Of a stretch of DNA of 64,000 nucleotides, positions 1 through 64,000 are shown in pieces. This stretch comes from Psammoneis japonica (lineage: Eukaryota). Made by a program: the position numbers and the translations under genes. The DNA is taken from the NCBI GenBank assembly GCA_008632985.1, contig QPGO01000156.1:62001-126000 (forward strand), in the 5' to 3' direction. Positions within the stretch are counted from its first letter, which is position 1. The number at the start of each line of letters is the position of its first letter. The notes under the pieces are model-generated. The model was not told the DNA's origin, did not search any database, and saw nothing but the letters and a program-made list of their open reading frames with translations.

Positions 1-3000
1 ATTTTGATGACATGGAACATTTTGCCAATGGTTTTGGAATGGAGTTGTTTGGTCCCAAGCTCAAAAGCACAATTTCAATGCTTGCATCCAAAAAGCAGTT
101 TTTGGAGACAACAAATTGGTCCCCCTCTCCAGAATTCCTTGTTCTTCCCTTCCTTTGTCACAAGCCAAAGTTGCGTTGCATTCCACATGTCACAGAAGTC
201 ATCCACACCAACAACATTGTCAGGAAAACTCTTGGATGCCCTGACATTTGGTCTTGCATCATGACCAGTGGTTGGTCCATGAAGAAATCCGACGTGCTGA
301 AAGGTGAATGTGTTCTTCAACATTAAAATTTGGAGGAAGCTCTCCATTTCTCCAAACTGCCCGGAGAGACAGCAAAAAAAGAGGATTGTCACGTGCAACT
401 TTGCTGCAAGATCAAAGCAATGGCAGAACTTGTTTGTGTGATCATCACCGGCGATGACCCAAATGATCCTGTCTCTGGCAAGCCTTGTTTCCATTTTTTT
501 ATGGTGCAAAAGTCTCCAAGAGATGATCAATGACCAAGCACATGACCTTCACGGTGCATGCGTTGTCATTGAAATTGTCATGTGTTGCATCGAGTGCAAA
601 TCAAAGGACATGGACTGTTGGTTCATGCAGATTTTTCACCGTGTCAATGCCCAAAAGGAGTGGCACATGTTCGTCAACAGCTTTCTTGTCACATGTGATT
701 CCAATGGTCCATGTTCCCAGGAGGATGAGATCAAGGGGTTCCTTAGAGACAAACTTGGTGACATTGAGAACTCTGTGACAATGGCAGGTGACTCCCTTGC
801 TCATTGGGAGGTGCACGAAGAAAAAATCAGTTCCATGTTGAATCATGAATTTGGGAAGGGCTGTCCTGTGAGGAGCAACCTGGCACATGACCCAGGCACA
901 GCAAGCAGCTCACAATGCTTCAGCTAAAATTCAGAAGCATTGGGAGGAGCATCACATGTTGAGTGTTAAGACAGAGGTTTGAAATTTTTGCAATGGCAGT
1001 TTTCCTCTGATGGCTGTTGCACAACACAATCACAAAATCTGCAAAGCAGTCACAACAACACATTGAGACAAGTGCAATGGCAAAAAGGAAGACAGCAAAG
1101 GACAGGATGATGGCAGAGGCATCACCAAACAGCCCCAGGCTAACAGCAGCATTGCAGCAGGTGGGTGCAGCAGGAGATCACCAATCTCTGAAGAGAGAGG
1201 TGGAAGAGGTGGCACGGAGAGAGCCATTCCCAAAAGAGCGAAGTTCTTTGTGAAGGCGGACATGGCAAGTGGTGGCAAGGTGTCAAGGCCAGTGCAGAAA
1301 AACACGGCCAATGGCAAGTTCAGCAAGCATGAATGGGCAGGGTCATGGGAGGACTGGGTGAAGAAATGTGTGCTCAATGCAGTCAATGCAAAAAAGAAAC
1401 ACCGTGTGTCAGACGATGATGAAGAGTGTGATGAGCGGCAAGTGCTGTGGGGTGCATTTCCAAAATGGGACTGGGTGTGGTGCTGCTGACAAGATTCTCA
1501 TTTTGCTGCAGTCATGATGACAGAAGAACAAGCCAAGGAAATCCGTGGGATGAAGAAATTGACAAAGAAAGCAAAAAGTGCAAAGAAGTGCAAAAAGCCC
1601 CCTGCGGACCATGAAGAACAGTTCCTGGCAACTTGGGAGGATGAGGCAGCAGACACCATTGTGTTTGAGAAGTGGACAAACAAGGAGGCACACACATGGC
1701 TCTACAACAACATTCTAAAATTCATGGAGAGCACTGCAATGTGGAGAAGGATGGTGGAGTCTGGCAGCACCAAGGCTGCAGATCCAGCTGTGGCAAGTGA
1801 TGAGGCACTGGCGCTGTTGATGTTGGAAAACTGCTGGAAGGTTTGGGAGCACAAGACCGTGCAGGAAAGAAAGGATGAAGGGAGCAAAGAGGAGGAGGGG
1901 GAAACAAAACCAGCGCCCTTGCACACAGACCTGATGCAACAGCATGACTCTTGGAATGACAAAGGAATGCAGCAATTCAATGCCCTGCTTGGGGAGGCAA
2001 AGGAGGACAGGGCAAGTGAGCCGGGTGTGCATTTCAACACATGGTGCAACAACAGAAAAAAAGGGAGAGCAAAGGTGAAGGAAAAAAGGGCAGAACCAAC
2101 AAAAAACCAGTGGAGATGGAGATGAGAACACAAACAACAACAGAACTTTATGGTGATGATGAGGAGGATGATGACAAATCAGACAAACCTGGTGGCAGGA
2201 AAGATGAGGAGGAAGACAAAGAGAGCAAAGAAAGCAGTGACGAAGGCAAACAAGGAACAACTCCAGTGCAGGCCAGTTTAAAATGCAATGTGGCTGACAC
2301 CACAGCATTGGCTTGGTGTTCATTGACAAAACATGTGAAAAAGCAAAAGCAACAGTTCAGCCCAAATTCATTGCACATGTCATGTCACATGTGAAAATCA
2401 ACATGTGATGTGAGACAAACAAGTGACATTGATTGTCAGCTTCCACAGTGAAGGAATGCATGCGCACAGGTTGCCAGCCACACAACTGACAAGGTTTGAA
2501 ACTGTGAAAACACCATCTGTAAAAGGAGTGAAAATCACTGTGAGAAAGGGGGTGTTTGTCACCACAATGCACGCTCTGATGGTTTCCTGCTGCTGCTGGT
2601 GTGATCATGAGATCTGACCCCCAACCCCCCCACCACACTGGTGGCACCACACACAAACATCAATGCCAAACAGCACCACATGGTGGCATGCCTCAAAAAC
2701 CTGCAATTTTTTGCTGGGGCTGGGCATGGCAATCAGTGGCAGGCTCTGGAATCTGGAATGTTGCGCTGCCAACAATCACACCCATGGCTGGCATCCAGAG
2801 TGACCAAGGGGGAGACATCACAAGGCTTTTGCCAATTCTGCATTTTCAACAGTGACTTGCCATTTGCAGAGCTGAAATGTGCAGCACTCAGTCTTTTGCA
2901 GCAAGGAGACACAAAGATGTGACATTGGATGGCACACAATTCTGTGTGTGAAGGCAGCAATTGGTCTTGTGGTGCTGCAGCTGCCACTTCTTGTGTTGCC

Positions 3001-4240
3001 ATTCTTGCAATGTGTTTTTGACACCAAACCAATGGCTGGCACAGAGAAAGTTTGGGCCAGAAAAGGACACCTGGGGCATGTGATGTGCTGTGAAAAAGGA
3101 CAACAGCACTCACAAATTGAAGAAGAGCAAGAAGAACAGCAGGCCAACAATGAAGTTGCTGGCTGGAGCAACACATTCATTGAATGAACTCTGGGACACT
3201 TGGCAATTTACAACAACCCACCCACCTGCATTGCTGATCCCATGGTCAAATCAAGAGCCAACAGCACAGATGGCATCACTGTCTGCATCCCCAACATCAA
3301 CACATGACCCTTGCTCCAACACCTGTTCTCCCAGTGCTGCTTGCTCTGTTGCACCTCCACGCCAACATGCCGTGGTGGTTGTGATCAGAGATGACAGTGC
3401 AGCACAGCTGGAGAGTCACATGTGACAGAAAATCAAGCCAGGACACAGTGGGAGCATGGTGTTAGAAGAGAGTTGGCAGAGGCATGGCATTTGGGAGAAA
3501 AATGGTGGGATTGGAGACATCAAGAGGGCAAGGAGTGCTGGGGCTTGGGGGGGGGAGGTGGAAAAGCAGATTGTCAATGGTTGGTGAAATGCCATGCATG
3601 GCACAGCAGAAGGAGTGGGTGAGAGAGATGAGGAGAGGGGATGGCTGTGTTGGGGATGGTGATGTTGTGGTGGCTGGCCCATGCTGTGTTTTGAGGGAGA
3701 CTGGCTGCTGGGAGGCTGAGGAGTTGGGCAGTGACAGTTGGGAGGAAAGGCAAAGGGGGCATCATTGTGAGACAGAGAGGAAGCATTGAGAGTGTCAAAT
3801 GATTGCATTTGAAGGGAGAGGCCCAATGGAAGAGATCTGGCAGGTTGTTGCAGGGGGTGGATGTTGAAGTGGCAACGGCAGCGAGGAGGTGAGTGTGTTG
3901 GCATGGCATCTGCGGAGGGAATGGTGGCACATTCGTGTTTGCGGGGAGCAAGAGGAGAGTGCTTTGAGTTTGCTTGTCAACGAGGGTGGTGAGGCAGTGG
4001 AGAGCTTGGTCAAAAGAGAGTCGAAGGTGGAGGTGGAGCGGGTGGCAGCCGAGCGTCCGTCAGCAATCTTGCTTGAAAGAATGGAGCGTGACGTCATCAA
4101 ATTCTGAAGCAAGCCAAGATCCGCGAAGTTCTTCGCACGCAAACTGCAAGGTGAAGTGCCAATGAAGTGGTTCGTGGTTCGCGGTTCGCGGGTGCGATGT
4201 TGGATGTTTCAGATGCGTTTCTGAAGGTCATTGTGTTGTT
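1..4240. mobile_element. Degenerate TE-derived block, TpA- and CpG-depleted; family unresolved
   Basis: About 13 TpA in ~4.2 kb by manual count; Cys/His-rich spurious ORFs in all frames; contains the accessory ORF at 1514-2125, related to the one at 19177-19515. Confidence 0.7.
1514..2125 (+). pseudogene. Relic of a DNA-transposon accessory ORF (SDEAxALLxLEN...W / WxxxGxxxFNxL...DR type)
   Basis: Motifs ASDEALALLMLENCWKVWE and SWNDKGMQQFNALLGEAKEDR align by eye with TVSLEAFALLVCLNCC and GWSKEWIKKHNELCKWVKKDQ at 19177-19515. Confidence 0.55.
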
Positions 4241-4259
4241 GTTTACATAATATTCCACC

Positions 4260-5111
4260 ATGGCGAAAGAAGTTGATTACACGAAGGTTGATGTTGAAGA
4301 TGATATCGAGCTTGCGGACGCTGCGATTCCGGAGGCGAAGCTGGTTGACAAGGATGGCATGTTGTTGCCCAAGTTGTCGCCCAAGTTCCAAGTCACTGCA
4401 CCCTGCGATCTCGAAGCGGGTTTTGAGTTTGCCGTGCCGTTTGATGACAAGCAATACCAAGTCACCGTTGTACGTGTACACTTTGTGTTCGTGAATAGTC
4501 GTCTTGCTATTTGCTCACTCAAGCTTTTTCTTGCAGCCGTCAGGAGGTGTGAGAGCTGGACAAACCTTCCAACCGGAGAACGTGCAAGAACTGAACAATA
4601 GAACTCGCCTTCCTCTAGCGGTGATTGGATGGCCGGGGTGTTTGATTGTTTCGACAGTCCCAACTGTTTTGGGGCATGTCTGTGTGGTATGTGTGTCCAG
4701 CCTCATTTGTTGGGCACCGTCATGAACCGCTTGCGTGGAGAGAGGGGATCGTCCGGTCTCTGTGCTCTCTTGTGCGCGGTTTTGGTGATTTCAAACCTAC
4801 TCATGAGGGTTGAAGACGATTCAATTGCGGCTTTGTTTGCACTTATCTTTCTGGGTGCCGTGTTTGTTCTTCACATGGCTTCGTGTCTGGCCCGTATGCA
4901 GTTGCGCCAACGCCTCGCGATTGAAGGAAGTGAAGTGGAAGATTGCTTTCTTTCGTGGTTTTGCAACTGCTGTGTGATTCTTCAGATGCATCGCCAAGTG
5001 GATCAAATGACGGCTGGACGGAACATGGTTGGAAAGGTCTCAAAGCGATTGGTTAAAAAGATTTCAGAGAAAGAAGAAGACCCCATTAAAGTTTCCACCA
5101 TTGATGTTTAA
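4260..5111 (+). CDS. PLAC8-family Cys-rich membrane protein
   Basis: W-x-x-GVFDCF...C-x-C...P and RMQLRQRLAIEGSEVEDC...FCNCCVILQMHRQ; GT-AG intron ~4470-4536; apparent frameshift near 4600. Confidence 0.8.
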
Positions 5112-5976
5112 GAAGGAATGATTGACTGACACGAGAAAATGCTTGTGGAATGAAAGGACACTCAGGCGTGACGAAGGTCCTTAGGCAGCGGCTCAGATAG
5201 AGTCGTGTATTTTATAGGATGAAGGAATGAAAGAAATGCAAGAGTAGTTGTCTTGCTTTCTCTAGCTACTTCTATTAGGTACCTACAGACTTACCGAGGC
5301 TTAAAGCGCGATGTGATAGGAACGGAGCATCCGAATCATGTAAAACACGGAGGCAAATTGGGAACGGAAGAACGTCGCTGACAACATAGTAGGAAGTCAA
5401 ACGATCTCGATTTGACGTCTTGCCGATGGATGATTCCTCTTGGCTTATTACGCAATTTCACAGAGTAGGCACTCATCAATTGAAGTCCCACGCCACTTGG
5501 CGTGCAAATAGGTGGCGACAGACACGATCGAGGGGAGATATGAGCAGATCATTCCCGTCGATAGGCTAGTCCCTTTTGCCATTTATTCACGAGAAAAGAC
5601 ATACCTACACTCACATTGACACCTTCGGCATGAGTGGCAATCTCCGCAAGCCTTTCTCGCATGAGCACAGCATGAAAGGGCGTCCCGTATCTTCAATGAA
5701 TATATGGCAAGACGCGTGAGGGTTGCCAACGCCGTATGGTCTTTCGCGAACCAACGGCTGAGGCATCCACATGACCTAATTTCCCTTCTCGTATACTCCC
5801 TCCAATACCTTTGGTGGTGATGGTGACAGACTAGGCCCTACTGTCAATCCCTTCGTATCGCACAAGGGTAAGAGATGTTGAGTCAAACTTCATATTACGC
5901 TAATAAGCTCCAAGGGAAGTCCTGGTACGGATGACTCGAAGCTCTCTAAAGTGAATGGTAACTGATACTCCCCTGA

Positions 5977-7265
5977 TCAGCTTGATTCGGCGTCAAGTTC
6001 CGCTTTTAGTTGCTCGTAAAGCTGGAGGACTTCTTCTCGATGATAGTCGTCCCACGGCGTTTCGTACAAGGCCGCACGATTCATGGTCTCTACGGCTCCC
6101 TTCAGATTTCCTTGAGCCTTTTGTGACAGAGCAAGATGCTTGTGGACCCAGGGAAAGTGCCGGTTTATCTGCAACCCAGCATCGGCATACGTAATCGACT
6201 TGCTGTACATACCTAGATGAAACATACACTTAGACAGGCCCATGATTACGGAGAGCTCTTGTCGAGGTGTCGAGCCCTCGAAAAACCCAGGCATTTCAAG
6301 AAGATTCAAGTAGAGTTGCGTGGCATCATCCCACTGCTCCATGTTCTCATACGCCCTTGCTTTCACGAGGAAAATGTTGATGTGCCGCATTGGACCTTCG
6401 CCCTTGAATCGAGATGGGGGAGCTTGCGATGTCATTTCCTCTTTCAGTTCGTCCAGCTCGCGTTCAGCTTCTAAATCGACCAAACCCATGTTTGTCGCTT
6501 GTTCTGCGCGCTCCAATAGCTCTGTAGCTCTGTTCAGTTTCGAGTGTCGCTCATTGTCAATCTCGATGACTTGATCAACAAGCTCAATGGATGATGAATA
6601 TTCTTTTAAATCCAAAAGGATTTCTGCCTTTGTAAACATAGCTTGAACGTGGGGCTGCGTCGTCCCGGCAAGAACCTTGTCTAGCTCTTGGAGAGCCTCT
6701 CGGCGAATGCCTTGAACCTCCTCGCTGTTGCGTTTCGTTTTCTTTCCAACTGAAGCGCCCTTCGGGCAAGCACCCCTGCTTTTTCAATAGCTGTCTTTTG
6801 TATGTCTTCAGCTCTAGACCGACACACGGGACAGGAAGTCGCGTCTGAACCCTGCTCGAACCCTGCTGCCACGCCTTGCTGCCATTCGTTGAGGCATGCA
6901 AAGCAAAACTGATGTCTACAGACTTTCAAAATAACTGGATTCTGAATTTCGGTAGTCAAGCAAATGGGACAATTGTCCGTGTTGGCGGGTGTCCTGTCTG
7001 CATATTCGTCCGGCTTCTCTACAACAAGCCCGCCCTCTTGCATCACGAGCGAACCAACACTACAATCCGGCTTGTGCTTACGCCAGTCCTTCTTCTGGCA
7101 GATCTGAGAGCAGTAGTAAACGCATTTGCACCGAGAGCATCGTTTCGACGGAGCCGCCTTGCTGCATTCTTTCAAGTCACATGTGATGCAATCCCGTGGA
7201 AGCTTGTCGATGCGCTCCTGGATTGGTAGCTCCATCTCGCTGGTTGCCTGTTCCTCCTCTGACAT
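5977..7265 (-). CDS. MYND zinc finger + RING finger + TPR-like protein
   Basis: CSRCKCVYYCSQICQKKDWRKHKPDC (MYND); CPIC...CRHQFCFAC...CPVC (RING); helical TPR-like C-terminus; two ORFs joined by a frameshift or intron near 6640-6720. Confidence 0.8.
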
Positions 7266-7473
7266 GACAATTGGTAGATTTATGGAAGTTGTCTGAACGA
7301 GGCCTCTCCTCCAATACTACTCTGCTACTATATACCGGTAGCAAACCACCAGAACGGATCTGGCAATCTGCAGCCTTCACACAACGCTCTGGTGTTCCTC
7401 ATTACTATGTTCGAAAATTGAATGAGAAGGATGAAGTCTCGCCAGACTTTTGATGTTTAGGCTGACGAGCTTC

Positions 7474-7657
7474 TGAATAAATGCTGATATACTGTCACGA
7501 ATATAGGCAGTCCATATGCCATTGGCGATTGGTCCACTGTCGCTTATTTAGTGGCCCCAGCAGCGTAACATCTCACAATTCCAGAACCTGTTGATGCTGT
7601 TCAACACTCTGTCTTGTCTTACACCCAATTCTTAGCTATCATGGTAGCATTTATTCA
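7474..7657 (+). repeat. 5' LTR
   Basis: TG...CA ends; 12-bp terminal inverted repeat TGAATAAATGCT/AGCATTTATTCA; ungapped match to 13985-14168 with 18 transitions. Confidence 0.95.
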
Positions 7658-7670
7658 CTTTATCAGAGCC
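7658..7670 (+). other. Primer-binding-site-like sequence (tRNA-iMet type)
   Basis: CTTTATCAGAGCC directly after the LTR resembles the canonical copia TGGTATCAGAGC. Confidence 0.6.
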
Positions 7671-8203
7671 AACACGCTGTGATGTTCATTGCCTGGAACG
7701 GGCATCGCGAACGGTGCGACGGTGTCGTTGCGGTCGATCGATTTTTGCGGCAAGCACCATGTTGGTCCCATGGTTGCTCGCGCAATCGCTGAGTCCTTTA
7801 CATGTGTCAACATTCATGGATGTGAACGACATGCTCTTGGAGACCAGAGCTGTGATCCGTCAGACATGACGTTGGCAGACGGAATGTTTGATCAGGTGGA
7901 TGGAATGTGTTGGCCAAGGCATGCAAACATTCGCGACAATGATGAAATGATGATTTATGTGTTCAGGTCTGTCATTTGATCACATGCATTTCATTAATCT
8001 AAAAACGTTGTCAAATTGTTCAGACACTGTGCATGTTGATGCATGTCTGTTGGACATTGTTGCTTGGGAGTGACACCGCCTGCTCGCGGGTTCGCCAAGC
8101 AGAAACCGCCAAATCGGCACGAGAACCACACATTTTTCTCACTTTCCTCCACTCACACAAGTGGATGCTCACGCGTCGAAACGCGAACAACTGCTGATGC
8201 ACC

Positions 8204-11200
8204 ATGGCCGCTGCCGCAGCCTTTGCCGCCTGTCTCACGCGTTGTGGACACAATGCGCAGACGCGCGCCCACACAGCCCGCCAAGGCTTTGCTGCCATCG
8301 AGGACCTGGAACAGGTCCCTTTGATGGAAATTGCCGATGTGACTGAGGGCATCATGAAGAGCGTTGACACCACCGCCAACCCCCAAGTCCGCTTTCCACA
8401 CCTGGCGAATCGCAAGCTCAAGGCACTGCGCGCATGGATTGACCACCGCAGAGCCCAGAACCAAGAGCCGACCGCTGCTCTCTTCGCTGGCGACGTCATT
8501 GGAACATGGGCGGCACGTCTTGTGGAACCAGAGCAATTCAAGTCCGCGGACTCAGACGACAAATCGGCTGCCAAAACGGCCGTGGAGCTCAAGAACCCAC
8601 ATGACTGGCCTGCCTTCCAAGAGCCACTGGAGACCGAACTGCGTCACCACCGCAGTGCCGTTGCCGGAGTGCCCCCCATCTAACCAGTTGGGGAACATGA
8701 AGAGGTCACCGCCAAGATGTTGGCTGCCACCTGCACCACCATTGACGAGGACCTCATTGCCACTGCCCGCCTTGCAGGAGCTCAGTGTGCGCAGGACAGG
8801 CAACGCCTGCATGATCTCTTGAAGAAGCCAGTGATGGGGGGGCCTGGATGGGCTTTTGTCAAACCTTCCAATCGCAGTCGCGATGGTCACACTGCTTTCT
8901 TTGCACTCAAGAGGCAGGCAGAAGGATCGGCTGCCGCCACTGCCCGAAAGAACCGTGCTTGTGCACAGATTGCTGCTGCGAAGTGCACCGGATGGGGTCG
9001 ATTTACCTTTGACCAGTGCATTCAGCATCATCAAAAGGCTCACAACGACTTGTCTGAGCTTGATGAACTGGTGGCCGAGACCAAGAAGGTCTCTGACTTT
9101 CTGAAGGGCATCTCCGATCCCAGGTTGGAAACTGGCAAGAGCGCAGTGGATGGAGACCCGACGAAGCTAGCAGATTTCGAGGCATGCCAGCAGTGCATGA
9201 AAACTCTGGTCGAAAATGCCAAGAACCACAATGCTGACACTCGCGGGATCGCATCCATCCAATGCCGCAACAACCAGCGCAACAACCCTGGTGGAAAGCA
9301 CCAACCTAAGAAGGACAAGCCAGGATCCGGGCAGGCCATTGTCCCATTGAAGAGTGGAGTGCTCTTGACGGTCCCGAATGAGAGCAAGTCCAAAAGCTCC
9401 GCGATGCCAAGAAAGCTGAAAAGAAATGCAAAGCTGCTGCTGCATCCTCGGAGGCTGAGTCGGTCAATGCGAAACTCGCGCTGTCAAGAAAGCAGCTGTT
9501 GCCGAGCCTGCTTCTCAACCTGCTGATGAACCGAAAGACTCCGAAGAGCCTGACAAACCTGCCGCCAATGCAGGTGCCCAGTTCGGATGCAGTGCACATG
9601 AGAAACCTCAGAAAGAGGAATGAACAGTTGCGCCAGCACCAAAAGGCATGGAACCGAATGTCGCCAAACCTGCTGGCACCATTTGTTTGTCTGGGCGATT
9701 CTCAAAGGATGCACACATCTCTTTGTCATCTGCTGGGAATTCAGATGATGAAGCCACCACTGATTTGGACTCGCACGCTAACACGTGTGCTGTTGGGTCC
9801 AATTTTGTGATGCACTCTGACATCGACAGAACTGTCGTGGTACACCCTCACTCCGAAGAGCACGCACCAATGGAAAACATTCCCATTTGCACGGCTGCCA
9901 CCGTGTGGGTTGATCCAACTGATGGACAACCACACCCACCACCAGTCCACGAGGCTGTGTTTTTCGGGGACAAGATGACCAACACCCTCCCATGCCCCAA
10001 CCAACTGCGAGCGAATGGGCTGATTGTCCATGATGCCCCTCGCCAGTTTGATCCAACTGGCACACACTCCATCTCTTTTCCTGACTCGAAGATCAGGGTG
10101 CCATTGCGAATGCGAGGTGTTGCTTCAGTCTTTGATTCACACAAGCGACAAAGGAGGATCTGGAGAACCTCCCCCGGCTGGAACTGGCATCACCCCTGAG
10201 ATGGGAGCCTTCTGCTGATGCCCTGGCGCAAAAGGAGGAAGTGCGTGCATGTGCCAGTGTGCGCCAAGGATCAGCAAAGTCGGACGGACGGTCGACGATG
10301 ATGAATGCGACCAGGTGTGTCACTTCCATTCATTCATGCCAAACATCCTGTCATGACGAGAATGTCATCATGGATGCCAATGACGACGATTCTTTGTATC
10401 ACCGCCTGGTTGCTCAGGCAAATGTCTCCCACAACGACACTGAGGGAGACGGGCCACATGACCGGCATGACCCAGATATCCACCCAGATTGTGCCAAGTG
10501 GAAACGGGTGTGTGCACTGTCGACCTCGAGTCGTGCATCGACCATCACGCCCGAGACACTCTCTAAAAGGTGGAACATTGGCCTGACGGCCGCTAAGAAC
10601 ACCCTCAGAGTGACGACCCAGGCAGGGGTCCGTAATGTCCACACACCATCCGAACGGAAAGTCCGGAAGAAAGCCCCTTGGCTTGAGTTCCCTGCTGTCA
10701 AGGGACGCTTCTACTCCGACCAGATGTTTTCGAAGGTCAAATCGACACATGGTGAGACAGGAGGAAGCGCACTTGCCAACGGAAGAGGGTGTGACAGGTT
10801 CCATCCTTGGAAGAGGAAACAGGACCACCCGGATGCCGTCATGTCATTCACACATGACGTTGGCGCACCGCAGGTCCTTGTGTTGGATGGCGCACCAGAA
10901 ATGGCGGAAGGCCAGACCAAAGAGATCTGCAAGGAATGCAGGACACATCAGGAGGTGTCCACCCCGCACAGCCCCTGGCAGAACCCAGCCGAGGCATCCA
11001 TTCGTGAGTTGAAGAAAAGAGTCCGTGTGACTCTATGCTGGACTGGCGCTCACAGGCGACTTTGGTCCTACAGCACCAAATGGACATGTGACATCCGACG
11101 CATGATTGCGACTAGCATGTCGGACATGGGAGGACGAGTCCCAGAAGAGGAGGTGACAGGTTCGACACCCGACATCTCTTCCCTCTCTCTCTTTGATTGG

Positions 11201-13833
11201 CATCAACCTGTTTGTTGCTGCGTGCCTGTGGCGGAGTTCCCACACAAAAAGAAGTGCACAGGCCGTTGGCTCGGAGTAGCTGACAACTGCACTGACGACA
11301 TGGCATTCATCATTTTGCCCGAATCGGACAAACCCATCATTCGGAAGGATGCATGGGCTGTGCCGGAGGATGACCTTAAAACTCCAGCAATCCAGATGGA
11401 TCTTGCATCGGTCGATCAAGCTTTGATCGAACGGCTTAGCATCCCGGAAAAGGATGCCAGTGCTGACTTCCCTGAACTCCCTGACGACTTCATGGACGAA
11501 TGGGACGATGCCGTTGAACCCGTGGAACCCAATGCTTCCAAACCGGAAGCTGATGAGTGTGCCCCGGAAGGGCCAGATGAGCATCTCACAGCTCAAGTCA
11601 TGTTGCCACGAGGAGGCGAGCTGACTCATGCTAGGGTCATTGCACGCAAGCGAGGTGGCGACGGGGTTCCTGTTGGTGCTAGGAACGACAACCCTGTCCT
11701 AGACTCAAGGACATATGACGTGGAATTCCCTGATGGATCCACTGATTCCCACACTGCTGACGTCATTGCAGAGAACCTGTTCGCTCAGATCGACTCTGAA
11801 GGGAATGCCTGCCAGATCATGAAGGAGACAGTCGATCACCGACGTGATGCCCGTGCCGCAACGGCCGATGACGGGTGCATGACGACTGAGACTGGCAGGC
11901 GTGCTCCTAGGAGGACGACTGCAGGCTGGGACCTGCAAGTCAAATGGAAGGATGGGACTGCATCCTGGGTTCCTCTCAAGGATTTGAAGGAGTCCAATCC
12001 AGTCGAGGTTGCTGAGTGCGCTGCAGCGAACAAAGCAGCCAGTGAACCAGCCTTCAACTGGTGGGTCCGAGACGTCTTGCGTCGCAGATCAAGGATCCTG
12101 AAGAAAGTCAAGTCACGTCACTGGAAACGCACGCATGAGTTCGGAATTGAACTCCCAAAATCTGTCAAGGAAGCCATGGAAATAGATGACAGAATGGGGA
12201 CCGACTTCTGGTTCAAGGCCATTGAGAAGGAAATGCGCAACGTCATGCCTGCGCTCGAATTCCGCGATGACGACACTGTGCCGGTCGGGCACAAACATGT
12301 TGATTGTCACATGATTTTTGACATCAAGAGCACCCTCCAACGTAAAGCGAGGTTCGTGGCCGGAGGCCATCAAACCGATCCACCCAAGGAATCGACCCAT
12401 TCCAGCGTGGTGTCGCATGACAGCGTTGGGACAGCATTCACCACACAGCAGCTCTGAATGACCTGGAGGTCCTGAGCGCTGATGTTCAGAATGCCTGCTT
12501 GAATGCACACACTGAGGAAAAGTGTTGCACCACTGCTGGCCTGGAACTTGGGAAGCAGAGCAAGGGAAGGCTGGTGATCATTGTCCGTGCCTTGCATGGT
12601 CTCAAGTCTTCAGGTGCAAGATTTAGGGAACATGTGGCAGCTGCTCTGCGGGATGCTGGGTTCGAGTCTTGCAAGGCTGACCCGGATGTCTGGATGCAGG
12701 CTGCGGTTAAGCCGGATGGCTTCAAGTGCTGGGAACATGTGCTTGTCTATGTGGACGACTTGTTGTGCGTCTCCCATGATCCTCAGAAGGTCATGGATTG
12801 CATGAGCTCTGGGTGCACGCTCAAGGACGGAAGTGTCTGCGAACTGGAAGAGTGCTCAGGCGCCCAGATCAGAAAGTGCCAGCTGTCTGACTCGGACAGC
12901 AAGACACGCTGGGCTGTGTCCTCTGACCTTTGTGTCAAAAGGGCATCAGCTGACGTTGAATTAGAGCTTAAGAAAACTGATGGGCGTCTTCCGACGAAGG
13001 CGTCGACGCCCTTGAGCTTGGGATGCAGGCCTGAACTGGACGGTTCACCTGAGTTGAACGCCAAAACGGCTGACTGCCATCAAGGCCTCATTGGTGTGCT
13101 GTGGTGGGCAGTTGAACTGGGGTGAGTGGACATTTTTGTCGCTGTCTTGCTCATGTCCTCCTGCTTGGCAGCACCACGAGTTGGACACCTGGACGAGGTG
13201 CTCCATGTCTTTGCATGCTTGAAGGCTCGCTCTGTGTCTGCGCCAGTGTTCGACGACACTGAGCCCGTCTTTGACGAGAGTCACTTTGCCAAGTGTGATT
13301 GGGAAGAATGTCACCCTGGCGCGGCTGAACCAATGCCACCGAACATGCCAGAGGCACGCGGGAATGGCGTGGCTGCTGCTTGCTTTGTCGATGCTGATCA
13401 TGCCGGATGCCGTGTGACGCGCAGGTCCCACACTGGGATCCTGACATTTGTCCAACGAGCGCCCATCTTGCATTGCTCTAAGCAGCAGAATGCCGTAGAG
13501 TCCTCTGCTTTTGGGTCGGAGTTCGTGGCTATGAAGACTGCAGTGGAGCAAATCAAAGCCTTGCGTTGCAAGCTTCGGATGCTCGGAATCCCCATGGATG
13601 GGGCCACTGACGTTTTCTGTGACAATGAAGCTGTCTTCAAGAACTCAACTAAACCAGAGTCCACTTTGAAGAAGAAGCATAATGCAATTGCCTGTCACAG
13701 GACTCGTGAGGCACAAGCCGCTGGAACAGTGTGCATTGCTTGGGAAGATGGATGCACGAATCTAGCGGACGTGCTAACTGAGTTGTTGCCTGGACCGAAG
13801 CTCCGGGAAATCACAAGTCACATCCTGTGGTGA
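8204..13833 (+). pseudogene. Copia gag-pol polyprotein, disrupted
   Basis: Protease DLDSHANTCAVG; integrase PHSPWQNPAE; RT KARFVAGGH, ALHGLKSSGA, YVDDLL; RNase H DADHAG...RRSHTG, FCDN; stops or frameshifts at ~8681, ~10145, ~12445 and 13123 (CGA>TGA). Confidence 0.92.
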
Positions 13834-13971
13834 GTCCCAAAAGGGGACAAACCGAACAGGTTTGCCACGCAGGTGCGGCTTTTCCCACCCCCAAAACAAA
13901 AGCACCACCCTGGAACAGGGCAGCATCAGGTTGCACTTGTCTGTCGATCTGGCCCGAGCGGAGCCAGTGTC

Positions 13972-13984
13972 AGTTCAAGGGGAC
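13972..13984 (+). other. Polypurine tract
   Basis: AGTTCAAGGGGAC immediately before the 3' LTR. Confidence 0.65.
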
Positions 13985-14168
13985 TGAACAAATGCTGACA
14001 TGCTGTCACGAATGTAGGCAGTTCATGTGCTGTTGGCGATTGGTCCACTGTCGCTTGTTCAGTGGCCCCAGCAGCACAACATCTCACAATTCTAGAACCT
14101 GTTGATGCTGTTCAACACTCTGTCTTGTCTTGCACCCAATTCTCAGCTGTCATGGCAGCATTTGTTCA
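13985..14168 (+). repeat. 3' LTR
   Basis: Same length as the 5' LTR; TGAACAAATGCT...AGCATTTGTTCA. Confidence 0.95.
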
Positions 14169-15724
14169 CTTCAGAAATCAGCGGTTTCCTGCCTGTGTGC
14201 CTGCCTGCCATGCCGTGCCGTGCATCTGCCATGCCATGCAACCACAGGCTCAGTTGCAATGCAACAGCAGTTTGCAGAGCCATGACCTGCCACGGTGTGT
14301 GGCAGTTGCCATCTGCCATCTTTTCATGGCTGACATGAGAGGGAGACCTGAGCATCATCAATGCGCAGCAGCAGTGCTGTGCTTGATTTTCCTCATTCAA
14401 GGAGGCTGAAGGAGAGACTGAGCTCCTGAGACGTCACTGGCGCACACAACATTTCCTGGCTGGGAAAATGAGTGTCCTGCAACCCACCACACCTGGTGGC
14501 TGCCCAAGTTGTGGTCATTGCTTCAGTGGATGACAGGCACTGGGGCAGAAACACATGGCAGAAAAATGGCCAAAAAGCCACCTTGGTGGTTGTGTTCTGC
14601 ATTTTCTGAGTTGGACCCTGCCAAGCTGAGAGCACAGCATAAAAAAATGAGTTGTCACACACATGTGGACAAACTTTTTTTCACATTTAGCAGTGTTCTG
14701 TGGCATGTGTTTTGTTCAAGTTGGGTGGCAAGAAAGGAGAATGAGCTGAAAAAAGGTTGATGATCTTCCAGAGATGAAGTTTGCAAACATGGCCAAAGGG
14801 CAACAGAGCCGCCATCCTCTCTTTGGCACTCTGACCAACCTGGTGGAGACATTGTTGACTTCATGCCATCAGACAACTGCACAGAGGTTGAGTTGTGAAG
14901 AGCCAGCTTCTTCGTTGACATTGTGGTGGGTCTGAATGTGTGGCCCACACAGCCCGCATTTGCCAATGTCATGGCAACTCTTGGAGGACTGCTTGCTTGC
15001 AGGCAAGGAGTTGAGGCTTTGCCACACTGTTTGAGAGGGATTTTTTGACAAGTTTGCTGCTGACAAAGCCAAGTGCTGTGGTGGGTGTGTCAATTTCCAC
15101 GTGAAACTGATGGAAGGGCTTGATGTGCAGCATCCAAATGCTGTGAAAGTCACCAGTGGCAAGGCCACCTCTGCCAACTTGCACCAGTCAAGTGGCCAGC
15201 TCAAAACTCAGCCAATCATCACATCAATGTTTTGAAATGGGAGCTGCACAATCAAAAAATTGTTTCCCTGTCATGTTTGCAAAATGTTGGTTGCACAAGG
15301 CTGCAGCAGCAGAGCATCAAAACAACTGCAAAAACTGGGACATGTTTCTGCATGTCTGGGTGGACATCCTGGCAACATTGTGAACATGATGGCACTCAAG
15401 AATGTTCATGCCAGGAAAGAGATCCTGACTGCCAGAGCCTTCCCATGTTTTGCCACCATGGTGGTTGTGTCATGACAGAAAAAAATGTCTTTGTCCCCAC
15501 TGGAGATTCTTTCTCTTTACCTGAAAAACAACAATTTTTCTCATTCACCACATGGCAGCCCCGTGCAATGTTGGCAGCCTTCAGAGGCTCTGCGGCTGCA
15601 CATCCAGCACTTGGTGCATTCCTCACAGCATCATGACAGCCCCACAGAGTGCTTGATGTGCAGCATTGGCCTCTCACAAGGCTCTCAAATCTGCCAGCTG
15701 GTCTGTGCTGCACCGCCACATGTC

Positions 15725-18700
15725 CATCTGGGACACCAACAATCTGGGTGTTGCACCTGCCATCAAGAATTTTTGAATTGCAGCCAGGCAACTTCTCTGT
15801 TTAATCCAAGATTGTGCTGATTTGTCAAATCTACATTTGTGAAATGTTCAAGAACAAACATCTTCATTCCCAAAGTCAATGAATTTCTCTCCACTGCATG
15901 GAAAAAACTGCGGTGCAGTTTGTGCTCATGTTGAGTCCTGAATGAAGTGCAACCCACTTTCCCCAATTCAAAACTCTGCAGTCATGTGTGAGGTTAGATT
16001 CGTCTTTGCTTCAATTTTTTGGCTCCCTGTCCATGCCATTCTTTGTTTTTGTGCAATGCCCCCCATGTTGCTCTTCTTCATTTGCCCCCAGCTTGCAACC
16101 CTGCTTTTCACCATGTGATTGCTGTGCCACGTGATTGATGTTTGCCTTCAATGCATTCCTTCCATCACATTGTCATCTTGACATTTCTCCAACATGCTTC
16201 ATTGATGCAGTCTGATGGTCTTGTTTGTCCCTGGTGCAAATGTTCTGGGTTCAGTTCCAAGCATGATCTTAGTCAGAGCACATTGCTGCCCCAACTGTCT
16301 CCTTTTCATTGGTCTGACCAAGTCTTTCAGTTGTCTGTTGTGGACATTGTGGTTTTGACTCAGAAAACCAGGTGCAGTGTCTCCTTTCCCATCACTGCAC
16401 CACTTCCACTGTTCTCCCTTTGCCAAGAACATGGCAGCATTCAAGAACTGAAACATCCTCCCTGTCTGGTCAGACATTGTTGGTTTCTTTGCTTGCTTCC
16501 TTGGGATGCTGACTCTGTTGCCTCTCTTGGGTCCAATGCCAATGGACCAAAATGTCCCCATTGCCAAGTTCCCTTTTTCAACATTGCCCCGCACATCCAG
16601 AATTGTGCACCCTGCTGCGAGAAGAAGGAAGCATCCCTTTGATGCTCTGCTGCTGCTTCAAATGCTGTCAATTCATTTTTCCCTCCAGATGATGACACAT
16701 TTGGTGACAATGATGATGACTCCATGTTTGGTTTTGCTGATGACAAACCCCAGCCCCTCCCTGCCTAAAGTCCATTTGAACCCAGATCCACCTCCTCCTG
16801 CACACTCTGACAATGCTTCTCCTGTCAGCTCCCCCGTGTGCACCCACCCTGTCAAATGCTCTGGTTGCTTGCATGCCGCTGCCAATGCAGCCACTGTGAT
16901 TGATCACCGATTTGTCTCATTTGCCAATGATGGTGTGTCTGCCCTCAGAGAGGACAGTTCTGTGGATGTTTCCAAGACCATTGCAGCTGATTCTCGATGG
17001 CACTTTGGGCCCTCCCTTGATGTCATGTCCAGCAGAAGACACAGCGCTGCTCCTCTCCTGTCTGTGTTGACTCAGCTGCAGTTTCCTCATTTGATCCCAA
17101 AACTTCACTGGGGCTGGCATGCAACCTGCCCCTGATGAGAACTTTGATGTCCCTCCAGTCCACTCACCCAGCACTGTGCTCATAATTTGGCTGCTGCCTC
17201 TCTGTCTTTGGTCAGGTGTTGCAATTGACTTGATCAACAAAGTTGTGAGAATGGCCCATGAAGAGCATGCAGAGAAAAGATTGGATTTGCCACAAAACAT
17301 CACATCAAGTGCAATCACAATGGTTTCCCACAGACACTTGTTTGTCAACATCTCCTCCAGGCAATTCTGTGTTGTGTTGTTGATGAATGGCATCCATCCA
17401 TTGCAGCTGTTAAAAAAAATCTTTGTGTCAACTTCATGACAGCACAAACTGCGCACTGCATCATTTTTGTCAAGAAAGGACCTGTTGGTCAAAGTGGGGT
17501 GCCTTTCTGCTGTGTTGGGAAAAATGCCAGTGCACCACACACCACCCAGCTGGTGCCAAGGACAATGCAGCTCACAGCACTGTGGGCCTGACAGGTGGGA
17601 AAAAGCAGACAACAAGCAATCACCAAACCAGCACAACCACCACCAGCATCAATGAAACTGAAAATGCTGTTGGACCAACTGCCCAACATGCAGGGATGGG
17701 TGGCCCAAAACCTTGGCACCAAAGTCAAAATTCACTGTCTCTCCATGTGATTCAGCACCGCCACCAGCAACACAACCAAATTGATGCTCGATCTCAGGCA
17801 TGTGATGATGGCAGCAGAGGGAACATGCACTCCAGTGATTGTGGCAGTTCAATGCAACCAGCACATCCACTCAACACCCATGTCAATTTCAACAACATGA
17901 TGGGAAACAGATTGTGTGTGAGTTCATGGTGAAGCGGGCTGGTGAATTGTGTGTGAACACACATCATTTGGATTTGTGATGATTCCATTTGGGCAAGAAC
18001 AGTGAGACAGCAGTTGGAGATGCAAGCATTGCATTTTATGGGATGAATGAGATTGTGGTGCATTGGCAGCAGAGGAGGGCATCAGAAATGAGGAGGAAAC
18101 AACCAACTTGGTTGTCAACAAAATTTTACAAGAAAAGTTGCAGAATTTGCTTAAATCAATGCAGAGCACACACTGGCACATGTGAATGGCTTGCATTGGA
18201 GCACAATTTCAAAACAGTGAAAGGTTTTGAAAATTTCAAATGTCAAGTTAGAAATGTGCTCACAAATCTGACACAGAGACCTGTTTGAATGAATCTGGGA
18301 AAAGTGAGCAATTGCAAAACAGAGAAAATCACTTGCAAAGTGCACTCATTTCATGACTTCTCATGTCACAAACTAGACGGAACACAGAAAACAGTGCAAC
18401 ACAAGAGCTGCCTGTTGGAACAGGAAAAAAGATGGAGAAGACAGTTGCCACAGGAGTGACAATGCAAGATGGTGGGAGCATGATAATGTCATGTGGCACA
18501 AGTTGGGTTGAAGAGGGCAGGACAAAGAATGACAGTTGCACCAAACAAGTTGCAGCCGGCCATTTTGGCATGCTTTGCAGTTGCCATGAGTCCTGTGGCA
18601 GTGGGATTGCTCAATGCACAAACAAACGAGTGCAGGGAATTAAGCCAATTCCAGTTTGCAGGCAGGGACTCAAGTTCTGTTGTGACACCTGCGGAGGGAT

Positions 18701-20131
18701 GTCATGCAATGGATCAAGCTCCAGCAGTTGAGAGAAATTGGCAGGGTCCATGTTGATGAAGGTGGTCAATGAAAGTGTGCAGCCACATCACAAGTTCACA
18801 AACTTTGACAGAGAACTTGCAGTGGGAGGAGAGCACATGAAAATGGTTCTGCAGGAGTCAGGAGCATGGCATCTGCACCAGATGCATTCTCCGATGCATG
18901 CAAAGATGCAATCAGAAAAAACCTCAACCACAAAAGGAACAATGCACAGGACAACACAAGGAGGAGGATGACAGGTGAGCAACACAGTGCAGGCATTCAG
19001 CAGTTGTAGATGGGATTGTCTGACGGCCAAGTGTGAACTCCATTGTTTTCATCAATGCAGTTGCTGCTTTAGAGGGGTTCTTGCTGGATGAGTGTGAAGA
19101 CTTGAACAAGGGCAGGGGTGACAAAGACATGTGCACGTGGTTCTTGGAAATGGTGGTGCCAACTGTGGTGGGCTGAGTGCAGTTTGGCAGCAGAAGCACA
19201 ACCAATTTGCTGCAAGAGTGGCTCACTGTGTCATTGGAGGCCTTTGCTCTGCTGGTGTGCTTAAACTGCTGTGACAAGGTGGCTGACATGGCAGAAAAAT
19301 TGGAGAAGGATGACAACATTGCAAGGCACAGAAAGCTGATGGTGGAAGATGCTGCATCTGCAAAGTGCACGGTGATGGCAAAGGGGGAATCAGCTGAGAG
19401 GAACCAAGGATGGAGCAAGGAGTGGATCAAGAAGCACAATGAACTGTGCAAGTGGGTGAAGAAAGACCAAGAGGAGAATGAAGGATTTGGTGCATGGTTC
19501 AAGGAATGGAGGTGAGAGAAGGTGAACTTGTCCAAGGATGCAGAAAAGAAACACAAGAGAGAGAGAGAGAGGAGAAAAGGCAGGAGAGAGAGGATGGATG
19601 GGCCACGCCAATTGGAGAGGACCTGCCCTTGCAGCCAGTGGCTGCTGGCAATGACACAGAAGCAATTGCGTCCATGTGGCAAAAAACCAAACTGGTGCGT
19701 GAATGTAAATTGCAGCAAACAACAAAATCCAGAACACAGCAAAAACAAAGAGGCAAACTGCAAGGCAATTGTTGGTCAAGAAAAAATGGCAGTTGCAACA
19801 TTTGCTTTTAAAACAAGAACAGTGCAAAGAGACAAAATGCACAAGGATGTTGCAGGCAAAGATGGTGGATCACATGTGGCAAGAGTTGTGATGAAGGAAT
19901 GAGGAACAGCAAATGTCAGAAAGGGTTGAGATTAAAATTGTGGGCAGGAACATTCACACTTCAAAGTGGGGCACAAATTCAAATCAAGAAGCTCACAAAC
20001 TCAATTGGTTCTGAATGCACTGACATTGCAAGGAAGACTTGGCTCTCAAGCTCACAACATTCTGGGATTGCAGTCGAGAAACACCCAGATTTTGACAGGT
20101 GGTCAGACCCAGATTGTTGGTGTCCCAGATG
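15725..20131 (+). mobile_element. Degenerate TIR DNA transposon (~4.4 kb), possibly CMC/EnSpm-Plavaka-like
   Basis: 25-bp perfect inverted repeats CATCTGGGACACCAACAATCTGGGT at 15725-15749 and 20107-20131; TC on both outer sides (possible 2-bp TSD); CPWC zinc-finger-like remnant near 16230; accessory ORF at 19177-19515. Superfamily is inferred. Confidence 0.65.
19177..19515 (+). pseudogene. Transposon accessory ORF remnant, related to 1514-2125
   Basis: TVSLEAFALLVCLN...KCT...GWSKEWIKKHNELCKWVKKD. Confidence 0.55.
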
Positions 20132-20199
20132 TCCATCAAGAAGACTTCAACAAAGTGAACCACAGATGCTCTCAAATTCAAAAGGCATGTTGATGCAAG

Positions 20200-23100
20200 G
20201 CAAACAATGGTGGTGACAGCAACATCATTGTCAACATTTGATGACAGCACAGTTTTTGCCAGCATCTGGCAGCCTTGAGGCCAGCATTTGACTTGAAAAA
20301 CATTGTTGTTGTGTGCAGTGCACTTGCACATCCATTGGAGGCTGTGGCCCACAGCTCTGCTGCCAAACCCACTGTGTGAGCCAGCAGTTGGATGCAATTG
20401 ATGATGTTTTGTCCAGTGCATATGGCACATTGTGGAGAAGGGGGGGGGGGGGGGGGGCACTCCAATTGACAACATTGCAGCCAGCAAATGGAAGCTTGTT
20501 GCGGAGCCACCAACATCCAGCCAGCTGCAATGCCACCAACCACTTGGCACATTGTGTTTTTGAGTGACATTCTCTGGGCACCTGAGCAGAGGCAAGGAGC
20601 TGGCATTTGCTTGTGATTGAACCTTCAACTTCTGCTTTGCTTGCAGACATCAAGAAATGGCTGACAATGCCTGGCTTGTTCACTCCCACCAGTCTCTTCA
20701 GCATTGAGTTGTGGGCAAACCAGCTCATTGCCAGCTTTGGATGGTCCCTTGCTGAGCATGCCCAAAGTCAGCAGTCTCCAGCCTGGGCAGATCAGGCAGC
20801 AGACAGGTTCAAAAGCCATCTGACTGCAACAAGTTGACACCAAGCAGTGTCTCTGAGGAGCCATTGGTTGTCCCAGCTTTTCTGAAGGTTTCAAGGCTGC
20901 AGAGTTTCAGAGTTTCTTGGTTTGGGTGGTGAATGGCATGGAGGCAAGGGTTGCTGCACAGCCTTGATCCACTTGCCAAACTCTGTGATGCTGTGCATGG
21001 CTGCTTGGTGCAAAAATTTCATGCCCAGGTTCTCAAGTTTCTTGGTGGTCACAAACCTGAGCATCATTGATGTTGTGTGCCCATGTGTCAACACAGGTGT
21101 CCAGAGTTGCCAGGGGCACCAGCTGAGCTTCAGCCCTGCAAAGCCCTTCTTTTAGACAGACTGGGGTGAAGAAAGCTTTGTCAATGTCAGGGGCAGTGGC
21201 AGAGACTCAGGAGCAATGACACAGCTGCTGCTGCTGGTGGTGGCAGATCTTGAGCCACAGGTGCAGCTCAGTGGTCATTGGTTGTTTCAAAATGAACATC
21301 AGGTGCAGGAGGGTTGAAGGCAGTCCAGACATGATTGCTCATGCCTGTTCCATGTCTTTTGACCAGCCAAGGAACAGGGTCCAGGATGCAGACTGGACAA
21401 CATTCCCACTCTGGTGTGCACACATCACAAAAGCAATTCTGGGCAAGGCTGACCCAACAACAATGTCCACATGGGGGAATGCCCTTCCTTGCACACTTGG
21501 TGTCATCTCAAAAAAGTGAGTGCAAGGCATGAGGAAACACCACCACAGGCAACAGGCATGTGCGCCAACATCACTCTTGCCATGTTGGAGACCAAATTGA
21601 TGCTGTGTTCAGCTGCCCCATTCTGATGGTGAGCATTTGTGCCACAGAACTGGCTGGAAGCATTGCTCTTGTTGTCATGCTGTGTGTTCTTGCACAGCAG
21701 CTCTGGCCTTGAAAGTGCCACCATCCACCACACAAAAAATTGTGAGACAATGCTGTGGTCAAGCAGATGTTTCCCAAACATGCGTGTTTGGCTCTGATGG
21801 CTTCCACAGCCAAACACCAAGTTGGCACCCAATGTGGAGACACCCAGAGGCATGTCCCACAAAAAACCTCATTTGATCTGCTGGGTGGGGAGCTTTGCTT
21901 CAGGAGTTGTGGGCACACCTGAGAAGATGGGCTCAAAGCTGACAGCCTGACCAGAGCAGAGATGGTTGGCTTTCAGAGCTCCACCTTGCTCAGGGGCTGT
22001 GGAGTGCCAGGCAGAGCTGAGGGAACAGAGATGGCCTTTTGCATGCTCGCCTGCACATTGAATTTGGGTGGCAGGAAGGAGTCAGCACAGATCAAGCCTT
22101 GGATGAATGCAAGTGCAGATGATGACCAAAACACAAGTGTGCCACTCCAAAACAAGCTTTTTCCCAGTGGCAAGGTTTTGATTGTTTTTGTTGAGTGCTG
22201 CAGGATTTCAACTTGGAAAGTGGGCTCAACACCATGTGAGATGGCATCAGCAACCATGCTTGCTGTGCACAACATGCTCCCCCCCCCCCCAACCAAACAG
22301 CAGCTGGGGTGTTGGGAGATGTTTCCCAGCTTTGTTGGGAATGTGGTGTGTGCACAGCTTTGACAACAAGCATGAAGCCTCCTGTTGGTGCATTGTGGAA
22401 CACTCAGGAGTTTGGGGGGTTCCCAGACCAGCAACAGCCAAGCCATTTGTCATGCCACCAAGCTTGAGGGGCTTTTCAAGGACCATTGCTGCAGGTCCTG
22501 TGAAGTCACCCACATGTCACCAGCAAAAACTGGCAAGGCTCCAGTGTTGCATGTGACCACAAGGCAGTCATGTGCAAGACTCAACAAGCTTTGAAGGTCA
22601 GCAGCAAAGATGCTCAAGTGGGTGTTGCCAAACAGTGCCTGTGCAGAGGCGAGGCTTGGATGCACAGCAGTCACATCTGCAGCCTCTTGAAGGGGCTTTT
22701 CAGGATCTTGCCAGGTGGCAGGAGTGTGTCAACAAAGTCAAGGTTGACAGACAACTCATTGAAACAAAAACAGTCTGGTGGCACTGTCTCTTTGATGAAC
22801 TCAAAGCAGCAGTTTGGACTTGCTTGCAAGGCAATGACAGACCAGTGGCAAGTCTTTTCTGAATTACAGGCATGTTGGTCAAGAAGTTAAAATCTTCAAG
22901 AATGGCTGAGCTGCAACGACATGCATGCTGACAGCATTCAGCATCCCAGGGTGGCCAGAGCTTCTCACTGAGGCAGTGGTGGTCAGGATTGTGCAGCAAG
23001 CACTTGTTGCCCTTGACCTTGTTGCACCATGCAAACTGCCACAATCTGGCTCAATCATGTCATCCAACTGTTCCACAGTCAAGAAGACTTGGGAGCTTGC

Positions 23101-24450
23101 ATGTGCCAGCCAGCTGGCTGGACAAATGGCAGGTGGTGGGTGTCCAGACCATGGCAGCACTGGACAAGACCACTCACATGGATGGAAGGCTGGGCGTGGT
23201 TGGGATGACAGCTTTGTGGCACATGCAATGGGGAGTGGGTGGAGCAGTGCAAAACAAATGCATGGAGCCATTTCTCAGAACTCCAGAAAGCAGCAAGGCA
23301 GAAGCCTGAAGTTTCTGTGTCCATTTGACACTTGACACTCAACAAAAGTTTGGGTTTCAGGGACACAAGCTCACAACAATGACAGTGGATGACGCTTCTT
23401 GGAGGCAAGAAGCTTTTTTCAGAACCTTAAGAAGCCACATCTCTTGCTGCAGCCGCAAGACATGAAAGACATCTGGGTGCTTAATTTCATGTGCAGAGTG
23501 CAGGCCAAAAACAACTCAATGGCTTGTGCCTCAGTGTCAAAAGTTGAAAGAGCATCAGAGAAAGTGGAATTTGTTTTTCTGGACCAGACATCTCTGCCAG
23601 GACAGGAGGCATGGGTTTGACCATGACAGCTGCCCTCTTGATGGCTGACACAGCAGGACTGAAAGTGACAGAAGTGTCCACAGGGGCAGCAACCAAAGAC
23701 TCTTTAACAGGAACACACACCACATGACACAGAAAAGACACTCATCAGGGTTTGAAGCCCTTTGCTGTGGGAGGCCAAAGGGAACACATGAAACATGATC
23801 AGCAAAGTGGTGCAGAGAGGCTGGCACCAAAGCCCCAGAATTAGACTTGGAAGGTTGTTTGCCTTGTCAATGTGCTTGATTTGCACCATTTCCAGACTGT
23901 GCCAGCCCCTTTTGCTGTTGGTGTGAGCATCACAAACATTGACAAAATGCCCAGCAGGCTTGGAAGGTTCAGCTTGTGTGTCAGCAGCTTGGGTGGTCTT
24001 CCTCTGGTCTGCTTTGCACACTGTTTCTTGTGTGCAGGAGAAGTGAGGAGCTTCGTGCAGCCAGCTGCACCCCAACCATGAAGATGCTGCTTGGTGATGC
24101 CAAAGCTCTTGTGAGAGCAAAACCCAGCTGAGGCAGTTTTGATGCCAAGGTGGGGCAATTCTCATTGCCAATGAGCTTGCCATGGGTTTCTTTTGGCAAC
24201 AAGGCCAACGGCACCACCAGGACTGAGATCTGAGCAGTCAGAACACTTGGGGATGACCTCAGCTGGGTTGGATGTCACTTCCCTTCCAACTGCTTGACAA
24301 GGTCCAACTTGAGATAAAAGTCTGGTGGCTCTTAAAGAAGAGCTCAGAGGATGCTTTGGACACCTTGGGTGAAATGGCAGAGCCTGTCTCAGATGGCAGC
24401 ACATGATCCATCTGTGCACAATGTTGGCTGGATGCAGAGCTTTGGTTGTG
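20200..24450 (-). mobile_element. Second, heavily decayed Ty1/copia relic; boundaries approximate
   Basis: Minus-strand remnants in copia order: protease-like NTGA...GDFTGP...LGGMTNGLAVAGLG (~22400-22560), GAG-pre-integrase KLVLEWH..FGH (~22120-22170), integrase FCGTNAHHQNGAAE...VSNMARVML (~21570-21650). Confidence 0.7.
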
Positions 24451-24728
24451 AGCTCTGTGCAGTTCAGGGTCGCTGTCACAACTCCACAAAACGGACACAA
24501 AACAGATTCATTTTAGTTGCCCAAAATGAGATCATGAGATGCGATTTGCTGGGGTCTTTTTAAAATAAAATGGCTCAATGGACTGCCGAAAACATGCACT
24601 GCATTGGCCTTTTACGCATTTGTGTGCTCCATCCACACAAAACTGCACACCACAACTCTTGTCAGCAATCCACAACCAAACCACCATGTGTTGTCACAAC
24701 CCAACAACGAGTTTTCAGCCACCATGCA

Positions 24729-25477
24729 ATGCCACAGAACGTTTTGTTGCTTAACATGGCTCCGTGCATTTCCGCACCAAACATCGAGTGTTTCCAAGGT
24801 GCACTGGATGCTTGTTGTTGTTGGAAACCAGACGAGGAACTGCATCCATTCTGGAAAGCCAAACTGATCAAGGGAGACTGCATGTGTTGCTGTCGGCATC
24901 AGAAAAAGTGGGAAAGAAATCTAGAAAGTCGTTGGTGTGTTTGGTCATGTTGGCACAGAGCGACATCAATTCCAAACGCAATGCTTGAAAAACTGCAAAA
25001 GATGACTGTGGCTGTGGTGTCTTGGCCATCCACATGCGACGCTCGGCAGAGGTCGCCATCCATTTTCACTTCTCGCACAATGCACCGCAGTGTTTTGCTG
25101 TCCAACAAAAATGTTGACGACTGGACTGCACTGCTTCTCTGGGTGCGATGTTCCATCACAGTCGTTCCCGTAATCTGAACTGAGTCTTCACGCCTTCTTC
25201 TCACAAGGCTGGGGATGGGTTTTGGCATCGGCAGAAACACATCGCTAAGGCCTTGACGTAATGGTGAGATGCATCGTCATCCGGCATTTGGCAACACACC
25301 GACACCACGGATGTGCGGTGGTTGTCGTAAGGCCGATGTGGCATTGCAGAAGCCTTTGGAGAAATGCACATGGTGCAGGCGTTATTCTGCTGTTCCAAAC
25401 AATGCCATCGTCAGGATTGGAAGAAGCACAAGGAGCACTGTGCTCTATCAAGAAAGAAGAAATGCAATGGTACCTGA
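24729..25477 (+). pseudogene. Host MYND-finger gene eroded by TpA loss
   Basis: C-terminal CGGC...KCTWCR..(frameshift)FCCSKQCHRQDWKKHKEHC; upstream ACCCWKP and DCMCCCRH runs; TpA-poor but CpG retained. Confidence 0.6.
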
Positions 25478-25644
25478 GTTTAGATCCGGTTGGCAACGGA
25501 AGGGCCGAGTGAGTTGTCCACCCGAGAGCGCTTGAGAAGCTTTTCAACTGCTGTTGCGAAGGCCACTACATCAGAAGGTAAATACGTCTGGGGACTAGAG
25601 TAGCAACATACATGTATTTAGCATCCTGATCTAGCTGTAGAGTA

Positions 25645-26216
25645 TCAATAATCACCGCCAAAGTCCCAAGAATCCCCATGAGCTCTTTCGACTAGCACTT
25701 TGGCCCCCTCCACTTCGTACTTGGGATAAATTACGTAAAAGGGATACTTGGCAGGCCACGTCTGATCGTAATCGGTCTTCCACCTTGGAGCATCGCTGCA
25801 GTTGACAAGCATTAAATCAACGCCCCGCTCGCCTTCTGGTGGGTCTCGCACGCGCCCCTCCCAGCCAAGGCATAAACCAATCTTGCCCCTCCACATGACC
25901 TTACCTTTGGGGGCCAGATATCCATACATGTCAATGTAGTCACTGGTGAACCTGAATTGTTGCCTCTTGTGGTGAGGGTGCGTAAGTGTACATTTTGCAA
26001 GAATAACTTTCGATCCCAGCGCCTTGTGTCTTCCTTGAATGCACAACTCATTGGGACCGAATTTACCCCAGGGGGTTCCTCGTTTTAGTTCGCGATCTCC
26101 ACCTCTTTCTTCGTCATTATCATTTCGTTGAATGCGAGTTTGGCGTGTGCCTCGTTGCTAACACACGAAAGAATTCCTCCAAGCAGCATAAACACTTTAA
26201 CGTGGTAAGTCTTCAT
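25645..26216 (-). CDS. Small secreted ricin-B/beta-trefoil-like protein (paralog of 27149-27688)
   Basis: Signal peptide, RELKR, LCIQ...C...QQFRF...LCLGW...C...W; frameshift near 26120. Confidence 0.6.
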
Positions 26217-27148
26217 TGTTGTGTACATGTAGGTACAACAGAGTAATGTTCAGCTCTTCTCTTTCAACAAGTCCGTTTTGACTTTTGAGAATTTGAGAGA
26301 AACAATAAATGTTTTGAGTCGTCGGGTTCGGGTTCCTTCTACGGCATGCACACGTACTTACCGTACAGTAGTGACAGATCACGAAACAAGATGTTCATGG
26401 CGCGCAGAGATACCCAACCAATTTTCTGAGCGTGTGAACCAACAATATATTCAGTCAAAAAGGAATTTAGAGCAGTTGATTTGCACGAAGACTAGACTGC
26501 ACTGTTTGCATGACTCAAATTGTGCTATCGTTGCTTTTCGTCGTGCCTACAAAAACAATGGATGCGTTCGTTGTCGAAGCGCGCTTGACTCACTGATCGC
26601 AAACTAACTTTTGCTGGAAAGAAACTAGTGGAACAAGCAGCACGTGTAGGTGTAAAGCAGAGTCAACAGTGTTTTTTAAGGAAAAAATGAAAAGAACATG
26701 TCGACTCAACAGGATGGAATCTGACAAAGCACAAATCCTTCGAGCATAGCATGTCACGCCAGACGTCCGCTGTTTTGGGAACAAAAGACGTGTGCGACCG
26801 CCCCATTTGCAGTCTTCCATCGTTGTGCCAGTGCATGGTCTCAGGTTAGAATCGAGATTTTGTGCGTCTTCTATAGAGATTGAGAGGAAACAAGAGCATT
26901 CGCCTTCTTTAGTTTTGACGAGTTGCCTAACTCGTTGGTCGATATTCCGGCATACACAAGCTTCTGTACCGTAGGAAAAATACTCAAAAATGCTTGTACT
27001 CAAGTAGAATGATTCTGTCAAACTTCTCGGTAAAACGAAGTGCAGGTGTGATTTTGAAATTAGTACTCGGATGTATCTGCGTTCAATTTTCGCTAAATCT
27101 GTTTTTGGAATCTCATCAACGCTCGAGTAGAAAGCATATCGGGACATG

Positions 27149-27688
27149 TTAACGGCCAAATTCCCATGAAATTCCGTATTTCACCACTTGCACCTTGGCG
27201 CCCTCCACTTCAAACTTGGGTTCCATCGAGTACTTGTAATTTCTGGCAGGCCACGTGTGATCATAATCCGACTTCCACCTTGGGGCATCGTCGCACGAAA
27301 CGAGCACTAAATCAACTCCCGGCTCGCCTTCAGGCGGTTCTCGCACGTCTCCTTCCCACCCAATGCATGTACCTTTCTTGCCCCTCCACATGATCTTACC
27401 TTTGGGGACCAGACCTCCATAATCATCAATATAATCATTTGTAAACCTGAATTGCTGTCTCCTATTGTTGGGTTCTGTATGTGTGCACTTGGAGAGATAG
27501 AACTTTGATCCAATCAGCTTGTGTTTCGGTTGAATGCACAAGTTATCAGGAGCAAATTTACCCCACGAACTTCTTTTCAGCTCTCGGAGTCCACCTTCGT
27601 CTTGATCAATTTCGGCGAACACGAGTGCTGCATGTGCCTTGTTGCGAGCCAAACAAAGTGTACTTGCAAGCAGCGCAAAGAGTTTCAT
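27149..27688 (-). CDS. Small secreted ricin-B/beta-trefoil-like protein
   Basis: MKLFALLASTLCLA signal peptide; LRELKR; collinear with the 25645 paralog (VREPPEGEPGVDL vs VRDPPEGERGVDL). Confidence 0.65.
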   Translation of the reverse strand: MKLFALLASTLCLARNKAHAALVFAEIDQDEGGLRELKRSSWGKFAPDNLCIQPKHKLIGSKFYLSKCTHTEPNNRRQQFRFTNDYIDDYGGLVPKGKIMWRGKKGTCIGWEGDVREPPEGEPGVDLVLVSCDDAPRWKSDYDHTWPARNYKYSMEPKFEVEGAKVQVVKYGISWEFGR

Positions 27689-28351
27689 TTTGGAGATACA
27701 CACAGTTGTAAGGACAAAACAGCGAGGAGAGCAACGCATAACTGCTCTCTTTTATTGTAATTGCGTTTTATGCAAAACACACGAAACGAGCGAGCCGGAT
27801 GTCAACAAAAATTGCCGTCACGCCCGCCCTGACACTTGGTCAAATTTCAAACTGTGGGTTTCCCCTCGCTCTGGTGTCACAGCGGAGCTCGTGTCATCGC
27901 CCGCGTTGTTTGGCAAGGCATTGTTTGGGCAGACCACCCATGCCGCGGCCCAATGTCGATTGGTTTTTTTGACTGGACATTGCTGTAGACTTGCTCGCAT
28001 CATTGGAAACGGTTGTTGACGACTCGACTGCCTTTGTGCTTCGTCCGTCGGTGCAGTGTGCGGTACCGGTAGGTGTGCTCTCTTTTATGACTTTGAGGCG
28101 GAGTAGCCAATCGTGTTGCCGATACTCACGATCACTTCCGCTTCCACATTAAGTACGACTGTGAAAAGGTGGCGTTTTCCGTTGTGTGCGCTGCCCAACG
28201 GACGAAAAAATGAGACGTGTTTGGTCGTGACATCATCAATTTTGCGCGCGCGGGATCCCAAATCCAATCGACTTTGTCGACGTCACAAAATTGCGAAAAT
28301 CCTCCAAAGCAATCGCGAACAGAGAGAGGCGACATCATTTTATCGGCAAGT

Positions 28352-29687
28352 ATGGTGTCTTTTAGCAACCATGGCGCTCGAGTGCGTTTCTGCCTGGCTA
28401 TAGCCTTGGCGTCGACAATAGTAAACGCGTCAGGATTCTCGGTGAAGAATAATACAAAGGTGCAATCAATCGGCCACCTGTTCGTCCCACACAATCCTCT
28501 CACGTTGTCTACAAGGTGCAGGAACCTTCCAATGACTACGTCAAGTCGAAAACCATAAGAAGCAACGTGATAACCGATCAAGATTCCATAGAAGATTTAG
28601 CTCCGATCTTACGGTTGTTTTGAAACAACTGAGAAAGGAAAAATTGGACCCGGCTCTTCCTCGTATTCACCGCGTGACTCCATTGCCAAGCATTTCTGTA
28701 ATGTGGACAGCGCAAGATTGGGAACGCCACGTTAGTCGGTTACGGTATTGGGATTGGATACGGACAATTCCAAAGTCAAATTTGGTATACCGGGTCCTTC
28801 CACAGCTGTCTGTGGTTATTGGTTGGAGTTGTCTTGCTGTGTGGTTGTGCGGAAAAGAATGGAGTATTATTCAAAAATGGCTTTGCCCTGACGCCGCTGT
28901 CTCTGGTTTCCACTTTTGTTGCTGCTCTCTTGACTCTGCGCTCGAATCAAGGACTAGCCCGTCTCAACGAAGGACGGCATTCTCTGGGCAAAGTCGTATT
29001 GTACACACGTGATATGGCTCAGCTCATTTCAGCATTCATCTTCCCCAAGGAACCAACGCTGGGGTTGAAACTTGGTCGGCATGTAGCCTTATTTTCATGG
29101 CTCTTGAGAAATTTCTTGTCGTATTCGCCAAATGGAGATGTCGAAGATATCGTCAGAACCATGACGTCCAAGGCTGACGCTGATTACATTTTAAATCAAC
29201 GGAAACTACCCGTGGCGGTGGTGACAAGACTTCGACAAGTGATTCATCATTTAGGCGAGCAAGGGAAATTGGGAACAGCAGAAGAGCTGGCTCTTGATCA
29301 CACAGCACAAGAACTGAATCATTGCATCATGGCAACGGAACGCATAGTCAATTCTCCATCCCTCCCTTGTACACCAGTCACACGGGGCGATTGCTCATGT
29401 TTTATCTCTTCTTTCTGCCGCTGGCACTTCGAAGTGCGTTGAATGGGTATGCGACAGTGCTGGCGACAGGAGCGGTTGCATTCGCCATGTTGGGTTTGGA
29501 TGAGATATCTCACTTGATGGAACAGCCCTTCCGATTGTTGCCACTCTATCAGCTGTCGAAGCTGAGCATGAGAGACGTTGGGGATGCATTTTGTTGTCAA
29601 CCACCGTCTTTGGACGACGACCACGGAAGCAGCATTGTGTACAGGCAACTTCCTTACTGGAGTAACAACCCCGGCAAGAGCAGGTGA
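28352..29687 (+). CDS. Bestrophin-like (UPF0187) anion channel, probably plastid-targeted
   Basis: LLTLRSNQGLARLNEGR, ERIVNSxIPPLYTSHTGR, GLDEISHLMEQPF; signal peptide ending ASG-F; several frameshifts. Confidence 0.8.
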
Positions 29688-29752
29688 AGTAGCAAGCAAC
29701 TAGAATTTTGTAAACTAAAATATAGAGAACAATTATAGAGAATTATCATGCA

Positions 29753-30584
29753 TCAACCATAGCATCGAATTTCTTCCGTTGCTCCCTTTTCAGCATTCTG
29801 CGGCTGTCCAAATCGTCCGCCCTTTTCTAAATATTGTTGATGGTACTTTTCTGCTGGCCAAAACGGCATGGCTGCCTTGAGCTCGGACGCCATGGGACGA
29901 TCGTATTTCTCTTGTTCTTTTGCAAATCGCTCAGTGGCCAGCTTCTCCTGTTCAGGTGTGTGATAGTAAACTCCAGTTCTGTACTGCTTTCCAAAGTCCA
30001 TACCCTGCCCATTCCTGGTCATGGGATCAACTCGATTAAAGTAGGTGTCCAACAAATCTTCATAAGAACATTCCTTTGGATCATAGTAAACCATGACGGC
30101 CTCTGTATGACCCGTGGCACCCGCACAGACTGTATCATAGGTTGGAGACTCCTCAGGACCTTGACTATAGCCCGTGGCGGTGTACACAACTCCGGGAACT
30201 CGCTGGTATGCAAGCTCGAGACCCCAAAAGCAGCCTCCAGCAAACGTGGCTGCGGCAAGATTGGGATCCTTTTCACTATGGACAACCACCTTGCCTTGGG
30301 AAGCGGCTTTTGCCAACTCGGGACCCGGGTGATCAAGAGTCTCGTAATCAATCTTGGAGGCAAAGGCACCTCCTCCAAAGAACTTTACAAAAAACATGCG
30401 AGGCCGCCCCGGGTAGCTTGATTGCGCGAAACAGAGGAGGAGGCAAAACAGAGTTTACAGATCGAGTCCATGCATTCGATGCGCCGAGGGACGCAAATGT
30501 GCGACTCGAGCGATTCACCGTAAAGGCAGCGACCGTCGACGCCGTTGCTGCCAAGGCCGCAGTTGCAGCACGAGAGACATGCAT
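29753..30584 (-). CDS. msrA: Peptide methionine sulfoxide reductase A, probably plastid-targeted
   Basis: FAGGCFWG, TGHTEAV, QYRTGVY, AEKYHQQYLEK; N-terminal VAA-F presequence in another frame (frameshift ~30390). Confidence 0.92.
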
Positions 30585-30812
30585 TGCTCAAAAAGAAGAA
30601 GTGATTGTGCCTCGAATGGTAGTGCTTTTCGAACGGAGAAGAACGCAAAAAATGTGACTGACGAAGCTTGGGTGAAGTGCGAAGGTCGAAGATACCATAG
30701 GTCGGACGGAAATTTTCAATTTGCCGTTGGCGGCAGTTATTTTAGTCGATGTATTCAAACGTACGGCGGACTTGCGCGCGGCTGATGTCCCGACTGTCAG
30801 AAAACTTCGACC

Positions 30813-31960
30813 ATGGCGGACAGTGCTGCTGCTACGACGCAAAACGCCAATGAAGTAGCGCCTGTGGACGTTGCTAATGTTGAAAAAACGTATCAGTAGA
30901 GGTGGAGCAGGTGGCGCCACACGAGCCACCGCAGCCTCAGCCACAAGGGCCCCTAGTAGTTCGTAAGCGAGGGAGACCGGTTGGGAAACGTGATTCTCGG
31001 CCTCGCAAGAAACGTGATGGACCTGCTGCTGCAGTTGCGCAAGTCAGTTCAGACGCTGTTGTCGCGGCAGCGCAGACGGATATGGAAAAAGCCCTCAATG
31101 AGCGCAAAGAAGCAGAGAAACGAGTCGAGAAAGCGCAAGCCTCGTTGAAACGAGCACAGAAAAAGCTAGAGGACGCCAATTCTGCTGTCAAGGACGCCGA
31201 TGCAAAAATTTCACAAGCCACAGAGCAGATGGCTGATGCCATGCTCCGTGCACCAACCAATTGGAACAAAAAGTATAAAAGTCTTTTGAAATTCAAGCAA
31301 GAAAATGGTCACGTGATTGTCAAGTCCAAGGAGCCAAACGCAAATATGTCTCCGCAGGAACACGAGCTCAGAAAGCTTGCAAACTGGTGTATCAAGCAGC
31401 GGACGCACAAACGTCAAGGCAAGTTGGAGGATTATCAGCTTATGCTAATGGACAGATTGGGCTTCGATTGGAACCCTGGGCATGGAAATCATGGTGAAGA
31501 AAAGTGGCAGGTTAGATTTGAGGAGCTACAAGAGTACAAGGCTGTTCACGGGGACTGCAATGTTCCACGCTCCTATGAACCCAACCAAAAGTTGGCAAGT
31601 TGGGTCAAGACACAAACGGCGCAATACCGAAATGGCTTGAATGGGAAGAAACCGGCCTTGTCAGAAGAACGGATCCAGCTTTTGCAGGGCTTGGGTTTTG
31701 AATGGGGAGAGCCCGCCAAATATACGCCGTGGGAAGTTCGCTTTGCTGAATTGCAAAAATATAAGGAGGAGTATGGACACGTCAATGTGCCCTGGAGGTG
31801 GATCGGGAATCGTCCCCTCGCCAGTTGGGTGAATGGTCAACGAAACAAGTATAGGGATTTGTTCAACGGCAAGCCATCAAATCTGACGAAAGAACAAATT
31901 GAGAAGCTCGAAAGTATCGGCTTCCGTTGGAGTACAGATGGTAAAGGACGGTATATGTAG
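30813..31960 (+). CDS. AT-hook, coiled-coil and three helicase-associated (HA) domain protein
   Basis: RKRGRP; three repeats of W..RF.EL..YK..HG.CNVP...LASWV..QR...L..LGF.W; start probably the ATG at 30813, with a frameshift ~30890. Confidence 0.85.
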
Positions 31961-32433
31961 ATCAGCTCACTTCTTAGGTGTTTTGCTCTATTATTAACAT
32001 TTCTGTGTAATGTAAGGTTCTAATTCTCTTTTAGAAGGTCCACGCTGACACTTTGGTTCTCTCGAATCTACTGTACGGTAAACCGCAACCCCGGTTCTTT
32101 TGTAACAGCTCAACACTCATCATCGATCTGCTACACGACAAACTCAAAAGTCTACTGTACAATCATGTGAGGAATGCAGCACATCCGGGCACAACGCATT
32201 GTCTTCAGTCTCTTCGGGAGGTTCAGTCGAAACAGAATGCGCTTGGCGCTGAGCGCGCTCCCGCACAGCAGCATCGCGCATCGCAGCATCGGCGAGTACT
32301 GTAGTCGATGATGATCGCACAAAATCAGCTGCCGCTCACCTTGATCGTCGCAACACTGTAACATCCCTGTAAGTAATTCCTAATCCCTTTTGTAGTCCCA
32401 GAGCATTCAGCCAGAAAAAGAGTAAGCGTGTCA

Positions 32434-32726
32434 ATGGGTTGCGGTGGCAGCAAGAGTTCATCCGCGGCGGCTCACCGGGCAGAGCCGACGATTATGCGAA
32501 ACGAAAAAAGACGGGATTTAAAGATCCGGGGCTCGAAAAGCATCGTCAGGACTGTGTGAATCAGAAGAAGAAACTTCGTCATGTACAAGACCCAGACAAG
32601 GCACGCAAGGCCAAGCAGGCCAACATCAAGGCAAACCAGAAGAAAGATACAAAAGCTGCTGGGCCTCTGGGCTTGACAGAAAACGAACTGCAGAAAAAGA
32701 GAAAGAATCTGAAGCACCGCGGATAG
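32434..32726 (+). CDS. Small basic protein with N-acylation motif and WH2-like repeats
   Basis: MGCGGSKSS start; after a 1-bp shift, QKKKLRHV and ELQKKRKNLKH. Confidence 0.5.
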
Positions 32727-33222
32727 ATTTGGTTGTGTCACCTTCTGTATCATGTTGTCGGTTTGTAGACGCTTTCTTGTTGAGAATATGAGAAGACCAA
32801 GTTGGGAAGTTATTCAGCGAGGGGAGAAGTTCCTAGCGTGTAGATAGGAAGTAGCTGCATGAGCTCTATGGATGAATATAGACTGAGCACTCTTCTATAA
32901 CATTGAAGACTCTCTACAAGATGTAGCAACAGCATAACTTTCGCACTTTATAAGATCAAAAGACATATGCTACGGGACCCGCCATTGTCCAAGCCAACTT
33001 CAAGCAAACTATCAAAAGCTGGAAGCATAACGGCGGCTCAGCGCACAAAGATCCAAGATCGAGAAAAGATCTTTTTGTGCGTTTGTCTGTGTATCTTTCG
33101 AAACTGAGTCAGCGGCGTGATGTTGGATGGTGCTTATGATGCAACGAAGTCGAAGATGTTAGATGCTATCAACACCAGGAAGTTTCTGTTGTTGTTGTTG
33201 CTGTTAGCTCTACGTTGAAGAC

Positions 33223-33726
33223 ATGATTGAGATTGTAGAGGGTGTTAAATTCCACACGATTGCCCGCGAGTGGCGTTGCAAGTGGTCCGAGGACAACGAT
33301 AAGGCTTCTCTCGTCGAGCTCCAGAAAGCGCTCGACGGCGTGCTTGAGGAAATCAAGAAACTTGACAGCGACGTCAAGGTTAGCCGCGTCGTTTGCGGCG
33401 GGTGCCTTGATTTTAAGGTGAGCACAATTTGCAAATGCGCACGCGGATGACCACGTGAATCAGTTTTGTGCTTTCCTGGTTGACTTTTGATTCGACTGGA
33501 TTTTGATTTTGTCCGCGTTGATTTTCAGTTGCAGTGAATGAATTCTCACTCAAATCTGCTGCTTTTCTTTGATTATCAGGTCATCACATCCCTACCTGCT
33601 GGATCGAAGTTTGATGGGTGGGCTGAGAATAACTTTGCTCCAGAGGCCACCTTTCTCGAGAAGATCAAGGCTATTGACGGCGTAACAGAAGTAGAGACGC
33701 AGACCTACACTCTCATGCCCATGTAA
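33223..33726 (+). CDS. Small hypothetical protein (AREWRCKW / VCGGCLDFK)
   Basis: Two exons joined in frame by GT-AG intron 33418-33579. Confidence 0.75.
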
Positions 33727-33960
33727 GAGTTTCTTGAGGCTGGAGACTATTCTCTCTACTTAGAGATCATTAACGAACACATACAGTCTTGGTGTACCGA
33801 TAGTTATGTGCGCGGCGTCGCTTTCCAACCGCATGGAAACCTGCATCACTTGGGCCTTTTCAAATGGCTGACAGCGATCTGCGGAGCACTGCCGACAACG
33901 CAACCCAGGTCGGTCTACGGTACATTATGATCGGAATGACAGTAAGAGAGTTCTGCCCAA

Positions 33961-36259
33961 TCACAGCACGGCGCATGTTGGCACTTTCTCCTCTCCCAAC
34001 GCATGCATCATCTTCCAAATTCCTTGGTGGGATTGTGTGACACTCTTCTTCCAGTGCTTGGACTTGGCTTTGGCTCTTGCAACTTTCAAGTTTCTGTCAC
34101 GTACATCGTCGAGCAACTCCTCGCTTAGTATACCTTTTCCCTTGTACGCCCGTCTGAAGTCACGAAGCAGAATTATCGCACAGCGACTTGCGGCATCACC
34201 AACACCGTTGGAGAACCCTGGCGCACTATTTCTAAGTTCTTCGATTGATGACATGGCTTGGGAAAGTCTTCTGACTGACTTCGTCAAAAGCAATTTCGGA
34301 TAATCAATGAGTCGCGCTGCGTATTTTACTCTAAGCTTGGCCTCGTCGTATGTTGCTTGAGCGTCTCCAAATTCCCTCCTGCGATCGAAATGGTGGGGAA
34401 TCAACCTGGCGACACAACTATGATAATCGCAAGCAATATACTTCACCTGTTGGGGAAATCTAGGCGATTGTGGAGTTTGGACAGAGACAGTCGTGCATGC
34501 TTGTGCAGCTTTGGAATCATCGCGATTCACCGTAAGGCAAACATTGACCACCGCAGCCGCTCCTTGACAAGTGAGCATAGGATGAAGGATTGCTTCATTT
34601 GAGAATGAACAATCTCCGCTGTCAACCTTCCAGTGGTAGCTACCGGGCAGAGAAGAGTACGCCTTACTCAGATGAAGAGGCCGACCTATTCTAACGCTGT
34701 AAGGGCCACCAGTTCCAACGACCAGTACTTCAACATCGCTTTCCATGACCACAGTCGTACAATCTTGAAGGACATGATTGTCGGCAAAGCTCGCCTTGAG
34801 GCATATCACGACAAGTCCAGGGTCAACATCCATACAAGAGAGGACTGGATGAAGAAGTTTGTCATCGTCAAAAATACAGCTTCTATTCTCGGCTGTCCAG
34901 AGATAGCTCGCTCCTCTAAGGGCCTTCGAACCATCAAGCAGGATAGATTCGCCTATCTTCCCACTATAGGGCCCACCAGTATCAGCCTCTTGACGACAAA
35001 CAAGATCCGGATACTGATTCTTTTTGAATTCCCAAATGCCACTATCCCATCCTGCCATTGGCTCGTTATCCGCGTTGCTAAAGTACTTTGGACCCCAAAC
35101 GACCTTTATAGATTCGTTTTTCAATGGACGCCGGCTACCAAGTGGTGGGTGCTCCGTACAGTAGTTGTTCTGGAGTAGTGGAGAAGCCTGAAACTGTTGC
35201 CCAGGATAACCAACTTCGCCAACGAGCCCACCATCATTTCTAACCACGCGTTCGTCGCCCACGCCCGCAGTGAAGCAGTTCTTGATCGCGGCGCTCCCAA
35301 TATCCTGATTTGGCTGGGTTATATAAGCTGTTGCTCGACCCACAAGACCACCCACCTCTGAAAAGGAAGCACTCGTATTGCCGACAGCGTAGCTGTTTAG
35401 AATCTCGGTATCCTCTGCAAATCCGGCAAGGCCTCCAATCTTCCACACACCGTGGACAGTAGCGTTTGTGTAGCAATTCTCAATGATTCCATCATTCATG
35501 CTGCCTACCAAACCTCCGCCGTCAGTGATTTCTCGATCCTTGCCGAAAACGTGTGTTCCAACCACACTGCATTCGCTCAAGCGAGTTCCGTCTCCTGATC
35601 CTCCACGAGACCACCGATGCCTCTGCCACTACTGTAAGTATCAAGACTCCGGACCGCGCCCCGAATGACATGACAGCAACTCACAGTTCCGCCTCCTGCG
35701 AACCCAACCAAGCCACCGGCGTGGTATGTAGCAGTCGTCACTGCAGGTCTTTTGATCCACACGTTATTTACCGTTGCATCCCCAACAATTACTCCGACAA
35801 GGACACCAGCTCCTCGTCTGGCAACGGCTCTGGGATTCTCAAACACAATGTTACGTATTTCGGCCTTGCCACTGACGTGTCCGAAAAGACCTTGGTAGTC
35901 CAAGTCATTGCGACCCACATTCAGATTATAAATCGAATGCCCGTTGCCTTCCAAAACCCCCGTAAAGGGATATCCCTCGATTTCTTCTGTGTAATGTTGT
36001 CGTACCCGCCAATGGGGACAAAGTTTTCACCCGGTGCAGCATATATATCCTTCATTATCATGTAGCTCTTGTTCAGTCCCGTTCGCTCGATGTTCTTGAG
36101 ATCTTGAAATGTATATATCATGCATGGCGGGTTGCCATCCACTCCACAGTTCTCCTCGAATCCTACAACTACTGTGAGCATTCTTATCAAGATGCTCCAT
36201 GCCGCCAGCCCACCGTGTATTCCTAGTCTCCGAACTTGCAGACGTGTGCTAGAAGCCAT
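33961..36259 (-). CDS. Secreted GLUG-repeat protein with PKD/Ig-like repeats
   Basis: Repeated GGLVG motifs; FVPIG...F.G..EGNGHSIYNL...GLFG; two GGPYS...LDGS/LS...YxW repeats; split by frameshifts ~35580 and ~35950. Confidence 0.75.
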
Positions 36260-37252
36260 TTTCAAAAAGGTCCTGAAGTCTTGGTTATCTTAGCTTCTTT
36301 GAATTATTTCTTTTTGATAAAAAAAAAAGCGAAGAACACAGCATCTTGAGGAAACGAAAAAAGCAAAGATGGAACGAATGCCGAGAACCCCAACGAAGAT
36401 ACCCGAAAAGAGCGCCGCCTACCCTGATTCATCACAAGATAACGTTCGTATCGACTTTCGTGATAGAAGATACAGAGACAAAAGTAGCACTGGCGAGACG
36501 AACACAGAATCTTTGTCAATAGAAGTAGCATGACACGATACACGATTGACGTCATGTTCAATGCCCATGGGAATGTGGAGGTCTTCATGACTGCTTCCAT
36601 TCCTTCTCATTTCTCGTAATTTTTTGAAATCGCAAACAACGGAGTACGATTTACCCCTACCACCTATTCATTCTCTCATGCGAAAAACAAAAGACTTACT
36701 TTGTTGTGTTCTCGTTGTGTTCAAACTTCCTCTTTTTTTCTCGGTTGTATTTTGGTCGTGCCTGGTTATTGTGAGATCGTGAGGATCGCTTATTGCCCTC
36801 TCGTAGACGTCTACGTGACTGCGGTAGGACATTTTCGTCCCAATAAATGATTCGGGAGGGAAAATCGCTGGTCGCCCGCGCGCGAGCGAGCGCTCACAGG
36901 AAGTTATGGAGCACACAAACCTATACTCCTCGTCATATTCTTCTTGTCACTATCTTCTTTTCGGCGCCATTGCTGATTACAATCTCCTGCCGCCAATCGA
37001 AACATCACATGCCAAATATTACAAAACACCTCTCTCTAAAGAGAAGCGTTTGAAAGCATCATAGACCAGTAATTGCTTTCAATCACCCGGAACAATATGC
37101 GTTTTAGGTATTGCCGTGGTCGCGGAATACAGCTGAAACTTGAACTCAATCTCTAGCCACTTCTCACGAGATTGACACAAAAAGCCCTCATAGGAAAAAA
37201 ATGCATATCATGCAACATGGTATTTATAAAGCTCGCGCAAGGTCTCACATAT

Positions 37253-38281
37253 TTATTTTTTGCCAAAGAGACTCTCTTCAAATTGTTTCCACAAAATGCT
37301 GAACAAAATACCCTGCAAACCGTTAGCAAGGATCTTTGTTTCCAGACCACGAAACATGAGTCCTCGAATACCTGACTCGGCCAACACACGACGGACCACC
37401 TGTGGGTAGCTGAGCACTTCGCCACTGCTTTGCTTGTAAACCTTACAACGCGAATCGAGTTGGAGCAGGTATCCGAAACTGCACTGGAGCAGAAACCCAA
37501 CAAGGCGCGGCGTCCTAATTCCGCCACTTGAGTGTCTTGCTTGGGAATCTTTTCCGACAAAAAGTTGTAAGTGTAGAACCAAGGATAATGTCCCACAAAG
37601 GTTGCCGACGCGGCAGCCAAGGATCCAGAATACAAAACGGTTGGTCCGCCCGTCTTGATTTTTGTAACCACAGACGAGAACTGACCCGTGACCTGCATTG
37701 TGGTTTTGACTGTATCGATAGGCATTAAGAAGATGCGAAACGACGCAGCAGCCATACTAGCAGCAACAGTCTTGAATCCGACATTGAGGTCCTTGGTCGC
37801 TTCCAATGAATTCATCAAGGTAAGGATACCAGTGTTGGCTGCCGTGTCACCAAAACGCGACAAGGGACCCTGAACCAGCGCTGGAAGGACACCACGGTAG
37901 AATCGAGGAATACCTCCGTCGGCATAGAGTGTGCGGAGTGCAACAGGAAAGCTAGTTCCGTTGCGATATTGGTAGTTGACCTGCAAGGATTGGCACGCAC
38001 ACAGATTGTGAGCTAATTAGCATTGTTTGAAAAAATGAACACAAGTCTCGTCCGTTTGCCAACGGTTAGACGATCGTTTTGCTTTGAAAACAATAGCAAA
38101 GGACTCATCTACATGGTACCGATGTTCAACAATGACTTACCGTCGTTCTAATCCACATGAGGCACGCCACGTTTGCTCCCATTGCACATGCTCCCGCTGT
38201 ACCTCCTCGAATGGCACTCGCTCCGGCCTTGCTCATGATTTCGGAAAAGGAAAGGGGTTCTTCGGCGACTTTAGTACTCAT
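37253..38281 (-). CDS. Mitochondrial carrier family protein
   Basis: PIDTVKTTMQV, GGIPRFYRG, GIRGLMFRGL; intron ~37982-38140; frameshift ~37440. Confidence 0.85.
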
Positions 38282-38712
38282 GTTGGTTTGCTGTTGGTTA
38301 TTTTAAATTGAGTGAAGTGTCTTTGTTGTGATGCAATTGCGTTCCAAGAACAACCAACACGGGTCAGAGAAAAGTGTGCGCAAGCAAGAATGATGATGCG
38401 CCAGATCATATCTGGCGCCGATCGGTTTTTGGGTGTGACGTGACACAAGAAGTGCACACGTCAGTCTTGTTGCTCGCTCTTATTTTAAGGTGATGACGTG
38501 GCTTCTTCCCGCCAAAACGGATCAGTTGCGCGTTGATCGTCGCGCGAGTTCGCCGCGTCGTTCGTGCGTCACACGAAGATCGCGACCGCGACATAAACGC
38601 AGCAACACAAACACATCGCATCAACAACATCACACCTCCATGCCTGCCATCACATCAGCCTCCATAACAAACAGCACAGCTAACTTGGAACTCTTGCTCA
38701 TTTGAATTAAAA

Positions 38713-41046
38713 ATGAGAGGCATAAATAGAAAATTCCAAGAATTTATGTGGCTTGTGCTCTCGTTGCACTTGAGAGATGCATTCTGGGGCAGAACTAGCT
38801 TCACTTTTTGTTGCGCGTTTGTTGCCAACCGACAACTGGCCAACACGTTCAGAACTGGTCCGTTTATCTCAGAAAATACTGCTTTGCATGCTCGAAGAAA
38901 AAAGAATCAGTCTTCCATGGATGATGATATGAATCGATGGTACGATGAAGTGGATAAGGACGCAACGCCCGAGGATGTGTTTTGGGAAGAAATGGAACGA
39001 CAACGACTCATGAATCAGATTGGCGATTCTTCTTCTTCTGACTTGAACAAGGGACCCACTGCGCCTGCATCATCAGCCGGTCCGACAACGCCTGTTGCAA
39101 GTGTATCGACTGTTTCGAGCGTTCCCAACATGGAGAGTAGCAGCAGTAGTCCTCTCAACAAACCACCGTCACCCGAGGAGCTTCAAAGTGCGGAAGCGAC
39201 CCTTACAGAATATGAGGCATTCATGGTTGATGATAATTGGTTAAATGACGATCTTATAATGGCAATGGAAGAATTGAAACAATTAGACGAAGACAAAGAA
39301 GATATGGATATCGAGGAAGAAACCAGACGATTGGAACAGCAATTGGAAGAAATGGCCGCCGAGCGCGGTGAAGAGGATGACGACGACGACACAGCTTGGA
39401 TGCAGAGTGACGAACCCTGGGATCACTGGGGTGAACCCAAGCAGGAAAAAGATGAACCTCCTAAACTGAATCTTTCACCAGAAGGTGAGTTCTGTCGAGA
39501 ATACTAGTTGTGTAAATGTCTCGTTGTCTCGTTCACATTATAAATTGCGATTGATTTCTTCTAGCGTCTGAATACTTGCTAGACGACGACGAAGATGATG
39601 AGGAAGCCGCTGAAGAGGCACGCCTCGAGGAAGAAAGGTACCTGGAACGTCTCTCTGAATTGCAAATTAAGAGTCGCAGGTTGGAAAATGCACGAAACAA
39701 TCCCAAAGCAGCTGCCTACTTTGCCCGTAGTCCCGACGAAAAGGATGGTTACGATCGAATGTGGGTGAGCGCCATTGACAATGTCTGTTTCAAAAACTTG
39801 GCGGGTGTCTTTCGCAATTATGGCATTCAGTTTGCCGACAACTTTGGAGATTGGAAGGATGGTGAGTTAGAAGACGGCTTTGCCACAATTGAAGAGGTGG
39901 CATCTCTCAAGGCCAGGAGAGTGTACGAGGTGACGGGGCTACCGTGCATTGCATCTCGTACATCGTTTGAAATTGAACCGGTAGCAACGCCGTCGGTAGT
40001 GGGAGTGAACCCTGGTTCTCCGGGGCAACGACCCAAAACCAATGATAACCCACGCGTCACTTCAGGCTACCGCTTTAACGACATTGGGTTGCATGTTGAT
40101 TACATGGTAGAGGCGTTGAAGCCCTTGTCAGAGATTGACCGTGTCACTCGGTTTCGGACCTGCTTGTGCTATTACGATGGGGATATGGAAGTCTTTGACT
40201 ATGGCATTTGCGATTGTGACATTTACTTTGCCAATTCCCTCCGAACCTTTATCCCAATGGCAGCGGCGATTAATGAAATGTGTAAAACGCTCCAACTCAC
40301 CTTTGGATTGGAGTATCAAAAGTGGCTAAATGCCAAGGTGAGCGATGTGGCTAGTGGTAGTGGTGGTAAAGCCAAAATCAAACTACGTGATCGTGTCCTC
40401 AAAGAGGGTAAGGTCCTTCCGAATGACATTATTGATGTATCAGCCTTTATGGATGCCATGGTGGATGTAGACTTGATGGATGAATGCGCCAGAGAGCTAG
40501 CGAATCGCTTCTTGGAGACAAAGCCATCCAAAATTGTGACTGTCGCAACAACTGGTAAGTGCCATTTTTGTTTCATTCCAGAAATAGTACCTGGATTCGC
40601 CTCATATCAAAATCCCTCGCTTGTTCGTTGCTTCAGGCCTCGTGATTGCCTTGCCCATGGCCAAGTATCTGCAGGTACCAGTGGTTTATGCTCGCAAGGA
40701 GCGTTCCGTCGTCATGGCTGACACGTACAAGGCGGCCTATTCTAGCAAAACCATTGGCAAAAACAATGAATTACTGGTGAGCAAGTCACACTTGGATCCA
40801 TCGGACCGGTGCTTGGTTGTTGACGATTTCTTGTCGGGTGGATCCAGCCAGGAAGCGCTGCTTCGAATTGTTTCCGAGAGCGGTGCCCATCCAGTGGGAG
40901 TCGGAGTGTTGCTGGAAAAGGTGTATGAAAGTGGGAGACAGTCGCTGAGTGGCTATGACGTGCCAGTGCATAGCCTGTGTCGAGTAGCGTCAGTCAAGGA
41001 TGGAGTGATTCAACTTGTAGAAGAAGAAGGGTTCGATCGAATGTAA
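38713..41046 (+). CDS. Xanthine/purine phosphoribosyltransferase-like protein with long acidic N-terminal extension
   Basis: VLPNDIIDVSAF, VVYARK, LVVDDFLSGGSS (PRPP loop), GVLLEKVYESGR; introns ~39484-39563 and ~40555-40636. Confidence 0.85.
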
Positions 41047-41088
41047 CAAAAATTGAGGGAAAACGTTGCTGCTACTACCTGTTATGTT

Positions 41089-42407
41089 TTAGAACTCGTC
41101 ATCATATCTCAAGCTGCTGAGTTCTTGGGCAAGCAACAGGGACTTTCGAACCAGCAACACACAAAGGAGAACTAGGAGTATAATGATTGCATGAAGTGCT
41201 GGATCACTCAACCATGACACTTCCATTGTCGTCGAGTCGGTTTGGGCATCCTCCGTTGGAGCAGGTGCGGCTACTGCCGGAGGTGCGGTTGCTGCCTGCA
41301 CGGGCGCTGGAGCCTGTTCCGCTCGGGGAGGATTGCGTTGGGTAGCACCATAGTTTGGTCGCGTCAATGGAATCTGCTCCACGGTTTGGTTGCCGTTCGT
41401 TTTTGCCTCTGGTTTCGTTTCTGCTTCTTCCTCTGCAGCCTTGTTAGTCTCCACCTCCTTCTCCTCCGCCTTTTGCTCTGACTTTACCTTTTGTTCTGGC
41501 TCTGCCTTGGCTGCAGCAGCTCCGTCTTGCTGCTGCTCTCCGTCGTTTTTGGTTTCGTTTTGAATTTGCAAGAGCTGCAACTGTTCAATTTCCTTTTGGA
41601 ATCTAGCGCTAGGCTTTTTTTCTCCGTCTTGTTTTAGTTTGGGTAGCAAGGATTCCGGTTTGCCACATCTGGGACAGCAATAGTCAAGACTCTTCTTTGC
41701 CAAGCCTATATCAATTTTTAAACGAGAAAGAGAGTCAGTAAAAAACAAGAAACAATGCACTCCCCAATCACACCTACTCTATTTCAAAACTCACGCTTTC
41801 GTTCTTCGCTGGTCCAATCCAAGGCACCAATCGCCCCATCCGCGGGTGTGGGCAGAAAACTAATGAGTGCTTCCAAAATCAAACGGATTCCCCACGCGGG
41901 TTGCCATAACTCTGGATGAAAGGCGGAAAACGACAAGCAAACCTTGGTCCCGTTTCGAATCGACCCGAGGGTGTCAAAAAGACAATGTGAGGTGGCTTGA
42001 AGGGGTATTCGGGTGGGAGCTATATAGAAAGAAGATAACAGAAGAAGAGAGATTTGACTTTTAGTTTGAAGCGTTGTATCTACAGTTGCTCGAAAGCACA
42101 GCGTCGCCTTCTCCTCTGAAGATAAAACTTACCAATATCCTTCCATGATAGACCCCTCCTTCAAAGTCTGTTCCATCCGCACCACGAATCGTAAAATGCC
42201 TGTCGCGAGAAACAAGTAGTAAACATGAGTTGGAACTTTTTAACACAGCGAAGTCACGTTGTTACAGTATCAATTTTTCTAATAGACATCCACGTACCAT
42301 TCAAACATGTCATCCTCCAATGGTGCTGCATAGTAACGATCCGATGGATCCAGTGCTAGTTCACGGACATCGGCTTGGATACGGCGTAGCGACGGGGACT
42401 TGCTCAT
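41089..42407 (-). CDS. Tail-anchored ubiquitin-conjugating enzyme (UBE2J/Ubc6-like)
   Basis: LRRIQADVREL, HFTIRGADGTDFEGGVYHGRIL, GRFETGTKVCLSFSAFHPELWQPAWG; C-terminal TM helix; three introns. Confidence 0.85.
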
Positions 42408-42767
42408 GGTCAAATCTTGCTTTTGCGATTGTTGTGATGACTGATCCGTTGCCGCGTAGATTTGTACCAGAAGCTTACGTAGAAAGAAACGATTTATTCT
42501 TAGCGTTTATAAACGAAAAATACAAATTATTTTGAATATATATTATGTAATATCGCTGGGGAGTAACTTATCGGCATTCGACCGACGCAATCGACCATGA
42601 CGGAGACACAAAAGACAGCCGCCAAACGCAGGGCGATACAAGTAGAGAGATTGAAGACAACGGCAATAGCAACAGCTCCCCTAGCTAGAGAGTACTTCAA
42701 CAGACCGACACCAAGAACCCAACATACAGTAAAAAGAGAATAGCAATTCATCACACAGTCAGTCATC

Positions 42768-43133
42768 ATGTCAGAAGAAACAACAACAAAAAAGCATCAA
42801 GCTACCATGAAGGAAGTGGAAGAGACGTTGAGCCGAATATCGTCACACAAGGGTGTTCAATCCGTCATGATTATGAATCGTCACGGTGCCATTTTGCAAT
42901 CGACATGGAACGAAGCGGATCGATTGGAACATGCTTCGCTTTTGCTACAATTGGCAAAAACAGCGTCTGTCTAATTTCGTCCTGGACGACGAAAATGATG
43001 AGCTGTCCTTTTGACGTTAAGGTCCAAGAAACAATATGAAATCATGGTGGCGCCGGATAAGGAGTATCTGTTGGTTGTGTTGCAGAAACATGCAGGGACT
43101 GCAACTACGAGTAGTACAGAGAGCAGTGCTTGA
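42768..43133 (+). CDS. Roadblock/LC7 dynein light chain
   Basis: EVEETLSRISSHKGVQ...RSKKQYEIMVAPDKEYLLVVLQ; frame break ~42970-43015. Confidence 0.85.
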
Positions 43134-43268
43134 ATAAGTATGTTATAGAGGAGTCAAGAACGGGGCGCAAAGTGATGTCTCGTTGATCGCGATTGACTCC
43201 AAGTATAGTTTGATGTACCTATGAGACACTGCATGAATCGGCTCTCTAGAGTTGTAATACTCTTTATT

Positions 43269-46131
43269 CTAGTCGATTTCAATAACCTCAACAGCCGGAG
43301 GCGTAGCTTGTCGTGGTCGTTTGCCTGATGCCGCGGAGCTGTCCAGTCGGCATGTCGAATCGATCAGACTAGGACTCTTGTCTACTGCAGCACCTGATGC
43401 GTCGTCCGTTGCGATAGACACGCTACGCTTCTTGTCTTGTTGGGCTCGTTTTTGTCGTTTCCGGAAACGAACCATGAGCGATTGTTCCTCTTCGGCTACG
43501 CTGCTTTCGTCGCTACTGCTGCTCTCGTCCCATGGTGCCTGTGTAGAGTTACAAAACCTGGAGTCGGTGGTTCACTCTGTGGACTGGAGGCGTCTCTTCT
43601 AGAGGCTGCTGGTGTTTGGCTTCCGTCTCTTGGCGTTCCGACAAGACTCGTCGTTCCAAGACGAATCATTGGGCGAGAAGTCCATAGGGCGACAAGCCTT
43701 TGGTTTCTCCGCAAGTCCAGTTGGATGGCTACTCGCCAAGATACCATCTGAATCATCGGACATATTCATAGCTTGACAATCAGAATCGTCGTCATCTAGG
43801 GACATATCAACGAATTGCGCCTTCTTTTCTTTTGCGGCATTTCCGCTCGAAACAGGCGTTCTGGAATTCTTTGCCAAGTCAAACCCCACAGAATCGTCGT
43901 CATCTACCGACATGTCCACGAATTGCGCTTTCTTGACGCTTGATGAGGAATTTCTGGTTTCGGCACTGCTCGGAGCAAACGAAGGTGTACTACTGGTATC
44001 GTTTGCCCAGTCAATCCCCGGTGGGCTGTTACCGGCGCTCCAGGTTCTCGTGTTGAGTGCATTGGGTGAATCGTCGTCATCTACCGACATGTCCACAAAT
44101 TGCGCGTTCTTGCCGCCTGATGAGGAATTTCTGGTTTCGGCAATGCTCGGAGCAAACGAAGGTGTACTGCTGGTAATGTTTGCCCAGTCAATCCCCGGTG
44201 GGCTGCAAGCGGCGCTCCAGGTGCTCGTGTTGAGTGCATTGGGCGTTGCTACAACGTGCCTATCCCTTGAAGCAGCGCGGTTGAACTTTGGAGAATCATC
44301 GTCGTCGGATACCAAGAGGTCACTCACATCATATGTACTGTTGGGCATCGCTGTTGTTGTGGTTGATACAGTCTCGAGAGGTCGAGTCGACCCGCACGCG
44401 TCGCACAAATCAAAATAGGATGGGTTATCCATGGTGCAACTTGGACACGACCACTTCCAAGGCAATCGAGCTACACCCGTTGCGGCTTGGCGAGCTGCCT
44501 TCCGTTCGAGAGAACTCAAGTCCTGTAGCGAGTCATGTTTAAGACTGCCTCTTGCCGCCGGCTTCTTGCAGTCATCATTGGAACTCTCGAGCTCTGCCAC
44601 GGTCCGTTTCTTGGTTGCCTTCTTTCGAGCGGGTTTCTTCTTTTCCTCGGGGCTATTGGTAGTTTCCTCAACTTGATCTTTCACAGGCACTATCAAGTCT
44701 CCCTGCACAGCGCCACTCCCACCCTTGGTGCAAACGTAGTATAGCTCTTCGGCGCTCTTGGGCCCAATCCGACACGCTCGTTCAGCACTGCTATTGGTCG
44801 ACAAGTCCTTGACCAACGTTTTGCCATCCTCTTCAGACAATCCGTCAAATGCACGCATAAGCGCCGACGGCGTCGGGTAGGCTTGACTAATGGCTTGGAC
44901 CTTTTTATGGGAAAAGCTGGCAATCTGTTTCAGCATGGCCATTTGAATCGCACCCACAGTACGTGTACCAAGTTCACGATCTCGTTCCACACGGGCCTTG
45001 AGTTCCTTGTACGAAATGAATCGTTGTGTGCCCCGAGGTGGTAAAGGAGGCGTATCCATGACCATTTCGTTGAGCGACTCCTTCTTCTTTCTTCGTGCAC
45101 GCGGTGTAGCGTTTGGGGAACGAAACGAGGGGACAGAAGTTGTAGATAATTCTCCAAAGGCACTCGGAAAGGTTCGCTCAAGAATACGGCGATGCACTCG
45201 TTTGAGAAACCGCACAGTATCGTCCAAATGCCGGTCTGCACAATTTGAAAATTCAAATGAACTCGCGTTTCCATCATGGCCATGCGGAGCGTGTCTCCCG
45301 GACAATTCTGCACCGCTCCCACATCGCCCTCTACCAATAACAGATTTGTTGCAATCCACAATTCTGCAATCGCAGTCGCTGTTCCAAATACCTTGTCCCA
45401 AATAAACTCGACCGTAAGTCACTCGCAGTCTTACGCTCACAAATCGTACCCAGCATGACTTCTTGCTGTTTTGTTTGGATTTGGCAATCCACGCCATGTC
45501 CCCAATAGGCAAGCTCCGTTGTTCGCACGGCACGCCGCTCATTTGAAGTTTTGCTTGTACATGATCTCGAGGCTGTTCTCGCTTGTCCAGCAGGAGAACC
45601 ACCGTCCAACCGCTCGGATCGAGAACCATGTTTCTGATTCCTTGACTGCCTTGTCATAGGCAATCTGTTTTGCCGATTTCTGTGGTTTGCTATTTAAGAT
45701 TTCGTGTCTGAAGTAATTATCGATGATTCTTGTGAGGCGAGCGTTGTCTGTTTCATTCGTTTTCGAGGTTTCGAGCTGTTATTGTTTTCAGCAGTTTCTT
45801 TGGAGGTGCTGCTCGCGACAGACGAGGATCGACTCAAGGCTGCTGTCGTGGCCATGTCGTTTGGTACAATCACTCGTGCGGTATGAGCTCCCACGTACTT
45901 GAGCTCGAGTGCTTGTTTTCTCGAGACAATGGCATCGGGACAATTAGCTAAGGAATTCATGGCTTTCGTCACGGTAAACGCGTAGTGAGTGTTGTTGGAT
46001 TGCGCCGACTCTCTGATTTTCTGAAGCCGCTCCATAGCGGCCAGATTTGCGGGGTTTTTCGGCTGCTTCATGGTGGCAGTGCAAGCACGAGCAGCCCATG
46101 GATTTGCTGTGAATGTTTGCGTTGGTGGCAT
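43269..46131 (-). CDS. MUS81: Crossover-junction endonuclease MUS81-like
   Basis: N-terminal HhH (KAMNSL...ALELKYVG); ERCC4 domain LLLDKRE, LPIGDMAW, ERKTASDLRSSLFGTRYLEQRLRL, LLVEG; C-terminal HhH; RanBP2 finger WSCPSCTMDN...CDAC; several frameshifts. Confidence 0.85.
43891..44243. repeat. 177-bp coding tandem duplication in MUS81
   Basis: Units start at 43891 and 44068; partial third copy near 43783. Confidence 0.9.
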
Positions 46132-46538
46132 GGTTACAGCAACGACTACACTCTCCCAAAAACGCGAAACCTCTCAGCATGGAGCAACATCAATGAGAGT
46201 TCTCTCCAACGGTTTGAAGCCGCAAAGACGCCAACGGACAAAAATGGCGCGCTTAAGAAAGTAGTGACGTCACAATATTCATTGAGAAAGCCAGCCAGCC
46301 ACTCTTTTGATAGCGAATAGGCTTTCACGCTATCGTAGATTTCAGACCAATCTATCTATCTATCTTTCTTTCTACAGTATCTCTGCTGTTTTCAGTTTGC
46401 TTAGGCTCTAGCTCTAGAGTAGCTACTCTAGAGGGCCATAAGAGAGCACGACTCTAGAGTAGGGGACTCTAGCTGATGGCTACTTCTTCTACTAGCGTCC
46501 ACTCAAGTAAGTACACTCTAAAATCAATAGCTATCTTT

Positions 46539-48016
46539 CTAAATATCTTCTAAATCTTCGGAAATACAAGTCCACGACGTGCCCGAGTAGCTTCGGGCGG
46601 ATTGAAAAGGTGATCGTTCACCGTAAAACGAATTTGTGCCTTTTCTCTTCAAGAATTTCTTCTGTCGCTCCTTTAGCTGATCGTCTAGCTGGGCTTGCTC
46701 TTTTTCCATTTGCTCAATTTTGCTATATTCGAATCTAAAGTCAAGAAAAAAATCCCACCACTTTCCTTCGAGACGGATTGAACCAGGGTCGGGAGCCTTG
46801 AAATTGCGGTACCGTAAAGTAAGACCAACATTCCCAACAGTTGCAAATAGCTCCACTGAGTCCAAGGTTCACCAAATTGCCTCGTAGAGGCATGGTAAAT
46901 GACATAATATGTAAACAAGTCCGTGCTCCAGACCGTAATGGGTCGAAAATTGTCCAGATGGCGTGCCACACGCTGTTTAGCATAAACGTGACAAGCACCG
47001 CAAATAGGTTGTAACAAAAGACCGACAAGAAATAAACCATAAAAGAGAATTGAATGGTGGGCGAGTTGCGCAACATCACCCACGTATTCCACGGGTCTTC
47101 ATACGATCCATGATCGGAACCTGGCAAGTAATAAACCAGGGGGTACACCACAATCAAGCATAAAATCGTTCCCCATAATCCCTCCATGCCGATAAGGAGC
47201 AAAGGAGGCGATGGAATATCCATTGTCATACCTTTTCTTCAAATACGAATTGACACGCCTGGACAAACGCACCACTCAAGACCAAGACGACACCCAAGAA
47301 TGCTTTTTCCTCGTGCGCATCTTCGATTCTTCCTCTGTGACATTGGAAGCTCCGGCGAGAATGGCTGTCATTCCCACCAAACAGACGCTTACAACATTCC
47401 AAAACACACCCAACCATTGAAAGCCAAACAATTTATCTCTCAATAAATGGTGCTTCATGAGAGCCACAAATATGATACCCGATCCACGAAGCAATTGGTA
47501 AATACTAACGTCGATATACCGAAGACCCATCATGCACAGCGCTGTGGCACCCAAATCAAAGACTGACGGGATTGCCAATAAAAAGTACATCCAAATGGGA
47601 ATCGGCACTTTTTCATAAGATGCTACATCGTCTTGTGGTAGAGAATTTGTATAATTTTGCGGTTTGACGCCATCGGCCTGCGTTGGCGGAAGGAGGGCGT
47701 CAGATTCCGTAGCATACTCTTTCGATGGTCCTTTTTCTTTCTCCGCGTTGAATTCATAACCAGGAAAAGGAATTTCAAAGAAAACGACAGTCACGTGCAT
47801 TATCAAACCAACAAGCATCCCCACAAACATACCAAAGGTTTGAAAAATCGGCTTCTCAAACACTTCTTCTTGTCCCGTCATGCCAATGCCTCGAAGCTCC
47901 ATCATTGTTTTGGAACAAATCGAACATGCTGTACCCGAAATGAGAGCCAATGTGAAAATGATAATTTCGGTAAATCCACACTTGTTGTGGGCGGATGATT
48001 CGCCGCCGCTTGCCAT
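46539..48016 (-). CDS. SLC35F-like / DMT-superfamily transporter
   Basis: FEKPIFQTFGMFVG, PSVFDLGATAL...SIYQLLRGSGIIF, QFVFEEK, GMEGLWG, LDNFRPITVW; frameshifts. Confidence 0.85.
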
Positions 48017-48252
48017 GGTGATCGTCACGACATGTGTATGACAGGATGGGTGTCAAGAAAGTGTCAAGCGCACGAACGAAACTATCGCGGCTTGCGGTCG
48101 TGGAGATTTTTTTTGAAATTTCAGTTGCCCGGCAGGCGCGCACTGTCTTCAAGTTGAGGTCTTTCTGACGGCCCATTTGGCCCCGCATCATGCATCTTCC
48201 TCCTCGACAAACACCATGACACCGCTCATCAACACACCCTTCTCTTTGTAAT

Positions 48253-49228
48253 ATGCTCAAAATCATGTCGTCGTGTTTAACAGAGCTACTTGCCATGCCC
48301 CCGATTGGCCTTGGCTCCTTTTGTATGGCTCGTGAACTGGTTCCTCAAGCCGTTCATGACGCCATTGCCGCAGGATATCGTCGCATCGATTGCGCTCCCG
48401 TCTATTTTAACGAGGACGCGATTGGGGATGCACTGGCCAACGAATTGGATGCGGGCTCGGTCAAACGAGAAGACTTGTACATTGTTTCCAAATTACCCAG
48501 TCCCTTTCATAAACGACAACACGTGGAAATTGCGTTGCGCAAGACATTGACGGATTTGAGATTGGATTATTTGGATCTGTACTTGATTCATTGGCCTGTC
48601 GCGTTTGATTATGTGAGATTGATCCGAATGTTCGTGGTTGGGAGAATGAAGATATTGATGACTCTGAGGATGGAAAAGAATTGATACAACCGTCAGCATT
48701 AAGGAAACGTGGAGTGCCATGGAGGATCTGGTAGACAAGGGACTCGTCAAGAATGTGGGAGTTTCAAACTTTCCTGTATCGCTCTTGCATGAAACCATGT
48801 CTGGAACTGTTCGCTACAAACCACTCGTCAATCAAGTGGAGCTTCATCCCTATCTACAGCAATCCAAACTATTGGCCTATTGCAAGGCACGCGGCGTACA
48901 TGTTCAAGCGTATTCACCTTTGGGGAGTCCTGGATTCAAGGAAGAGGGAGAACCGACAGTGTTGGACGATCCAGTCTTGCAGGAAATTGCCAATTCCAAA
49001 AAGCTAACGGTAGCTCAATTGTGTTTACTATGGTCGTTGCAACGGGGATGCTCCGTAGTGGCAAAAAGTACTCACAAGAATCGACTAGAAGAAAACTTTG
49101 CGGCTACAACTAGTTGTGTATCTTTGACCGATGAGGAGATGAAACGCATAGCTGAAATAGATCGAGGCTACAGATACTTTCGTCCCGAAGAGTGGTGGGG
49201 AAGTATGGCCATGGCTGTGTTTGATTAA
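48253..49228 (+). CDS. Aldo/keto reductase
   Basis: GYRRIDCAPVYFNE, LDYLDLYLIHWP, VGVSNF, NQVELHPYLQQ, AYSPLG; frameshift ~48620-48690. Confidence 0.92.
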
Positions 49229-49377
49229 AGAAGTAATGTTACTTTCCTCGACAATGATTTTTTTTAGTACTGCGAGCACCTCACGACTCCATCTTCGCTT
49301 GAACCGGATTCTCGATTTAGTTTAGCATAAAATAAAAAGCAAAACGTCTCAGTCCAGCGCCATTGCTTTCCTCGAAC

Positions 49378-49902
49378 TTAGCTAACCTTTTTGGTTCTTG
49401 AAGGCCCGGCAGAAGACGTCGCGTCTCCTTGCAAGAGAGACGAAAATGCAATGTACACGAGCCATGCTGGAAACAAAATCCAGGGCAGGTAAATAGCAAC
49501 CGTCTGAAGTTTTTGAGCAAGTGTCGAGTCTAGATTCAAAACAATCGTTGTCATGATTGGAACCATGGTTGTAAGTGTATGGGATCCATACACGAGCGAC
49601 GCCGCCGGAAACCACGTGGCCCCGCTCCGATTCTTGATTGCCACGAACGCCGCCACGTAAAAGGGCAACTGAATAAAAAATTCACACGCAATAAAGGAAA
49701 CAAACCATGGTTCGAGTGGTTCTAGCATGTTGGGGTCTTGAAAGTCTTGAGCATAATTTGCCGCTACTTCTCGCAAAACTTGAGGATACAAATTTGCGGG
49801 AAGCAAAGCTTGTGCATCCATAAAGATTGTTATCGGGATGTGGATCACAAAGAATACAAGGAATGCCATGCGCGTGGGTCCATCTGTCATGAGAGCCTCC
49901 AT
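49378..49902 (-). CDS. TMEM97/EXPERA-domain membrane protein
   Basis: HIPITIFMDAQ, WFVSFIACEFFIQLPF, YGSHTLTT, YLPWILFP. Confidence 0.85.
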   Translation of the reverse strand: MEALMTDGPTRMAFLVFFVIHIPITIFMDAQALLPANLYPQVLREVAANYAQDFQDPNMLEPLEPWFVSFIACEFFIQLPFYVAAFVAIKNRSGATWFPAASLVYGSHTLTTMVPIMTTIVLNLDSTLAQKLQTVAIYLPWILFPAWLVYIAFSSLLQGDATSSAGPSRTKKVS

Positions 49903-50118
49903 GGCTGGTATAAGCTTATATCAAAAACAATCGGGCGCTGCAATGAGTAATCTTGAATGACGGCTTTGCGGTTCATTGTTGGAACGCGTTGAAGAAAGAT
50001 CGCGAAAAAGCGCGGGAACGTCCGTCATGCGTCCGTCGGATCCGAATGACGTCATCCGTTCGCTCTCACTTTTTTTTGTTTTTTCGGCTTGCTCACAACC
50101 TACAACCTCCGACAGCTC

Positions 50119-50815
50119 ATGATAATGTTTGCCGCCGCCGCTGCCAAGTGCGTCGTTCGTTTAAGCACATCAAAGAGTGCGTCCTTGCAGTTTCGGTCTC
50201 TTTCAACAGCCGGCGAAAAAGTTTGGAAGGTCTATTTGTCTGGTACGTTTGTCGCCGTCACCTGATGTGTCACACACGATATGAACTAATGTATAGCCTC
50301 TGTATCTTTTTTGTTCAGGTGAGATTCACTCGGATTGGCGTGATGTTATTGCATCCGGAATTCAAGAAAAAGGCCTTCCCGTCTCACTGACATCGCCCAA
50401 TACTAGCCACGAAGACAGCGACGACTGTGGTGCAACCATATTGGGCATGGAACAAGAACGACACAATTGGGATAAAATCGGTGCCAACATGAATGCCATT
50501 CGTACTCAAACGTTACTCCAAGATGCGGATGTGGTTGTCGTTCGTTTTGGAGAAAAGTACAGACAGTGGAATGCCGCGTTCGATGCCGGGTACGCGTCGG
50601 CGCTCGGCAAGCCCATCATTACGTTGCATCCGCCAGCCATTGCACACATGCTCAAAGAAGTCAATGCTAATGCACAGGCTGTGTGTCAAGATCCAGAACA
50701 GGTTGTGGACACTCTTGCTTATGTTATTCGTGGAGATTTGCCTAAAATACCACGGGACGGTGACGACTTTGTTCCAATTGCCGATCGACTCGGCAAGGGC
50801 AATCCCAATCCGTAA
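50119..50815 (+). CDS. YtoQ-family (nucleoside 2-deoxyribosyltransferase-like) protein
   Basis: VYLS|GEIHSDWR across intron ~50243-50318; HEDSDDCG; VVVRFGEKYRQWNAAFDAGYA. Confidence 0.85.
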
Positions 50816-50860
50816 ATGCAAAGCAATATCTGCAATTTACTGATATAGAGTGTACGTCTT

Positions 50861-52262
50861 CTAAATAATGTGCACGTCATCGTCACTACCCTCCTCAACA
50901 TTGTCGTGACTCACAATCGTCTCGTATACCCAGTCGTTCAAATAGTTCATGCCCAACCAGTGCAAGGCTTCCAATTCTACCTTGTATCCACCCTCTTGCA
51001 TAATTTCCAATTCTTCCAAACGCGCTTCTGCCCGAAGTTGTCCCACGCCTGACAGAAACGAGCTCGTTCTTCCGCAAGCTTGCAAAGTCGCTTTTGATCC
51101 AGCTCGGTTTGCGCTTGGAGCGCTTGTTTGGGCAATCGGTTTCCAAGCTCCTCAACATGAGAAGGACGAAGACCCAACCATTGCATGGGAACACCGTAAC
51201 GATCACCACCGTCCATCCCATTTGGGTACTGCCCTTGACGTAGGTTTGCATGACACTGATTCCGTACGGATTGCAATCCGTCAAACCATAGACGGGTAAG
51301 TCCAAGAGATTGTGGAGACAATACACCAAGGCACGCGTGGCCACGTCGGGAAATCCTTTACCCGTCACGAGAATACTTGGGTAACGATGAAAGAAACCGT
51401 CTTCGGACAAGCGGTTGTATACGCCTTCTTTTTCCACCACCAAAATGCACTTGGCGTCAGACGTAATATCAATAGCGTCGGGGTGATAATCAATGCTTTG
51501 GGCCAACTCGATCCATTCGCTTGTAATGGGGAGACCGTGGACGGACGATAGCTTGGTTCCATCCGTCACATTGCCCACCTCGCCGGTACTGTCGTGTTGT
51601 GCAATACGAAACGAGCCGCAATACCATCCTGGGTTTTGTTAAAACCAAAATACAAAAATAAGCAAGAAATGAAATTGATTGCGTCAACACAAGTTCCACG
51701 CTCAACAAATGAAAATATACTCATTTTCTCTTCTATTCATACCTTTCGGAGACGCCATGAGTCCCAAACAGTGTCGTGGGACACGCAACAAATTGGCAGC
51801 ATCCCGAATGGCCATGTCGCATTCGTTTTGACTGCGAAAGTGTGTCACAAAGTAGTAATATACCTCTCGTGTCGTGGTGGTACGATTGGATTGGAGGAGC
51901 GAGTATACAAAACTCATCACGTTGAGAATACTCGTAAAGACACGGCATTGCGATAGATTGGAAAACTTTTTCGTCATGGTGGTCGTCTCGACAATATCAT
52001 CCTCGTCGTCGTCTTCATCATGTTCGACTGGGACCGATGTGAGAATAGGTAGTTGTTCTTTATCGAGAGAGTCCATGATTTGAGAAATGACATACTCGAT
52101 TCGAAGCATCACGTCTTGCGGCGAATGGGGTTCCGGCGTAGTATTGTCGCTGGCGTCGTCATCGTAGTCTTGCGTCGTTGCGTCCGTCACTGAATGTTGC
52201 GACGACAAGTCGTCCTTTGGCATGACAAAGACGTGCTGCGGTGGCTGATGTAGTTGGCTCAT
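50861..52262 (-). CDS. SPO11: Meiotic double-strand-break transesterase SPO11 (SPO11-2-like)
   Basis: TTREVYY (catalytic Tyr), LGLMASPKG, VVEKEGVY, TGKGFPD, DCNPYG, YKVELEAL; intron ~51630-51740; frameshifts. Confidence 0.92.
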
Positions 52263-54436
52263 GGTTGTTGTTGTCAATGCTGTGAGTGTGAAAATTGAAA
52301 AACGTTCCGGCGGGAAAATTGATTGAGGGAAGATTGGTTGGGATAGCTCGTACTTGTTGGTATAGTTTTTTGTATTGGAAATTCGAGCTCTTCTCGGCTA
52401 GTATCTTTCTTCGTAGACTTCCACGTACGCCGCACAGTACGGCGACCATGAGCCGCACCGCGACGCTGACAACATGACGCTTGATCGTTTAAACTACCAA
52501 ACGTGAGTACTATTCCGAATCTCCATGGTATTGACGGTCTTTTTGTGTCGGTACGCCCAAACAAGAATGTCGCTTTGCAAGCTATGATGCGATGGTTTCG
52601 ACGCTGAGAGATTTTGACCTGATATGGATCGGTTGTATGCACCATGCACCTGTCACCTGTCGTTTGACGTTTGACGAATCTTTGGAATCAAGTCTAGACC
52701 GTGGGCTTGTGCCAACTGATGATTCCAACATCATTCACAAAGATCCTGCAGTTCCGTAAACTGCATTTAGAGCCTTGCATGTGTGGTGAAGGAGCTTGGT
52801 GCTTGGTGATGGTAACGATTTTAGGAAGTGTCTTGCGCGCACAGCGCTTTTGGAATTATTCCAGCTTTGCCACCAGAAAGTACGGTATGTCATCACGCGG
52901 TGCAATCATGAAGGACCTTGGTTAGAGCCGCAAAGGACTATTGACATTGCTATTGGTCTGGAGCAACTGTCAATCAATACGAATCATCAAATCTCCACAG
53001 CATATAGTACTGTATACTGTACGGCGCAGCAAGCAGTTACATATGATTTACGAGAGTCCAATGTTTTGGTAAATTTTGGACTACAATCATATTGTGAATG
53101 TCGAAGAACAAGAGATTTAGCCATGTGGCAACAAACTCGGACACATTCACACGTTTGATGGTCCGTTGAACGTGACGGGCAATGTCGATTGTGCTTCCTC
53201 GCACTCGCTCAAATCAACTACAAGGTATCATCACGACGTTTGAATTCTTTTCATCTACCTTAATGGACGAAAATCTACCAACACTCTTGGGATTTTGGAG
53301 AAACCTGTGGATCGACAATAAGGACGTTAACGAAACAAGCTCGAAGCTTTGTGCGTCAGACAAGGTCAGAAAGGCTCACATCAGTGGAACGTGAAGGAGC
53401 GGTGCTTTTGTTATGGCAGTGCACTATTCAGTGGAGGAGAATTTGTGCGCTGCTGTTGGAGATTAACAATATGTGCACATGAGCACTTCATTCGCTCGGG
53501 TTGATTTGCTGTCCGTGCTGCCATCGTGTACGTGCGGCCGTTTGTGCTAGAGCTAGAGAGAGTAGAGAGCTATGCTGCTCCGCTCGCTGGTTTCAACTCG
53601 CCACGTCCGACGACAAGCGAGACATAATGGAGGAAGCGACGAGAGAGACACAATATTATGAAAAAGTGAGAACTAAGGCTGGGCTGAGGATCAAACATCA
53701 AAAGACAGTCTCACAGGGAACGTTCGAAGAATCCGCATTGCTACTCTAGAGAGTGCAATGCCAAATCGGGACACGATACGGTTCGCGGTTTGTGCGCGGC
53801 AGCAAATCACTCGGGATTCAACCACGAGTGAAACGCGACCAGAGGCGACCATTTTATTTGTTTCCAGTTTTCCGCGGGCATTCTGCATTGCGATGAGCGA
53901 AGCAGTAGTCTCTATTCGCGCCATGTCGAAGAAAAGCCAATCGCAAGTGAACATTCTTTTGGACGCGGATCAGAAAACGCGAAGTCAGTTCTTTTTCTAG
54001 AGAGATGCGTTTCATTAAGTAAACATTCCTACAAGGACGCGGATCAGAAAAATCGCAAGGGATCGTACCAACGAGAACGCGTCCTAATTTCGCGCGATGT
54101 AACTTCTCCTAAAACGCGAATCATAAGGGAACGTTCTCTCTTTGTTGGGTGTCCAACGCAAGGGAAAATTGTACCGATGGCAATGACAACCGATTATTGC
54201 GCGATGTCAATTCTTCACACATACAAATCCGCGTCAACGTCCGGCTACTTCTTGTCAACCGGCTCATAAAAACACAACACGACGGTTCTGGAACGATCAC
54301 TGAAAAACTTACATTCTTTGATAGGTGAGTGAATGTACATAACAGTTTCAATTTCTCTGTTGCTTCCTTCTCGTGAACGAAGCTCAATGATCTGACAAAC
54401 TTCATCCTCCTTGCTTACTCGTAATTGGCAGACACA

Positions 54437-55366
54437 ATGAAACTATTTCTAGCAGCTCTCCTACTCTCGAGTGCATTTGCCAGAGAGGTCAATGATGAGC
54501 CACAACTTCGGGCCCGGTTTCTTGAAGGGGGTGGCGACAAGGGCGACTTCTTTATTGAGAACAACGCTACTTTTAATTGTGTGACGTTGCTCAATAACAA
54601 GCTTGTTCGATTCGGCCCATGCCAATTCTCCACAAAACCTTCTGTTCAGATGTGGAGGTTTCAGGATGATGGCAAGGTCCGCAGCCTTGCCAACCCAACT
54701 AAGTGCTGGTGGGCGAGAAAGCCAAGTGATACCATCGTCCTTGTAGATTGTGATGCTTCGCCTGGCAAGCTTAGAAAGTTCTCTCTTGGCGGCGACGGCG
54801 AAGGCGGAACGGGGCAAATCAAAGTTGGCGACGGCCGCTGCTTGCGTGACACTTGGGATGATGCGGATCCCGCAAAGACAAGTCTTATTGCCGACACATG
54901 CAATGACTCTGACAGCTTTCACTGGCAGCGGTATCCTATCCGATACTTTACCATTTACGGCATTGACGGTGGCTGCATTGTTCCTGCTTACGGAGAAAAT
55001 GGGATCACCTTTGCGTCTTGCGACTACCCAAGTGACGCAAACATCATTACCCATTGGTTCCAAGACGATAACGGCAACGTACACTCCCGCCTGGATCCCG
55101 ATAAATGTCTCCAGGCGGCGCACGGTAATGTCATCAATGATGGAACCAAGATGCGCTTCTACCCTTGCGACAAGAACAAGGCGAACCAGAAGTTTGAGCA
55201 TGTCACTACGGGCACAATCAAGCTCAAGTCGCGCGGAGAGCTTTGCCTTGTCGCACAAGGTGATCCTCCGACAAAGGATGTCTCCGAAGTTATTCTCAAA
55301 AGCTGTGGCAGCGTGAGGCATGAGAGGGCTTTTGGATGGACTGCGGCATCTGCATCGGGTGACTAG
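54437..55366 (+). CDS. Secreted double ricin-B (beta-trefoil) lectin-like protein 1
   Basis: Signal peptide, LRARFL, QMW, GKVRSLANPTKCW, SRLDPDKCLQ, NQKF, LCLV. Confidence 0.85.
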   Translation: MKLFLAALLLSSAFAREVNDEPQLRARFLEGGGDKGDFFIENNATFNCVTLLNNKLVRFGPCQFSTKPSVQMWRFQDDGKVRSLANPTKCWWARKPSDTIVLVDCDASPGKLRKFSLGGDGEGGTGQIKVGDGRCLRDTWDDADPAKTSLIADTCNDSDSFHWQRYPIRYFTIYGIDGGCIVPAYGENGITFASCDYPSDANIITHWFQDDNGNVHSRLDPDKCLQAAHGNVINDGTKMRFYPCDKNKANQKFEHVTTGTIKLKSRGELCLVAQGDPPTKDVSEVILKSCGSVRHERAFGWTAASASGD

Positions 55367-56090
55367 GAAGCCACTTGTTCAGGTTGCCTTTCCAGCAAAC
55401 TTTAGATACTCTTGCATTTCGCTTGCCTGTTTTTGTGCTCTAGTAGATAGAAATAGAAATACATTTATGGTCTGTCAGCATCGTGTTTGCGACTCGCGGG
55501 ATAGTACATTGGTCAAATATGACCGTTTTGCCCACCCGTTTGTGCACCAGAGCACCAGAGATCAAACAACAAAGACAGCCACACAGGAAGCGTTCGAATC
55601 TCCAAATCCCAGGGGCTGTCACGCCCCGCGATGCGAAGGCAAGTCGTGTCACGATACGAAAAGTAGTGTCTGTGCGTGCGGATGCGATCGCTGCGGTCAT
55701 CAAACAGTCGTGTTTCAACCAGGACTTACACGCCAATCATAAGTGATCATTCTTTGGTGGCGGATCAGAAATTTTGTACTTCTATTTTTCCTATTTCACG
55801 GCGCCGCGAAAATAAAACCCGGTCTGATTTCGCGGCAACGTCTTGACATTACACATACAAGATGATTTTCGCCATCATGTATGCGTGACTGCACAAAATG
55901 CCATCCGCGTTCGTCGCGAATAAAGGCAAGGATCACAAATATCTTCGCGACCGTTCTGAAACGATACGAGACACACTAGAGCACCCCTTGAAAACGTGAG
56001 TACGAAATGTAATACAACATGCCAATGCACCGATCGTTAACCTAATCCTGACGAATTCGCCTTCTTGTTTCTTAGCACTCGGTAGACACC

Positions 56091-57011
56091 ATGAAACTAT
56101 TTCTAGCAGCCCTCTTGATTGTGAATGCTCTTGCCGACAAGGTGGAGCACAAGCCTCAGTTGCGTGCCCGGTACCTCGGTGGGAGCGGTGATAAAGGTAC
56201 CTTCTTTCTCGAGCTCAACGCGACCTTCAACTGCGTCAAGGTGATTAACAACCAGATTCGATTTGGGTCGTGCAAACAAACCGAAGGGCCTTCGGTTGAA
56301 ATGTTTAGGTTTGAACATGACGGCAAAGTCCGCAGCCTTGCCAATCCGAGAAAGTGCTGGAAGGTACAAGGAGACTCTCACGTCGAACTGACCGATTGTG
56401 ATACGGCGTTTGGGCCTCTCGTCGAGTTCTCCCTCGATGGACAAGGGGGTTACGGGCAAATCAAAGTTGGCGACGGACGTTGCTTGCGTGATACGTGGGA
56501 TTATGCGGATCCCGCCAAGACAAGGCTCTTTGCCGACACGTGCGCTGGTTCGGACAGCTTCAGTTGGAAGTGGGACTCTGTTCGATACTTTACCATGTAT
56601 GGCAGTGACGGTGGCTGCATCGTTCCCGCTTATGGTGAAAATGCAATCATCTTTGCGTCTTGTGACTCCGCAAGTGACGCAAACATCATCACCCATTGGT
56701 CTCAAGATGACAACGGAAATGTACATTCCCGCCAGGATCCCGATAAGTGTCTTCAGGCATCATACGATAATTCCATAGGGGACGGAATCAAGATGCGCTT
56801 CCACACTTGCAAGAAAGGTAAGGAGAGTCAGACGTTTGACCCTGTCACGACCTCGGGCGCGATCAAGCTCAAGTCGAGCAATCAATTTTGCCTCGTTGCC
56901 CAAGGAGATCCTCCAACAAAGGATGTCTCTGAGATAATTCTCAAGAACTGTGGCACCGTGAGGCCTGGGAGAGCTTTTGGATGGACGGCAGGATCTGGAT
57001 TGAGCGACTAA
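56091..57011 (+). CDS. Secreted double ricin-B lectin-like protein 2
   Basis: Close paralog of 54437-55366. Confidence 0.85.
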   Translation: MKLFLAALLIVNALADKVEHKPQLRARYLGGSGDKGTFFLELNATFNCVKVINNQIRFGSCKQTEGPSVEMFRFEHDGKVRSLANPRKCWKVQGDSHVELTDCDTAFGPLVEFSLDGQGGYGQIKVGDGRCLRDTWDYADPAKTRLFADTCAGSDSFSWKWDSVRYFTMYGSDGGCIVPAYGENAIIFASCDSASDANIITHWSQDDNGNVHSRQDPDKCLQASYDNSIGDGIKMRFHTCKKGKESQTFDPVTTSGAIKLKSSNQFCLVAQGDPPTKDVSEIILKNCGTVRPGRAFGWTAGSGLSD

Positions 57012-57738
57012 AGAAGCCGATGTCCTACTCCGACTGCCATTCCAGCACCATACATATTCGCATTTGAGACAGTTTGCTTGTTGTGGGCATGCAAGAATAT
57101 TCTCTATTCATTATCTTTATAAATAATTTCATTGTAAACGACAGTTCACGTATTCGTCGAGACGTTCTGATTCTATGTAACTGAGACACTTCTCAAGAGC
57201 TGGTCGCCCGCCCGTTTCATGCAAGTCACGTTTCGTTATTTCGAAGTTTCTTCTTACATACGAAACGCAAGGACTGACGGTAAACCAACAAGCACGTGAA
57301 CTCAAAGCACTGCAGAAAAGGACTTCGAACTACATAACGAAAAATTTGGCGGGTTCGACACGAGACTGTCAATAAATAACGCGTGTTCAGTCGTGGTCAT
57401 TGAAGCAAGATTCACCCACGCAGTCAGAAATTTCTCGAATCGCGGGAAGGCTCACTTACTTATCTGCAAACGCGAACCCTCATTTGCGCGGTGTCGGTCA
57501 AGATGTTTGTTGTAGACTTGCCAGTTCTTCGCACAAAAAAGAAACATCGATATGTTCCATAAATTTCTTGCTTTTCTGAATAACTTTGAAACGATACCCG
57601 CCGAATTTTGGTGAGTGCACACGACACCCTTGCATTTCACAATAGATTGTGTGACTAGCTGTTGTGTAAATCATCAGCTGGTGGACAATCAATATCTTAC
57701 AAATCCAATGCCTCTCTCCGCTTCCTTTGACAGATAAA

Positions 57739-58665
57739 ATGAAGTTCTTACTTGCGATTCTCTTGGTTGCGGGTTCCCTTGCCGAAGACGCAGACGATAC
57801 TCATGCTGGGCTGCGTTCCCGAAAGCTGGTTGATCATGAAGATTTGGGCGTTTTCTTCCTGGAAAATAATAGCAGATTTAGTCAAACTGCTCTTGTCAAA
57901 AAGTCAGGCGGAAGGTTCGAAATTGAATTACGGGCCCCAGAACACTCGACGTTCATGAGTGACGAGCTATGGACACTCCAAGCAGATGGAAAAGTTCGTA
58001 GCATACTTGAACCGAGATTGTGTTGGAAGGTTGACGCCAGCTCTTCAAGACTAGGAGTCACGGATTGTGATACAGCTTCTGGACCACTCGTCACGTTCAA
58101 TTTTGATGACATTCCCAATTATGAGGACGCTACAGGACGAATCAAAGTTGGCAATAACTGTTTGGCAGAGCCAGACAATAATGAGGGGACGATTGTGTCC
58201 GCTGATTGCCAGGATTGGGATCGCTTTCACTGGCAGCCAAGGTCCATCAAGTACTTCACCCTTTATGGTATTGACAATGGTTGCATCGTGCCTGACTACT
58301 TCGAGAACGCGGTTCGTTTCGCTTCCTGCGACTATCCAAACGACGCGAACTTCATTTCCAATTGGTGGCAAGATAACACTGGTTTGATCCATTCCCGTCT
58401 TGCTCCAGGGAAGTGCTTACAAGTGGCATACGGTGATCTCATTAATGACGGATCCAAGATGCGCTTCTCGGACTGCAACAAAAACAAGGCAACGCAGAAG
58501 TTTGAGGATGTTAAAAAGTCGGGCAACATCAAGCTCAAGAGCCGAAGTGATCTTTGTGTCGTTGCCCAGGGTTCTCCACCGACGAAGGATGTTTCCGAAA
58601 TTATTGTCAAGAAATGTTCCGTTGTCGGCAATAATAGAGCTACATGGAGGGCGCCAGCACTTTAG
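57739..58665 (+). CDS. Secreted double ricin-B lectin-like protein 3
   Basis: Same architecture; LRSRKL, YFTLYGIDNGCI, CVVAQGSPPTKDVSEII. Confidence 0.85.
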   Translation: MKFLLAILLVAGSLAEDADDTHAGLRSRKLVDHEDLGVFFLENNSRFSQTALVKKSGGRFEIELRAPEHSTFMSDELWTLQADGKVRSILEPRLCWKVDASSSRLGVTDCDTASGPLVTFNFDDIPNYEDATGRIKVGNNCLAEPDNNEGTIVSADCQDWDRFHWQPRSIKYFTLYGIDNGCIVPDYFENAVRFASCDYPNDANFISNWWQDNTGLIHSRLAPGKCLQVAYGDLINDGSKMRFSDCNKNKATQKFEDVKKSGNIKLKSRSDLCVVAQGSPPTKDVSEIIVKKCSVVGNNRATWRAPAL

Positions 58666-59498
58666 TAAAGATTGACGTGTTGCGATTTGCGAGCGTCGGC
58701 CTCCCAAATTTGAAAGAAAACTCTTCCTACTCATAATAAGAATTCATATTAAATTTCATTGCATTGACAATCTTCTGGAACAACCTGACACTATTCTCTT
58801 AGGAGTAGTTGTCTCAAGTACAGGTAAAGTGCAGCGAAGTCGAGTGCCTCACTCGCTTCGCACATCGAGCATCGCGTATCTATAGATATTTAATAAATCC
58901 ATGAATGAAGGTTTTTTTAATTTGAAGCGGGAGTAGCGGGAAGCATCATAGCGGGGAACCACACAAGCGACAGAAGATGACACAAGGCGAAGACGCAATC
59001 AACAATGAATGGGGGGTCGTCTGGGGGCGGGTTCCTCACCTTCCTCACTCCCTGCGAACACACAACGATCATATTATAATACCCTCAGTGTTTGAAAAGG
59101 ATCACGTTCGTCCGTTGCTCTCTCGTCAGTCGTGACACATGCAAGACTCACTCGCGTCGCAATCTGCAACACCACAACACGCGATGTCGATTCTTTTTTT
59201 CTCGCCATCCATAAGTGGAAATTTCTTGGTCGTGACCAACCGTCCTTTCCAACTAATGCGAACTGCTTTCGCGTTTTTAGTATGAAGACGACTCATGACA
59301 CTCATAAAAAAAACAGCTCAAGAGACGACAACAATTCCAATTTGCAAAACAACGTTTCAAATCTGTGAGTATCAAACACCAGTTATTCCTTTCGTCTCAA
59401 TGGTTGCGTTTTCGCATGTGAATGAAATCGTTCTGACATAACATCTTTATCCTTTCTTTGACAACTCTCTTCGTGAAGAGGCATTATTTACCGGTACA

Positions 59499-60428
59499 AT
59501 GAGGATTGCTCTTGCAACTCTTTTCCTTGCATGTGTTCTCACCGAAAAAGTAGCACATGGACATGAATACCTTCGCTCGCTCTTTAGCGCCGATGACTTC
59601 CCCGGTGATTTCTTTTTAGAACATGATGGCATTCTTGCCTACGCCACTTTAGTCAAGACTTCCGGGTCGTTTAGGGTAGGCTTTGCGCCGGCCGATTACT
59701 CCAATAAGCCTTCTCTTCAGATGTGGCATTTCGAAGCGGGCGGCAAGATTCGAAGCCGGGCGGAAGAGACTCTTTGCTGGACGGTCAGCGGTCCAGAGAA
59801 CCTGGTAGTTTTAGCGCATTGCCAGTCGGCGACCGGAAGCAATTCCAGGTTCTCGTACGATTTCTCGGAGCCTGAAGGTCCCATCACTGTCAACGTTGGC
59901 GGCCAAGAGCTTTGTGTAAACGAGTACGAGAGCCGAGAGCTTCGCGCTGGTGATTGTGCAACGGCAGGTGACAGCAGACTCTGGAGGCAAGAGGCCGTTC
60001 AGTACTTTACGCTCTATGGCCCTGACAACGGCTGCATCAACCCCACCTACTCCTACAATGCGCTTACCTTCGCAACCTGCGACTACCCCAAGGATGAGAA
60101 TCTTATTTCCCATTGGTTTCAAGACAATGGAGCTGGTTTAATCCACTCCCGTATAGCTCCTGATATGTGCATGCAGGCGGCACATGGAAACATCCTAAAC
60201 GATGGATCCAGGATGCGGTTCTATGCTTGCAATAAGGACAAGGCCAATCAGAAGTTTGACTGGGTGAACACTTATACTGGTAATGAGCCGCTCAAGCTTC
60301 TATCTCGCGCTGACCTTTGCGTCGTGGCCCAGGGAGATCCCGCCGTGAAGGATGTGTCCGAGATCATATTAAAGACTTGCGGCGTCGTGGGAAATAGGAA
60401 GAATTGGAGAGCAGAGCGCGTGACTTAG
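59499..60428 (+). CDS. Secreted double ricin-B lectin-like protein 4
   Basis: Same architecture; YFTLYGPDNGCI, NQKFDW, CVVAQGDPAVKDVSEIIL. Confidence 0.85.
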   Translation: MRIALATLFLACVLTEKVAHGHEYLRSLFSADDFPGDFFLEHDGILAYATLVKTSGSFRVGFAPADYSNKPSLQMWHFEAGGKIRSRAEETLCWTVSGPENLVVLAHCQSATGSNSRFSYDFSEPEGPITVNVGGQELCVNEYESRELRAGDCATAGDSRLWRQEAVQYFTLYGPDNGCINPTYSYNALTFATCDYPKDENLISHWFQDNGAGLIHSRIAPDMCMQAAHGNILNDGSRMRFYACNKDKANQKFDWVNTYTGNEPLKLLSRADLCVVAQGDPAVKDVSEIILKTCGVVGNRKNWRAERVT

Positions 60429-61183
60429 TCTCGCGAAAGTTTGGCGCATCCTTCCCCGTCTGTTCTTACTATATAAATGCTAGAGTAGGAGAAGCTCATA
60501 ATATTTCTCTTTTACTCTTTTTAGCTCGGTAGCATTCGCTTCTGCGATTGTAGTTATACGTTAACGAAATTGATGAGATCACACTCTCATGAGAAAGGAC
60601 TGCTCTTGGCATGTCATTGCCGAGAAAGCGAGCGAAACATCTGGGATAAAAACCTTGGGATCCAAATAGCACATACGGTATGTCGTGGCGGCTCAAGGAT
60701 CGCTCACTCTCGCTCTACTAGCTAGAGAGAAGGTAGAGAGGAAAAGTGCCTCACAGCTAGGAGCAAATCTTCTCACCTCTGTCACATCTAATGGAGCCAA
60801 ACTTGCAATTTGCACACTAACTCATTATACGAGCAAACTTCTACTCTCTAGCTAGAGTCTAATCTCTAGAGTTTGCTTTGATTCGTTACGGTAGTTAGTT
60901 AGATAGTTAGTTAGTTCTCCTCTCCACCCTATAGAGCATGATCGCCTTTTCATAAAACGTAATATCTGTCCGTCAACAGTGCAGCACTGTATGTACGTAT
61001 GTTGTGTACCGGTATGTCCACGTCAGGCTAATAACGTACGTACGTACGCACGACTGACGCAACCTGAAAACTCAAAACAAAAACTCAAAAAATGCAGACA
61101 ATGGCGGCGAATAGCGAGCTTCTGGATTTGACGTGCCATATACATAGCTGCGGTCCGACAAGAGTAACTACCGCTTTTCTTCG

Positions 61184-61933
61184 ATGCTTCCTGTTGACAC
61201 GATAAAGCTTTTTGTTTTCATGTTAATTATGGGAAGTCGTATCGGCATCAGGCTATGTCACGCTTTTCCTTCCTTTCTTGCGAGACGTGCAACGCCACTA
61301 ATGTTTGCATCGCATGCCGAACCGACTAGATTCCGTACGTGCTTCACCTCCATCGCTCAAGAAGATCAGACGTTTCGTCGAAGTTTTACTGTCTTGTCAT
61401 CATCTGAAGACCGCACAGAAAATGGTAGTGTAACACCAACTTGGACTTACACGCCTTACAAACCACCAAAGCAGAAGCCACAGCAGCAGAGACGGCGTAA
61501 CTTTGCCACCGGGACTTGGAAGGTCCCAAAAGAAGTAAAGATCCCAGAAGATCAAGTGGAGCTCAACTTTGTTCGTTCCTCAGGTTCAGGAGGACAAAAT
61601 GTGAACAAGGTCAACACAAAGGTGGAGCTGCGCTTTCATGTTATGAGTGCGACGTGGATGCCAAAGGAAGTAAGAGAGCGTTTGCTACAACAACAAGCAA
61701 ATCGAATCAACAAAGAAGGATTCATGTCAATTTCCTCACAAGAGTACAGAACACAGGCACAGAATAGGAAGGATGCGTTTTCCAAATTGGAATCGCTCGC
61801 ACTTCAAGCTTGGGAGCGGCCAAAGGAGCGAAAGATGCGAAAAGGTATTAGCAAAAAAGCCAAAGAACGAAACAAGGAAAACAAACGACGAAGGAGTCAA
61901 GTAAAAAAGAACAGAGGACGGGTTGACTTCTAG
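61184..61933 (+). CDS. Organellar peptidyl-tRNA hydrolase ArfB/ICT1-like
   Basis: FVRSSGSGGQNVNKVNTKVELRF, RTQAQNRKDA, basic C-terminal tail. Confidence 0.92.
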   Translation: MLPVDTIKLFVFMLIMGSRIGIRLCHAFPSFLARRATPLMFASHAEPTRFRTCFTSIAQEDQTFRRSFTVLSSSEDRTENGSVTPTWTYTPYKPPKQKPQQQRRRNFATGTWKVPKEVKIPEDQVELNFVRSSGSGGQNVNKVNTKVELRFHVMSATWMPKEVRERLLQQQANRINKEGFMSISSQEYRTQAQNRKDAFSKLESLALQAWERPKERKMRKGISKKAKERNKENKRRRSQVKKNRGRVDF

Positions 61934-62028
61934 AATGTCCAGAAAGTAGTATCGTTGGAAAGAGTGGCTTTGAACAGTTATTATTAGAAGTACATTCGAT
62001 GTCCAAGAAGGAGGGATTTCATACCGAG

Positions 62029-64000
62029 TTAGGCATCGACCCACTCGCAATGCATCATCCTTTTTCCTTTCAGATGACGGCTTGCGCAAGATGAATTATA
62101 CCCCAACAAAAATCCCCACGTACCAAAGCCACCAATGTTGTAGCTCAGGCATCGACTCTCGCTGAGCAAATAAAGATCCACAAAAATCGAGTAGTATTCA
62201 GAAGGCTGCCGTGTTGTGCCGTTGTTTGCTCTGTCGATATGTAGAGGCTCATCATCATGGAGTAAACCCACAATGGGCTTTGAAATTAGCTTGGCATATT
62301 CTTGAACAATTTCAACCGCGTGTTTTGAATCAGAAGCAAAGTAGATAGGACCGCCCGGACGCAAACGGGAAGCGCAGTTGACGGCATTAATGGCAAACTC
62401 GGCAGTTTCTTTCTCTGAGCGTTCTGCTCGGGCATACAAGGCACGGAGATGAGCTGCTGCATACTCACCCGGCTTTAACCCCAGGCTTGCCATGCTTTCT
62501 GAAATGAGTTTCGCCACGGGTGGTGCGGGTGTAAAGATGGAATGGAACATTTCGTGGTAAAACCTGTCATGCGTTGTACTCGTCCACTCCTCGAATTGAG
62601 CAGCTCCTCCTGAAATGCTTTGTATTCGCAGTCGTACTATTGTATCGTCGATCTCATTCAGTCTTCTATGAGCGAAATCAAGATCGTATAACTTTGTATG
62701 GTCTTCTAGCTCTGACTCCATCCATGAAGGAAGTGACCAGTTCAGTCCTCCGACAGGGGGGACCAAGAATTCCTCCAGTCTACATGGCTTGTTCCAATAC
62801 ATGAGCAAGATTCTCCTTGTTCTGAATGCAAGGTAGAGTATGGCCGGCAAGGGCTTTAGTCGATCCGCTGTACCACCGCACTTGTCGTCCTCCAGTGTGC
62901 ACACCATAATGAGAAACCGATTAGATTCCCAATTTGCTTTTGTCAGCTGTTCCCGCTGTTCGGTATGCCATTGAAAGTAGTCCTCCAACCACGATGGCAG
63001 TGTCGAAGTTCCATTTCGCATGGGAATCAGCTTGACCTCCCTTTCTTTGAACCGCTTATCCTCCATGGTAGTGCCGACCCCTTCATCCCTGACGAGAGCA
63101 TCAATTGGCGGTTCAAACTTCGCGGGTTTGTATTCAGAGTAAGGTCGTGTTTCACCATCCTTCCAGTCAAAATTGATCAGCGTATGCCTGTTATTTGGTC
63201 GAACATAGCGCGTTCCACAAGACCAATTGCTACTTATCATCAGGCCCCAGTTACCAAATCCACCCTCATTATATGACACACAATTCCCAAGCCCAATCAG
63301 ATACAAGTCTCTAAACGTTGAATAATATTCTGAGGGGTGCCGATCTTTCCAGTTATCGGCCTTGTCCAAATGAAGTGGATTCTCATCATCGTGTACAGAT
63401 ACGATTTTCGTGGACTTGTTCGCTCCGTATTCTTCAGCAAACTTTACAGCGTCCTTGGAATCGGTCGCAAAGTAAATCGGACTGCCAGGGTTGAGACCGG
63501 ACGCGCAGTTCAGAGCTGTTGACGCCATGGCATGGATTTCGTGAAGCGGTCGACGCTTCCTTCCATACAAGGCCCGCAAATGTGCTGCCGCGTATTGCCT
63601 AGGATTTAAACCCATGGTCTTCAAACTTTCTTGGATCATCACTGCAACGGGTGGGACTGGAGTGAAGAAAACTCTCCACAAATCGTGGTAAACCGCCCAA
63701 AATGTTGTTTCGTTTGTCCGTTCGTCAAACCAGGTTGCACCAGCACTATAAGACTGATAGCGAGACAATGCAACGGACGCTTTTGATCGACTTAGGCTTT
63801 CTAGTAATGGCATACTCGGTGCAAAAGGTTTTCGCGGGAGTTGGGATTCAAGCCAGTCCGGAACACGCCAATCCAGACCACCTTGCGGCGGAAGTAAGAA
63901 CTCTTCTAGTTTGCATGGTTTCTCCCAACGAATCAAGAGAATGCGATTTGTGTGATTCGCTAGCAAAGTCATAGTAGGTATCGGTTTGATTCGGTCTGCG
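62029..64000 (-). CDS. O-fucosyltransferase-like glycosyltransferase with two tandem domains; 5' end outside the window
   Basis: Duplicated LEEFLxPPxGGLxW, YAAAHLRALY, IYFAxDS, PLHxD, DLYL...GGFG; CGGTADRL. Confidence 0.7.
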   Translation of the reverse strand, partial: ADRIKPIPTMTLLANHTNRILLIRWEKPCKLEEFLLPPQGGLDWRVPDWLESQLPRKPFAPSMPLLESLSRSKASVALSRYQSYSAGATWFDERTNETTFWAVYHDLWRVFFTPVPPVAVMIQESLKTMGLNPRQYAAAHLRALYGRKRRPLHEIHAMASTALNCASGLNPGSPIYFATDSKDAVKFAEEYGANKSTKIVSVHDDENPLHLDKADNWKDRHPSEYYSTFRDLYLIGLGNCVSYNEGGFGNWGLMISSNWSCGTRYVRPNNRHTLINFDWKDGETRPYSEYKPAKFEPPIDALVRDEGVGTTMEDKRFKEREVKLIPMRNGTSTLPSWLEDYFQWHTEQREQLTKANWESNRFLIMVCTLEDDKCGGTADRLKPLPAILYLAFRTRRILLMYWNKPCRLEEFLVPPVGGLNWSLPSWMESELEDHTKLYDLDFAHRRLNEIDDTIVRLRIQSISGGAAQFEEWTSTTHDRFYHEMFHSIFTPAPPVAKLISESMASLGLKPGEYAAAHLRALYARAERSEKETAEFAINAVNCASRLRPGGPIYFASDSKHAVEIVQEYAKLISKPIVGLLHDDEPLHIDRANNGTTRQPSEYYSIFVDLYLLSESRCLSYNIGGFGTWGFLLGYNSSCASRHLKGKRMMHCEWVDA

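Follow-up and report, generated by a model that had tools for sequence, protein, structure and literature searches.

Post-integration conversion of TpA to CpA or TpG in a Copia-type retrotransposon and old repeats of a diatom-like genome

Introduction

Fungal RIP acts on cytosine, needs duplication of its target and is premeiotic, and APOBEC3 enzymes convert C to U on minus-strand cDNA, before integration and with a strand bias. Deaminases of the TadA/ADAT2 type act on adenine, with U-A-C-G as their natural tRNA site. A system closer to the locus described here has been presented in a preprint on the chlorarachniophyte Bigelowiella natans, which, in the part available, measures de novo TpA>CpA and TpA>TpG hypermutation of integrated viral DNA (Mettrop et al., bioRxiv 10.64898/2026.01.13.699255). 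According to the same part of that source, the targets are integrated giant-virus and virophage DNA, the rate is ~1000-fold above background, and reverse transcriptase (RT) and DDE domains are enriched in TpA-poor coding sequences; the available main text holds no occurrence of the words flank, context, trinucleotide or tetranucleotide (bioRxiv 10.64898/2026.01.13.699255).

That preprint, on one chlorarachniophyte, is so far the only report of TpA-specific hypermutation of foreign DNA. Here, we describe a 64,000-nucleotide stretch of DNA (the window) with diatom relatives, in which a post-integration TpA transition process has acted on positions 1 to ~4240 and ~7662 to ~25300 and has run to saturation: ~95% of the TpA in its transposon-derived DNA has been turned into CpA or TpG after integration.

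TpA depletion across the window

Positions 1-4240 hold 13 TpA where base composition predicts 270.6 (observed/expected, o/e, 0.05), in agreement with the sequence-only reading of this DNA, which had counted about 13 against some 250 by chance. CpG is also scarce there (56 vs 243 expected, o/e 0.23), CpA (467, o/e 1.85) and TpG (469, o/e 1.80) are in excess, and AA and GA stand at o/e 1.14 and 0.97. Among the dinucleotides ending in A, the depletion is limited to TpA, with AA, CA and GA not depleted, and it thus shows the obligatory 5' T of a TadA/ADAT-like signature. The same TpA loss and CpA/TpG gain recur in 1-kb windows over 8001-25000, and the two strands of depleted DNA are balanced (CA/TG of 459/453, 1286/1273 and 575/638 in three counts). 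This loss of TpA with a matching gain of CpA and TpG is the pattern of B. natans-type hypermutation. The depleted domains have edges at 4240/4244, 7661/7799 and ~25300 (Table 1).

Table 1 Features of the window, with coordinates, strand and supporting observations.
Feature	Position	Strand	Observations
Old hypermutated tract, left	1..4100	.	TpA o/e 0.04-0.07, CpG o/e 0.09-0.26; CpA/TpG ~1.9x over-represented
Fringe of left tract	3900..4240	.	TpA-free, CpG normal; overlaps start of neighbouring expressed gene
Host gene stretch, ordinary TpA content	4241..7472	.	TpA o/e mostly 0.3-1.0, CpG ~1
TPR-repeat ORF	5977-6639	minus	TPR_2 E = 1.7e-10
Copia-type LTR retrotransposon	7473-14171	+	LTR pair, Pol homologues
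5' LTR	7473..7660	+	188 bp, 90% identical to 13984-14171; nearly spared by the TpA process
Copia internal region	7661..13983	+	TpA o/e 0.02-0.21, CpG o/e 0.62-0.79 (largely kept)
Pol frame (protease-integrase, start of RT)	10136..12454	+	73 homologues, 28-57% identity, coverage up to 100%
RT and downstream Pol frames, after frame change	12421..13830	+	homologue HSPs over 12454-13830
3' LTR	13984..14171	+	heavily mutated by the TpA process
Second old hypermutated tract	14172..25300	.	TpA o/e 0.02-0.12, CpG o/e 0.03-0.29

Compositionally, the two old tracts have lost CpG as well as TpA, and their repeat depth in the public sequencing run X1, together with this composition, suggests that they are transposon-derived. 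Summed word depth over 1-2668 reaches 800-3580 in run X1, compared with 52-66 in the unique flank, and related sequence is therefore repeated in that run, while 2669-4002 has unique depth. Pfam searches found no protein domain in the two ORFs of at least 200 aa of the left tract, and no match above threshold in 19 ORFs of the second. Single-copy-depth X1 contigs match the depleted sequence with 2 differences over 958 bases (2473-3430) and 4 over 1691 (14144-15832), an agreement that is perhaps not independent, since run X1 may come from the same sample as the assembly of the window. At 3572-3573 and 3732-3733, a contig of this kind carries CA where the window has TG, differences that hint at independent hits since the two sequences diverged.

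The fringes of these tracts separate the two dinucleotides. Between 3900 and 4240 there is no TpA, where composition predicts 18.3 and the o/e of the host ~10 (Poisson P = 4e-5), and CpG is at its expected number (22 vs 21.3); the first TpA to the right lies at 4244. A spliced contig of run X2 begins at 4151, within this fringe, and has a GT..AG joint at 4469>4537. The host gene stretch that follows served as an internal control for TpA content. At the opposite end, the right fringe of the second tract (24500-25300) is low in TpA, with CpG half-normal. A CpG deficit with CpA/TpG gain, the mark of CpG decay, is thus present in the old tracts, weak in the Copia element and absent at 3900-4240, and CpG decay is a separate, slower process without the power to explain the loss of TpA.

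A Copia element with unequal LTRs

Structurally, the element between the tracts has what defines Ty1/Copia, namely direct LTRs flanking gag-pol and a Copia-type RT, with the RVT_2 match scoring below the Pfam cut-off (E = 4.6e-5, 23.6 bits, cut-off 31.6). Most of the 73 Pol homologues carry PF07727, the sequence directly after the 5' LTR resembles what we take to be a primer-binding site, and no target-site duplication was found for the element. A selfish element is thus among the targets of the process, in keeping with the foreign or selfish targets of the known type; 43 TpA remain over 7700-14171.

The LTR pair provides an internal control. Among 187 ungapped columns, 18 differ, 16 of them at inferred ancestral TpA and 2 elsewhere. 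The 3' LTR has lost 14 of its 16 inferred ancestral TpA and the 5' LTR 2 of 16 (Fisher p = 5e-5). At 13 of the 14 TpA that the 5' LTR retains, the 3' LTR has CpA (6) or TpG (7), so that all 13 conversions are transitions and none is a transversion. The border is abrupt, as the last TpA at the 5' LTR/interior junction lies at 7661 and the next only at 7799. The LTR pair thus shows a process that acts after integration, affects both strands alike and has its limits set by position, not by sequence; with the sharp edges, the asymmetry places the process on integrated DNA within bounded domains.

The coding sequence of the element tells of the same changes. Tyrosine makes up 0.5% of the Pol frame compared with 2.2-4.9% in its homologues, Cys is at 2.7% (mostly about 1-2% in homologues) and His at 3.8% (mostly 2-3%). 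Tyr is present in at least 50% of the homologues, with 15 or more homologues compared, at 36 columns; the Copia element has Cys at 15 of these, His at 13, Tyr at 5, Phe at 2 and Trp at 1. Most of the 174 conserved columns with a mismatch can be explained by one change, either A>G (37.8) or T>C (28.0). Both strands are mutated alike, as seen in the Cys to His ratio of 15 to 13 and in the near equality of CA and TG. Surviving Tyr codons do not differ by their 5' base (3/20 after a pyrimidine, 2/16 after a purine).

Flanking bases of the residual TpA

The sequence-only reading had further noted that about 12 of the residual TpA in 1-4240 are TTA or TAA. The count is indeed 12/13, the exception being CTAC at 1703, compared with a background share of 0.40 (612/1525 over 25301-64000; binomial p = 1.4e-4) and with the 0.46 that the flanks of local CpA+TpG predict for an even re-creation of sites through transitions (p = 7e-4). 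This bias, as that reading also held, is found again at 24500-25300, where 8 of 9 TpA (55 expected) are TTA/TAA, and it extends over 14001-25000 (34/41, p = 2e-8). Pooling 1-4240 with 14001-25000 gives 46/54, with TTAA alone at 17/54. In the third depleted stretch, 8001-14000, the bias is absent (18/37, p = 0.19).

What old tracts and young Copia element do share is a skew in the tetranucleotide. Sites of the form Y-TA-R make up 33/53 of the residual TpA in the old tracts (p = 1e-13) and 24/43 in Copia (p = 6e-9) against 271/1632 (16.6%) of the background, and R-TA-Y sites 1/53 and 4/43 against 484/1632 (29.7%). The comparison for Copia assumes that the ancestral TpA contexts of its interior were background-like or LTR-like, and 3 of the 14 TpA in the unmutated 5' LTR are Y-TA-R. 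Residual CpG in the old tracts has no such skew (RCGR 40, RCGY 33, YCGR 17, YCGY 32). The two sets differ in the pyrimidine that protects: relative to A, fitted half-site weights in Copia are C 4.5, T 3.5 and G 1.0, and CTA/TAG half-sites are the most enriched there (37/86 vs 22% in the background), whereas weights in the old tracts are T 11 and C 3.3, with TA followed by AAA in 21/106 half-sites. A single rate rule thus needs exposure time and starting composition in addition. Product choice at Y-TA-Y and R-TA-R sites leans towards the A followed by a pyrimidine (19 vs 9, p = 0.04), a weak test on uneven sources (LTR 8:1, Tyr codons 9:7, Ile ATA-R 2:1). The best reading of the 96 residual sites of this one window is that loss is probably fastest at R-TA-Y and slowest at Y-TA-R, which suits both sets, and there are hints that Y-TA-R is protected beyond what independent half-sites predict, as if the duplex tetranucleotide were read.

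Proposed mechanism and alternatives

Taken as a whole, we think it probable that the chromosomal process that converts TpA to CpA or TpG after integration is flank-dependent, with a DNA adenine deaminase as a candidate agent. The sequence shows an A:T to G:C change that is confined to TpA, affects both strands and leaves CpA or TpG. This change outpaces other substitutions by about two orders of magnitude (roughly 300-fold, as estimated from the LTR pair) and halts sharply at domain edges. The rate would be set by the bases flanking TpA, with R-TA-Y lost first, Y-TA-R (TTAA, CTAG, TTAG/CTAA) ~3-4 times slower and a TpA that opens an A-tract (TAAAA) probably slowest; long exposure with TAAAA slowest would then leave almost only TTA/TAA, as the earlier reader saw. 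In the oldest parts, ordinary CpG decay adds to the same CpA/TpG products. The agent, the least certain element, may be a DNA adenine deaminase that strictly requires a 5' T, its hypoxanthine product being read as G, and by analogy with what is proposed for B. natans it might be recruited to a silent chromatin domain and not to a sequence. The ORFs scanned in the window contain no deaminase domain.

One alternative, which we consider unlikely, concerns the old tracts, where the residual TpA may have been re-created from CpA/TpG by flank-biased C>T change (e.g. at dipyrimidines, YCA->YTA and TGR->TAR), or from TCA/TGA; the spectrum would then be a fingerprint of the creating process and not of the TpA mutator. 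The CpG o/e of 0.03-0.1 marks these tracts as very old, so that many CpA/TpG have most probably since mutated to TpA, and the residual TpA o/e (0.02-0.06 over 20-24 kb) is about that of residual CpG, as at mutation equilibrium. A dipyrimidine C>T model built on local YCAN and NTGR counts predicts ~52% Y-TA-R, 48% mixed and 0% R-TA-Y, close to the 62%, 36% and 2% observed. Re-creation spread evenly over local CpA/TpG is, however, rejected (44% TTA/TAA expected vs 46/54, p = 7e-10), the extended TAAAA(T) context is left without an account, and the low total of TpA would still demand ongoing removal of new sites. The same Y-TA-R excess is also present in young Copia, where only a few of the 43 sites could be new, as re-creation must be rare in an element with just 2 of 187 LTR columns differing for non-TpA reasons. 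The sequence-only reading had named new creation and a match to background as the outcomes that would count against it: new creation nearly fits the old tracts and could supply few of the sites in Copia, while the residual NTAN spectrum is strongly non-background within the window, and so the match to background is not seen. We regard the residual flank spectrum as a partial fingerprint of the mutator.

A different chemistry in the same domains, be it a modification of thymine that makes it read as C or polymerase-eta-like error-prone repair at T-A, appears to us rather improbable. In sequence, A>G on one strand looks the same as T>C on its complement, the scan for a deaminase was negative among the window ORFs, and the protection of Y-TA-R above half-site prediction, a reading of counts, would also suit such a chemistry. 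The pattern expected of polymerase-eta WA-motif mutagenesis would differ from the one seen, and we know of no enzyme that converts T to a C-like base in DNA. Polymerase-eta WA mutagenesis, which would affect ApA too and leave many transversions, was rejected in view of the AA o/e and of 0 transversions in 13 LTR conversions. The available parts of two reports bear on the enzyme from opposite sides, since TadA-derived editors favour Y-A-C contexts (PMC13109818) and a DNA-editing ADAT2 prefers GAA (PMC10354150).

The sequence-only reading suggested a preferred target near V-TA-B; to this rule taken literally, so that only a 5' T or a 3' A protects and C/G flanks are irrelevant, we give little credence. 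In its favour are the TTA/TAA shares of the old tracts (12/13, 34/41 and 8/9), where a V-TA-B rule is well supported (AIC 268 vs 322 for no rule) and a graded T/A model (AIC 244) does better than the Y/R model (260). In Copia the rule brings no gain (AIC 256.4 vs 256.8), as against 224.9 for a pyrimidine-5'/purine-3' rule, and CTA/TAG survive at least as well. Moreover, all 5 TTA sites of the LTR pair were converted (TTAT, TTAC and TTAG are all affected) and TTA is therefore not immune, and the two TpA retained in the 3' LTR are ATAG and CTAG. What stands of the claim, as the best reading, is a flank-dependent target; the exact rule gives way to the Y-TA-R/R-TA-Y contrast, which fits both sets.

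Editing at the RNA or cDNA stage, ADAR- or APOBEC-like, with copies inserted already hypermutated, is very improbable. The best-defined target is admittedly a retrotransposon, and RNA adenosine deaminases typically favour a 5' U/T according to the available part of the B. natans preprint (bioRxiv 10.64898/2026.01.13.699255), but the two LTRs share one template at integration and yet differ at 16 TpA-related columns, the strands are equally affected, and TpA loss extends into non-element DNA at 3900-4240; the candidate was rejected on LTR asymmetry and lack of strand bias. An artefact of base calling or assembly, for which one could cite the restriction of the pattern to domains likely to bear DNA modifications, has a negligible probability given that the unique-depth X1 contigs agree (possibly the assembly's own data), that the amino-acid changes obey the code (Tyr to Cys or His) and that the two LTRs differ within one assembly.

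Implications and comparison with known systems

If a mutator directed to chromatin domains is at work, the unlike treatment of near-identical LTRs only 6 kb apart would mean that targets are chosen through their place in chromatin, with neither sequence nor small RNA homology as the guide, and near-zero TpA would strip Tyr codons, TAA/TAG stops and TATA-like and AATAAA-like signals from transposons. In TpA-free DNA, TGA is the only stop, so that long spurious ORFs arise on both strands, and the loss conceals transposon domains from profile searches. The locus also ranks rates, with TpA loss far faster than CpG decay, itself faster than background substitution, and its flank ranking (R-TA-Y, mixed, Y-TA-R, TAAAA) offers a yardstick for candidate deaminases, methyltransferase-like enzymes and repair polymerases. 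More broadly, we tentatively posit a chromatin-domain-directed TpA mutator in diatom-like stramenopiles and rhizarians, a "reverse RIP" perhaps old in SAR, that would read duplex R-T-A-Y, avoid A-tracts and drive transposons to near-zero TpA.

Among known systems, RIP resembles the process as a DNA-level genome defence that makes one-dinucleotide transitions in repeats and leaks into adjacent unique DNA. It differs in turning CpA to TpA and so enriching TpA, whereas here TpA is destroyed and CpA/TpG are enriched, a unique-depth stretch is depleted as well and two near-identical LTRs were treated unlike. RIP itself, with its TpA excess and CpA/TpG deficit, was rejected as a candidate, the opposite being seen (a 20-fold TpA deficit and a 1.8-1.9-fold CpA/TpG excess). 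Methylation-driven CpG decay likewise takes a self-complementary dinucleotide to CpA/TpG in silenced DNA, in the same old tracts, but on the other base pair and much more slowly, as seen from the better retention of CpG than of TpA in Copia and from the fringe at 3900-4240 with normal CpG and no TpA. The APOBEC3 system shares hypermutation by deamination that restricts retroelements, while the process here is A:T>G:C, strand-symmetric and post-integration.

Enzymatically, the A-to-I chemistry of TadA/ADAT2 would yield the observed transitions, although its natural substrates are tRNA loops. A variant TadA-derived editor works in Y-A-C contexts according to the available part of its report (PMC13109818), and these contexts and the U-A-C-G site match the obligatory 5' T and the weak 3'-pyrimidine trend found here. 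By contrast, in the available part of a study of amphioxus, ADAT2, when its substrate is DNA, favours TCG and GAA within hairpin loops, so that the one eukaryotic ADAT2 shown there to edit DNA adenine prefers GAA and not TA (PMC10354150).

The process is of the same kind as the TpA hypermutation of B. natans, in a different lineage. It differs in its host, which is diatom-like (the named best hits are diatoms) and not a chlorarachniophyte, and in acting on an LTR retrotransposon and old repeats. Depletion has come close to saturation (o/e 0.02-0.1 vs 0.45 in their viral region, as given in the available part of the preprint), CpG decay co-occurs in old tracts, and the process is known here from sequence. 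Shared features are changes that are exclusively TpA>CpA or TpA>TpG and affect both strands, confinement to chromosomal domains of foreign DNA with sharp borders, and a rate orders of magnitude above background.

TpA loss and the three classes of DNA

A 1-kb profile of the observed/expected ratios (o/e) of TpA and CpG divides the window into three types of DNA, with old tracts, presumably transposon-derived, that have lost both dinucleotides, a younger Copia element that has lost mainly TpA, and a gene-bearing remainder. At positions 1-4240 there are 13 TpA versus 271 predicted from base composition (o/e 0.05), and 56 CpG versus 243 expected, while CpA (467) and TpG (469) each stand at ~1.8 times expectation. 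Exact counting upholds the sequence-only reading, which had put about 13 TpA here and about 12 of them in TTA or TAA: 12 of the 13 are TTA/TAA, the sole exception being CTAC at 1703. This exceeds both the background at 25301-64000 (612/1525, p = 1.4e-4) and the 46% expected if sites were evenly re-created from local CpA/TpG (p = 7e-4), and the deficit and its bias are thus genuine. The same bias, also claimed earlier for 24.5-25.3 kb, is present at 24500-25300, where 8 of 9 TpA (55 expected) are TTA/TAA, and across 14001-25000 (34/41); pooling 1-4240 with 14001-25000 gives 46/54, with TTAA alone accounting for 17. Depleted sequence was matched by unique-depth contigs of the public sequencing run X1, which show 2 mismatches over 958 bases and 4 over 1691, an agreement that is perhaps not independent since X1 is possibly the same sample as the assembly.

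Features of the window
Feature	Positions	Strand	Details
Type (a), old tracts	1 to ~4100, 14172 to ~25300		TpA o/e 0.02-0.12; CpG o/e 0.03-0.29
Type (b), Copia element	7662-14171		TpA o/e 0.02-0.21; CpG o/e 0.62-0.79, largely kept
Type (c), remainder			TpA o/e ~0.57; CpG o/e ~1
Copia-type LTR retrotransposon, LTRs	7473-7660, 13984-14171	+	188 bp each, 90% identical
Pol frame	10136-12454	+	73 homologues
RVT_2 match	12421-13122	+	sub-threshold
Dispersed repeat	25691-26198, 27186-27685		~510 bp, ~73% identity; normal TpA; right of the hypermutated domain
Ham1/ITPase-like ORF	39576-40721		match at Pfam cut-off, 22.6 bits vs 22.5
MUS81-like ORF	43599-45629	-	
Tandem duplication in MUS81-like ORF	43891-44243		~176 bp, 93% identical
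Ricin-B-lectin domain proteins	54406-60428		four tandem paralogues, 67-73% DNA identity

The remainder encodes a MUS81-type nuclease, an HA-domain protein, PMSR, a mitochondrial carrier, Spo11/TopoVIA and RF-1, together with the four ricin-B-lectin paralogues; diatom relatives of the MUS81-like protein (Fistulifera, Mayamaea) share 33-37% identity with it, the best matches overall reaching 54%. These relatives, and a Pseudo-nitzschia sequence among the Copia homologues, make the host probably a diatom or something close to one. Enzymes of the Ham1/ITPase class remove (d)ITP, and the occurrence of such an ORF beside an inosine-type mutation signature is probably a coincidence. Rfam returned zero matches across the window. 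In the old tracts, Pfam searches of 21 ORFs found no domain above cut-off and self-comparison found no second copy within the window; parts of these tracts are repeated in X1, with summed word depth (which is not copy number) of up to 3580 versus 52-66 in unique DNA. As X1 places 8958 contigs over 20 kb, the old-tract and Copia families must have many copies. In two further runs, X2 and X3, the depleted parts have no coverage, an absence that carries no weight as evidence. Loss of TAA and TAG at 1-4240 and 7662-25300 has left long overlapping ORFs on both strands (for example 1514-2125 on the plus and 1715-2329 on the minus strand), and the 6.3-kb Copia element holds 46 ORFs that reach 70 aa or more. 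Such TpA-poor DNA is a trap for gene callers, and transposon domains in it are missed by profile searches.

Hypermutation in the chromosome, with possible targeting by position

The LTRs of one element are identical at integration, and the differences between this pair therefore arose in the chromosome. Of 187 ungapped columns 18 differ. In 13 of them a TpA still present in the 5' LTR has become CpA (6) or TpG (7) in its 3' counterpart, and in one the situation is reversed, the 3' LTR retaining TpA against CpA in the 5' LTR. A further two, side by side, pair CA with TG, implying that both LTRs were mutated at a single ancestral TpA. Only two differences lie outside TpA, one C/T and one CpG>CpA. 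Ancestral TpA was thus lost at 14/16 sites in the 3' LTR and 2/16 in the 5' LTR (Fisher p = 5e-5), and from this pair we infer a per-site rate of TpA loss some 300 times that of other substitutions. The AATAAA of the 5' LTR is AACAAA in the 3' LTR.

That near-identical LTRs 6 kb apart had such different fates favours targeting by position, as in a chromatin domain, over targeting by sequence. The 5' LTR adjoins expressed host genes and the 3' LTR an old tract, and the domain edge falls at the junction of LTR and primer-binding site (last TpA at 7661, next at 7799). A possible alternative is that the 5' LTR was spared in appearance only, through gene conversion from an intact copy. Sought by protein searches at near and shorter lengths, no family copy exceeded 65% identity, and a metagenome scan that used the Pol protein as query yielded just one locus, a distant one of 31% identity; the Copia homologues, one of them from Pseudo-nitzschia, match no other place in the window. 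A contig from X2, the run that carries spliced forms, tracks the first 110 element bases past the 5' LTR, comes loose from the window at 7772 and passes into TpA-rich sequence unlike it, and may represent an expressed, unmutated copy of this Copia family.

At 3900-4240, a segment that takes in the start (4151) of a spliced transcript-like contig, TpA is absent (P = 4e-5) and CpG normal, as if TpA loss had leaked, apart from any CpG decay, into the unique DNA alongside. Slightly upstream, the window has TG and a unique-depth X1 contig CA at 3572-3573 and 3732-3733, and TA alternates with TG between the two at 3182 and 3464. These sites make up 6 of the 11 differences at 3182-3981 among those listed (28 examined of the 40 listed from 2826, the 12 at 5353-6058, in a host gene, being left out). 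The differences suggest independent hits in two alleles or strains, and the process may have been active recently.

Flanking bases of the residual sites

The sequence-only reading suggested a preferred target near V-TA-B, in which case a preceding T or following A would protect TpA. As a description of the old tracts this improves clearly on no rule, but it fails in the Copia element, where it gains almost nothing and TTA/TAA make up 18/37 residual sites at 8001-14000 (p = 0.19). What unifies the two is purine/pyrimidine sorting of the flanks, with Y-TA-R (pyrimidine before, purine after) enriched and R-TA-Y depleted. The idea of a flank fingerprint stands in part and in altered form: Y-TA-R survives, R-TA-Y is probably preferred, and A-tracts are probably the most refractory, as drawn from one window and 96 residual sites.

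Flank classes of residual TpA and fit (AIC) of rules for flank protection
Quantity	Old tracts	Copia element	Background
Y-TA-R	33/53 (p = 1e-13)	24/43 (p = 6e-9)	271/1632
R-TA-Y	1/53	4/43	484/1632
AIC, no rule	322	257	
AIC, TTA or TAA	268	256	
AIC, graded T/A	244		
AIC, graded Y/R	260	225	
AIC, four-level half-site	234	227	

With A set to 1, the old-tract and Copia half-site weights are, respectively, 11 and 3.5 for T, 3.3 and 4.5 for C, and 1.2 and 1.0 for G. TA is followed by AAA in 21 of 106 old-tract half-sites, with a consensus of TAAAAT. Since the LTRs differ at only two non-TpA columns, few of Copia's 43 TpA are new, and the flank effect there reflects survival, with ancestral contexts assumed from the 5' LTR (Y-TA-R 3/14) and the background (17%); Tyr codons (N-TA-Y), we infer, would push the ancestral Y-TA-R share lower still. 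Conversion reached all five TTA sites of the LTR, so T/A flanks slow the process without preventing it; ATAG and CTAG are the two TpA sites that the 3' LTR retains.

The old tracts are of great age, as CpG decay shows, and many of their residual TpA are therefore probably re-created sites that persist, in which case the residual spectrum would be the bias of creation over the rate of removal. Re-creation through C>T changes biased to dipyrimidines could by itself yield ~52% Y-TA-R and no R-TA-Y, near what is observed; we nevertheless consider this origin of the spectrum unlikely, as residual CpG in the same tracts lacks a comparable flank skew and such re-creation would leave the A-tract context unexplained.

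As to which flank is read, the choice of product shows a weak trend. If the edited A is preferred before a pyrimidine, Y-TA-Y should yield Y-TG-Y and R-TA-R should yield R-CA-R, and these outcomes are favoured 19:9 (p = 0.04; LTR 8:1, Tyr codons after a pyrimidine 9 Cys:7 His, Ile ATA-R 2:1). Against a host-background value of 1.23, used as reference in place of ancestral composition, the ratio (RCAR+YTGY)/(RTGR+YCAY) rises to 1.39 in old-tract DNA (p = 0.04) and falls to 1.07 in Copia (p = 0.14, in the opposite direction). Tyr codons survive alike whatever their 5' base (3/20 vs 2/16). With ancestral counts assumed, Y-TA-R seems protected beyond what independent half-sites predict, which would suit a duplex-site reading.

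Protein evidence and excluded processes

In the Pol frame Tyr makes up 0.5% of residues versus 2.2-4.9% in the 73 homologues, among which no Tyr-poor relative was found. At 36 Tyr-conserved columns the element has Cys at 15, His at 13, Tyr at 5, Phe at 2 and Trp at 1, and A>G plus T>C explain the largest share of the 174 mismatches in 770 conserved Pol columns. Both strands are affected equally, since CA and TG counts, as well as Cys and His counts, are similar. Together, the LTR, protein, strand and ApA data exclude editing at the RNA or cDNA stage (the LTR differences are post-integration and the strands alike), RIP (whose mutation direction is opposite) and polymerase eta, which the sequence-only reading had named for comparison (ApA is untouched).

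Comparison with known systems

ADAR-type enzymes prefer a 3' G, the reverse of the pattern in the window. The natural tRNA site of TadA, which had also been proposed for comparison, is U-A-C-G. TadA-derived editors can favour Y-A-C (PMC13109818). Such contexts are compatible with the window's 5' T and weak 3'-pyrimidine trend. Amphioxus ADAT2 acting on DNA prefers TCG and GAA (PMC10354150), and that preference is not compatible with the window.

Our literature search, judged by titles and abstract openings, found RIP papers and one preprint, on Bigelowiella natans, and no report of a TpA signature in diatoms. That species, of another lineage, is the nearest known case: according to the preprint, two integrated viral regions gained 231 de novo mutations during mutation accumulation, 230 of them A>G or T>C changes that fell without exception at TpA, at ~1000x the background rate; an ADAT2 homologue is proposed as the agent, and the main text has no flank analysis (bioRxiv 10.64898/2026.01.13.699255). 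Judged from sequence, the TpA hypermutation described here would belong to this very recently described kind, with the window as the long-term end state of a B. natans-like process and the ranking of flanks as an addition to it.

Follow-up and report, generated by a model that had tools for sequence, protein, structure and literature searches.

In the genome of the diatom Psammoneis japonica, a block of retrotransposon and repeat DNA has had almost all of its TA steps changed to TG or CA since its arrival in the chromosome, the lasting mark of a rare TA-specific hypermutation that has been seen directly in only one other alga. The block lies in a stretch of 64,000 nucleotides (the window; contig QPGO01000156.1 of assembly GCA_008632985.1, positions 62,001 to 126,000 of the forward strand), and the positions given below are counted from its first letter. 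The pattern is very probably the footprint of an A:T>G:C hypermutation specific to TpA, which acted in place on the chromosome, was confined to a domain made up of repeats and degenerate sequence, and stopped at active genes. The only record to date of TpA-limited hypermutation of this type is a preprint on one chlorarachniophyte, Bigelowiella natans (Mettrop et al., bioRxiv 2026, 10.64898/2026.01.13.699255), and the process in the window is with the same high probability of that kind. The window looks like a second case of TpA-only hypermutation, near saturation on retrotransposons, and it shows the end state on an LTR retrotransposon in a different lineage, that of the diatoms.

Extent and composition of the TpA-poor domain

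The observed/expected ratio (O/E) of TpA drops to 0.04–0.13 across positions 1–4243 and 7666–~24470, against 0.54–0.57 in the flanks. This agrees with the near absence of TpA from transposable element (TE) sequence and from 1–4240, with plenty in the flanks, reported in an initial annotation of this DNA. The region is organized as follows:

1–3870: old degenerate block, TpA O/E 0.05 and CpG O/E 0.14, continuing past the left end of the window
3876–4243: left domain edge, CpG-rich (65/kb) and with no TpA, ending 16 bp short of 4260, the position of a probable ATG
4244–7473: spared gene island with ordinary TpA (35.9/kb), holding a PLAC8 gene (+ strand) and a MYND/RING/TPR gene (− strand)
7474–7665, + strand: 5' LTR with TG...CA ends, unmutated, 15 TpA (78/kb)
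7666–13984, + strand: interior of a Ty1/copia element, with TpA O/E ~0.13 and CpG O/E 0.70
13985–14173, + strand: 3' LTR, mutated, reading CA (7) or TG (7) at 14 of the 15 positions that carry TpA in the 5' LTR
14174–20771: old degenerate DNA, repetitive by read depth only, TpA O/E 0.05 and CpG O/E 0.11
20772–24470: single-copy degenerate DNA with the deepest depletion (TpA O/E 0.04, CpG O/E 0.04), holding a 1712-bp run free of TpA
24471–25400: right domain edge, a gradient, single copy, with CpG already near normal

Only 13 TpA steps are found in 1–4243 (3.1/kb), 41 in 7666–13984 (6.5/kb) and 33 in 14174–24470 (3.2/kb), compared with densities of 35.9/kb in the gene island and 39.5/kb in 25401–64000, and the longest TpA-free run in the flanks measures 217 bp, against 1712 bp inside the domain. 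When the ratios are symmetrised over the strands, TA is down and CA/TG are up (O/E 1.5–1.9), CG is down in the older blocks only (0.04–0.14, against 0.70 in the young copia element), and AA, AC, AG, AT, CC, GA and GC are flank-like. The CpG loss of the old blocks is probably due to 5mC deamination. The loss of TpA from the young element and from 3876–4243, with little or no loss of CpG, indicates that TpA disappears faster than CpG decays.

The left edges of depletion are sharp. The promoter-like stretch 3876–4243 precedes the PLAC8-family gene (+), and the chance of finding no TpA in 3464–4243 at flank density is P = 6e-14. The MYND/RING/TPR gene (−; ORFs 5977–7316) has its upstream region adjoining the 5' LTR. 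Depletion had been placed from 7474 onwards, but it actually starts at ~7666, as the 5' LTR keeps its TpA. The right edge is graded, in place of the limit proposed at 25400: depletion extends to ~24470, beyond which TpA rises gradually, from 8.6/kb in 24471–25170 to 21.7/kb in 25171–25400.

The depleted DNA consists of the copia element and repeats, plus a single-copy part, and it ends at genes. From the read depth, which was surveyed from position 5500 rightward, the copia element is present in ~100–200 copies; the summed k-mer depth is 160–1150 in most bins of 14174–20771, against ~57 for single-copy DNA, and 56–63 in 20772–24470, which is therefore single copy. The interval 20772–25400 is thus single copy yet depleted, while copia is repeated, a comparison that bears on duplication as a trigger. 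The ~18 kb previously assigned to TEs shrinks to a verified element at 7474–14173, the remainder being repetitive by depth only (14174–20771) or single copy (20772–24470). The term “TE-domain-restricted” was too strong, part of the depleted DNA being single copy or promoter-like. No Pfam TE domain was detected in the 81 ORFs of 1–4300 and 14172–25400 beyond chance-level matches (E<=0.05), self-BLAST of the window found the old blocks unlike each other and unlike copia, and ORF 24564–25175 matched none of 1.84 billion representative proteins.

The Ty1/copia element and the direction of change

The element was identified as copia by its homology to polyproteins of ~1400 aa carrying PF07727, with collinear tblastn matches, while its own RVT_2 match is sub-threshold (23.6 bits, against 31.6). 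It has the Ty1/copia layout, with LTR ends TG...CA, a gag-like region (~8279–9295) followed by pol (9765–13830), and a polypurine tract (13977–13983). The pol region lies in three frames, with shifts near 10085–10145 and 12448–12454, and it contains one in-frame TGA at 13123–13125. No target-site duplication was found in the 5-bp flanks (gcttc and gaaat).

The two LTRs provide a before-and-after control. Of the 15 TpA sites present in the 5' LTR, 14 have been converted in the 3' LTR, seven of them to CA (T>C) and seven to TG (A>G), while the other substitutions amount to five in ~173 positions (~3% background divergence). TA>CA/TG changes are thus near saturation over this background; the relative excess at TpA calculated from the pair is ~90-fold (Fisher p = 3.5e-16 for TpA versus other LTR sites, on approximate counts). 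Reverse transcription copies both LTRs from the same template, and with one LTR intact and the other converted at 14 of 15 sites, the TA changes arose after integration. The differing 5-bp flanks suggest that the element may be recombinant and its two LTRs not sisters. In that case the edge at 7665/7666 could be a crossover point instead of a chromatin boundary and the timing argument would be weakened, leaving the direction of change unaffected.

The coding sequence carries the same record. Among 670 pol columns conserved in 16 relatives, 121 differ in this element, and 53 of these are explained by a single TA>CA (21) or TA>TG (32) change. Of 30 conserved Tyr columns, 27 are lost, 14 to Cys and 13 to His, with three kept, and Tyr makes up 0.5% of a 773-aa ORF, against 3.1–3.9% in eight relatives. 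The TA density of pol is 8.1/kb, compared with a median of 50.9 in the relatives, with TG at 100.6/kb (73.9), CA at 83.4 (67.8) and CG at 51.4 (54.8). Relative to 20 intact relatives, ~43/kb of TpA are missing and ~42/kb of TG+CA are gained. The LTR pair, the Tyr columns and this mass balance all bear out the replacement of TpA by TpG and CpA through A:T>G:C transitions that had been proposed. In 78 of 78 related copia loci the TpA O/E is 0.48–1.00, and none of their 1143 1-kb windows falls below 0.3. Partial Tyr loss was seen in one of 118 copia relatives (P0045), in searches biased against mutated copies; the process is therefore not widespread in the sampled copia clade. A protein search for other copies of the same family returned nothing above 57% identity.

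The flanking bases influence which sites are lost. The fraction TA/(TA+CA+TG) in the young element is 0.012 for RTAY, 0.025 for mixed contexts and 0.070 for YTAR, the corresponding values being 0.001, 0.009 and 0.037 in the old blocks and 0.271, 0.216 and 0.147 in the flanks. RTAY sites are lost first and YTAR sites last, so that the remaining TpAs are mostly YTAR and RTAY is nearly absent; the pool able to regenerate TpA is flat, with ~25% per context class. A per-strand reading of this rule is only weakly borne out, as 14 of 20 mixed contexts were changed at the base pair that it predicts (7/8 in the LTR and 7/12 for Tyr codons after a pyrimidine). Both TpG and CpA products are present and the strands are balanced at ~1:1 overall, with a local bias of ~85% A>G on the + strand in 12448–13830, against ~44% in 9765–12447. 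The domain does not exceed the flanks in the variability of its TG/CA skew (SD of z 1.30 versus 1.36). Strand-coherent tracts across the whole domain were therefore rejected, and they rest on the single region 12448–13830.

Candidate agents and alternative explanations

The agent could be a nucleic-acid adenine deaminase converting A to inosine at 5'-TA of silent or foreign DNA, a candidate that we rate just short of probable. An ADAT2/TadA-like enzyme, or another deaminase-fold protein, would target either strand wherever the DNA is marked as silent or foreign, and inosine would become fixed as G on replication. The patchy strand bias would be in line with tracts that expose a single strand at a time. 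CpG decay of the 5mC type would be added to this, so that both self-complementary pyrimidine–purine steps would drain into TG/CA, with Tyr codons destroyed and the element inactivated. Taken as a whole, with process, agent and CpG decay together, this is the account towards which we lean slightly. The link to silencing or 5mC, the double-stranded DNA substrate and the role in defence, put forward in the initial annotation, are inferences.

The damaged base might instead be thymine, oxidised at TpA of silenced DNA by a TET/JBP-type dioxygenase to 5hmU or 5fU, which would pair with G and give T>C on either strand. As both lesions would leave an A:T pair changed in the same way, the sequence alone cannot separate A- from T-targeting. 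The T lesion would have to be highly mutagenic, however, to reach near saturation within ~3% background divergence, and dinoflagellates are very rich in 5hmU, yet to our knowledge a loss of TpA has never been reported in them. TET/JBP-made 5hmU does mark and silence TEs in dinoflagellates (PMC11572971), and early work on Crypthecodinium placed it preferentially at TA and TC (cited in PMC11071213), but base-resolution mapping in Breviolum found 5hmU without sequence preference (PMC11071213). We regard a thymine lesion as unlikely, and an adenine deaminase remains our preferred agent.

No dedicated enzyme would be needed if TpA were removed by error-prone repair or replication in methylated heterochromatin that replicates late, as in patch repair triggered at T:G mismatches with a Pol-eta-type WA preference. 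Given the strong CpG decay in the old parts of the domain, mismatch-triggered repair would be frequent there. Nevertheless, AA, AT and AG are unchanged, so the WA signature of such repair is absent, and the Pol-eta signature was rejected on this ground; all 14 context-specific LTR changes fall at TpA, and TpA loss runs ahead of CpG decay in the young copia element and in 3876–4243. That the B. natans process was on in only 11 of 15 lines also suggests regulation (10.64898/2026.01.13.699255). This origin is therefore improbable.

Editing before integration, by an ADAR-like or APOBEC-like enzyme on the RNA or cDNA of the retrotransposon, would have inserted an already edited copy. Retroelements are classic targets of such editing, and the ADAR pattern consists of A>G hyperediting that favours a 5' U (10.64898/2026.01.13.699255, Discussion). 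This is very improbable here: the LTRs differ although they are reverse-transcribed from one template, both strands are affected (7:7 in the LTR), unrelated old repeats, single-copy DNA and the promoter-like stretch are equally depleted with common edges, and in B. natans it is integrated DNA viruses, present in single copy, that mutate in situ (10.64898/2026.01.13.699255). The LTR asymmetry and the edges shared by unrelated sequence classes sustain the earlier proposal that mutation took place on chromosomal DNA.

Equally improbable is a sequencing or assembly artefact in which a modified base at TpA was misread. The runs holding the sequence, from the one study that contains the stretch, have no platform on record and probably derive from the assembly's own sample, which keeps the concern alive. 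A check against raw reads had been suggested, and k-mer contigs of run X1 reproduce the sequence across 14144–25400 at depth 55.9–76.2, close to that of the neighbouring genes (52–57), in pieces of 425–3122 bases that differ by 1–6 letters each and are unbranched over kilobases; the depletion is thus not an artefact of assembly. A misread palindromic TpA would mix CA and TG at each site, but each site is cleanly CA or TG, and conserved Tyr codons are destroyed in the pattern of real mutation. Repeat copies show adjacent CA<->TG differences at 16432/3, 18362/3 and 18442/3, a glimpse of what may be independent mutation of the copies.

Finally, ancestral composition or selection against TA, which the mild genome-wide under-representation of TpA (flank O/E ~0.55) would favour, is the least credible origin, as all 78 relatives have an O/E of at least 0.48, conserved Tyr residues are lost and the element's own 5' LTR is TpA-rich.

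Comparison with known systems

The exclusion of fungal RIP and of 5mC deamination in the initial annotation holds. Fungal RIP (RID, DIM-2) resembles the process in the window as a DNA-level, regional, near-saturating series of transitions that inactivates repeats, and it can spill into adjacent unique DNA. Its chemistry and direction are opposite, however: RIP changes C to T, most often as CpA>TpA, and so increases TpA and AT content, whereas here TpA is removed and GC is up (54.5%, against a median of 47% in relatives). Deamination of 5mC at CpG does end in TpG/CpA but is unable to remove TpA, and TpA was lost without CpG loss in 7666–13984 and 3876–4243. ADAR/APOBEC editing of retroelements is likewise a deaminase-type hypermutation with a nearest-neighbour preference. 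It acts on RNA or cDNA, is strand-asymmetric and leaves both LTRs alike, unlike the present case, in which the LTRs differ and DNA other than retroelements is also affected. The 5hmU made by TET/JBP in dinoflagellates, which also belong to SAR, is repeat-associated and a thymine mark with a historical TA/TC preference; it is a modification for which the accessible text reports no mutational footprint (PMC11572971), whereas here the base itself is changed.

The closest parallel is B. natans, in which integrated NCLDV and virophage DNA undergoes TpA-specific hypermutation, seen de novo in mutation-accumulation lines (10.64898/2026.01.13.699255). Two hypermutable regions carried 231 de novo mutations, of which 230 were A>G or T>C, all of these at TpA, at a rate ~1000x background and in some lines only (10.64898/2026.01.13.699255). 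These de novo mutations establish that a real mutator of this kind exists. The B. natans genome also contains 124 clusters poor in TpA and rich in CpA+TpG, in which RT and DDE domains are enriched, and the enzyme proposed is an ADAT2 homologue (10.64898/2026.01.13.699255). Shared with the window are the restriction of A:T>G:C to TpA, the TpG or CpA product according to strand, the regional character and the long-lasting footprint, poor in TpA and rich in CpA+TpG, RT/DDE coding sequences being among the B. natans cases. The target differs, being here an LTR retrotransposon and old repeats instead of NCLDV/virophage DNA, and the depletion is far deeper (O/E 0.04–0.13, against a Rho of 0.45 for the NCLDV region). 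The RTAY>YTAR order, sharp gene edges, LTR asymmetry and CpG loss observed here are not described in the accessible preprint text.

Our literature search found no description of TpA>TpG/CpA hypermutation in diatoms, nor is such mutation mentioned in Maumus et al. 2009 (PMC2806351), according to a term search of the accessible text. The earlier statement that no description was known therefore stands for diatoms and gives way beyond them, the signature being present in the 2026 B. natans preprint.

The window adds new handles on the process: an internal LTR control, an RTAY>YTAR preference that any candidate enzyme must reproduce, gene-side edges defined at base level that can be compared with chromatin marks, and a TpA loss that runs ahead of CpG decay. 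A broader reading, which we offer tentatively and think doubtful, is that TpA-directed base conversion is an old arm of genome defence across SAR (Rhizaria and stramenopile). It would recognise palindromic RTAY in silent chromatin and erase >90% of sites in young retrotransposons alongside CpG decay, both pyrimidine–purine steps ending as TG/CA. If this were true, no earlier natural example would exist of a chromatin-targeted DNA adenine deaminase, or T-modifying mutator, directed against transposons. The enzyme would attract interest as a DNA A-to-G editor of natural origin. If the process were widespread, TpA O/E would be a simple marker for genome scans of such defence, and TE annotation would be biased, since Tyr codons disappear along with TAA/TAG stops, and spurious long ORFs arise.

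Extent and content of the TpA-depleted domain

In 1-kb windows, the observed/expected ratio (O/E) of TpA is 0.02–0.21 in 1–4000 and 8001–25000 and 0.40–0.98 elsewhere, so the near-absence of TpA described in the initial annotation is borne out; TG and CA reach 1.6–2.2 within the depleted windows. The longest stretch free of TpA measures 1712 bp within the domain; beyond its limits the maximum is 217 bp.

Strand-symmetrised dinucleotide O/E by region
1–3870: TA 0.05; CA/TG 1.80; CG 0.14
7662–14171: TA 0.13; CA/TG 1.51; CG 0.70
14172–20771: TA 0.05; CA/TG 1.87; CG 0.11
20772–24470: TA 0.04; CA/TG 1.87; CG 0.04
Flanks: TA 0.54–0.57; CA/TG 1.16–1.17; CG 0.90–1.02

By the same measure AA, AC, AG, AT, CC, GA and GC lie at flank levels in the domain, so the signature is strictly TpA, which rules out a WA (Pol-eta-like) pattern.

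A direct repeat of 188 nt at 90% identity (7473–7660 and 13984–14171) delimits an LTR element. Its ORF at 10136–12454 (773 aa) matched, at up to 55% identity, 49 polyproteins of 1355–1924 aa carrying PF07727 (RVT_2). The Pfam matches of the element itself were below threshold.

Features and TpA per kb
1–4243, left domain: 3.1
4244–7473, gene island: 35.9
7474–7665, 5' LTR, TG...CA ends (base-level inspection): 78
7666–13984, element interior: 6.5
8279–9295, gag-like part (tblastn)
9765–13830, pol, in three frames (tblastn)
13977–13983, polypurine tract (base-level inspection)
13985–14173, 3' LTR, TG...CA ends (base-level inspection): 10.6
14174–24470, old blocks: 3.2
24471–25170: 8.6
25171–25400: 21.7
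Rest: 39.5

In the contigs of one sequencing run, the copia element has a summed k-mer depth of 5600–11300 against about 57 for single-copy DNA, and hence roughly 100–200 copies; 15460–20771 is moderately repeated and 20772–25400 single-copy. None of the 81 ORFs of at least 90 aa in 1–4300 and 14172–25400 has a TE domain, and comparison of the window with itself revealed no mutual similarity between the depleted blocks. The proposed extent of about 18 kb of TE is thus verified for 6.7 kb and likely for about 6.6 kb more, the remainder being unproven. An in-frame TGA at 13123–13125, the sole stop in the RT/RNase H part, lies where relatives have Arg (ELGRIDI) and would fit CpG decay (CGA>TGA), not the TpA process.

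Direction and timing of the change

The LTR pair, conserved codons and mass balance are three independent tests that agree on the direction and timing of the TpA change, and the proposed replacement of TpA by TpG and CpA holds in all of them. Of 15 TpA sites in the 5' LTR, seven are CA, seven TG and one is kept in the 3' LTR; the remaining differences are three C>T, one A>G and one CpG G>A, and a further two fall at the ragged terminus (14/15 TpA sites changed versus 5 of ~173 other positions; Fisher p = 3.5e-16). Both LTRs derive from a single template during reverse transcription, and therefore editing before integration could not produce this asymmetry. The 5-bp flanks of the element are unlike (gcttc, 7469–7473; gaaat, 14174–14178), with no matching target-site duplication, so two insertions may have recombined to form the element, with 7665/7666 as a possible crossover point, or one flank may have been lost. 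Recombination would weaken the timing argument based on a single insertion, but not the direction or in-place nature of the change, because edges common to unrelated sequence classes also support change in place.

Compared with 16 relatives, pol differs at 121 of 670 conserved columns, and 53 of these differences are single TA>CA (21) or TA>TG (32) changes. Among 30 conserved Tyr, 14 have become Cys and 13 His, and three are retained; an initial single-frame pass had given 7/9. Measured against 20 full-length relatives, pol contains 8.1 TA per kb (relatives' median 50.9, minimum 27.6), 100.6 TG (73.9), 83.4 CA (67.8) and 51.4 CG (54.8), with a GC content of 54.6% against 47%, and the TpA deficit approximates the combined gain in TG and CA. 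Related copia loci, a set skewed to intact copies by the Tyr in one search pattern and by the restriction to the best 80 matches, have TpA O/E of 0.48–1.00 (median 0.73) in 78/78 cases, and none of their 1143 1-kb windows is below 0.3. P0045, a distant copia relative of 1405 aa on an ENA contig from another dataset, has 1.7% Tyr against 3.0–5.0% in the others, and 5 of its 22 conserved Tyr are replaced (four Cys, one His); it may carry a partial footprint of the process. Another relative, P0016, shows three Tyr>Cys.

Sequence context, edges and read support

YTAR accounts for 60% of the remaining TpAs of the domain and RTAY for 6%; the corresponding shares in the flanks are 17% and 30%.

TA/(TA+CA+TG) by flanking context
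Young element: RTAY 0.012; mixed 0.025; YTAR 0.070
Old blocks: RTAY 0.001; mixed 0.009; YTAR 0.037
Flanks: RTAY 0.271; mixed 0.216; YTAR 0.147

The CA+TG pool able to yield new TpA is flat, at about 25% in each context class, and the YTAR bias is therefore not due to random re-creation. RTAY survives at 2/1584 in the old blocks, which suggests that the process may have persisted or recurred instead of striking once. A per-strand rule (TAY or RTA favoured) is weakly supported, predicting the base pair changed in mixed contexts at 7/8 LTR sites and in 7/12 Tyr codons with a preceding pyrimidine. Overall the strands are evenly split (7:7, LTR; 14:13, Tyr). Within pol, sites with both outcomes visible give 13 T>C and 2 A>G in 9765–12447, and 4 and 12 in 12448–13830 (Fisher p = 0.001); the excess of TG and CA is 16.9 and 21.6 per kb in the 5' part and 43.7 and 7.9 in the 3' part. 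In the last third of pol ~85% of conversions are sense-strand A>G; in the 5' part they are balanced or T>C-leaning, and the bias switches near the frameshift at 12448–12454. Taken over the entire domain, TG/CA skew does not vary more than it does in the flanks.

The left domain ends at 4243, 16 bp upstream of the probable ATG (4260) of a PLAC8-family gene, and its final 368 bp are CpG-rich and devoid of TpA. The 5' LTR has a divergent MYND/RING/TPR ORF starting ~160 bp away and immediately precedes the second domain, whose right edge is a gradient of ~1 kb. Sequence with hardly any reduction in CpG has lost almost all of its TpA; TpA loss is therefore either quicker than CpG decay or independent of it.

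A base-calling artefact, the alternative raised initially, is countered by k-mer contigs from a run of the only study containing the stretch, probably the assembly's source sample (platform unrecorded). Across 14144–25400 these contigs place 425–3122 bases each at depth 55.9–76.2, with 1–6 differing letters each; neighbouring genes have depth 52–57. A modified base misread at the palindromic TpA would give CA on one strand and TG on the other, and hence mixed calls, but each changed site is a clean CA or a clean TG in unbranched contigs. Fixed differences between run and window occur in 5500–7472 and 14144–22092 (for example, TG vs TA at 22066 and TA vs TG at 18153), several of them CpG<->CpA/TpG, and a diverged second contig covers 6538–7267. 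These point to probable allelic or strain variation, partly at the same dinucleotides.

Relation to known systems and other features

These results support a mutator that acts on DNA, is specific to TpA and confined to domains, and differs from both RIP and 5mC decay. A literature search for the signature found a single description, in Bigelowiella natans (Mettrop et al., bioRxiv 2026, doi 10.64898/2026.01.13.699255). In 15 mutation-accumulation lines, 231/302 nuclear mutations fell within two integrated viral regions (~6e-7 per site per generation), 230/231 were A>G or T>C, every one of these at TpA, and 11/15 lines were affected. That genome has 124 TpA-poor, CpA+TpG-rich clusters, its low-TpA CDS are enriched in RT and DDE domains, and the enzyme proposed is an ADAT2 homologue. 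Throughout its abstract, Introduction, Results and Discussion the preprint is silent on diatoms, retrotransposon LTRs, flanking context and domain edges. The present case is best read as a further, more extreme example of this very recently described kind, and not as a kind of its own. An adenine deaminase or a T modifier may be the enzyme, with a putative targeting signal and a presumed defence role. Diatom DNMT4, related to RID, is of unknown function (PMC9998398); dinoflagellates silence TEs through 5hmU made by TET/JBP (PMC11572971), placed at TA/TC by an old report and without a motif in Breviolum mapping (PMC11071213).

The proteins of the window have no high-identity match in the protein collection: the best match of the MUS81-like protein is 54%, and the only organism-named relatives are from Fragilaria crotonensis (37%) and a Pseudo-nitzschia copia (29%). 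A diatom would fit the long uninterrupted ORFs and the multi-copy HA-domain protein present here. Because the proteins of B. natans are public, that species would have been expected to give almost identical matches, and the window is therefore taken to come from a different lineage, probably a diatom. Just beyond the depleted domain, a 510-bp direct duplication (25691–26198 and 27186–27685; 73% identity) spans two unannotated minus-strand ORFs. Tandem repeats of 176 bp, 93% identical, lie within the MUS81/EME1-like ORF (43781–44243), and four ricin-B-lectin-domain ORFs are arranged in tandem at 54406–60428, with a DNA identity of 67–73%.

Follow-up and report, generated by a model that had tools for sequence, protein, structure and literature searches.

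A retrotransposon at positions 7474–14168 of the window (the whole 64-kb stretch of DNA analysed here) has lost about 88% of its TpA dinucleotides. This defunct Ty1/copia element, of the diatom (CoDi-like) type, sits at the margin of a transposon graveyard of 18 kb. The best explanation, which we hold on balance to be probable, is that a process acting on the chromosome turned nearly every 5'-TA-3' into CA or TG in the graveyard, in the body of the element and in its 3' LTR. The loss is indeed regional, as it covers the element body, the 3' LTR and the tracts at 14.2–24.5 kb and 1–3.9 kb.

The two LTRs (7474–7657 and 13985–14168, both on the plus strand) are 184 bp long each when delimited by their terminal inverted repeats, and a repeat search reported them as the sole direct repeat pair (7473–7660/13984–14171, 90% identity). 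Both begin with TG and end with CA, and the inverted repeats at their ends are perfect over 10 bp (TGAATAAATG/CATTTATTCA in the 5' LTR; TGAACAAATG/CATTTGTTCA in the 3' LTR). The element is bounded by a target-site duplication, CTTC, at 7470–7473 on the left and 14169–14172 on the right (chance of a 4-bp match: 1/256); its length is 4 bp, a 5-bp reading failing to match. A 4-bp duplication, TTCC, is reported for the diatom copia element Blackbeard (PMC2806351). Because of the perfect ends and the paired CTTC copies, both LTRs are attributed to one insertion, which counters the concern voiced in the preliminary description of this DNA that they might come from two.

The internal region (7662–13984, plus strand) is depleted in TpA (6.5 per kb) and mostly retains its CpG (52.8 per kb). 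It contains a pol region (9750–13833, plus strand) encoding integrase, reverse transcriptase and RNase H, with integrase upstream of the other two. This region was recognized through Pfam RVT_2, at a score of 23.6 bits that is under the Pfam cut-off of 31.6, and through colinear tblastn matches to the proteins P0004 (over residues 1–1370), P0012 and P0039. PF07727 is carried by 49 full-length pol homologs, and the named RNase H homologs come from Fragilaria, Epithemia and Attheya. A polypurine tract, AAGGGGAC (13977–13984, plus strand), lies directly 5' of the 3' LTR, and the junction of GAGGGGAC with the TG of the LTR recurs in two relatives, L018 and L008. At the other end, a primer-binding-site-like motif, TATCAGAGCC (7661–7670, plus strand), presumably matches the initiator tRNA-Met and holds the last TpA retained before the depleted body; no tRNA genes were found within the 64-kb window. 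The coding capacity is not intact: pol has a frameshift near 12421–12457 and an in-frame stop at 13123–13125, and most of its conserved tyrosines are replaced (see below).

Compared without gaps, the LTRs differ at 18 of 184 sites, and every difference is a transition. The 14 TpA of the 5' LTR (76.5 per kb) appear in the 3' LTR as CA (six), TG (seven) or unchanged TA (one), leaving two TpA in all in the 3' LTR (10.9 per kb). The remaining differences comprise one site of opposite direction (7582, where a CA of the 5' LTR faces TA), a site where CA faces TG (7520/7521), a CG facing CA (7565) and a C facing T in another context (7512). These counts, including the TpA totals of 14 and 2, reproduce those first reported for the pair. 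The 28 positions belonging to a TpA hold 13 of the 18 differences (binomial p = 7e-8), so that within this one pair, 7474–7657 versus 13985–14168, a pattern far exceeding chance is confirmed.

The specificity for TpA, initially described as strict, stands in so far as 1 of 80 other A/T positions differs; it has to be qualified because CpG decay occurs alongside and because flanking bases matter too. None of the nine ApA is changed, in agreement with the earlier remark that the pattern departs from the WA signature of polymerase eta, which is thereby ruled out as a source. The 5' LTR is near the unmutated state, with at most two TpA losses of its own (7582 and 7520/21). The warning that LTR-divergence dating would give too old an age is also borne out: the LTRs diverge by 9.8% over all sites but at 3 of 146 positions outside TpA and CpG, two of these three being a single CA/TG site, and ages read from their divergence are inflated.

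The LTR pair by itself gives no direction. An ordinary RIP-like change of C to T at CpA could have made the TpA of the 5' LTR, the TA-poor 3' LTR being original, and site 7582, where only the 3' LTR has TA, leans that way. This reading is nevertheless barely credible in view of the proteins. Where tyrosine is conserved in pol (26 columns), the element encodes Tyr 3 times, Cys 14 times (TGY) and His 9 times (CAY), so that 23 of the 26 are gone, against 0–2 such changes in 28–30 columns in eight control homologs. No site was hit twice, since no Tyr column became Arg. Among 577 conserved pol columns there are 101 mismatches, of which manual sorting found about 51 compatible with TpA loss and about nine more with CpG decay; within the former, Ile-to-Thr replacements are ACA in four of four cases and Val-to-Ala replacements GCA in two of two. 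Thr-to-Ala replacements in pol are preceded by T in five of six cases. In 120 RNase H homologs (best identity 73%), eight Tyr columns hold Tyr in 758 of 831 cells and His or Cys in only 11; the element reads Cys, His, Cys, Cys and Cys.

A second protein family, unrelated to the element, has the same pattern. A decayed ORF of an old tract (1490–2122) has His, Cys, His and His where its homologs keep Tyr, and its Tyr content is 0.5% versus 1.4–5.0% in 22 homologs; 101 homologs were found in all, and none of them matched a Pfam family. Further, the TATCAGA that follows the 5' LTR is common to the relatives L002, L008 and L018 and holds a TA, which other copies in sequencing run X1 replace by TGTCAGA (in TGTCAGAGCC, read from loose contig ends). 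The LTRs of relatives (L002, L008, L010, L018 and L021) are TA-rich like the 5' LTR, with 13–18 TpA in 120–176 bp. CA and TG stand at about twice expectation in the depleted tracts, whereas genes have ordinary values, and the GC content of the element body is 0.55 against a mean of 0.48 in relatives. From the Tyr codons, the second ORF, the TATCAGA motif and the TA-rich LTRs of relatives, the direction supported by these comparisons is a loss of TA and not a RIP-like gain; the same four lines contradict the possibility, considered in the preliminary description, that the TA-poor LTR is ancestral. By removing Tyr codons, the loss of TpA kills the element.

Both strands are affected. TG and CA changes number 7 and 6 in the LTRs and 14 and 9 in the Tyr codons, i.e. 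21 and 15 when pooled (p = 0.4), and their order along the sequence is random by runs tests (8 runs versus 7.5 expected; 14 versus 12.0). The strand symmetry claimed from the LTRs thus extends to the pooled data, as does the objection that an even split raises against ADAR-type or single-strand cDNA editing. Interleaved changes on two strands argue for repeated hits on chromosomal DNA. The neighbouring bases modulate the loss: of 89 surviving TpA, 53 are in the YTAR context, a larger share than in normal DNA (272 of 1644; p = 1e-18), and TpA in this context survives about eight times better than others. At the informative LTR sites, the base 3' of the changed A is a pyrimidine in seven of seven cases. 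As a rule for the choice of strand, this was not borne out at Tyr codons, where a manual count gave 7 Cys to 4 His after a pyrimidine and 7 Cys to 5 His after a purine, nor by tetranucleotide counts.

Outside the element, the older tracts have 3.3–3.4 TpA per kb, versus 39.5 in genes and 49.5 in 79 metagenomic relatives. The older tract on the right (14173–24470) is nearly devoid of TpA and CpG and has about 117 CA and 117 TG per kb; the second old tract (1–3875), which contains ORF 1490–2122, is also without TpA and CpG. The element is younger, and the CpG density of its body remains close to that of genes (57.8 per kb). No credible Pfam match was obtained among 85 old-tract ORFs, including those of at least 90 amino acids in 14173–24470 (two reached E of about 0.008), and the best hit of a self-comparison in a purine/pyrimidine alphabet, at 217 bits, was below the 241 bits of a reversed-sequence decoy. 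Because TGA is the stop codon left (TAA and TAG together amount to about 5–9 per kb versus about 34), long spurious ORFs arise on either strand of TA-free DNA. For surveys, such tracts could be recognized by a TpA ratio of about 0.05 with CpA and TpG ratios of about 2.

The right tract ends in an edge zone (24471–25560) with low TpA (12.9 per kb) and near-normal CpG (40.4 per kb), in which a frameshifted MYND-finger-like remnant was read by eye at about 25290–25460; the ORFs of this zone had no Pfam match. On the left of the element, a host RING/MYND-finger gene (6681–7316, minus strand) has normal TpA and starts about 210 bp from the 5' LTR, normal TpA density reaching position 7458. A PLAC8 gene adjoining the left tract is low in TpA (ratio 0.25–0.29); compared with its single homolog it keeps two of five Tyr, and only one has become His.

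The transition from spared to depleted sequence is abrupt. TpA is present up to 7661 and next occurs at 7799, the complete absence between 7663 and 7798 having a probability of 0.004 at the TpA density of genes; inside the 5' LTR there is no TpA gradient. If there was a single insertion, the element landed within about 15 bp of a border between normal and TA-free DNA. This would be a coincidence unless 14173–14441, the first 269 bp of the right tract, was normal DNA mutated later, which its intermediate CpG (22 per kb, with no TpA at all) allows. We infer that the process acted after insertion, and that the nearness of an active host promoter, about 200 bp away, spared the 5' LTR and the primer-binding site. 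The original claim that the changes are post-insertion and arose in the chromosome accordingly holds as the best reading of the 10-bp ends and the CTTC duplication; one LTR pair carries it.

Alternatively, the element may have been hypermutated before or during integration, through editing of its RNA or cDNA or because its source was already mutated, an unmutated copy later supplying a new 5' LTR and primer-binding site through gene conversion or recombination. The unmutated part coincides exactly with U3-R-U5 and the primer-binding site, and a conversion that began at the edge of the element would produce such a sharp border without disturbing the duplication. Donors exist, because run X1 contains the family in many copies (summed depth 3,000–12,000 versus 60–190 for the flanks), and the preference for TpA resembles that of RNA adenosine deaminases. 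However, editing of RNA or of a single cDNA strand produces changes on one strand, whereas TG and CA types are here equal and interleaved; edits made at the RNA stage in U3, R and U5 would be expected in both LTRs; and the signature is shared by the low-depth TA-free right flank, by the edge zone (24471–25560) and by an unrelated ORF family. We thus consider this sequence of events unlikely. Editing confined to plus-strand strong-stop DNA was also rejected: it fits the spared segment and fails on the two-strand pattern.

The contigs of run X1 also bear on whether the border is real. The junction lies inside a high-copy repeat, none of the X1 contigs listed bridges 7657–7662, and X1 may be the same sample as the window, so that one could suspect miscalled modified bases, or a chimera in which the assembly joined the 5' LTR of one copy to the body of another. 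Against this, X1 contigs with a word depth of 50–60 span the outer junctions (7167–7502 and 14144–14600); they repeat the TA-free flank yet differ from the window at two and four letters, and are consequently not copies of the assembly. Moreover, coherent Tyr-to-Cys and Tyr-to-His changes, affecting 88% of sites in two protein families, are not what errors would yield. An artefact is in our view very improbable.

Over the TA-free right flank, 4 of 457 letters differ between the X1 contigs and the window, and variation among the many family copies in the run consists of transitions at 1058 of 1165 places. Beyond X1, an exact 33-nt core of the LTR had no match in metagenome contigs, and viral contigs gave just one weak locus. 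The 79 metagenomic relatives share 44–73% protein identity with the element, and none belongs to the same family. No TA depletion was seen among them, in a search that demanded an intact Tyr motif and was hence biased against mutated copies; nor did the 23 relatives with terminal repeats show a TA asymmetry, the largest gap being 46 versus 39.

Under the chromosomal process that we favour, A:T-to-G:C transitions would occur at TpA on either strand of chromosomal DNA, and a site would be immune after one base change since it is no longer a TpA. The process would span many cell cycles and both strands equally, with RTAY sites changing fastest and YTAR sites slowest, and TpA would be lost far more quickly than CpG decays in the same tracts. 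Its target would presumably be silenced transposon DNA. The most likely chemistry, judged by analogy, would be enzymatic deamination of adenine in the TpA context to hypoxanthine, which is read as G; TadA/ADAT and ADAR deaminases favour a 5' U or T neighbour. Judged from the bases, a process that changes T on the other strand would fit the data equally well.

This ambiguity also makes room for a by-product of silent chromatin, with no dedicated defence: thymine modification at TpA (e.g. 5-hydroxymethyluracil or oxidation products), or error-prone or biased repair, would lead to T being misread as C, with increased frequency in any DNA under silencing. A change of A on one strand and of T on the other are indeed indistinguishable, and the loss of TpA coincides with that of CpG, a mark of methylated transposon DNA. 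In dinoflagellates, 5-hydroxymethyluracil is reported to silence transposons (PMC11572971). Such a by-product seems rather improbable given the extreme rate (about 88% of TpA gone while the LTRs differ at 1–3 of 146 other sites) and a border that is sharp and not graded. In diatoms, we know of neither 5-hydroxymethyluracil nor its enzymes.

A more specific version of the chromosomal process, which we put forward only tentatively, is that this diatom-like alga possesses a dedicated ‘reverse RIP’ defence. A nuclear DNA adenine deaminase, or an equivalent T-directed enzyme, would be guided to silenced transposon chromatin and, cell cycle after cell cycle, remove TpA from both strands. If so, reverse RIP would strip elements of Tyr codons, of TATA-like and primer-binding motifs and of TAA and TAG stops, and would proceed hundreds of times faster than background mutation, with CpG decay lagging far behind. 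As a natural example of targeted and heritable A:T-to-G:C hypermutation in chromosomal DNA, it would be the first; we found no prior description of TpA-to-CpA/TpG hypermutation of transposons in open-licence papers and bioRxiv preprints. It would further imply that nuclear DNA is subject to an enzyme activity, A to G at TpA or else T to C, for which no natural role in genome defence is known; in engineered adenine base editors, activity on DNA had to be evolved.

Among known systems, fungal RIP (Neurospora and others) shares with the present case dense transitions limited to chromosomal transposon or repeat DNA, a single dinucleotide target on both strands, inactivation of the element and a dinucleotide signature usable for detection. 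Its polarity is opposite: RIP changes CpA/TpG to TpA and lowers GC, whereas here TpA becomes CpA/TpG and GC rises, the mutated DNA having lost TpA and gained CpA and TpG. Cytosine deamination cannot produce the pattern. RIP responds to duplicated sequence and depends on a RID-type methyltransferase. The hosts of RIP are fungi, whereas the host here is diatom-like; the process, if real, would be a second chemical route, outside fungi, by which point mutations kill transposons.

Adenosine deamination by ADAR or by ADAT2/ADAT3-type enzymes (fungal mRNA editing, TadA on tRNA) resembles our observations in changing A to G with a preference for a 5' U or T, as 13 of 14 TpA are changed and none of the nine ApA. 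These enzymes act on RNA, and edits fixed by retrotransposition would lie on the transcribed strand alone and in both LTRs. In the present element, changes are on both strands (21 TG and 15 CA), the LTRs differ at 13 TpA sites, and flanks outside the element are affected; the 3' neighbour is a pyrimidine, whereas ADAR prefers G.

APOBEC3-type hypermutation of cDNA likewise kills retroelement copies through clustered, context-specific transitions. It leaves G-to-A changes on the plus strand only, through deamination of C in minus-strand cDNA before integration, whereas A-to-G and T-to-C changes dominate here.

Decay of CpG by deamination of 5-methylcytosine affects the same tracts and likewise ends in CA and TG. 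The two processes are distinct, and CpG decay is much the slower here, as the young element has lost most of its TpA with its CpG at 52.8 per kb versus 57.8 in genes. Lastly, very-short-patch repair in Escherichia coli corrects T:G to C:G, depletes CTAG and favours CA- and TG-containing words. Its effect is a slow bias at a single tetranucleotide across the whole genome and not a regional saturation, and the CTAG-type (YTAR) sites that it depletes are the best survivors here.

A repeat search returned one direct repeat pair in the window (7473-7660 and 13984-14171, 90% identity), belonging to a Ty1/copia LTR retrotransposon at 7474-14168. The ends of each LTR form a perfect 10-bp inverted repeat (TGAATAAATG...CATTTATTCA for the 5' LTR, TGAACAAATG...CATTTGTTCA for the 3' LTR), which sets the LTR limits at 7474-7657 and 13985-14168, exactly as in the preliminary description, and the counts reported there were all reproduced. 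Indeed, an ungapped comparison of these 184-bp LTRs reveals 18 differences, all of them transitions (18/18), and the 14 TpA of the 5' LTR correspond in the 3' LTR, which has a TpA count of 2, to six CA, seven TG and one TpA that is kept. Thirteen of the 18 differences fall within the 28 TpA-member positions (binomial p = 7e-8) and 1 of the 80 A/T positions outside TpA differs, while all nine ApA are identical in both copies, in agreement with the absence of ApA change claimed initially. Because only 3 of 146 sites differ outside TpA and CpG, two of these three forming a single CA/TG site, the LTR pair is young.

The LTRs enclose a primer-binding-like motif at 7661-7670 (TATCAGAGCC), a polypurine tract at 13977-13984 (AAGGGGAC) and a pol gene in three ORF pieces (10136-12457, 12421-13125 and 13126-13833). 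These pieces align in order along full-length polyproteins 1,350-1,430 residues long, and pol is broken by a single frameshift and a single in-frame stop. The first piece is 33-55% identical to 49 full-length homologs, all containing PF07727, and the RNase H part matched fragments whose source names are diatoms (Fragilaria crotonensis, Epithemia clementina, Attheya). Pfam retrieved RVT_2 only on pol, below threshold, which is a sign of pol damage. Both sides of the element carry the target-site duplication CTTC (7470-7473 and 14169-14172; chance 1/256); a 4-bp duplication, TTCC, is reported for the diatom copia element Blackbeard (PMC2806351). Among the metagenomic relatives of the element, L042 (1-16053) contains a 9,039-bp direct repeat (99.96% identity, offset 7,014 bp), which represents related copia elements in tandem with shared LTRs.

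The direction of change was examined at 26 pol alignment columns with Tyr (TAY) in at least 70% of 28 homologs. There, the window pol displays 3 Tyr, 14 Cys (TGY) and 9 His (CAY); eight homologs given the same treatment as a control show 0-2 such changes per 28-30 columns. Arg (CGY) is found at none of the 26 columns, indicating that each site changed once and was then immune, as expected if an intact TpA is the recognised target. Over 577 conserved columns, the window pol has 101 mismatches, of which approximately 51 are compatible with TpA loss (manual sorting of codons) and approximately 9 further ones with CpG decay (Arg to His, Gln, Trp or Cys; Pro to Leu; Thr to Met). Ile-to-Thr changes yield ACA (4/4) and Val-to-Ala changes GCA (2/2), and the preceding base is T in five of six Thr-to-Ala changes and at every Asn-to-Asp, Lys-to-Glu, Ile-to-Val, Met-to-Val and Arg-to-Gly change. 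In 120 RNase H homologs, Y fills 758 of the 831 cells of eight conserved Tyr columns, and 11 cells have H or C; the five columns covered by the window copy read C, H, C, C and C.

A second protein family is represented by a decayed ORF (1490-2122, + strand) in the left of two old tracts of transposon-type DNA. Its 101 homologs (E down to 5e-27) form an unnamed family with the core motif SDEALxLLxxENYWxVW, and at their conserved Tyr (AYxW, ENYW, WxYK, PxYT) the ORF has H, C, H and H, for a Tyr content of 0.5% versus 1.4-5.0% in 22 homologs. No Pfam match was obtained for the tested homologs, and the product may come from a mobile element not described so far. As for non-coding DNA, TATCAGA follows the 5' LTR in three relatives (L002, L008 and L018), other copies of the element in run X1, a sequencing sample whose contigs were compared with the window, have TGTCAGAGCC in its place, and the relatives' LTRs contain 13-18 TpA per 120-176 bp, similar to the window 5' LTR. 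TA is thus the ancestral state and CA/TG the derived one, the opposite of repeat-induced point mutation (RIP). A RIP-like gain of TpA from a TA-poor ancestor is contradicted by the pol Tyr codons, the second protein family, the RNase H homologs, TATCAGA and the relatives' LTRs alike, and can be considered exceedingly improbable.

TpA and CpG densities are, respectively, 39.5 and 57.8 per kb in the genes at 25600-64000 and 76.5 and 21.9 in the 5' LTR, against 6.5 and 52.8 in the element body (7662-13984), 10.9 and 16.4 in the 3' LTR, 0 and 22.4 at 14173-14441, 3.4 and 8.3 at 1-3875, 3.3 and 4.4 at 14442-24470, and 12.9 and 40.4 at 24471-25560. Approximately 88% of TpA but little CpG is gone from the younger element, whereas the old tracts (1-3875 and 14173-24470) lost both, so that TpA loss is much faster than CpG loss. 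CA and TG reach approximately 110-117/kb each in the old tracts, about twice expectation, and TAA+TAG stops in six frames number 5-9/kb versus approximately 34/kb normally, leaving TGA as the only stop limiting ORFs. None of the 79 relatives is a TpA-depleted copy (mean 49.5/kb, range 30-98).

Strong purine/pyrimidine strand skew was also noted inside the old tracts, at 1000-4000 and 16000-20000 (GC skew reaching +0.32 and AT skew +0.33, with negative values at 16-17 kb), and resembles a residue of former coding strands. Next to the left tract, a stretch of 370 bp (3876-4244), upstream of a PLAC8 gene with a low TpA ratio (0.25-0.29), is very CpG-rich (approx. 25 sites) and has no TpA. In the right-edge zone of the other tract, where TpA is low and CpG normal, a frameshifted MYND-finger-like remnant (25290-25460, + strand; C..C...C..C..FCCS..C...W..HK..C, by eye) has Cys at a position usually Tyr in MYND fingers. 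The 5' LTR has a RING/MYND gene on its left, starting approximately 210 bp away, and ordinary host genes are closely packed at 25.6-64 kb, among them those for a helicase-associated-domain protein, PMSR, Spo11/TopoVI-A and an RF-1 domain protein, as well as four tandem ricin-B-lectin-domain genes (54400-60500; approx. 1.65 kb each, repeat units 61-81% identical, families D1, D2, D4 and D7). The host would most probably be a diatom or a near relative of diatoms. A tandem duplication of 176-177 bp (43891-44243, 93% identical) lies within a long ORF with ERCC4 and EME1/MUS81 C-terminal domains.

The strand symmetry proposed initially is upheld, TG-type and CA-type outcomes amounting to 7:6 in the LTR, 14:9 at Tyr codons and 21:15 pooled (p = 0.4), and they are randomly interleaved (8 runs versus 7.5 expected, and 14 versus 12.0). 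When a duplex is damaged in one round, each daughter inherits the changes of one strand only. Several rounds are thus needed for mixed outcomes, which is compatible with chromosomal DNA and not with a single reverse-transcription cycle. Surviving TpA in depleted DNA is enriched in YTAR (53/89 versus 272/1,644 in normal DNA; p = 1e-18), and RTAY has nearly gone (5 remaining versus 488 in normal DNA of twice the amount). At informative LTR sites the changed A has a 3' pyrimidine in 7/7 cases, a hint of strand choice and kept as such since neither Tyr codons (manual count) nor tetranucleotide counts support this rule.

That the changes arose after insertion, as first claimed, is supported by the inverted ends that delimit the LTRs, the CTTC duplication, the young LTR pair and LTR-specific changes on both strands, which editing at the RNA stage or of single-strand cDNA cannot yield. 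The abrupt edge of the spared DNA counts rather against it: the last TpA is at 7661 and the next at 7799 (P = 0.004 for zero in 137 bp). The spared segment is exactly the 5' LTR plus primer-binding site, and conversion by an unmutated copy would leave a similar tract. Pre-integration editing followed by such conversion of the 5' LTR nevertheless seems unlikely. The left flank is normal until 15 bp before the junction, and 14173-14441 on the right, without any TpA, has intermediate CpG (22/kb). Either the element inserted at an old-tract border, or 14173-14441 is ordinary DNA mutated later with the element, which would itself be evidence for action in the chromosome.

Contigs of run X1 contain 58% of the sampled words and, at word depth 50-60, span both outer junctions (7167-7502, two other letters; 14144-14600, four). 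This assembly is therefore not alone in having the TA-free flank, although run X1 may be the sample from which the window came; an artefact is very improbable. None of the run X1 matches listed bridges 7657-7662. In this run the element occurs in many copies, with a summed depth of 3,000-12,000 (not to be read as a copy number), and 1,058 of 1,165 variable places among its copies are transitions. A second, diverged left-flank version with many substitutions and several indels occurs at similar depth (7240-7400) and stops near 7394; it may be another haplotype, possibly without the insertion.

The best-supported reading, which we favour with moderate confidence, is TpA hypermutation of silent transposon DNA in the chromosome. 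A process aimed at silenced transposon DNA would turn TpA into CpA or TpG over many cycles, with slower CpG decay in parallel; that this pattern is a passive by-product of silent chromatin appears rather improbable. For chromosomal hypermutation, the chemistry could be deamination of adenine to hypoxanthine in TpA context, and TadA/ADAT and ADAR enzymes have a compatible neighbour preference, yet modification of T on the other strand would fit equally well. Within this chromosomal reading, we regard a dedicated adenine deaminase as an even prospect.

No description of such a TpA pattern, in diatoms or elsewhere, was found in the full text of open-licence papers and preprints. Transposon killing by point mutation is of a known kind, and there is a real chance that a new enzyme system is at work here. 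The pattern is unlike that of APOBEC. A-to-I editing has the 5' T preference in common with it, but RNA editing fixed by retrotransposition would be expected on a single strand and in both LTRs, which does not correspond to these data. RIP is alike in target and consequence, but its defining feature is lacking, as the polarity is reversed.

Follow-up and report, generated by a model that had tools for sequence, protein, structure and literature searches.

In RIP, known from Neurospora and other fungi, C is changed to T at CpA, TpA and AT content rise, and stop codons are made. C>T change in highly homologous sequences is described for it in the accessible text of bioRxiv 10.64898/2026.01.13.699255. 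The closest described system is that of the chlorarachniophyte Bigelowiella natans: according to the accessible text of the same preprint, 230 of 231 mutations in mutation-accumulation lines were A>G/T>C, all of them at TpA and in two integrated viral regions, with an episodic rate measured in living lines at about 1000-fold over background; reverse transcriptase and DDE domains were enriched among TpA-poor coding sequences, and an ADAT2-like adenine deaminase was proposed (bioRxiv 10.64898/2026.01.13.699255). Host deaminases of the APOBEC3 and ADAR types leave clustered transitions in retroelements. Both ADAR and ADAT-type editing, in the parts of these sources available, favour a U 5′ of the edited A (10.64898/2026.01.13.699255; PMC11156358). 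In dinoflagellates, 5-hydroxymethyluracil (5hmU) marks thymine preferentially at TA and TC steps, is enriched in repeats and overlaps 5mC, and the accessible text of that study reports no mutational footprint of the mark (PMC11572971).

Here we describe a TpA-depleted repeat island in a 64,000-nucleotide window of the raphid pennate diatom Psammoneis japonica (contig QPGO01000156.1, positions 62,001 to 126,000). Within it lies an element with the following parts, all on the forward strand:

7474-14173: probable Ty1/copia element
7474..7662: 5′ LTR, TG...TA, TpA-rich (15 TpA, o/e 0.96), with a 188-nt, 90.4% match to 13984-14171
7661..7670: PBS-like TATCAGAGCC, immediately 3′ of the LTR, read from the sequence
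8717..9526: ORF in the gag position, assigned from position alone
9762..10145: protease region, frame 3 (tblastn with P0007, P0009 and P0011, 43-52% identity, E 1e-25 to 1e-35)
10148..12454: integrase and N-terminal RT, frame 2, with a frameshift on each side (tblastn with four relatives, 47-51% identity, E = 0)
12448..13830: C-terminal part of RT and RNase H, frame 1 (tblastn, 56-64% identity, E = 0)
13123..13125: in-frame TGA at a codon that is Arg in 38 of 39 relatives (CGA>TGA, CpG-type)
13977..13983: polypurine tract AAGGGGA, 5′ of the 3′ LTR, read from the sequence
13985..14173: 3′ LTR, TpA-poor (2 TpA)

The order protease, integrase, RT, RNase H is collinear by tblastn with full-length relatives bearing PF07727 (43-64% identity), and the 189-nt LTRs are about 90% identical, with TG..CA-type ends, a PBS-like site and a polypurine tract. 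We take TATCAGAGCC to resemble the tRNA-iMet primer site of copia elements. The gag-position ORF showed no homology and no Pfam family, and the RVT_2 score in the window was 16.2 bits, under the cut-off of 31.6. Two frameshifts, near 10146 and 12448, interrupt the copy. No 5-bp target-site duplication flanks the LTRs (GCTTC versus GAAAT), so the 5′ LTR may come from another copy or from a chimeric join; a recombinant, a rearranged copy and an assembly join are all possible. Jointly with the reading of TpA loss developed below, the element is probably a dead Ty1/copia (CoDi-like) LTR retrotransposon within the repeat island; CoDi, the label used by the original prediction, serves here as a provisional class name.

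The original prediction had drawn attention to nine recoded pol motifs. All were located, at positions 12005-13710, with the codons it gave: EVAECAAAN, KSRHWK and ESTHSSVV lie within 10148..12454 and the other six within 12448..13830, with TGC/TGT or CAT/CAC in place of the expected Tyr codons and GCC/GCT, preceded by T, in place of the expected Thr codons. The expected Tyr versions do occur in metagenomic full-length relatives, which read ALYGLK, DVQNAYLNA/DIQNAYLNA, KYWEYVLCYVDD, HIFAYLK/HVFAYLK, AIAYHRTRE, EVAEYAVAN, KSRYWK, ESTYSSVV and NTVESSTFGSE. That each motif change is a TA>TG or TA>CA step agrees with the codons, but the V of DVQNA need not be a change, since intact relatives have V too.

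Conserved columns, defined as those where 70% or more of 39 relatives (each 1000 aa or longer) have the same residue, bear out the systematic recoding of Tyr. Only 3 of 22 conserved Tyr columns are intact (the remainder being 11 Cys, 7 His and 1 Phe), whereas 337 of 380 other conserved columns are unchanged in the window (Fisher p = 2.9e-14). Tyr makes up 0.37% of the pol translation (1355 aa, three frames), against 3.64±0.53% (minimum 2.23%) in 73 relatives, and Cys (3.69 versus 1.34%) and His (4.06 versus 2.75%) are raised. The count of changes against relatives, proposed with the prediction, gave 62 departures from conserved columns, of which 21 are one TA>TG step and 12 one TA>CA step; the remainder are 5 CG>TG/CA, 7 other transitions, 10 transversions and 7 multi-step changes. 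Outside TpA, A:T>G:C accounts for 5 of the 62, against 33 at TpA. Even residues common to all 39 relatives have changed, namely K, R and I residues and the Tyr in ALYGLK; the Tyr of YVDD is retained. As the prediction had expected, a variant genetic code can be dismissed as the cause, because ten host ORFs (3667 aa) contain 3.0% Tyr.

The loss is special neither to Tyr nor to pol; it is a property of the whole repeat island. TpA observed/expected (o/e) is 0.13 in the copia element, compared with 0.74±0.11 (minimum 0.48) in 80 related copia loci, and about four in five of its TpA steps have been rewritten to TpG or CpA. Between 7663 and 13984, 41 TpA are left of about 239 expected (17%); survival is similar in conserved Tyr codons (3/22, 14%) and among LTR TpAs (2/17), and thus there is no sign of selection during decay. 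The depletion extends over the following regions, none assigned to a strand:

1..4243: second TpA-depleted domain, extending beyond the window edge (TA o/e 0.05, CG 0.23)
7663..25170: TpA-depleted domain (copia interior and 3′ LTR: TA o/e 0.13, CG 0.70)
14174-24470: decayed block within this domain (TA 0.05, CG 0.08)
24471-25170: fringe of this domain (TA 0.12, CG 0.65)

Two flanking blocks unrelated to copia are equally free of TpA, so the loss is not copia-specific; among 31 ORFs of these blocks (1-4243 and 14174-25170) we found no credible Pfam match and no recognisable protein. DNA free of TpA runs for up to 1712 nt (21153-22865), whereas TpAs in host DNA are spaced 25 nt apart on average. 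Host DNA has a TA o/e of 0.40-0.98 per kb window, and genes of the host are normal at distances of 200 nt to 1 kb; the three depleted blocks abut host genes, and the loss is thus confined, with normal DNA adjoining what is presumably silent DNA. At the LTR/PBS junction TpA drops in a single step, from 15 in 189 nt to 3 in the following 338 nt, a pattern equally compatible with a chromatin boundary, recombination between copies or a join made in assembly. GC content is 54.5% in the element, about 49% in the flanking blocks and about 47-48% in host DNA. In copia, CpG o/e is 0.70 versus 0.87 in relatives, so that about 80% of CpG survives compared with about 18% of TpA, and TpA was therefore lost some 8 times faster. 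Most of the flanking-block length is also CpG-depleted (1-3875 and 14174-24470, CG o/e 0.08-0.23), and the last 368 nt of 1..4243 have no TpA with CpG retained (1.05).

A contrast with RIP had also been proposed, with inactivation by missense rather than nonsense. Loss of TA indeed makes no stops and deletes TAA and TAG, which number 6.9 per kb in depleted DNA against 34.2 per kb in host DNA, but missense is not the sole damage to this copy, given its two frameshifts and the in-frame TGA at 13123. The depleted regions are almost without TAA/TAG, and long false ORFs arise in them on either strand, with 53 ORFs of 60 aa or longer overlapping the 7 kb searched (9000-16000).

The direction of change, from TA to TG/CA, is fixed by three independent lines. 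Tyr is ancestral by its conservation in 39-73 relatives. The two LTRs differ at 18 of 188 positions, 16 of them TA versus TG/CA, one CpG-type and one another C/T; the TA-rich partner is the 5′ LTR and the TA-poor one the 3′ LTR, and at one site CA faces TG, which requires a TA ancestor. As the target-site duplication is absent, the LTRs cannot be assumed to stem from one insertion, and the pair polarises the change without proving that it post-dates integration. Finally, TpG and CpA are up by an amount matching the TpA loss: with both strands pooled, TAN is down by 43.3 and TGN up by 21.4 per 1000 trinucleotides, the half expected. Both strands are affected (TA>TG versus TA>CA, 21 versus 12 in codons and 8 versus 8 in LTRs). 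TG gains on the sense strand are about 1.7-fold the CA gains, where the context rule below predicts 1.15, a difference within noise; element TG o/e is 1.69 and CA o/e 1.37, and such an excess would also fit some transcript-linked bias. A>G/T>C changes predominate in the LTR differences and conserved-column departures, 224 of 236 places variable between copies are transitions, and the loss is restricted to TpA, with TpG and CpA as products (TA o/e 0.05-0.13, ApT about 1). Surviving TpAs are YTAR in 54 of 90 cases (16.7% in host DNA) and RTAY in 5 of 90 (29.5% in host DNA; chi-square p = 8e-28), and 17 polarised mixed sites fit "A then Y" against 5 to the contrary (p = 0.017). The favoured target is T-A-Y, equivalently R-T-A, and YTAR is resistant; the accessible text of the B. 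natans preprint contains no such flanking-base preference.

A public DNA run shows that the sequence is real: it contains 56% of the 31-mers of the stretch, with 1203 contigs at least 99% alike, and word depths of 29-55 on unique contigs imply accurate reads. By summed word depth the copia family has tens to a few hundred copies. Those 236 places vary at a share of at least 10%, where about 400 would be expected were some 200 lost sites independent in each copy, although contigs drop rare variants. At 40 places at least 71% of the family depth is unlike the window copy; at most 3 of these are CA in our copy and TA in the family, and 22 are TG/CA in our copy and CG in the family. Judged from these differences in family depth, in contigs that drop rare variants, the copies may share the mutated state. 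Part of the family depth is frame-continuous, with insertions at 10145/10147 and a 2-nt deletion at 12442. The same recoding was found in 2 of 120 short RT relatives, environmental copia RT fragments from public protein sets. P0235 has none of 9 conserved Tyr left (4 His, 3 Cys, 2 Phe), the YVDD Tyr being gone too, and has no Pfam match where an intact relative scores 59.9 bits; P0210 has 3 of 10 left (4 Cys, 3 His), and six other RT fragments retain 8-11 of 10-12.

We consider it probable that the DNA of the repeat island underwent a TpA-specific, DNA-level A:T>G:C hypermutation of silenced repeats, the evidence being a sequence footprint rather than an observed process or rate. TpA would become TpG or CpA according to which strand of the palindromic step undergoes the A:T>G:C transition, fastest where a pyrimidine follows the target A (T-A-Y; R-T-A as T>C on the opposite strand). 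Since every Tyr codon is TAY, Tyr is hit hardest, giving Cys (TGY) and His (CAY), and TpAs at codon boundaries would yield Thr>Ala, Ile>Val/Thr, Lys>Glu and Asn>Asp. By analogy with the B. natans lines, the process may act on chromosomal DNA of silenced repeats, through an enzyme that would modify a base of the TpA step. A TadA/ADAT-like adenine deaminase working on DNA is the leading candidate, followed by a TET/JBP-type thymine oxidase with a mispairing product. Ordinary 5mC deamination would take CpG from the same island more slowly.

Compared with B. natans as set out in the accessible text of the preprint, the island shares A:T>G:C change at TpA alone, yielding TpG and CpA, in foreign or silent regions with normal DNA alongside. 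The host here, however, is a stramenopile diatom rather than a rhizarian, and the target an LTR retrotransposon and a whole repeat island rather than integrated viral DNA; the loss comes close to saturation (o/e 0.05-0.13, where the giant-virus region has 0.45), most of the island is also CpG-depleted, and the process is known from its footprint (bioRxiv 10.64898/2026.01.13.699255). As in RIP, dense context-specific transitions wreck repeated or foreign DNA and spare genes, but the pattern is not that of RIP: TpA has almost disappeared, CpA and TpG are overrepresented, GC is raised and TAA/TAG vanish. APOBEC3 and ADAR act, with strand asymmetry, on replicating cDNA or RNA, whereas here both strands and neighbours that are not retroelements are affected; the G>A/C>T changes of APOBEC-type cDNA editing are not seen at TpA, and A>G/T>C dominates on both strands. 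Deamination of 5mC likewise turns a palindromic Y-R step into TpG/CpA in silenced repeats (here in 1-3875 and 14174-24470), but affects CpG where the present process affects TpA. 5hmU is not known from diatoms. A mark like the dinoflagellate one, as the accessible text describes it (PMC11572971), would put its lesion at the thymine of TpA in silent DNA; TpC shows no visible effect here.

The target is a multi-copy retroelement whose mutated state is perhaps largely common to its copies, as might be expected had a host deaminase, working like ADAR or APOBEC, edited the RNA or cDNA of the element at UA/TA, with changes accumulating over many retrotransposition cycles before integration. The possible sense-strand A>G excess (21 versus 12; TG o/e 1.69 versus CA 1.37) would suit such editing, as would the U at -1 favoured, in the available parts of these sources, by fungal and animal A-to-I editing (PMC11156358; 10.64898/2026.01.13.699255). 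We nevertheless regard this as unlikely: unrelated flanking blocks and their CpG-retaining outer fringes are as depleted, both strands are affected, the LTR copies differ at 16 TA-type positions, and the near-saturated loss has not spared residues invariant in 39 of 39 relatives, changes that a replicating lineage could not afford. The 3′ neighbour preferred here is moreover a pyrimidine, whereas ADAR prefers G. Alternatively, the family could have lost its TpAs once, or slowly while still active, through selection against UpA/TpA, the Cys/His version then multiplying, so that the recoding was inherited rather than acquired by decay of this one copy. Retention of the YVDD Tyr, copies frame-continuous at both frameshift sites, and a family majority not retaining TA at former TpA sites (at most 3 of 40 high-share differences) speak for this; yet conserved Tyr codons are no better preserved (14%) than TpAs overall (17%) or in the LTR (2/17), radical changes fall on 39/39-invariant residues, unrelated adjoining DNA has lost as much, the independent fragment P0235 lacks the YVDD Tyr, and a TA-rich LTR version of the family exists, which together make inheritance of an old state distinctly improbable.

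The net change from AT to GC, and the 54.5% GC of the element against about 47-48% in the host, could also reflect general compositional drift or GC-biased gene conversion among repeats. Change limited to TpA with ApT o/e at 1.01, the preponderance of TpA among departures (33, against 5 of 62 A:T>G:C elsewhere) and LTR differences (16 of 18 TA-type), and flanking blocks at about 49% GC make this very hard to credit. We think it equally implausible that a long-read basecaller misread modified heterochromatic bases at TpA and CpG, or that polishing produced a mosaic, even though the two palindromic Y-R steps alike end as TG/CA in the older blocks and the step at the LTR junction and the absent target-site duplication could arise in assembly. 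The public DNA run, possibly from the same sample, has 56% of the 31-mers exactly, and accurate reads would be unlikely to miscall in this way; the TpA and CpG effects are separable, since copia lost TpA and kept CpG; and the same recoding occurs in gene-called proteins of other projects.

DNA-level hypermutation of silenced repeats thus being our preferred reading, we propose more tentatively, as a possibility somewhat short of even, that a chromatin-directed defence which modifies DNA bases operates in diatoms and perhaps, with Bigelowiella included, across much of the SAR supergroup; it would mark the TpA step in silenced transposons and viral inserts and gradually erase it, a mirror image of fungal RIP. 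The enzyme would then be a natural dsDNA adenine deaminase with a T-A-Y preference, or a thymine oxidase at R-T-A, and together with 5mC decay at CpG it would move old repeats towards a TG/CA-only composition. A natural enzyme making A:T>G:C changes in DNA would be of interest to base-editing research. The diatom footprint adds a near-saturated loss across a whole repeat island, a rate well over CpG decay, and a T-A-Y/R-T-A flanking-base rule that narrows the search for the enzyme. Since recoded regions escape domain searches, as with the sub-threshold RT of the window and P0235 without a Pfam match, diatom transposon content may be under-annotated, and dating by LTR divergence would be badly inflated by TpA loss. 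If the reading holds, a mutational genome defence of which we know one printed account, the 2026 chlorarachniophyte preprint, also operates in diatoms, a major phytoplankton group, and would be a candidate for an old, widespread system rather than a curiosity.

The dead, CoDi-like Ty1/copia element at 7474-14173 is bounded by an LTR pair, a PBS-like TATCAGAGCC and a polypurine tract, and its three pol pieces are collinear with full-length Ty1/copia relatives in tblastn searches. As the pieces lie in three different frames, this copy has suffered two frameshifts. Self-BLAST of the window returned the LTR pair and host paralogues only, and no further copies of the element.

Features of the copia element (coding pieces located by tblastn with full-length relatives)
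7474-7662 and 13985-14173: LTR pair, 189 nt, 90% identical
9762-10145, frame 3: protease
10148-12454, frame 2: integrase and first part of the reverse transcriptase (RT)
12448-13830, frame 1: remaining RT and RNase H
13123: in-frame TGA, at a position that is Arg in 38 of 39 relatives

The original prediction held that nine conserved pol motifs had been recoded, mostly from Tyr to Cys or His, by single TA>TG or TA>CA steps. All nine recoded motifs were found in place and with the codons proposed, and the expected forms, ALYGLK, D[VI]QNAYLNA, KYWEYVLCYVDD, H[IV]FAYLK, AIAYHRTRE, EVAEYAVAN, KSRYWK, ESTYSSVV and NTVESSTFGSE, were present in the ten homologues inspected out of 73 found (28-57% identical). 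For DVQNACLNA the Tyr to Cys change stands, whereas the Val is no evidence of change, since intact relatives also carry it; in NAVESSAFGSE, the Thr to Ala changes are TpAs that span a codon boundary. The three pieces were then aligned to 39 relatives of at least 1000 amino acids and columns with at least 70% agreement were scored. The count of Tyr to Cys or His changes bore the prediction out: Tyr was kept at three of 22 conserved columns (the others being 11 Cys, 7 His and 1 Phe), as against 337 of 380 columns for all other residues (Fisher p=2.9e-14). Overall, Tyr makes up 0.37% of the window pol and 3.64±0.53% of the 73 relatives, and Cys and His are elevated. The damage is specific: among 62 departures from conserved columns, 33 are single TpA steps (21 TA>TG and 12 TA>CA), the remainder being of the CpG type (5), other transitions (7), transversions (10) or multi-step changes (7). 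A variant genetic code, the other explanation raised with the prediction, is excluded; ten host ORFs have 3.0% Tyr and the code is therefore not at issue.

The recoding is a property of the DNA, and not of Tyr. Across 7663-14173 the observed/expected (o/e) ratio is 0.13 for TpA, 1.69 for TpG, 1.37 for CpA and 1.01 for ApT, and the interior of the element holds 41 TpAs, against about 239 expected. In 80 related metagenome copia loci, fetched with a pattern that requires an intact YVDD and that fully recoded copies would escape, the corresponding ratios are 0.74±0.11 for TpA (minimum 0.48), 1.21 for TpG and 1.12 for CpA. Both strands are affected. With the strands pooled, TAN trinucleotides become rarer by 43.3 per 1000 and TGN trinucleotides commoner by 21.4, a gain of half the loss, as expected if each lost TpA gives one TpG on one strand. 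A change of TpA to TpG or CpA can create no stop codon and eliminates TAA and TAG, which occur here at 6.9 per kb, versus 34.2 in host DNA; because of this loss, 53 ORFs of at least 60 amino acids, counting both strands, overlap the 7 kb searched (9000-16000), and over-prediction by gene callers is to be expected there.

TpA loss extends to unrelated DNA on both sides of the element and is confined to this region. In the blocks 14174-24470 and 1-4243 the TpA o/e is 0.05, and the flanking blocks contain TpA-free runs of up to 1712 nt, as compared with a mean TpA spacing of 25 nt in host DNA; the host genes at 4244-7473 and past 25171 have normal TpA. By the similarity of a neighbouring MsrA gene, the host is a raphid pennate diatom: identity is 75% to the genes of Fistulifera solaris and of Epithemia, and 73% to the Seminavis gene. 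The sequence of 14174-24470 and 1-3875 is complex and non-repetitive, with TpG and CpA near 1.8-1.9, and has also lost CpG (o/e 0.08-0.23), which the copia element retains (0.70). No protein family was recognisable in the flanking blocks, 31 ORFs giving only sub-threshold chance matches to Pfam. Both segments probably represent very ancient repeats whose decay has pushed them towards a composition of TG and CA only. At their outer fringes, 3876-4243 has no TpA and a CpG ratio of 1.05, and 24471-25170 has six TpAs and a CpG ratio of 0.65; being TpA-poor yet CpG-normal, the fringes indicate that the zone of TpA loss extends 370-700 nt past that of CpG loss. Measured against the relatives, the copia element retains about 18% of its TpA and about 80% of its CpG, which suggests that the loss of TpA is roughly eight times as fast as that of CpG.

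Elsewhere in the window, a tandem array at 54437-60425 holds four paralogous genes of 306-309 amino acids; both genes that were scanned gave ricin-B lectin domain matches (E 4e-21 and 1e-15), and the three comparable by self-BLAST share 72-80% DNA identity. A paralogous pair of ORFs (25645-26157 and 27149-27751, minus strand) is 77% identical over 384 nt, and 25648-26157, the member scanned, matched no Pfam family. A 176-nt tandem duplication at 43891-44243 (93% identical) lies within an ORF of 684 amino acids on the minus strand.

The direction of change, from TA to TG or CA, is supported by the conserved Tyr columns and, within the family, by the LTR pair. The LTRs differ at 18 of 188 positions: at 16, one LTR has TA and the other TG or CA, one difference is of the CpG type and one is another C/T change. 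One site is CA in one LTR and TG in the other, and requires a TA ancestor. From 17 inferred TpAs, the 5' LTR has kept 15 and the 3' LTR two. The TpA ratio is 0.96 in the 5' LTR (15 TpAs in 7474-7662) and 0.14 in the 338 nt that follow (three in 7663-8000), and the step in TpA density falls exactly on the LTR/PBS junction. No target-site duplication is visible around the two LTRs; taken with the position of the step, this means that the 5' LTR may belong to a different copy or result from an assembly join. A chromatin boundary may lie at the 5' LTR, where a host RING/MYND-TPR gene begins 209 nt away on the opposite strand. A transcription-coupled process, in which U3 of the 5' LTR and U5 of the 3' LTR would be spared, was rejected, since the 5' LTR has all 15 of its TpAs right up to the final base and the mutations of the 3' LTR also extend to its final base. 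Nor did a strand bias hold up: sense-strand gains of TG exceed those of CA by a factor of about 1.7, where context predicts 1.15, but this excess is within noise and inside the spread of the relatives.

The TpAs that remain point to a flanking-base rule. Among the 90 survivors in the three blocks, 54 are YTAR (TTAA, CTAA/TTAG, CTAG) and only five RTAY, whereas in host DNA 16.7% of TpAs are YTAR and 29.5% RTAY (chi-square p=8e-28). At polarised sites where the two strands differ in context (YTAY or RTAR), 17 changes fit a mutated A followed by a pyrimidine and five do not (p=0.017), and a two-rate model, by arithmetic on the surviving-TpA counts, gives a preference of about 4.5-fold. As far as sequence can tell, the favoured target is T-A-Y, or its indistinguishable opposite-strand equivalent, R-T-A with T>C. 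Tyr is the worst-hit residue because every Tyr codon is TAY. There is no sign of selection during TpA decay: survival is 14% for conserved Tyr codons, two of 17 for non-coding LTR TpAs and 17% for all TpAs, and changes have struck residues on which all 39 relatives agree, namely K, R, I and the Tyr of ALYGLK.

Copy number was gauged in X1, a public DNA run, possibly of the source sample, that contains 56% of the 31-mers of the window. Contigs matching the window numbered 5949 at 90% identity or above, 1203 of them at 99% or above, and word depth summed to about 1800-12000, while the long unique contigs had 29-55, a ratio that implies tens to a few hundred copies of the copia family. Two further runs, X2 and X3, gave no contigs on the window, and no RNA run was listed as sharing its sequence. 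Variation at a share of at least 10% was seen at 236 places, 224 of them transitions, compared with about 400 expected under full independence of the copies, in contigs that drop rare variants. Among the 40 highest-share places of the 236, the window has TG or CA where the family has CG at 22, and CA where the family has TA at three at most. Many CpG losses are thus private to the window copy, and most of the family, on these 40 places, does not retain TA at former TpAs. In one X1 contig, an LTR of the mutated type is joined to the PBS region. Two contigs (depth 145) join 10630 to 12787, skipping 2156 nt, which suggests internally deleted derivatives in more than one copy.

Similar recoding was seen in two outliers among 120 short RT relatives (mean Tyr 4.8±1.0%), P0235 and P0210, which are public metagenome proteins from other projects whose recoding was read from the protein sequence, the DNA of neither being among the 80 copia loci. 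P0235 has 0% Tyr, keeps none of nine conserved Tyr residues (4 His, 3 Cys, 2 Phe) and even has CVDD where others have YVDD; in P0210, three of ten remain (4 Cys, 3 His). Six chosen comparator RT fragments keep 8-11 of 10-12. P0210 scores 55 bits against RVT_2, compared with 60 bits for P0001, an intact relative, and P0235 had no match in Pfam. Relatives of P0235 and of the window RT were not found among viral contigs.

The pattern matches that described in Bigelowiella natans, the sole published precedent found. In that species, two integrated viral regions gained 231 new mutations in mutation-accumulation lines, of which 230 were A>G/T>C changes, all at TpA, and the rate exceeded background about 1000-fold; RT and DDE domains were over-represented in TpA-poor coding sequences, and an ADAT2-like DNA adenine deaminase was proposed (bioRxiv 10.64898/2026.01.13.699255). 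We interpret the diatom island as what a process of the B. natans type leaves behind over a long time, one that acts at the level of DNA, has TpA as its specific target and is directed at silenced repeats. The data show specificity, direction, effects on both strands, confinement to a region and lack of selection; beyond that, the process would act on the chromosome after integration, would be linked to chromatin state and would be carried out by an enzyme. Adenine deamination at TpA is one candidate chemistry. To our knowledge, tRNA A34 deaminases universally act on an A preceded by T; the natural site of TadA is UAC. Thymine oxidation at TpA would be another candidate, further oxidation products of 5hmU mispairing with G. 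In dinoflagellates, 5hmU is reported to favour TA and TC steps, to mark transposons and to coincide in part with 5mC (PMC11572971).

The literature searched, in which the founding CoDi paper (PMC2806351) and a 2025 preprint on diatom transposons were scanned for relevant terms, yielded no report of TpA-specific hypermutation in diatoms, and within it the pattern was described only in the B. natans preprint. We file the diatom case as the same kind as the B. natans process, to which it adds near-saturation over a repeat island, a slower CpG decay alongside and the T-A-Y rule.
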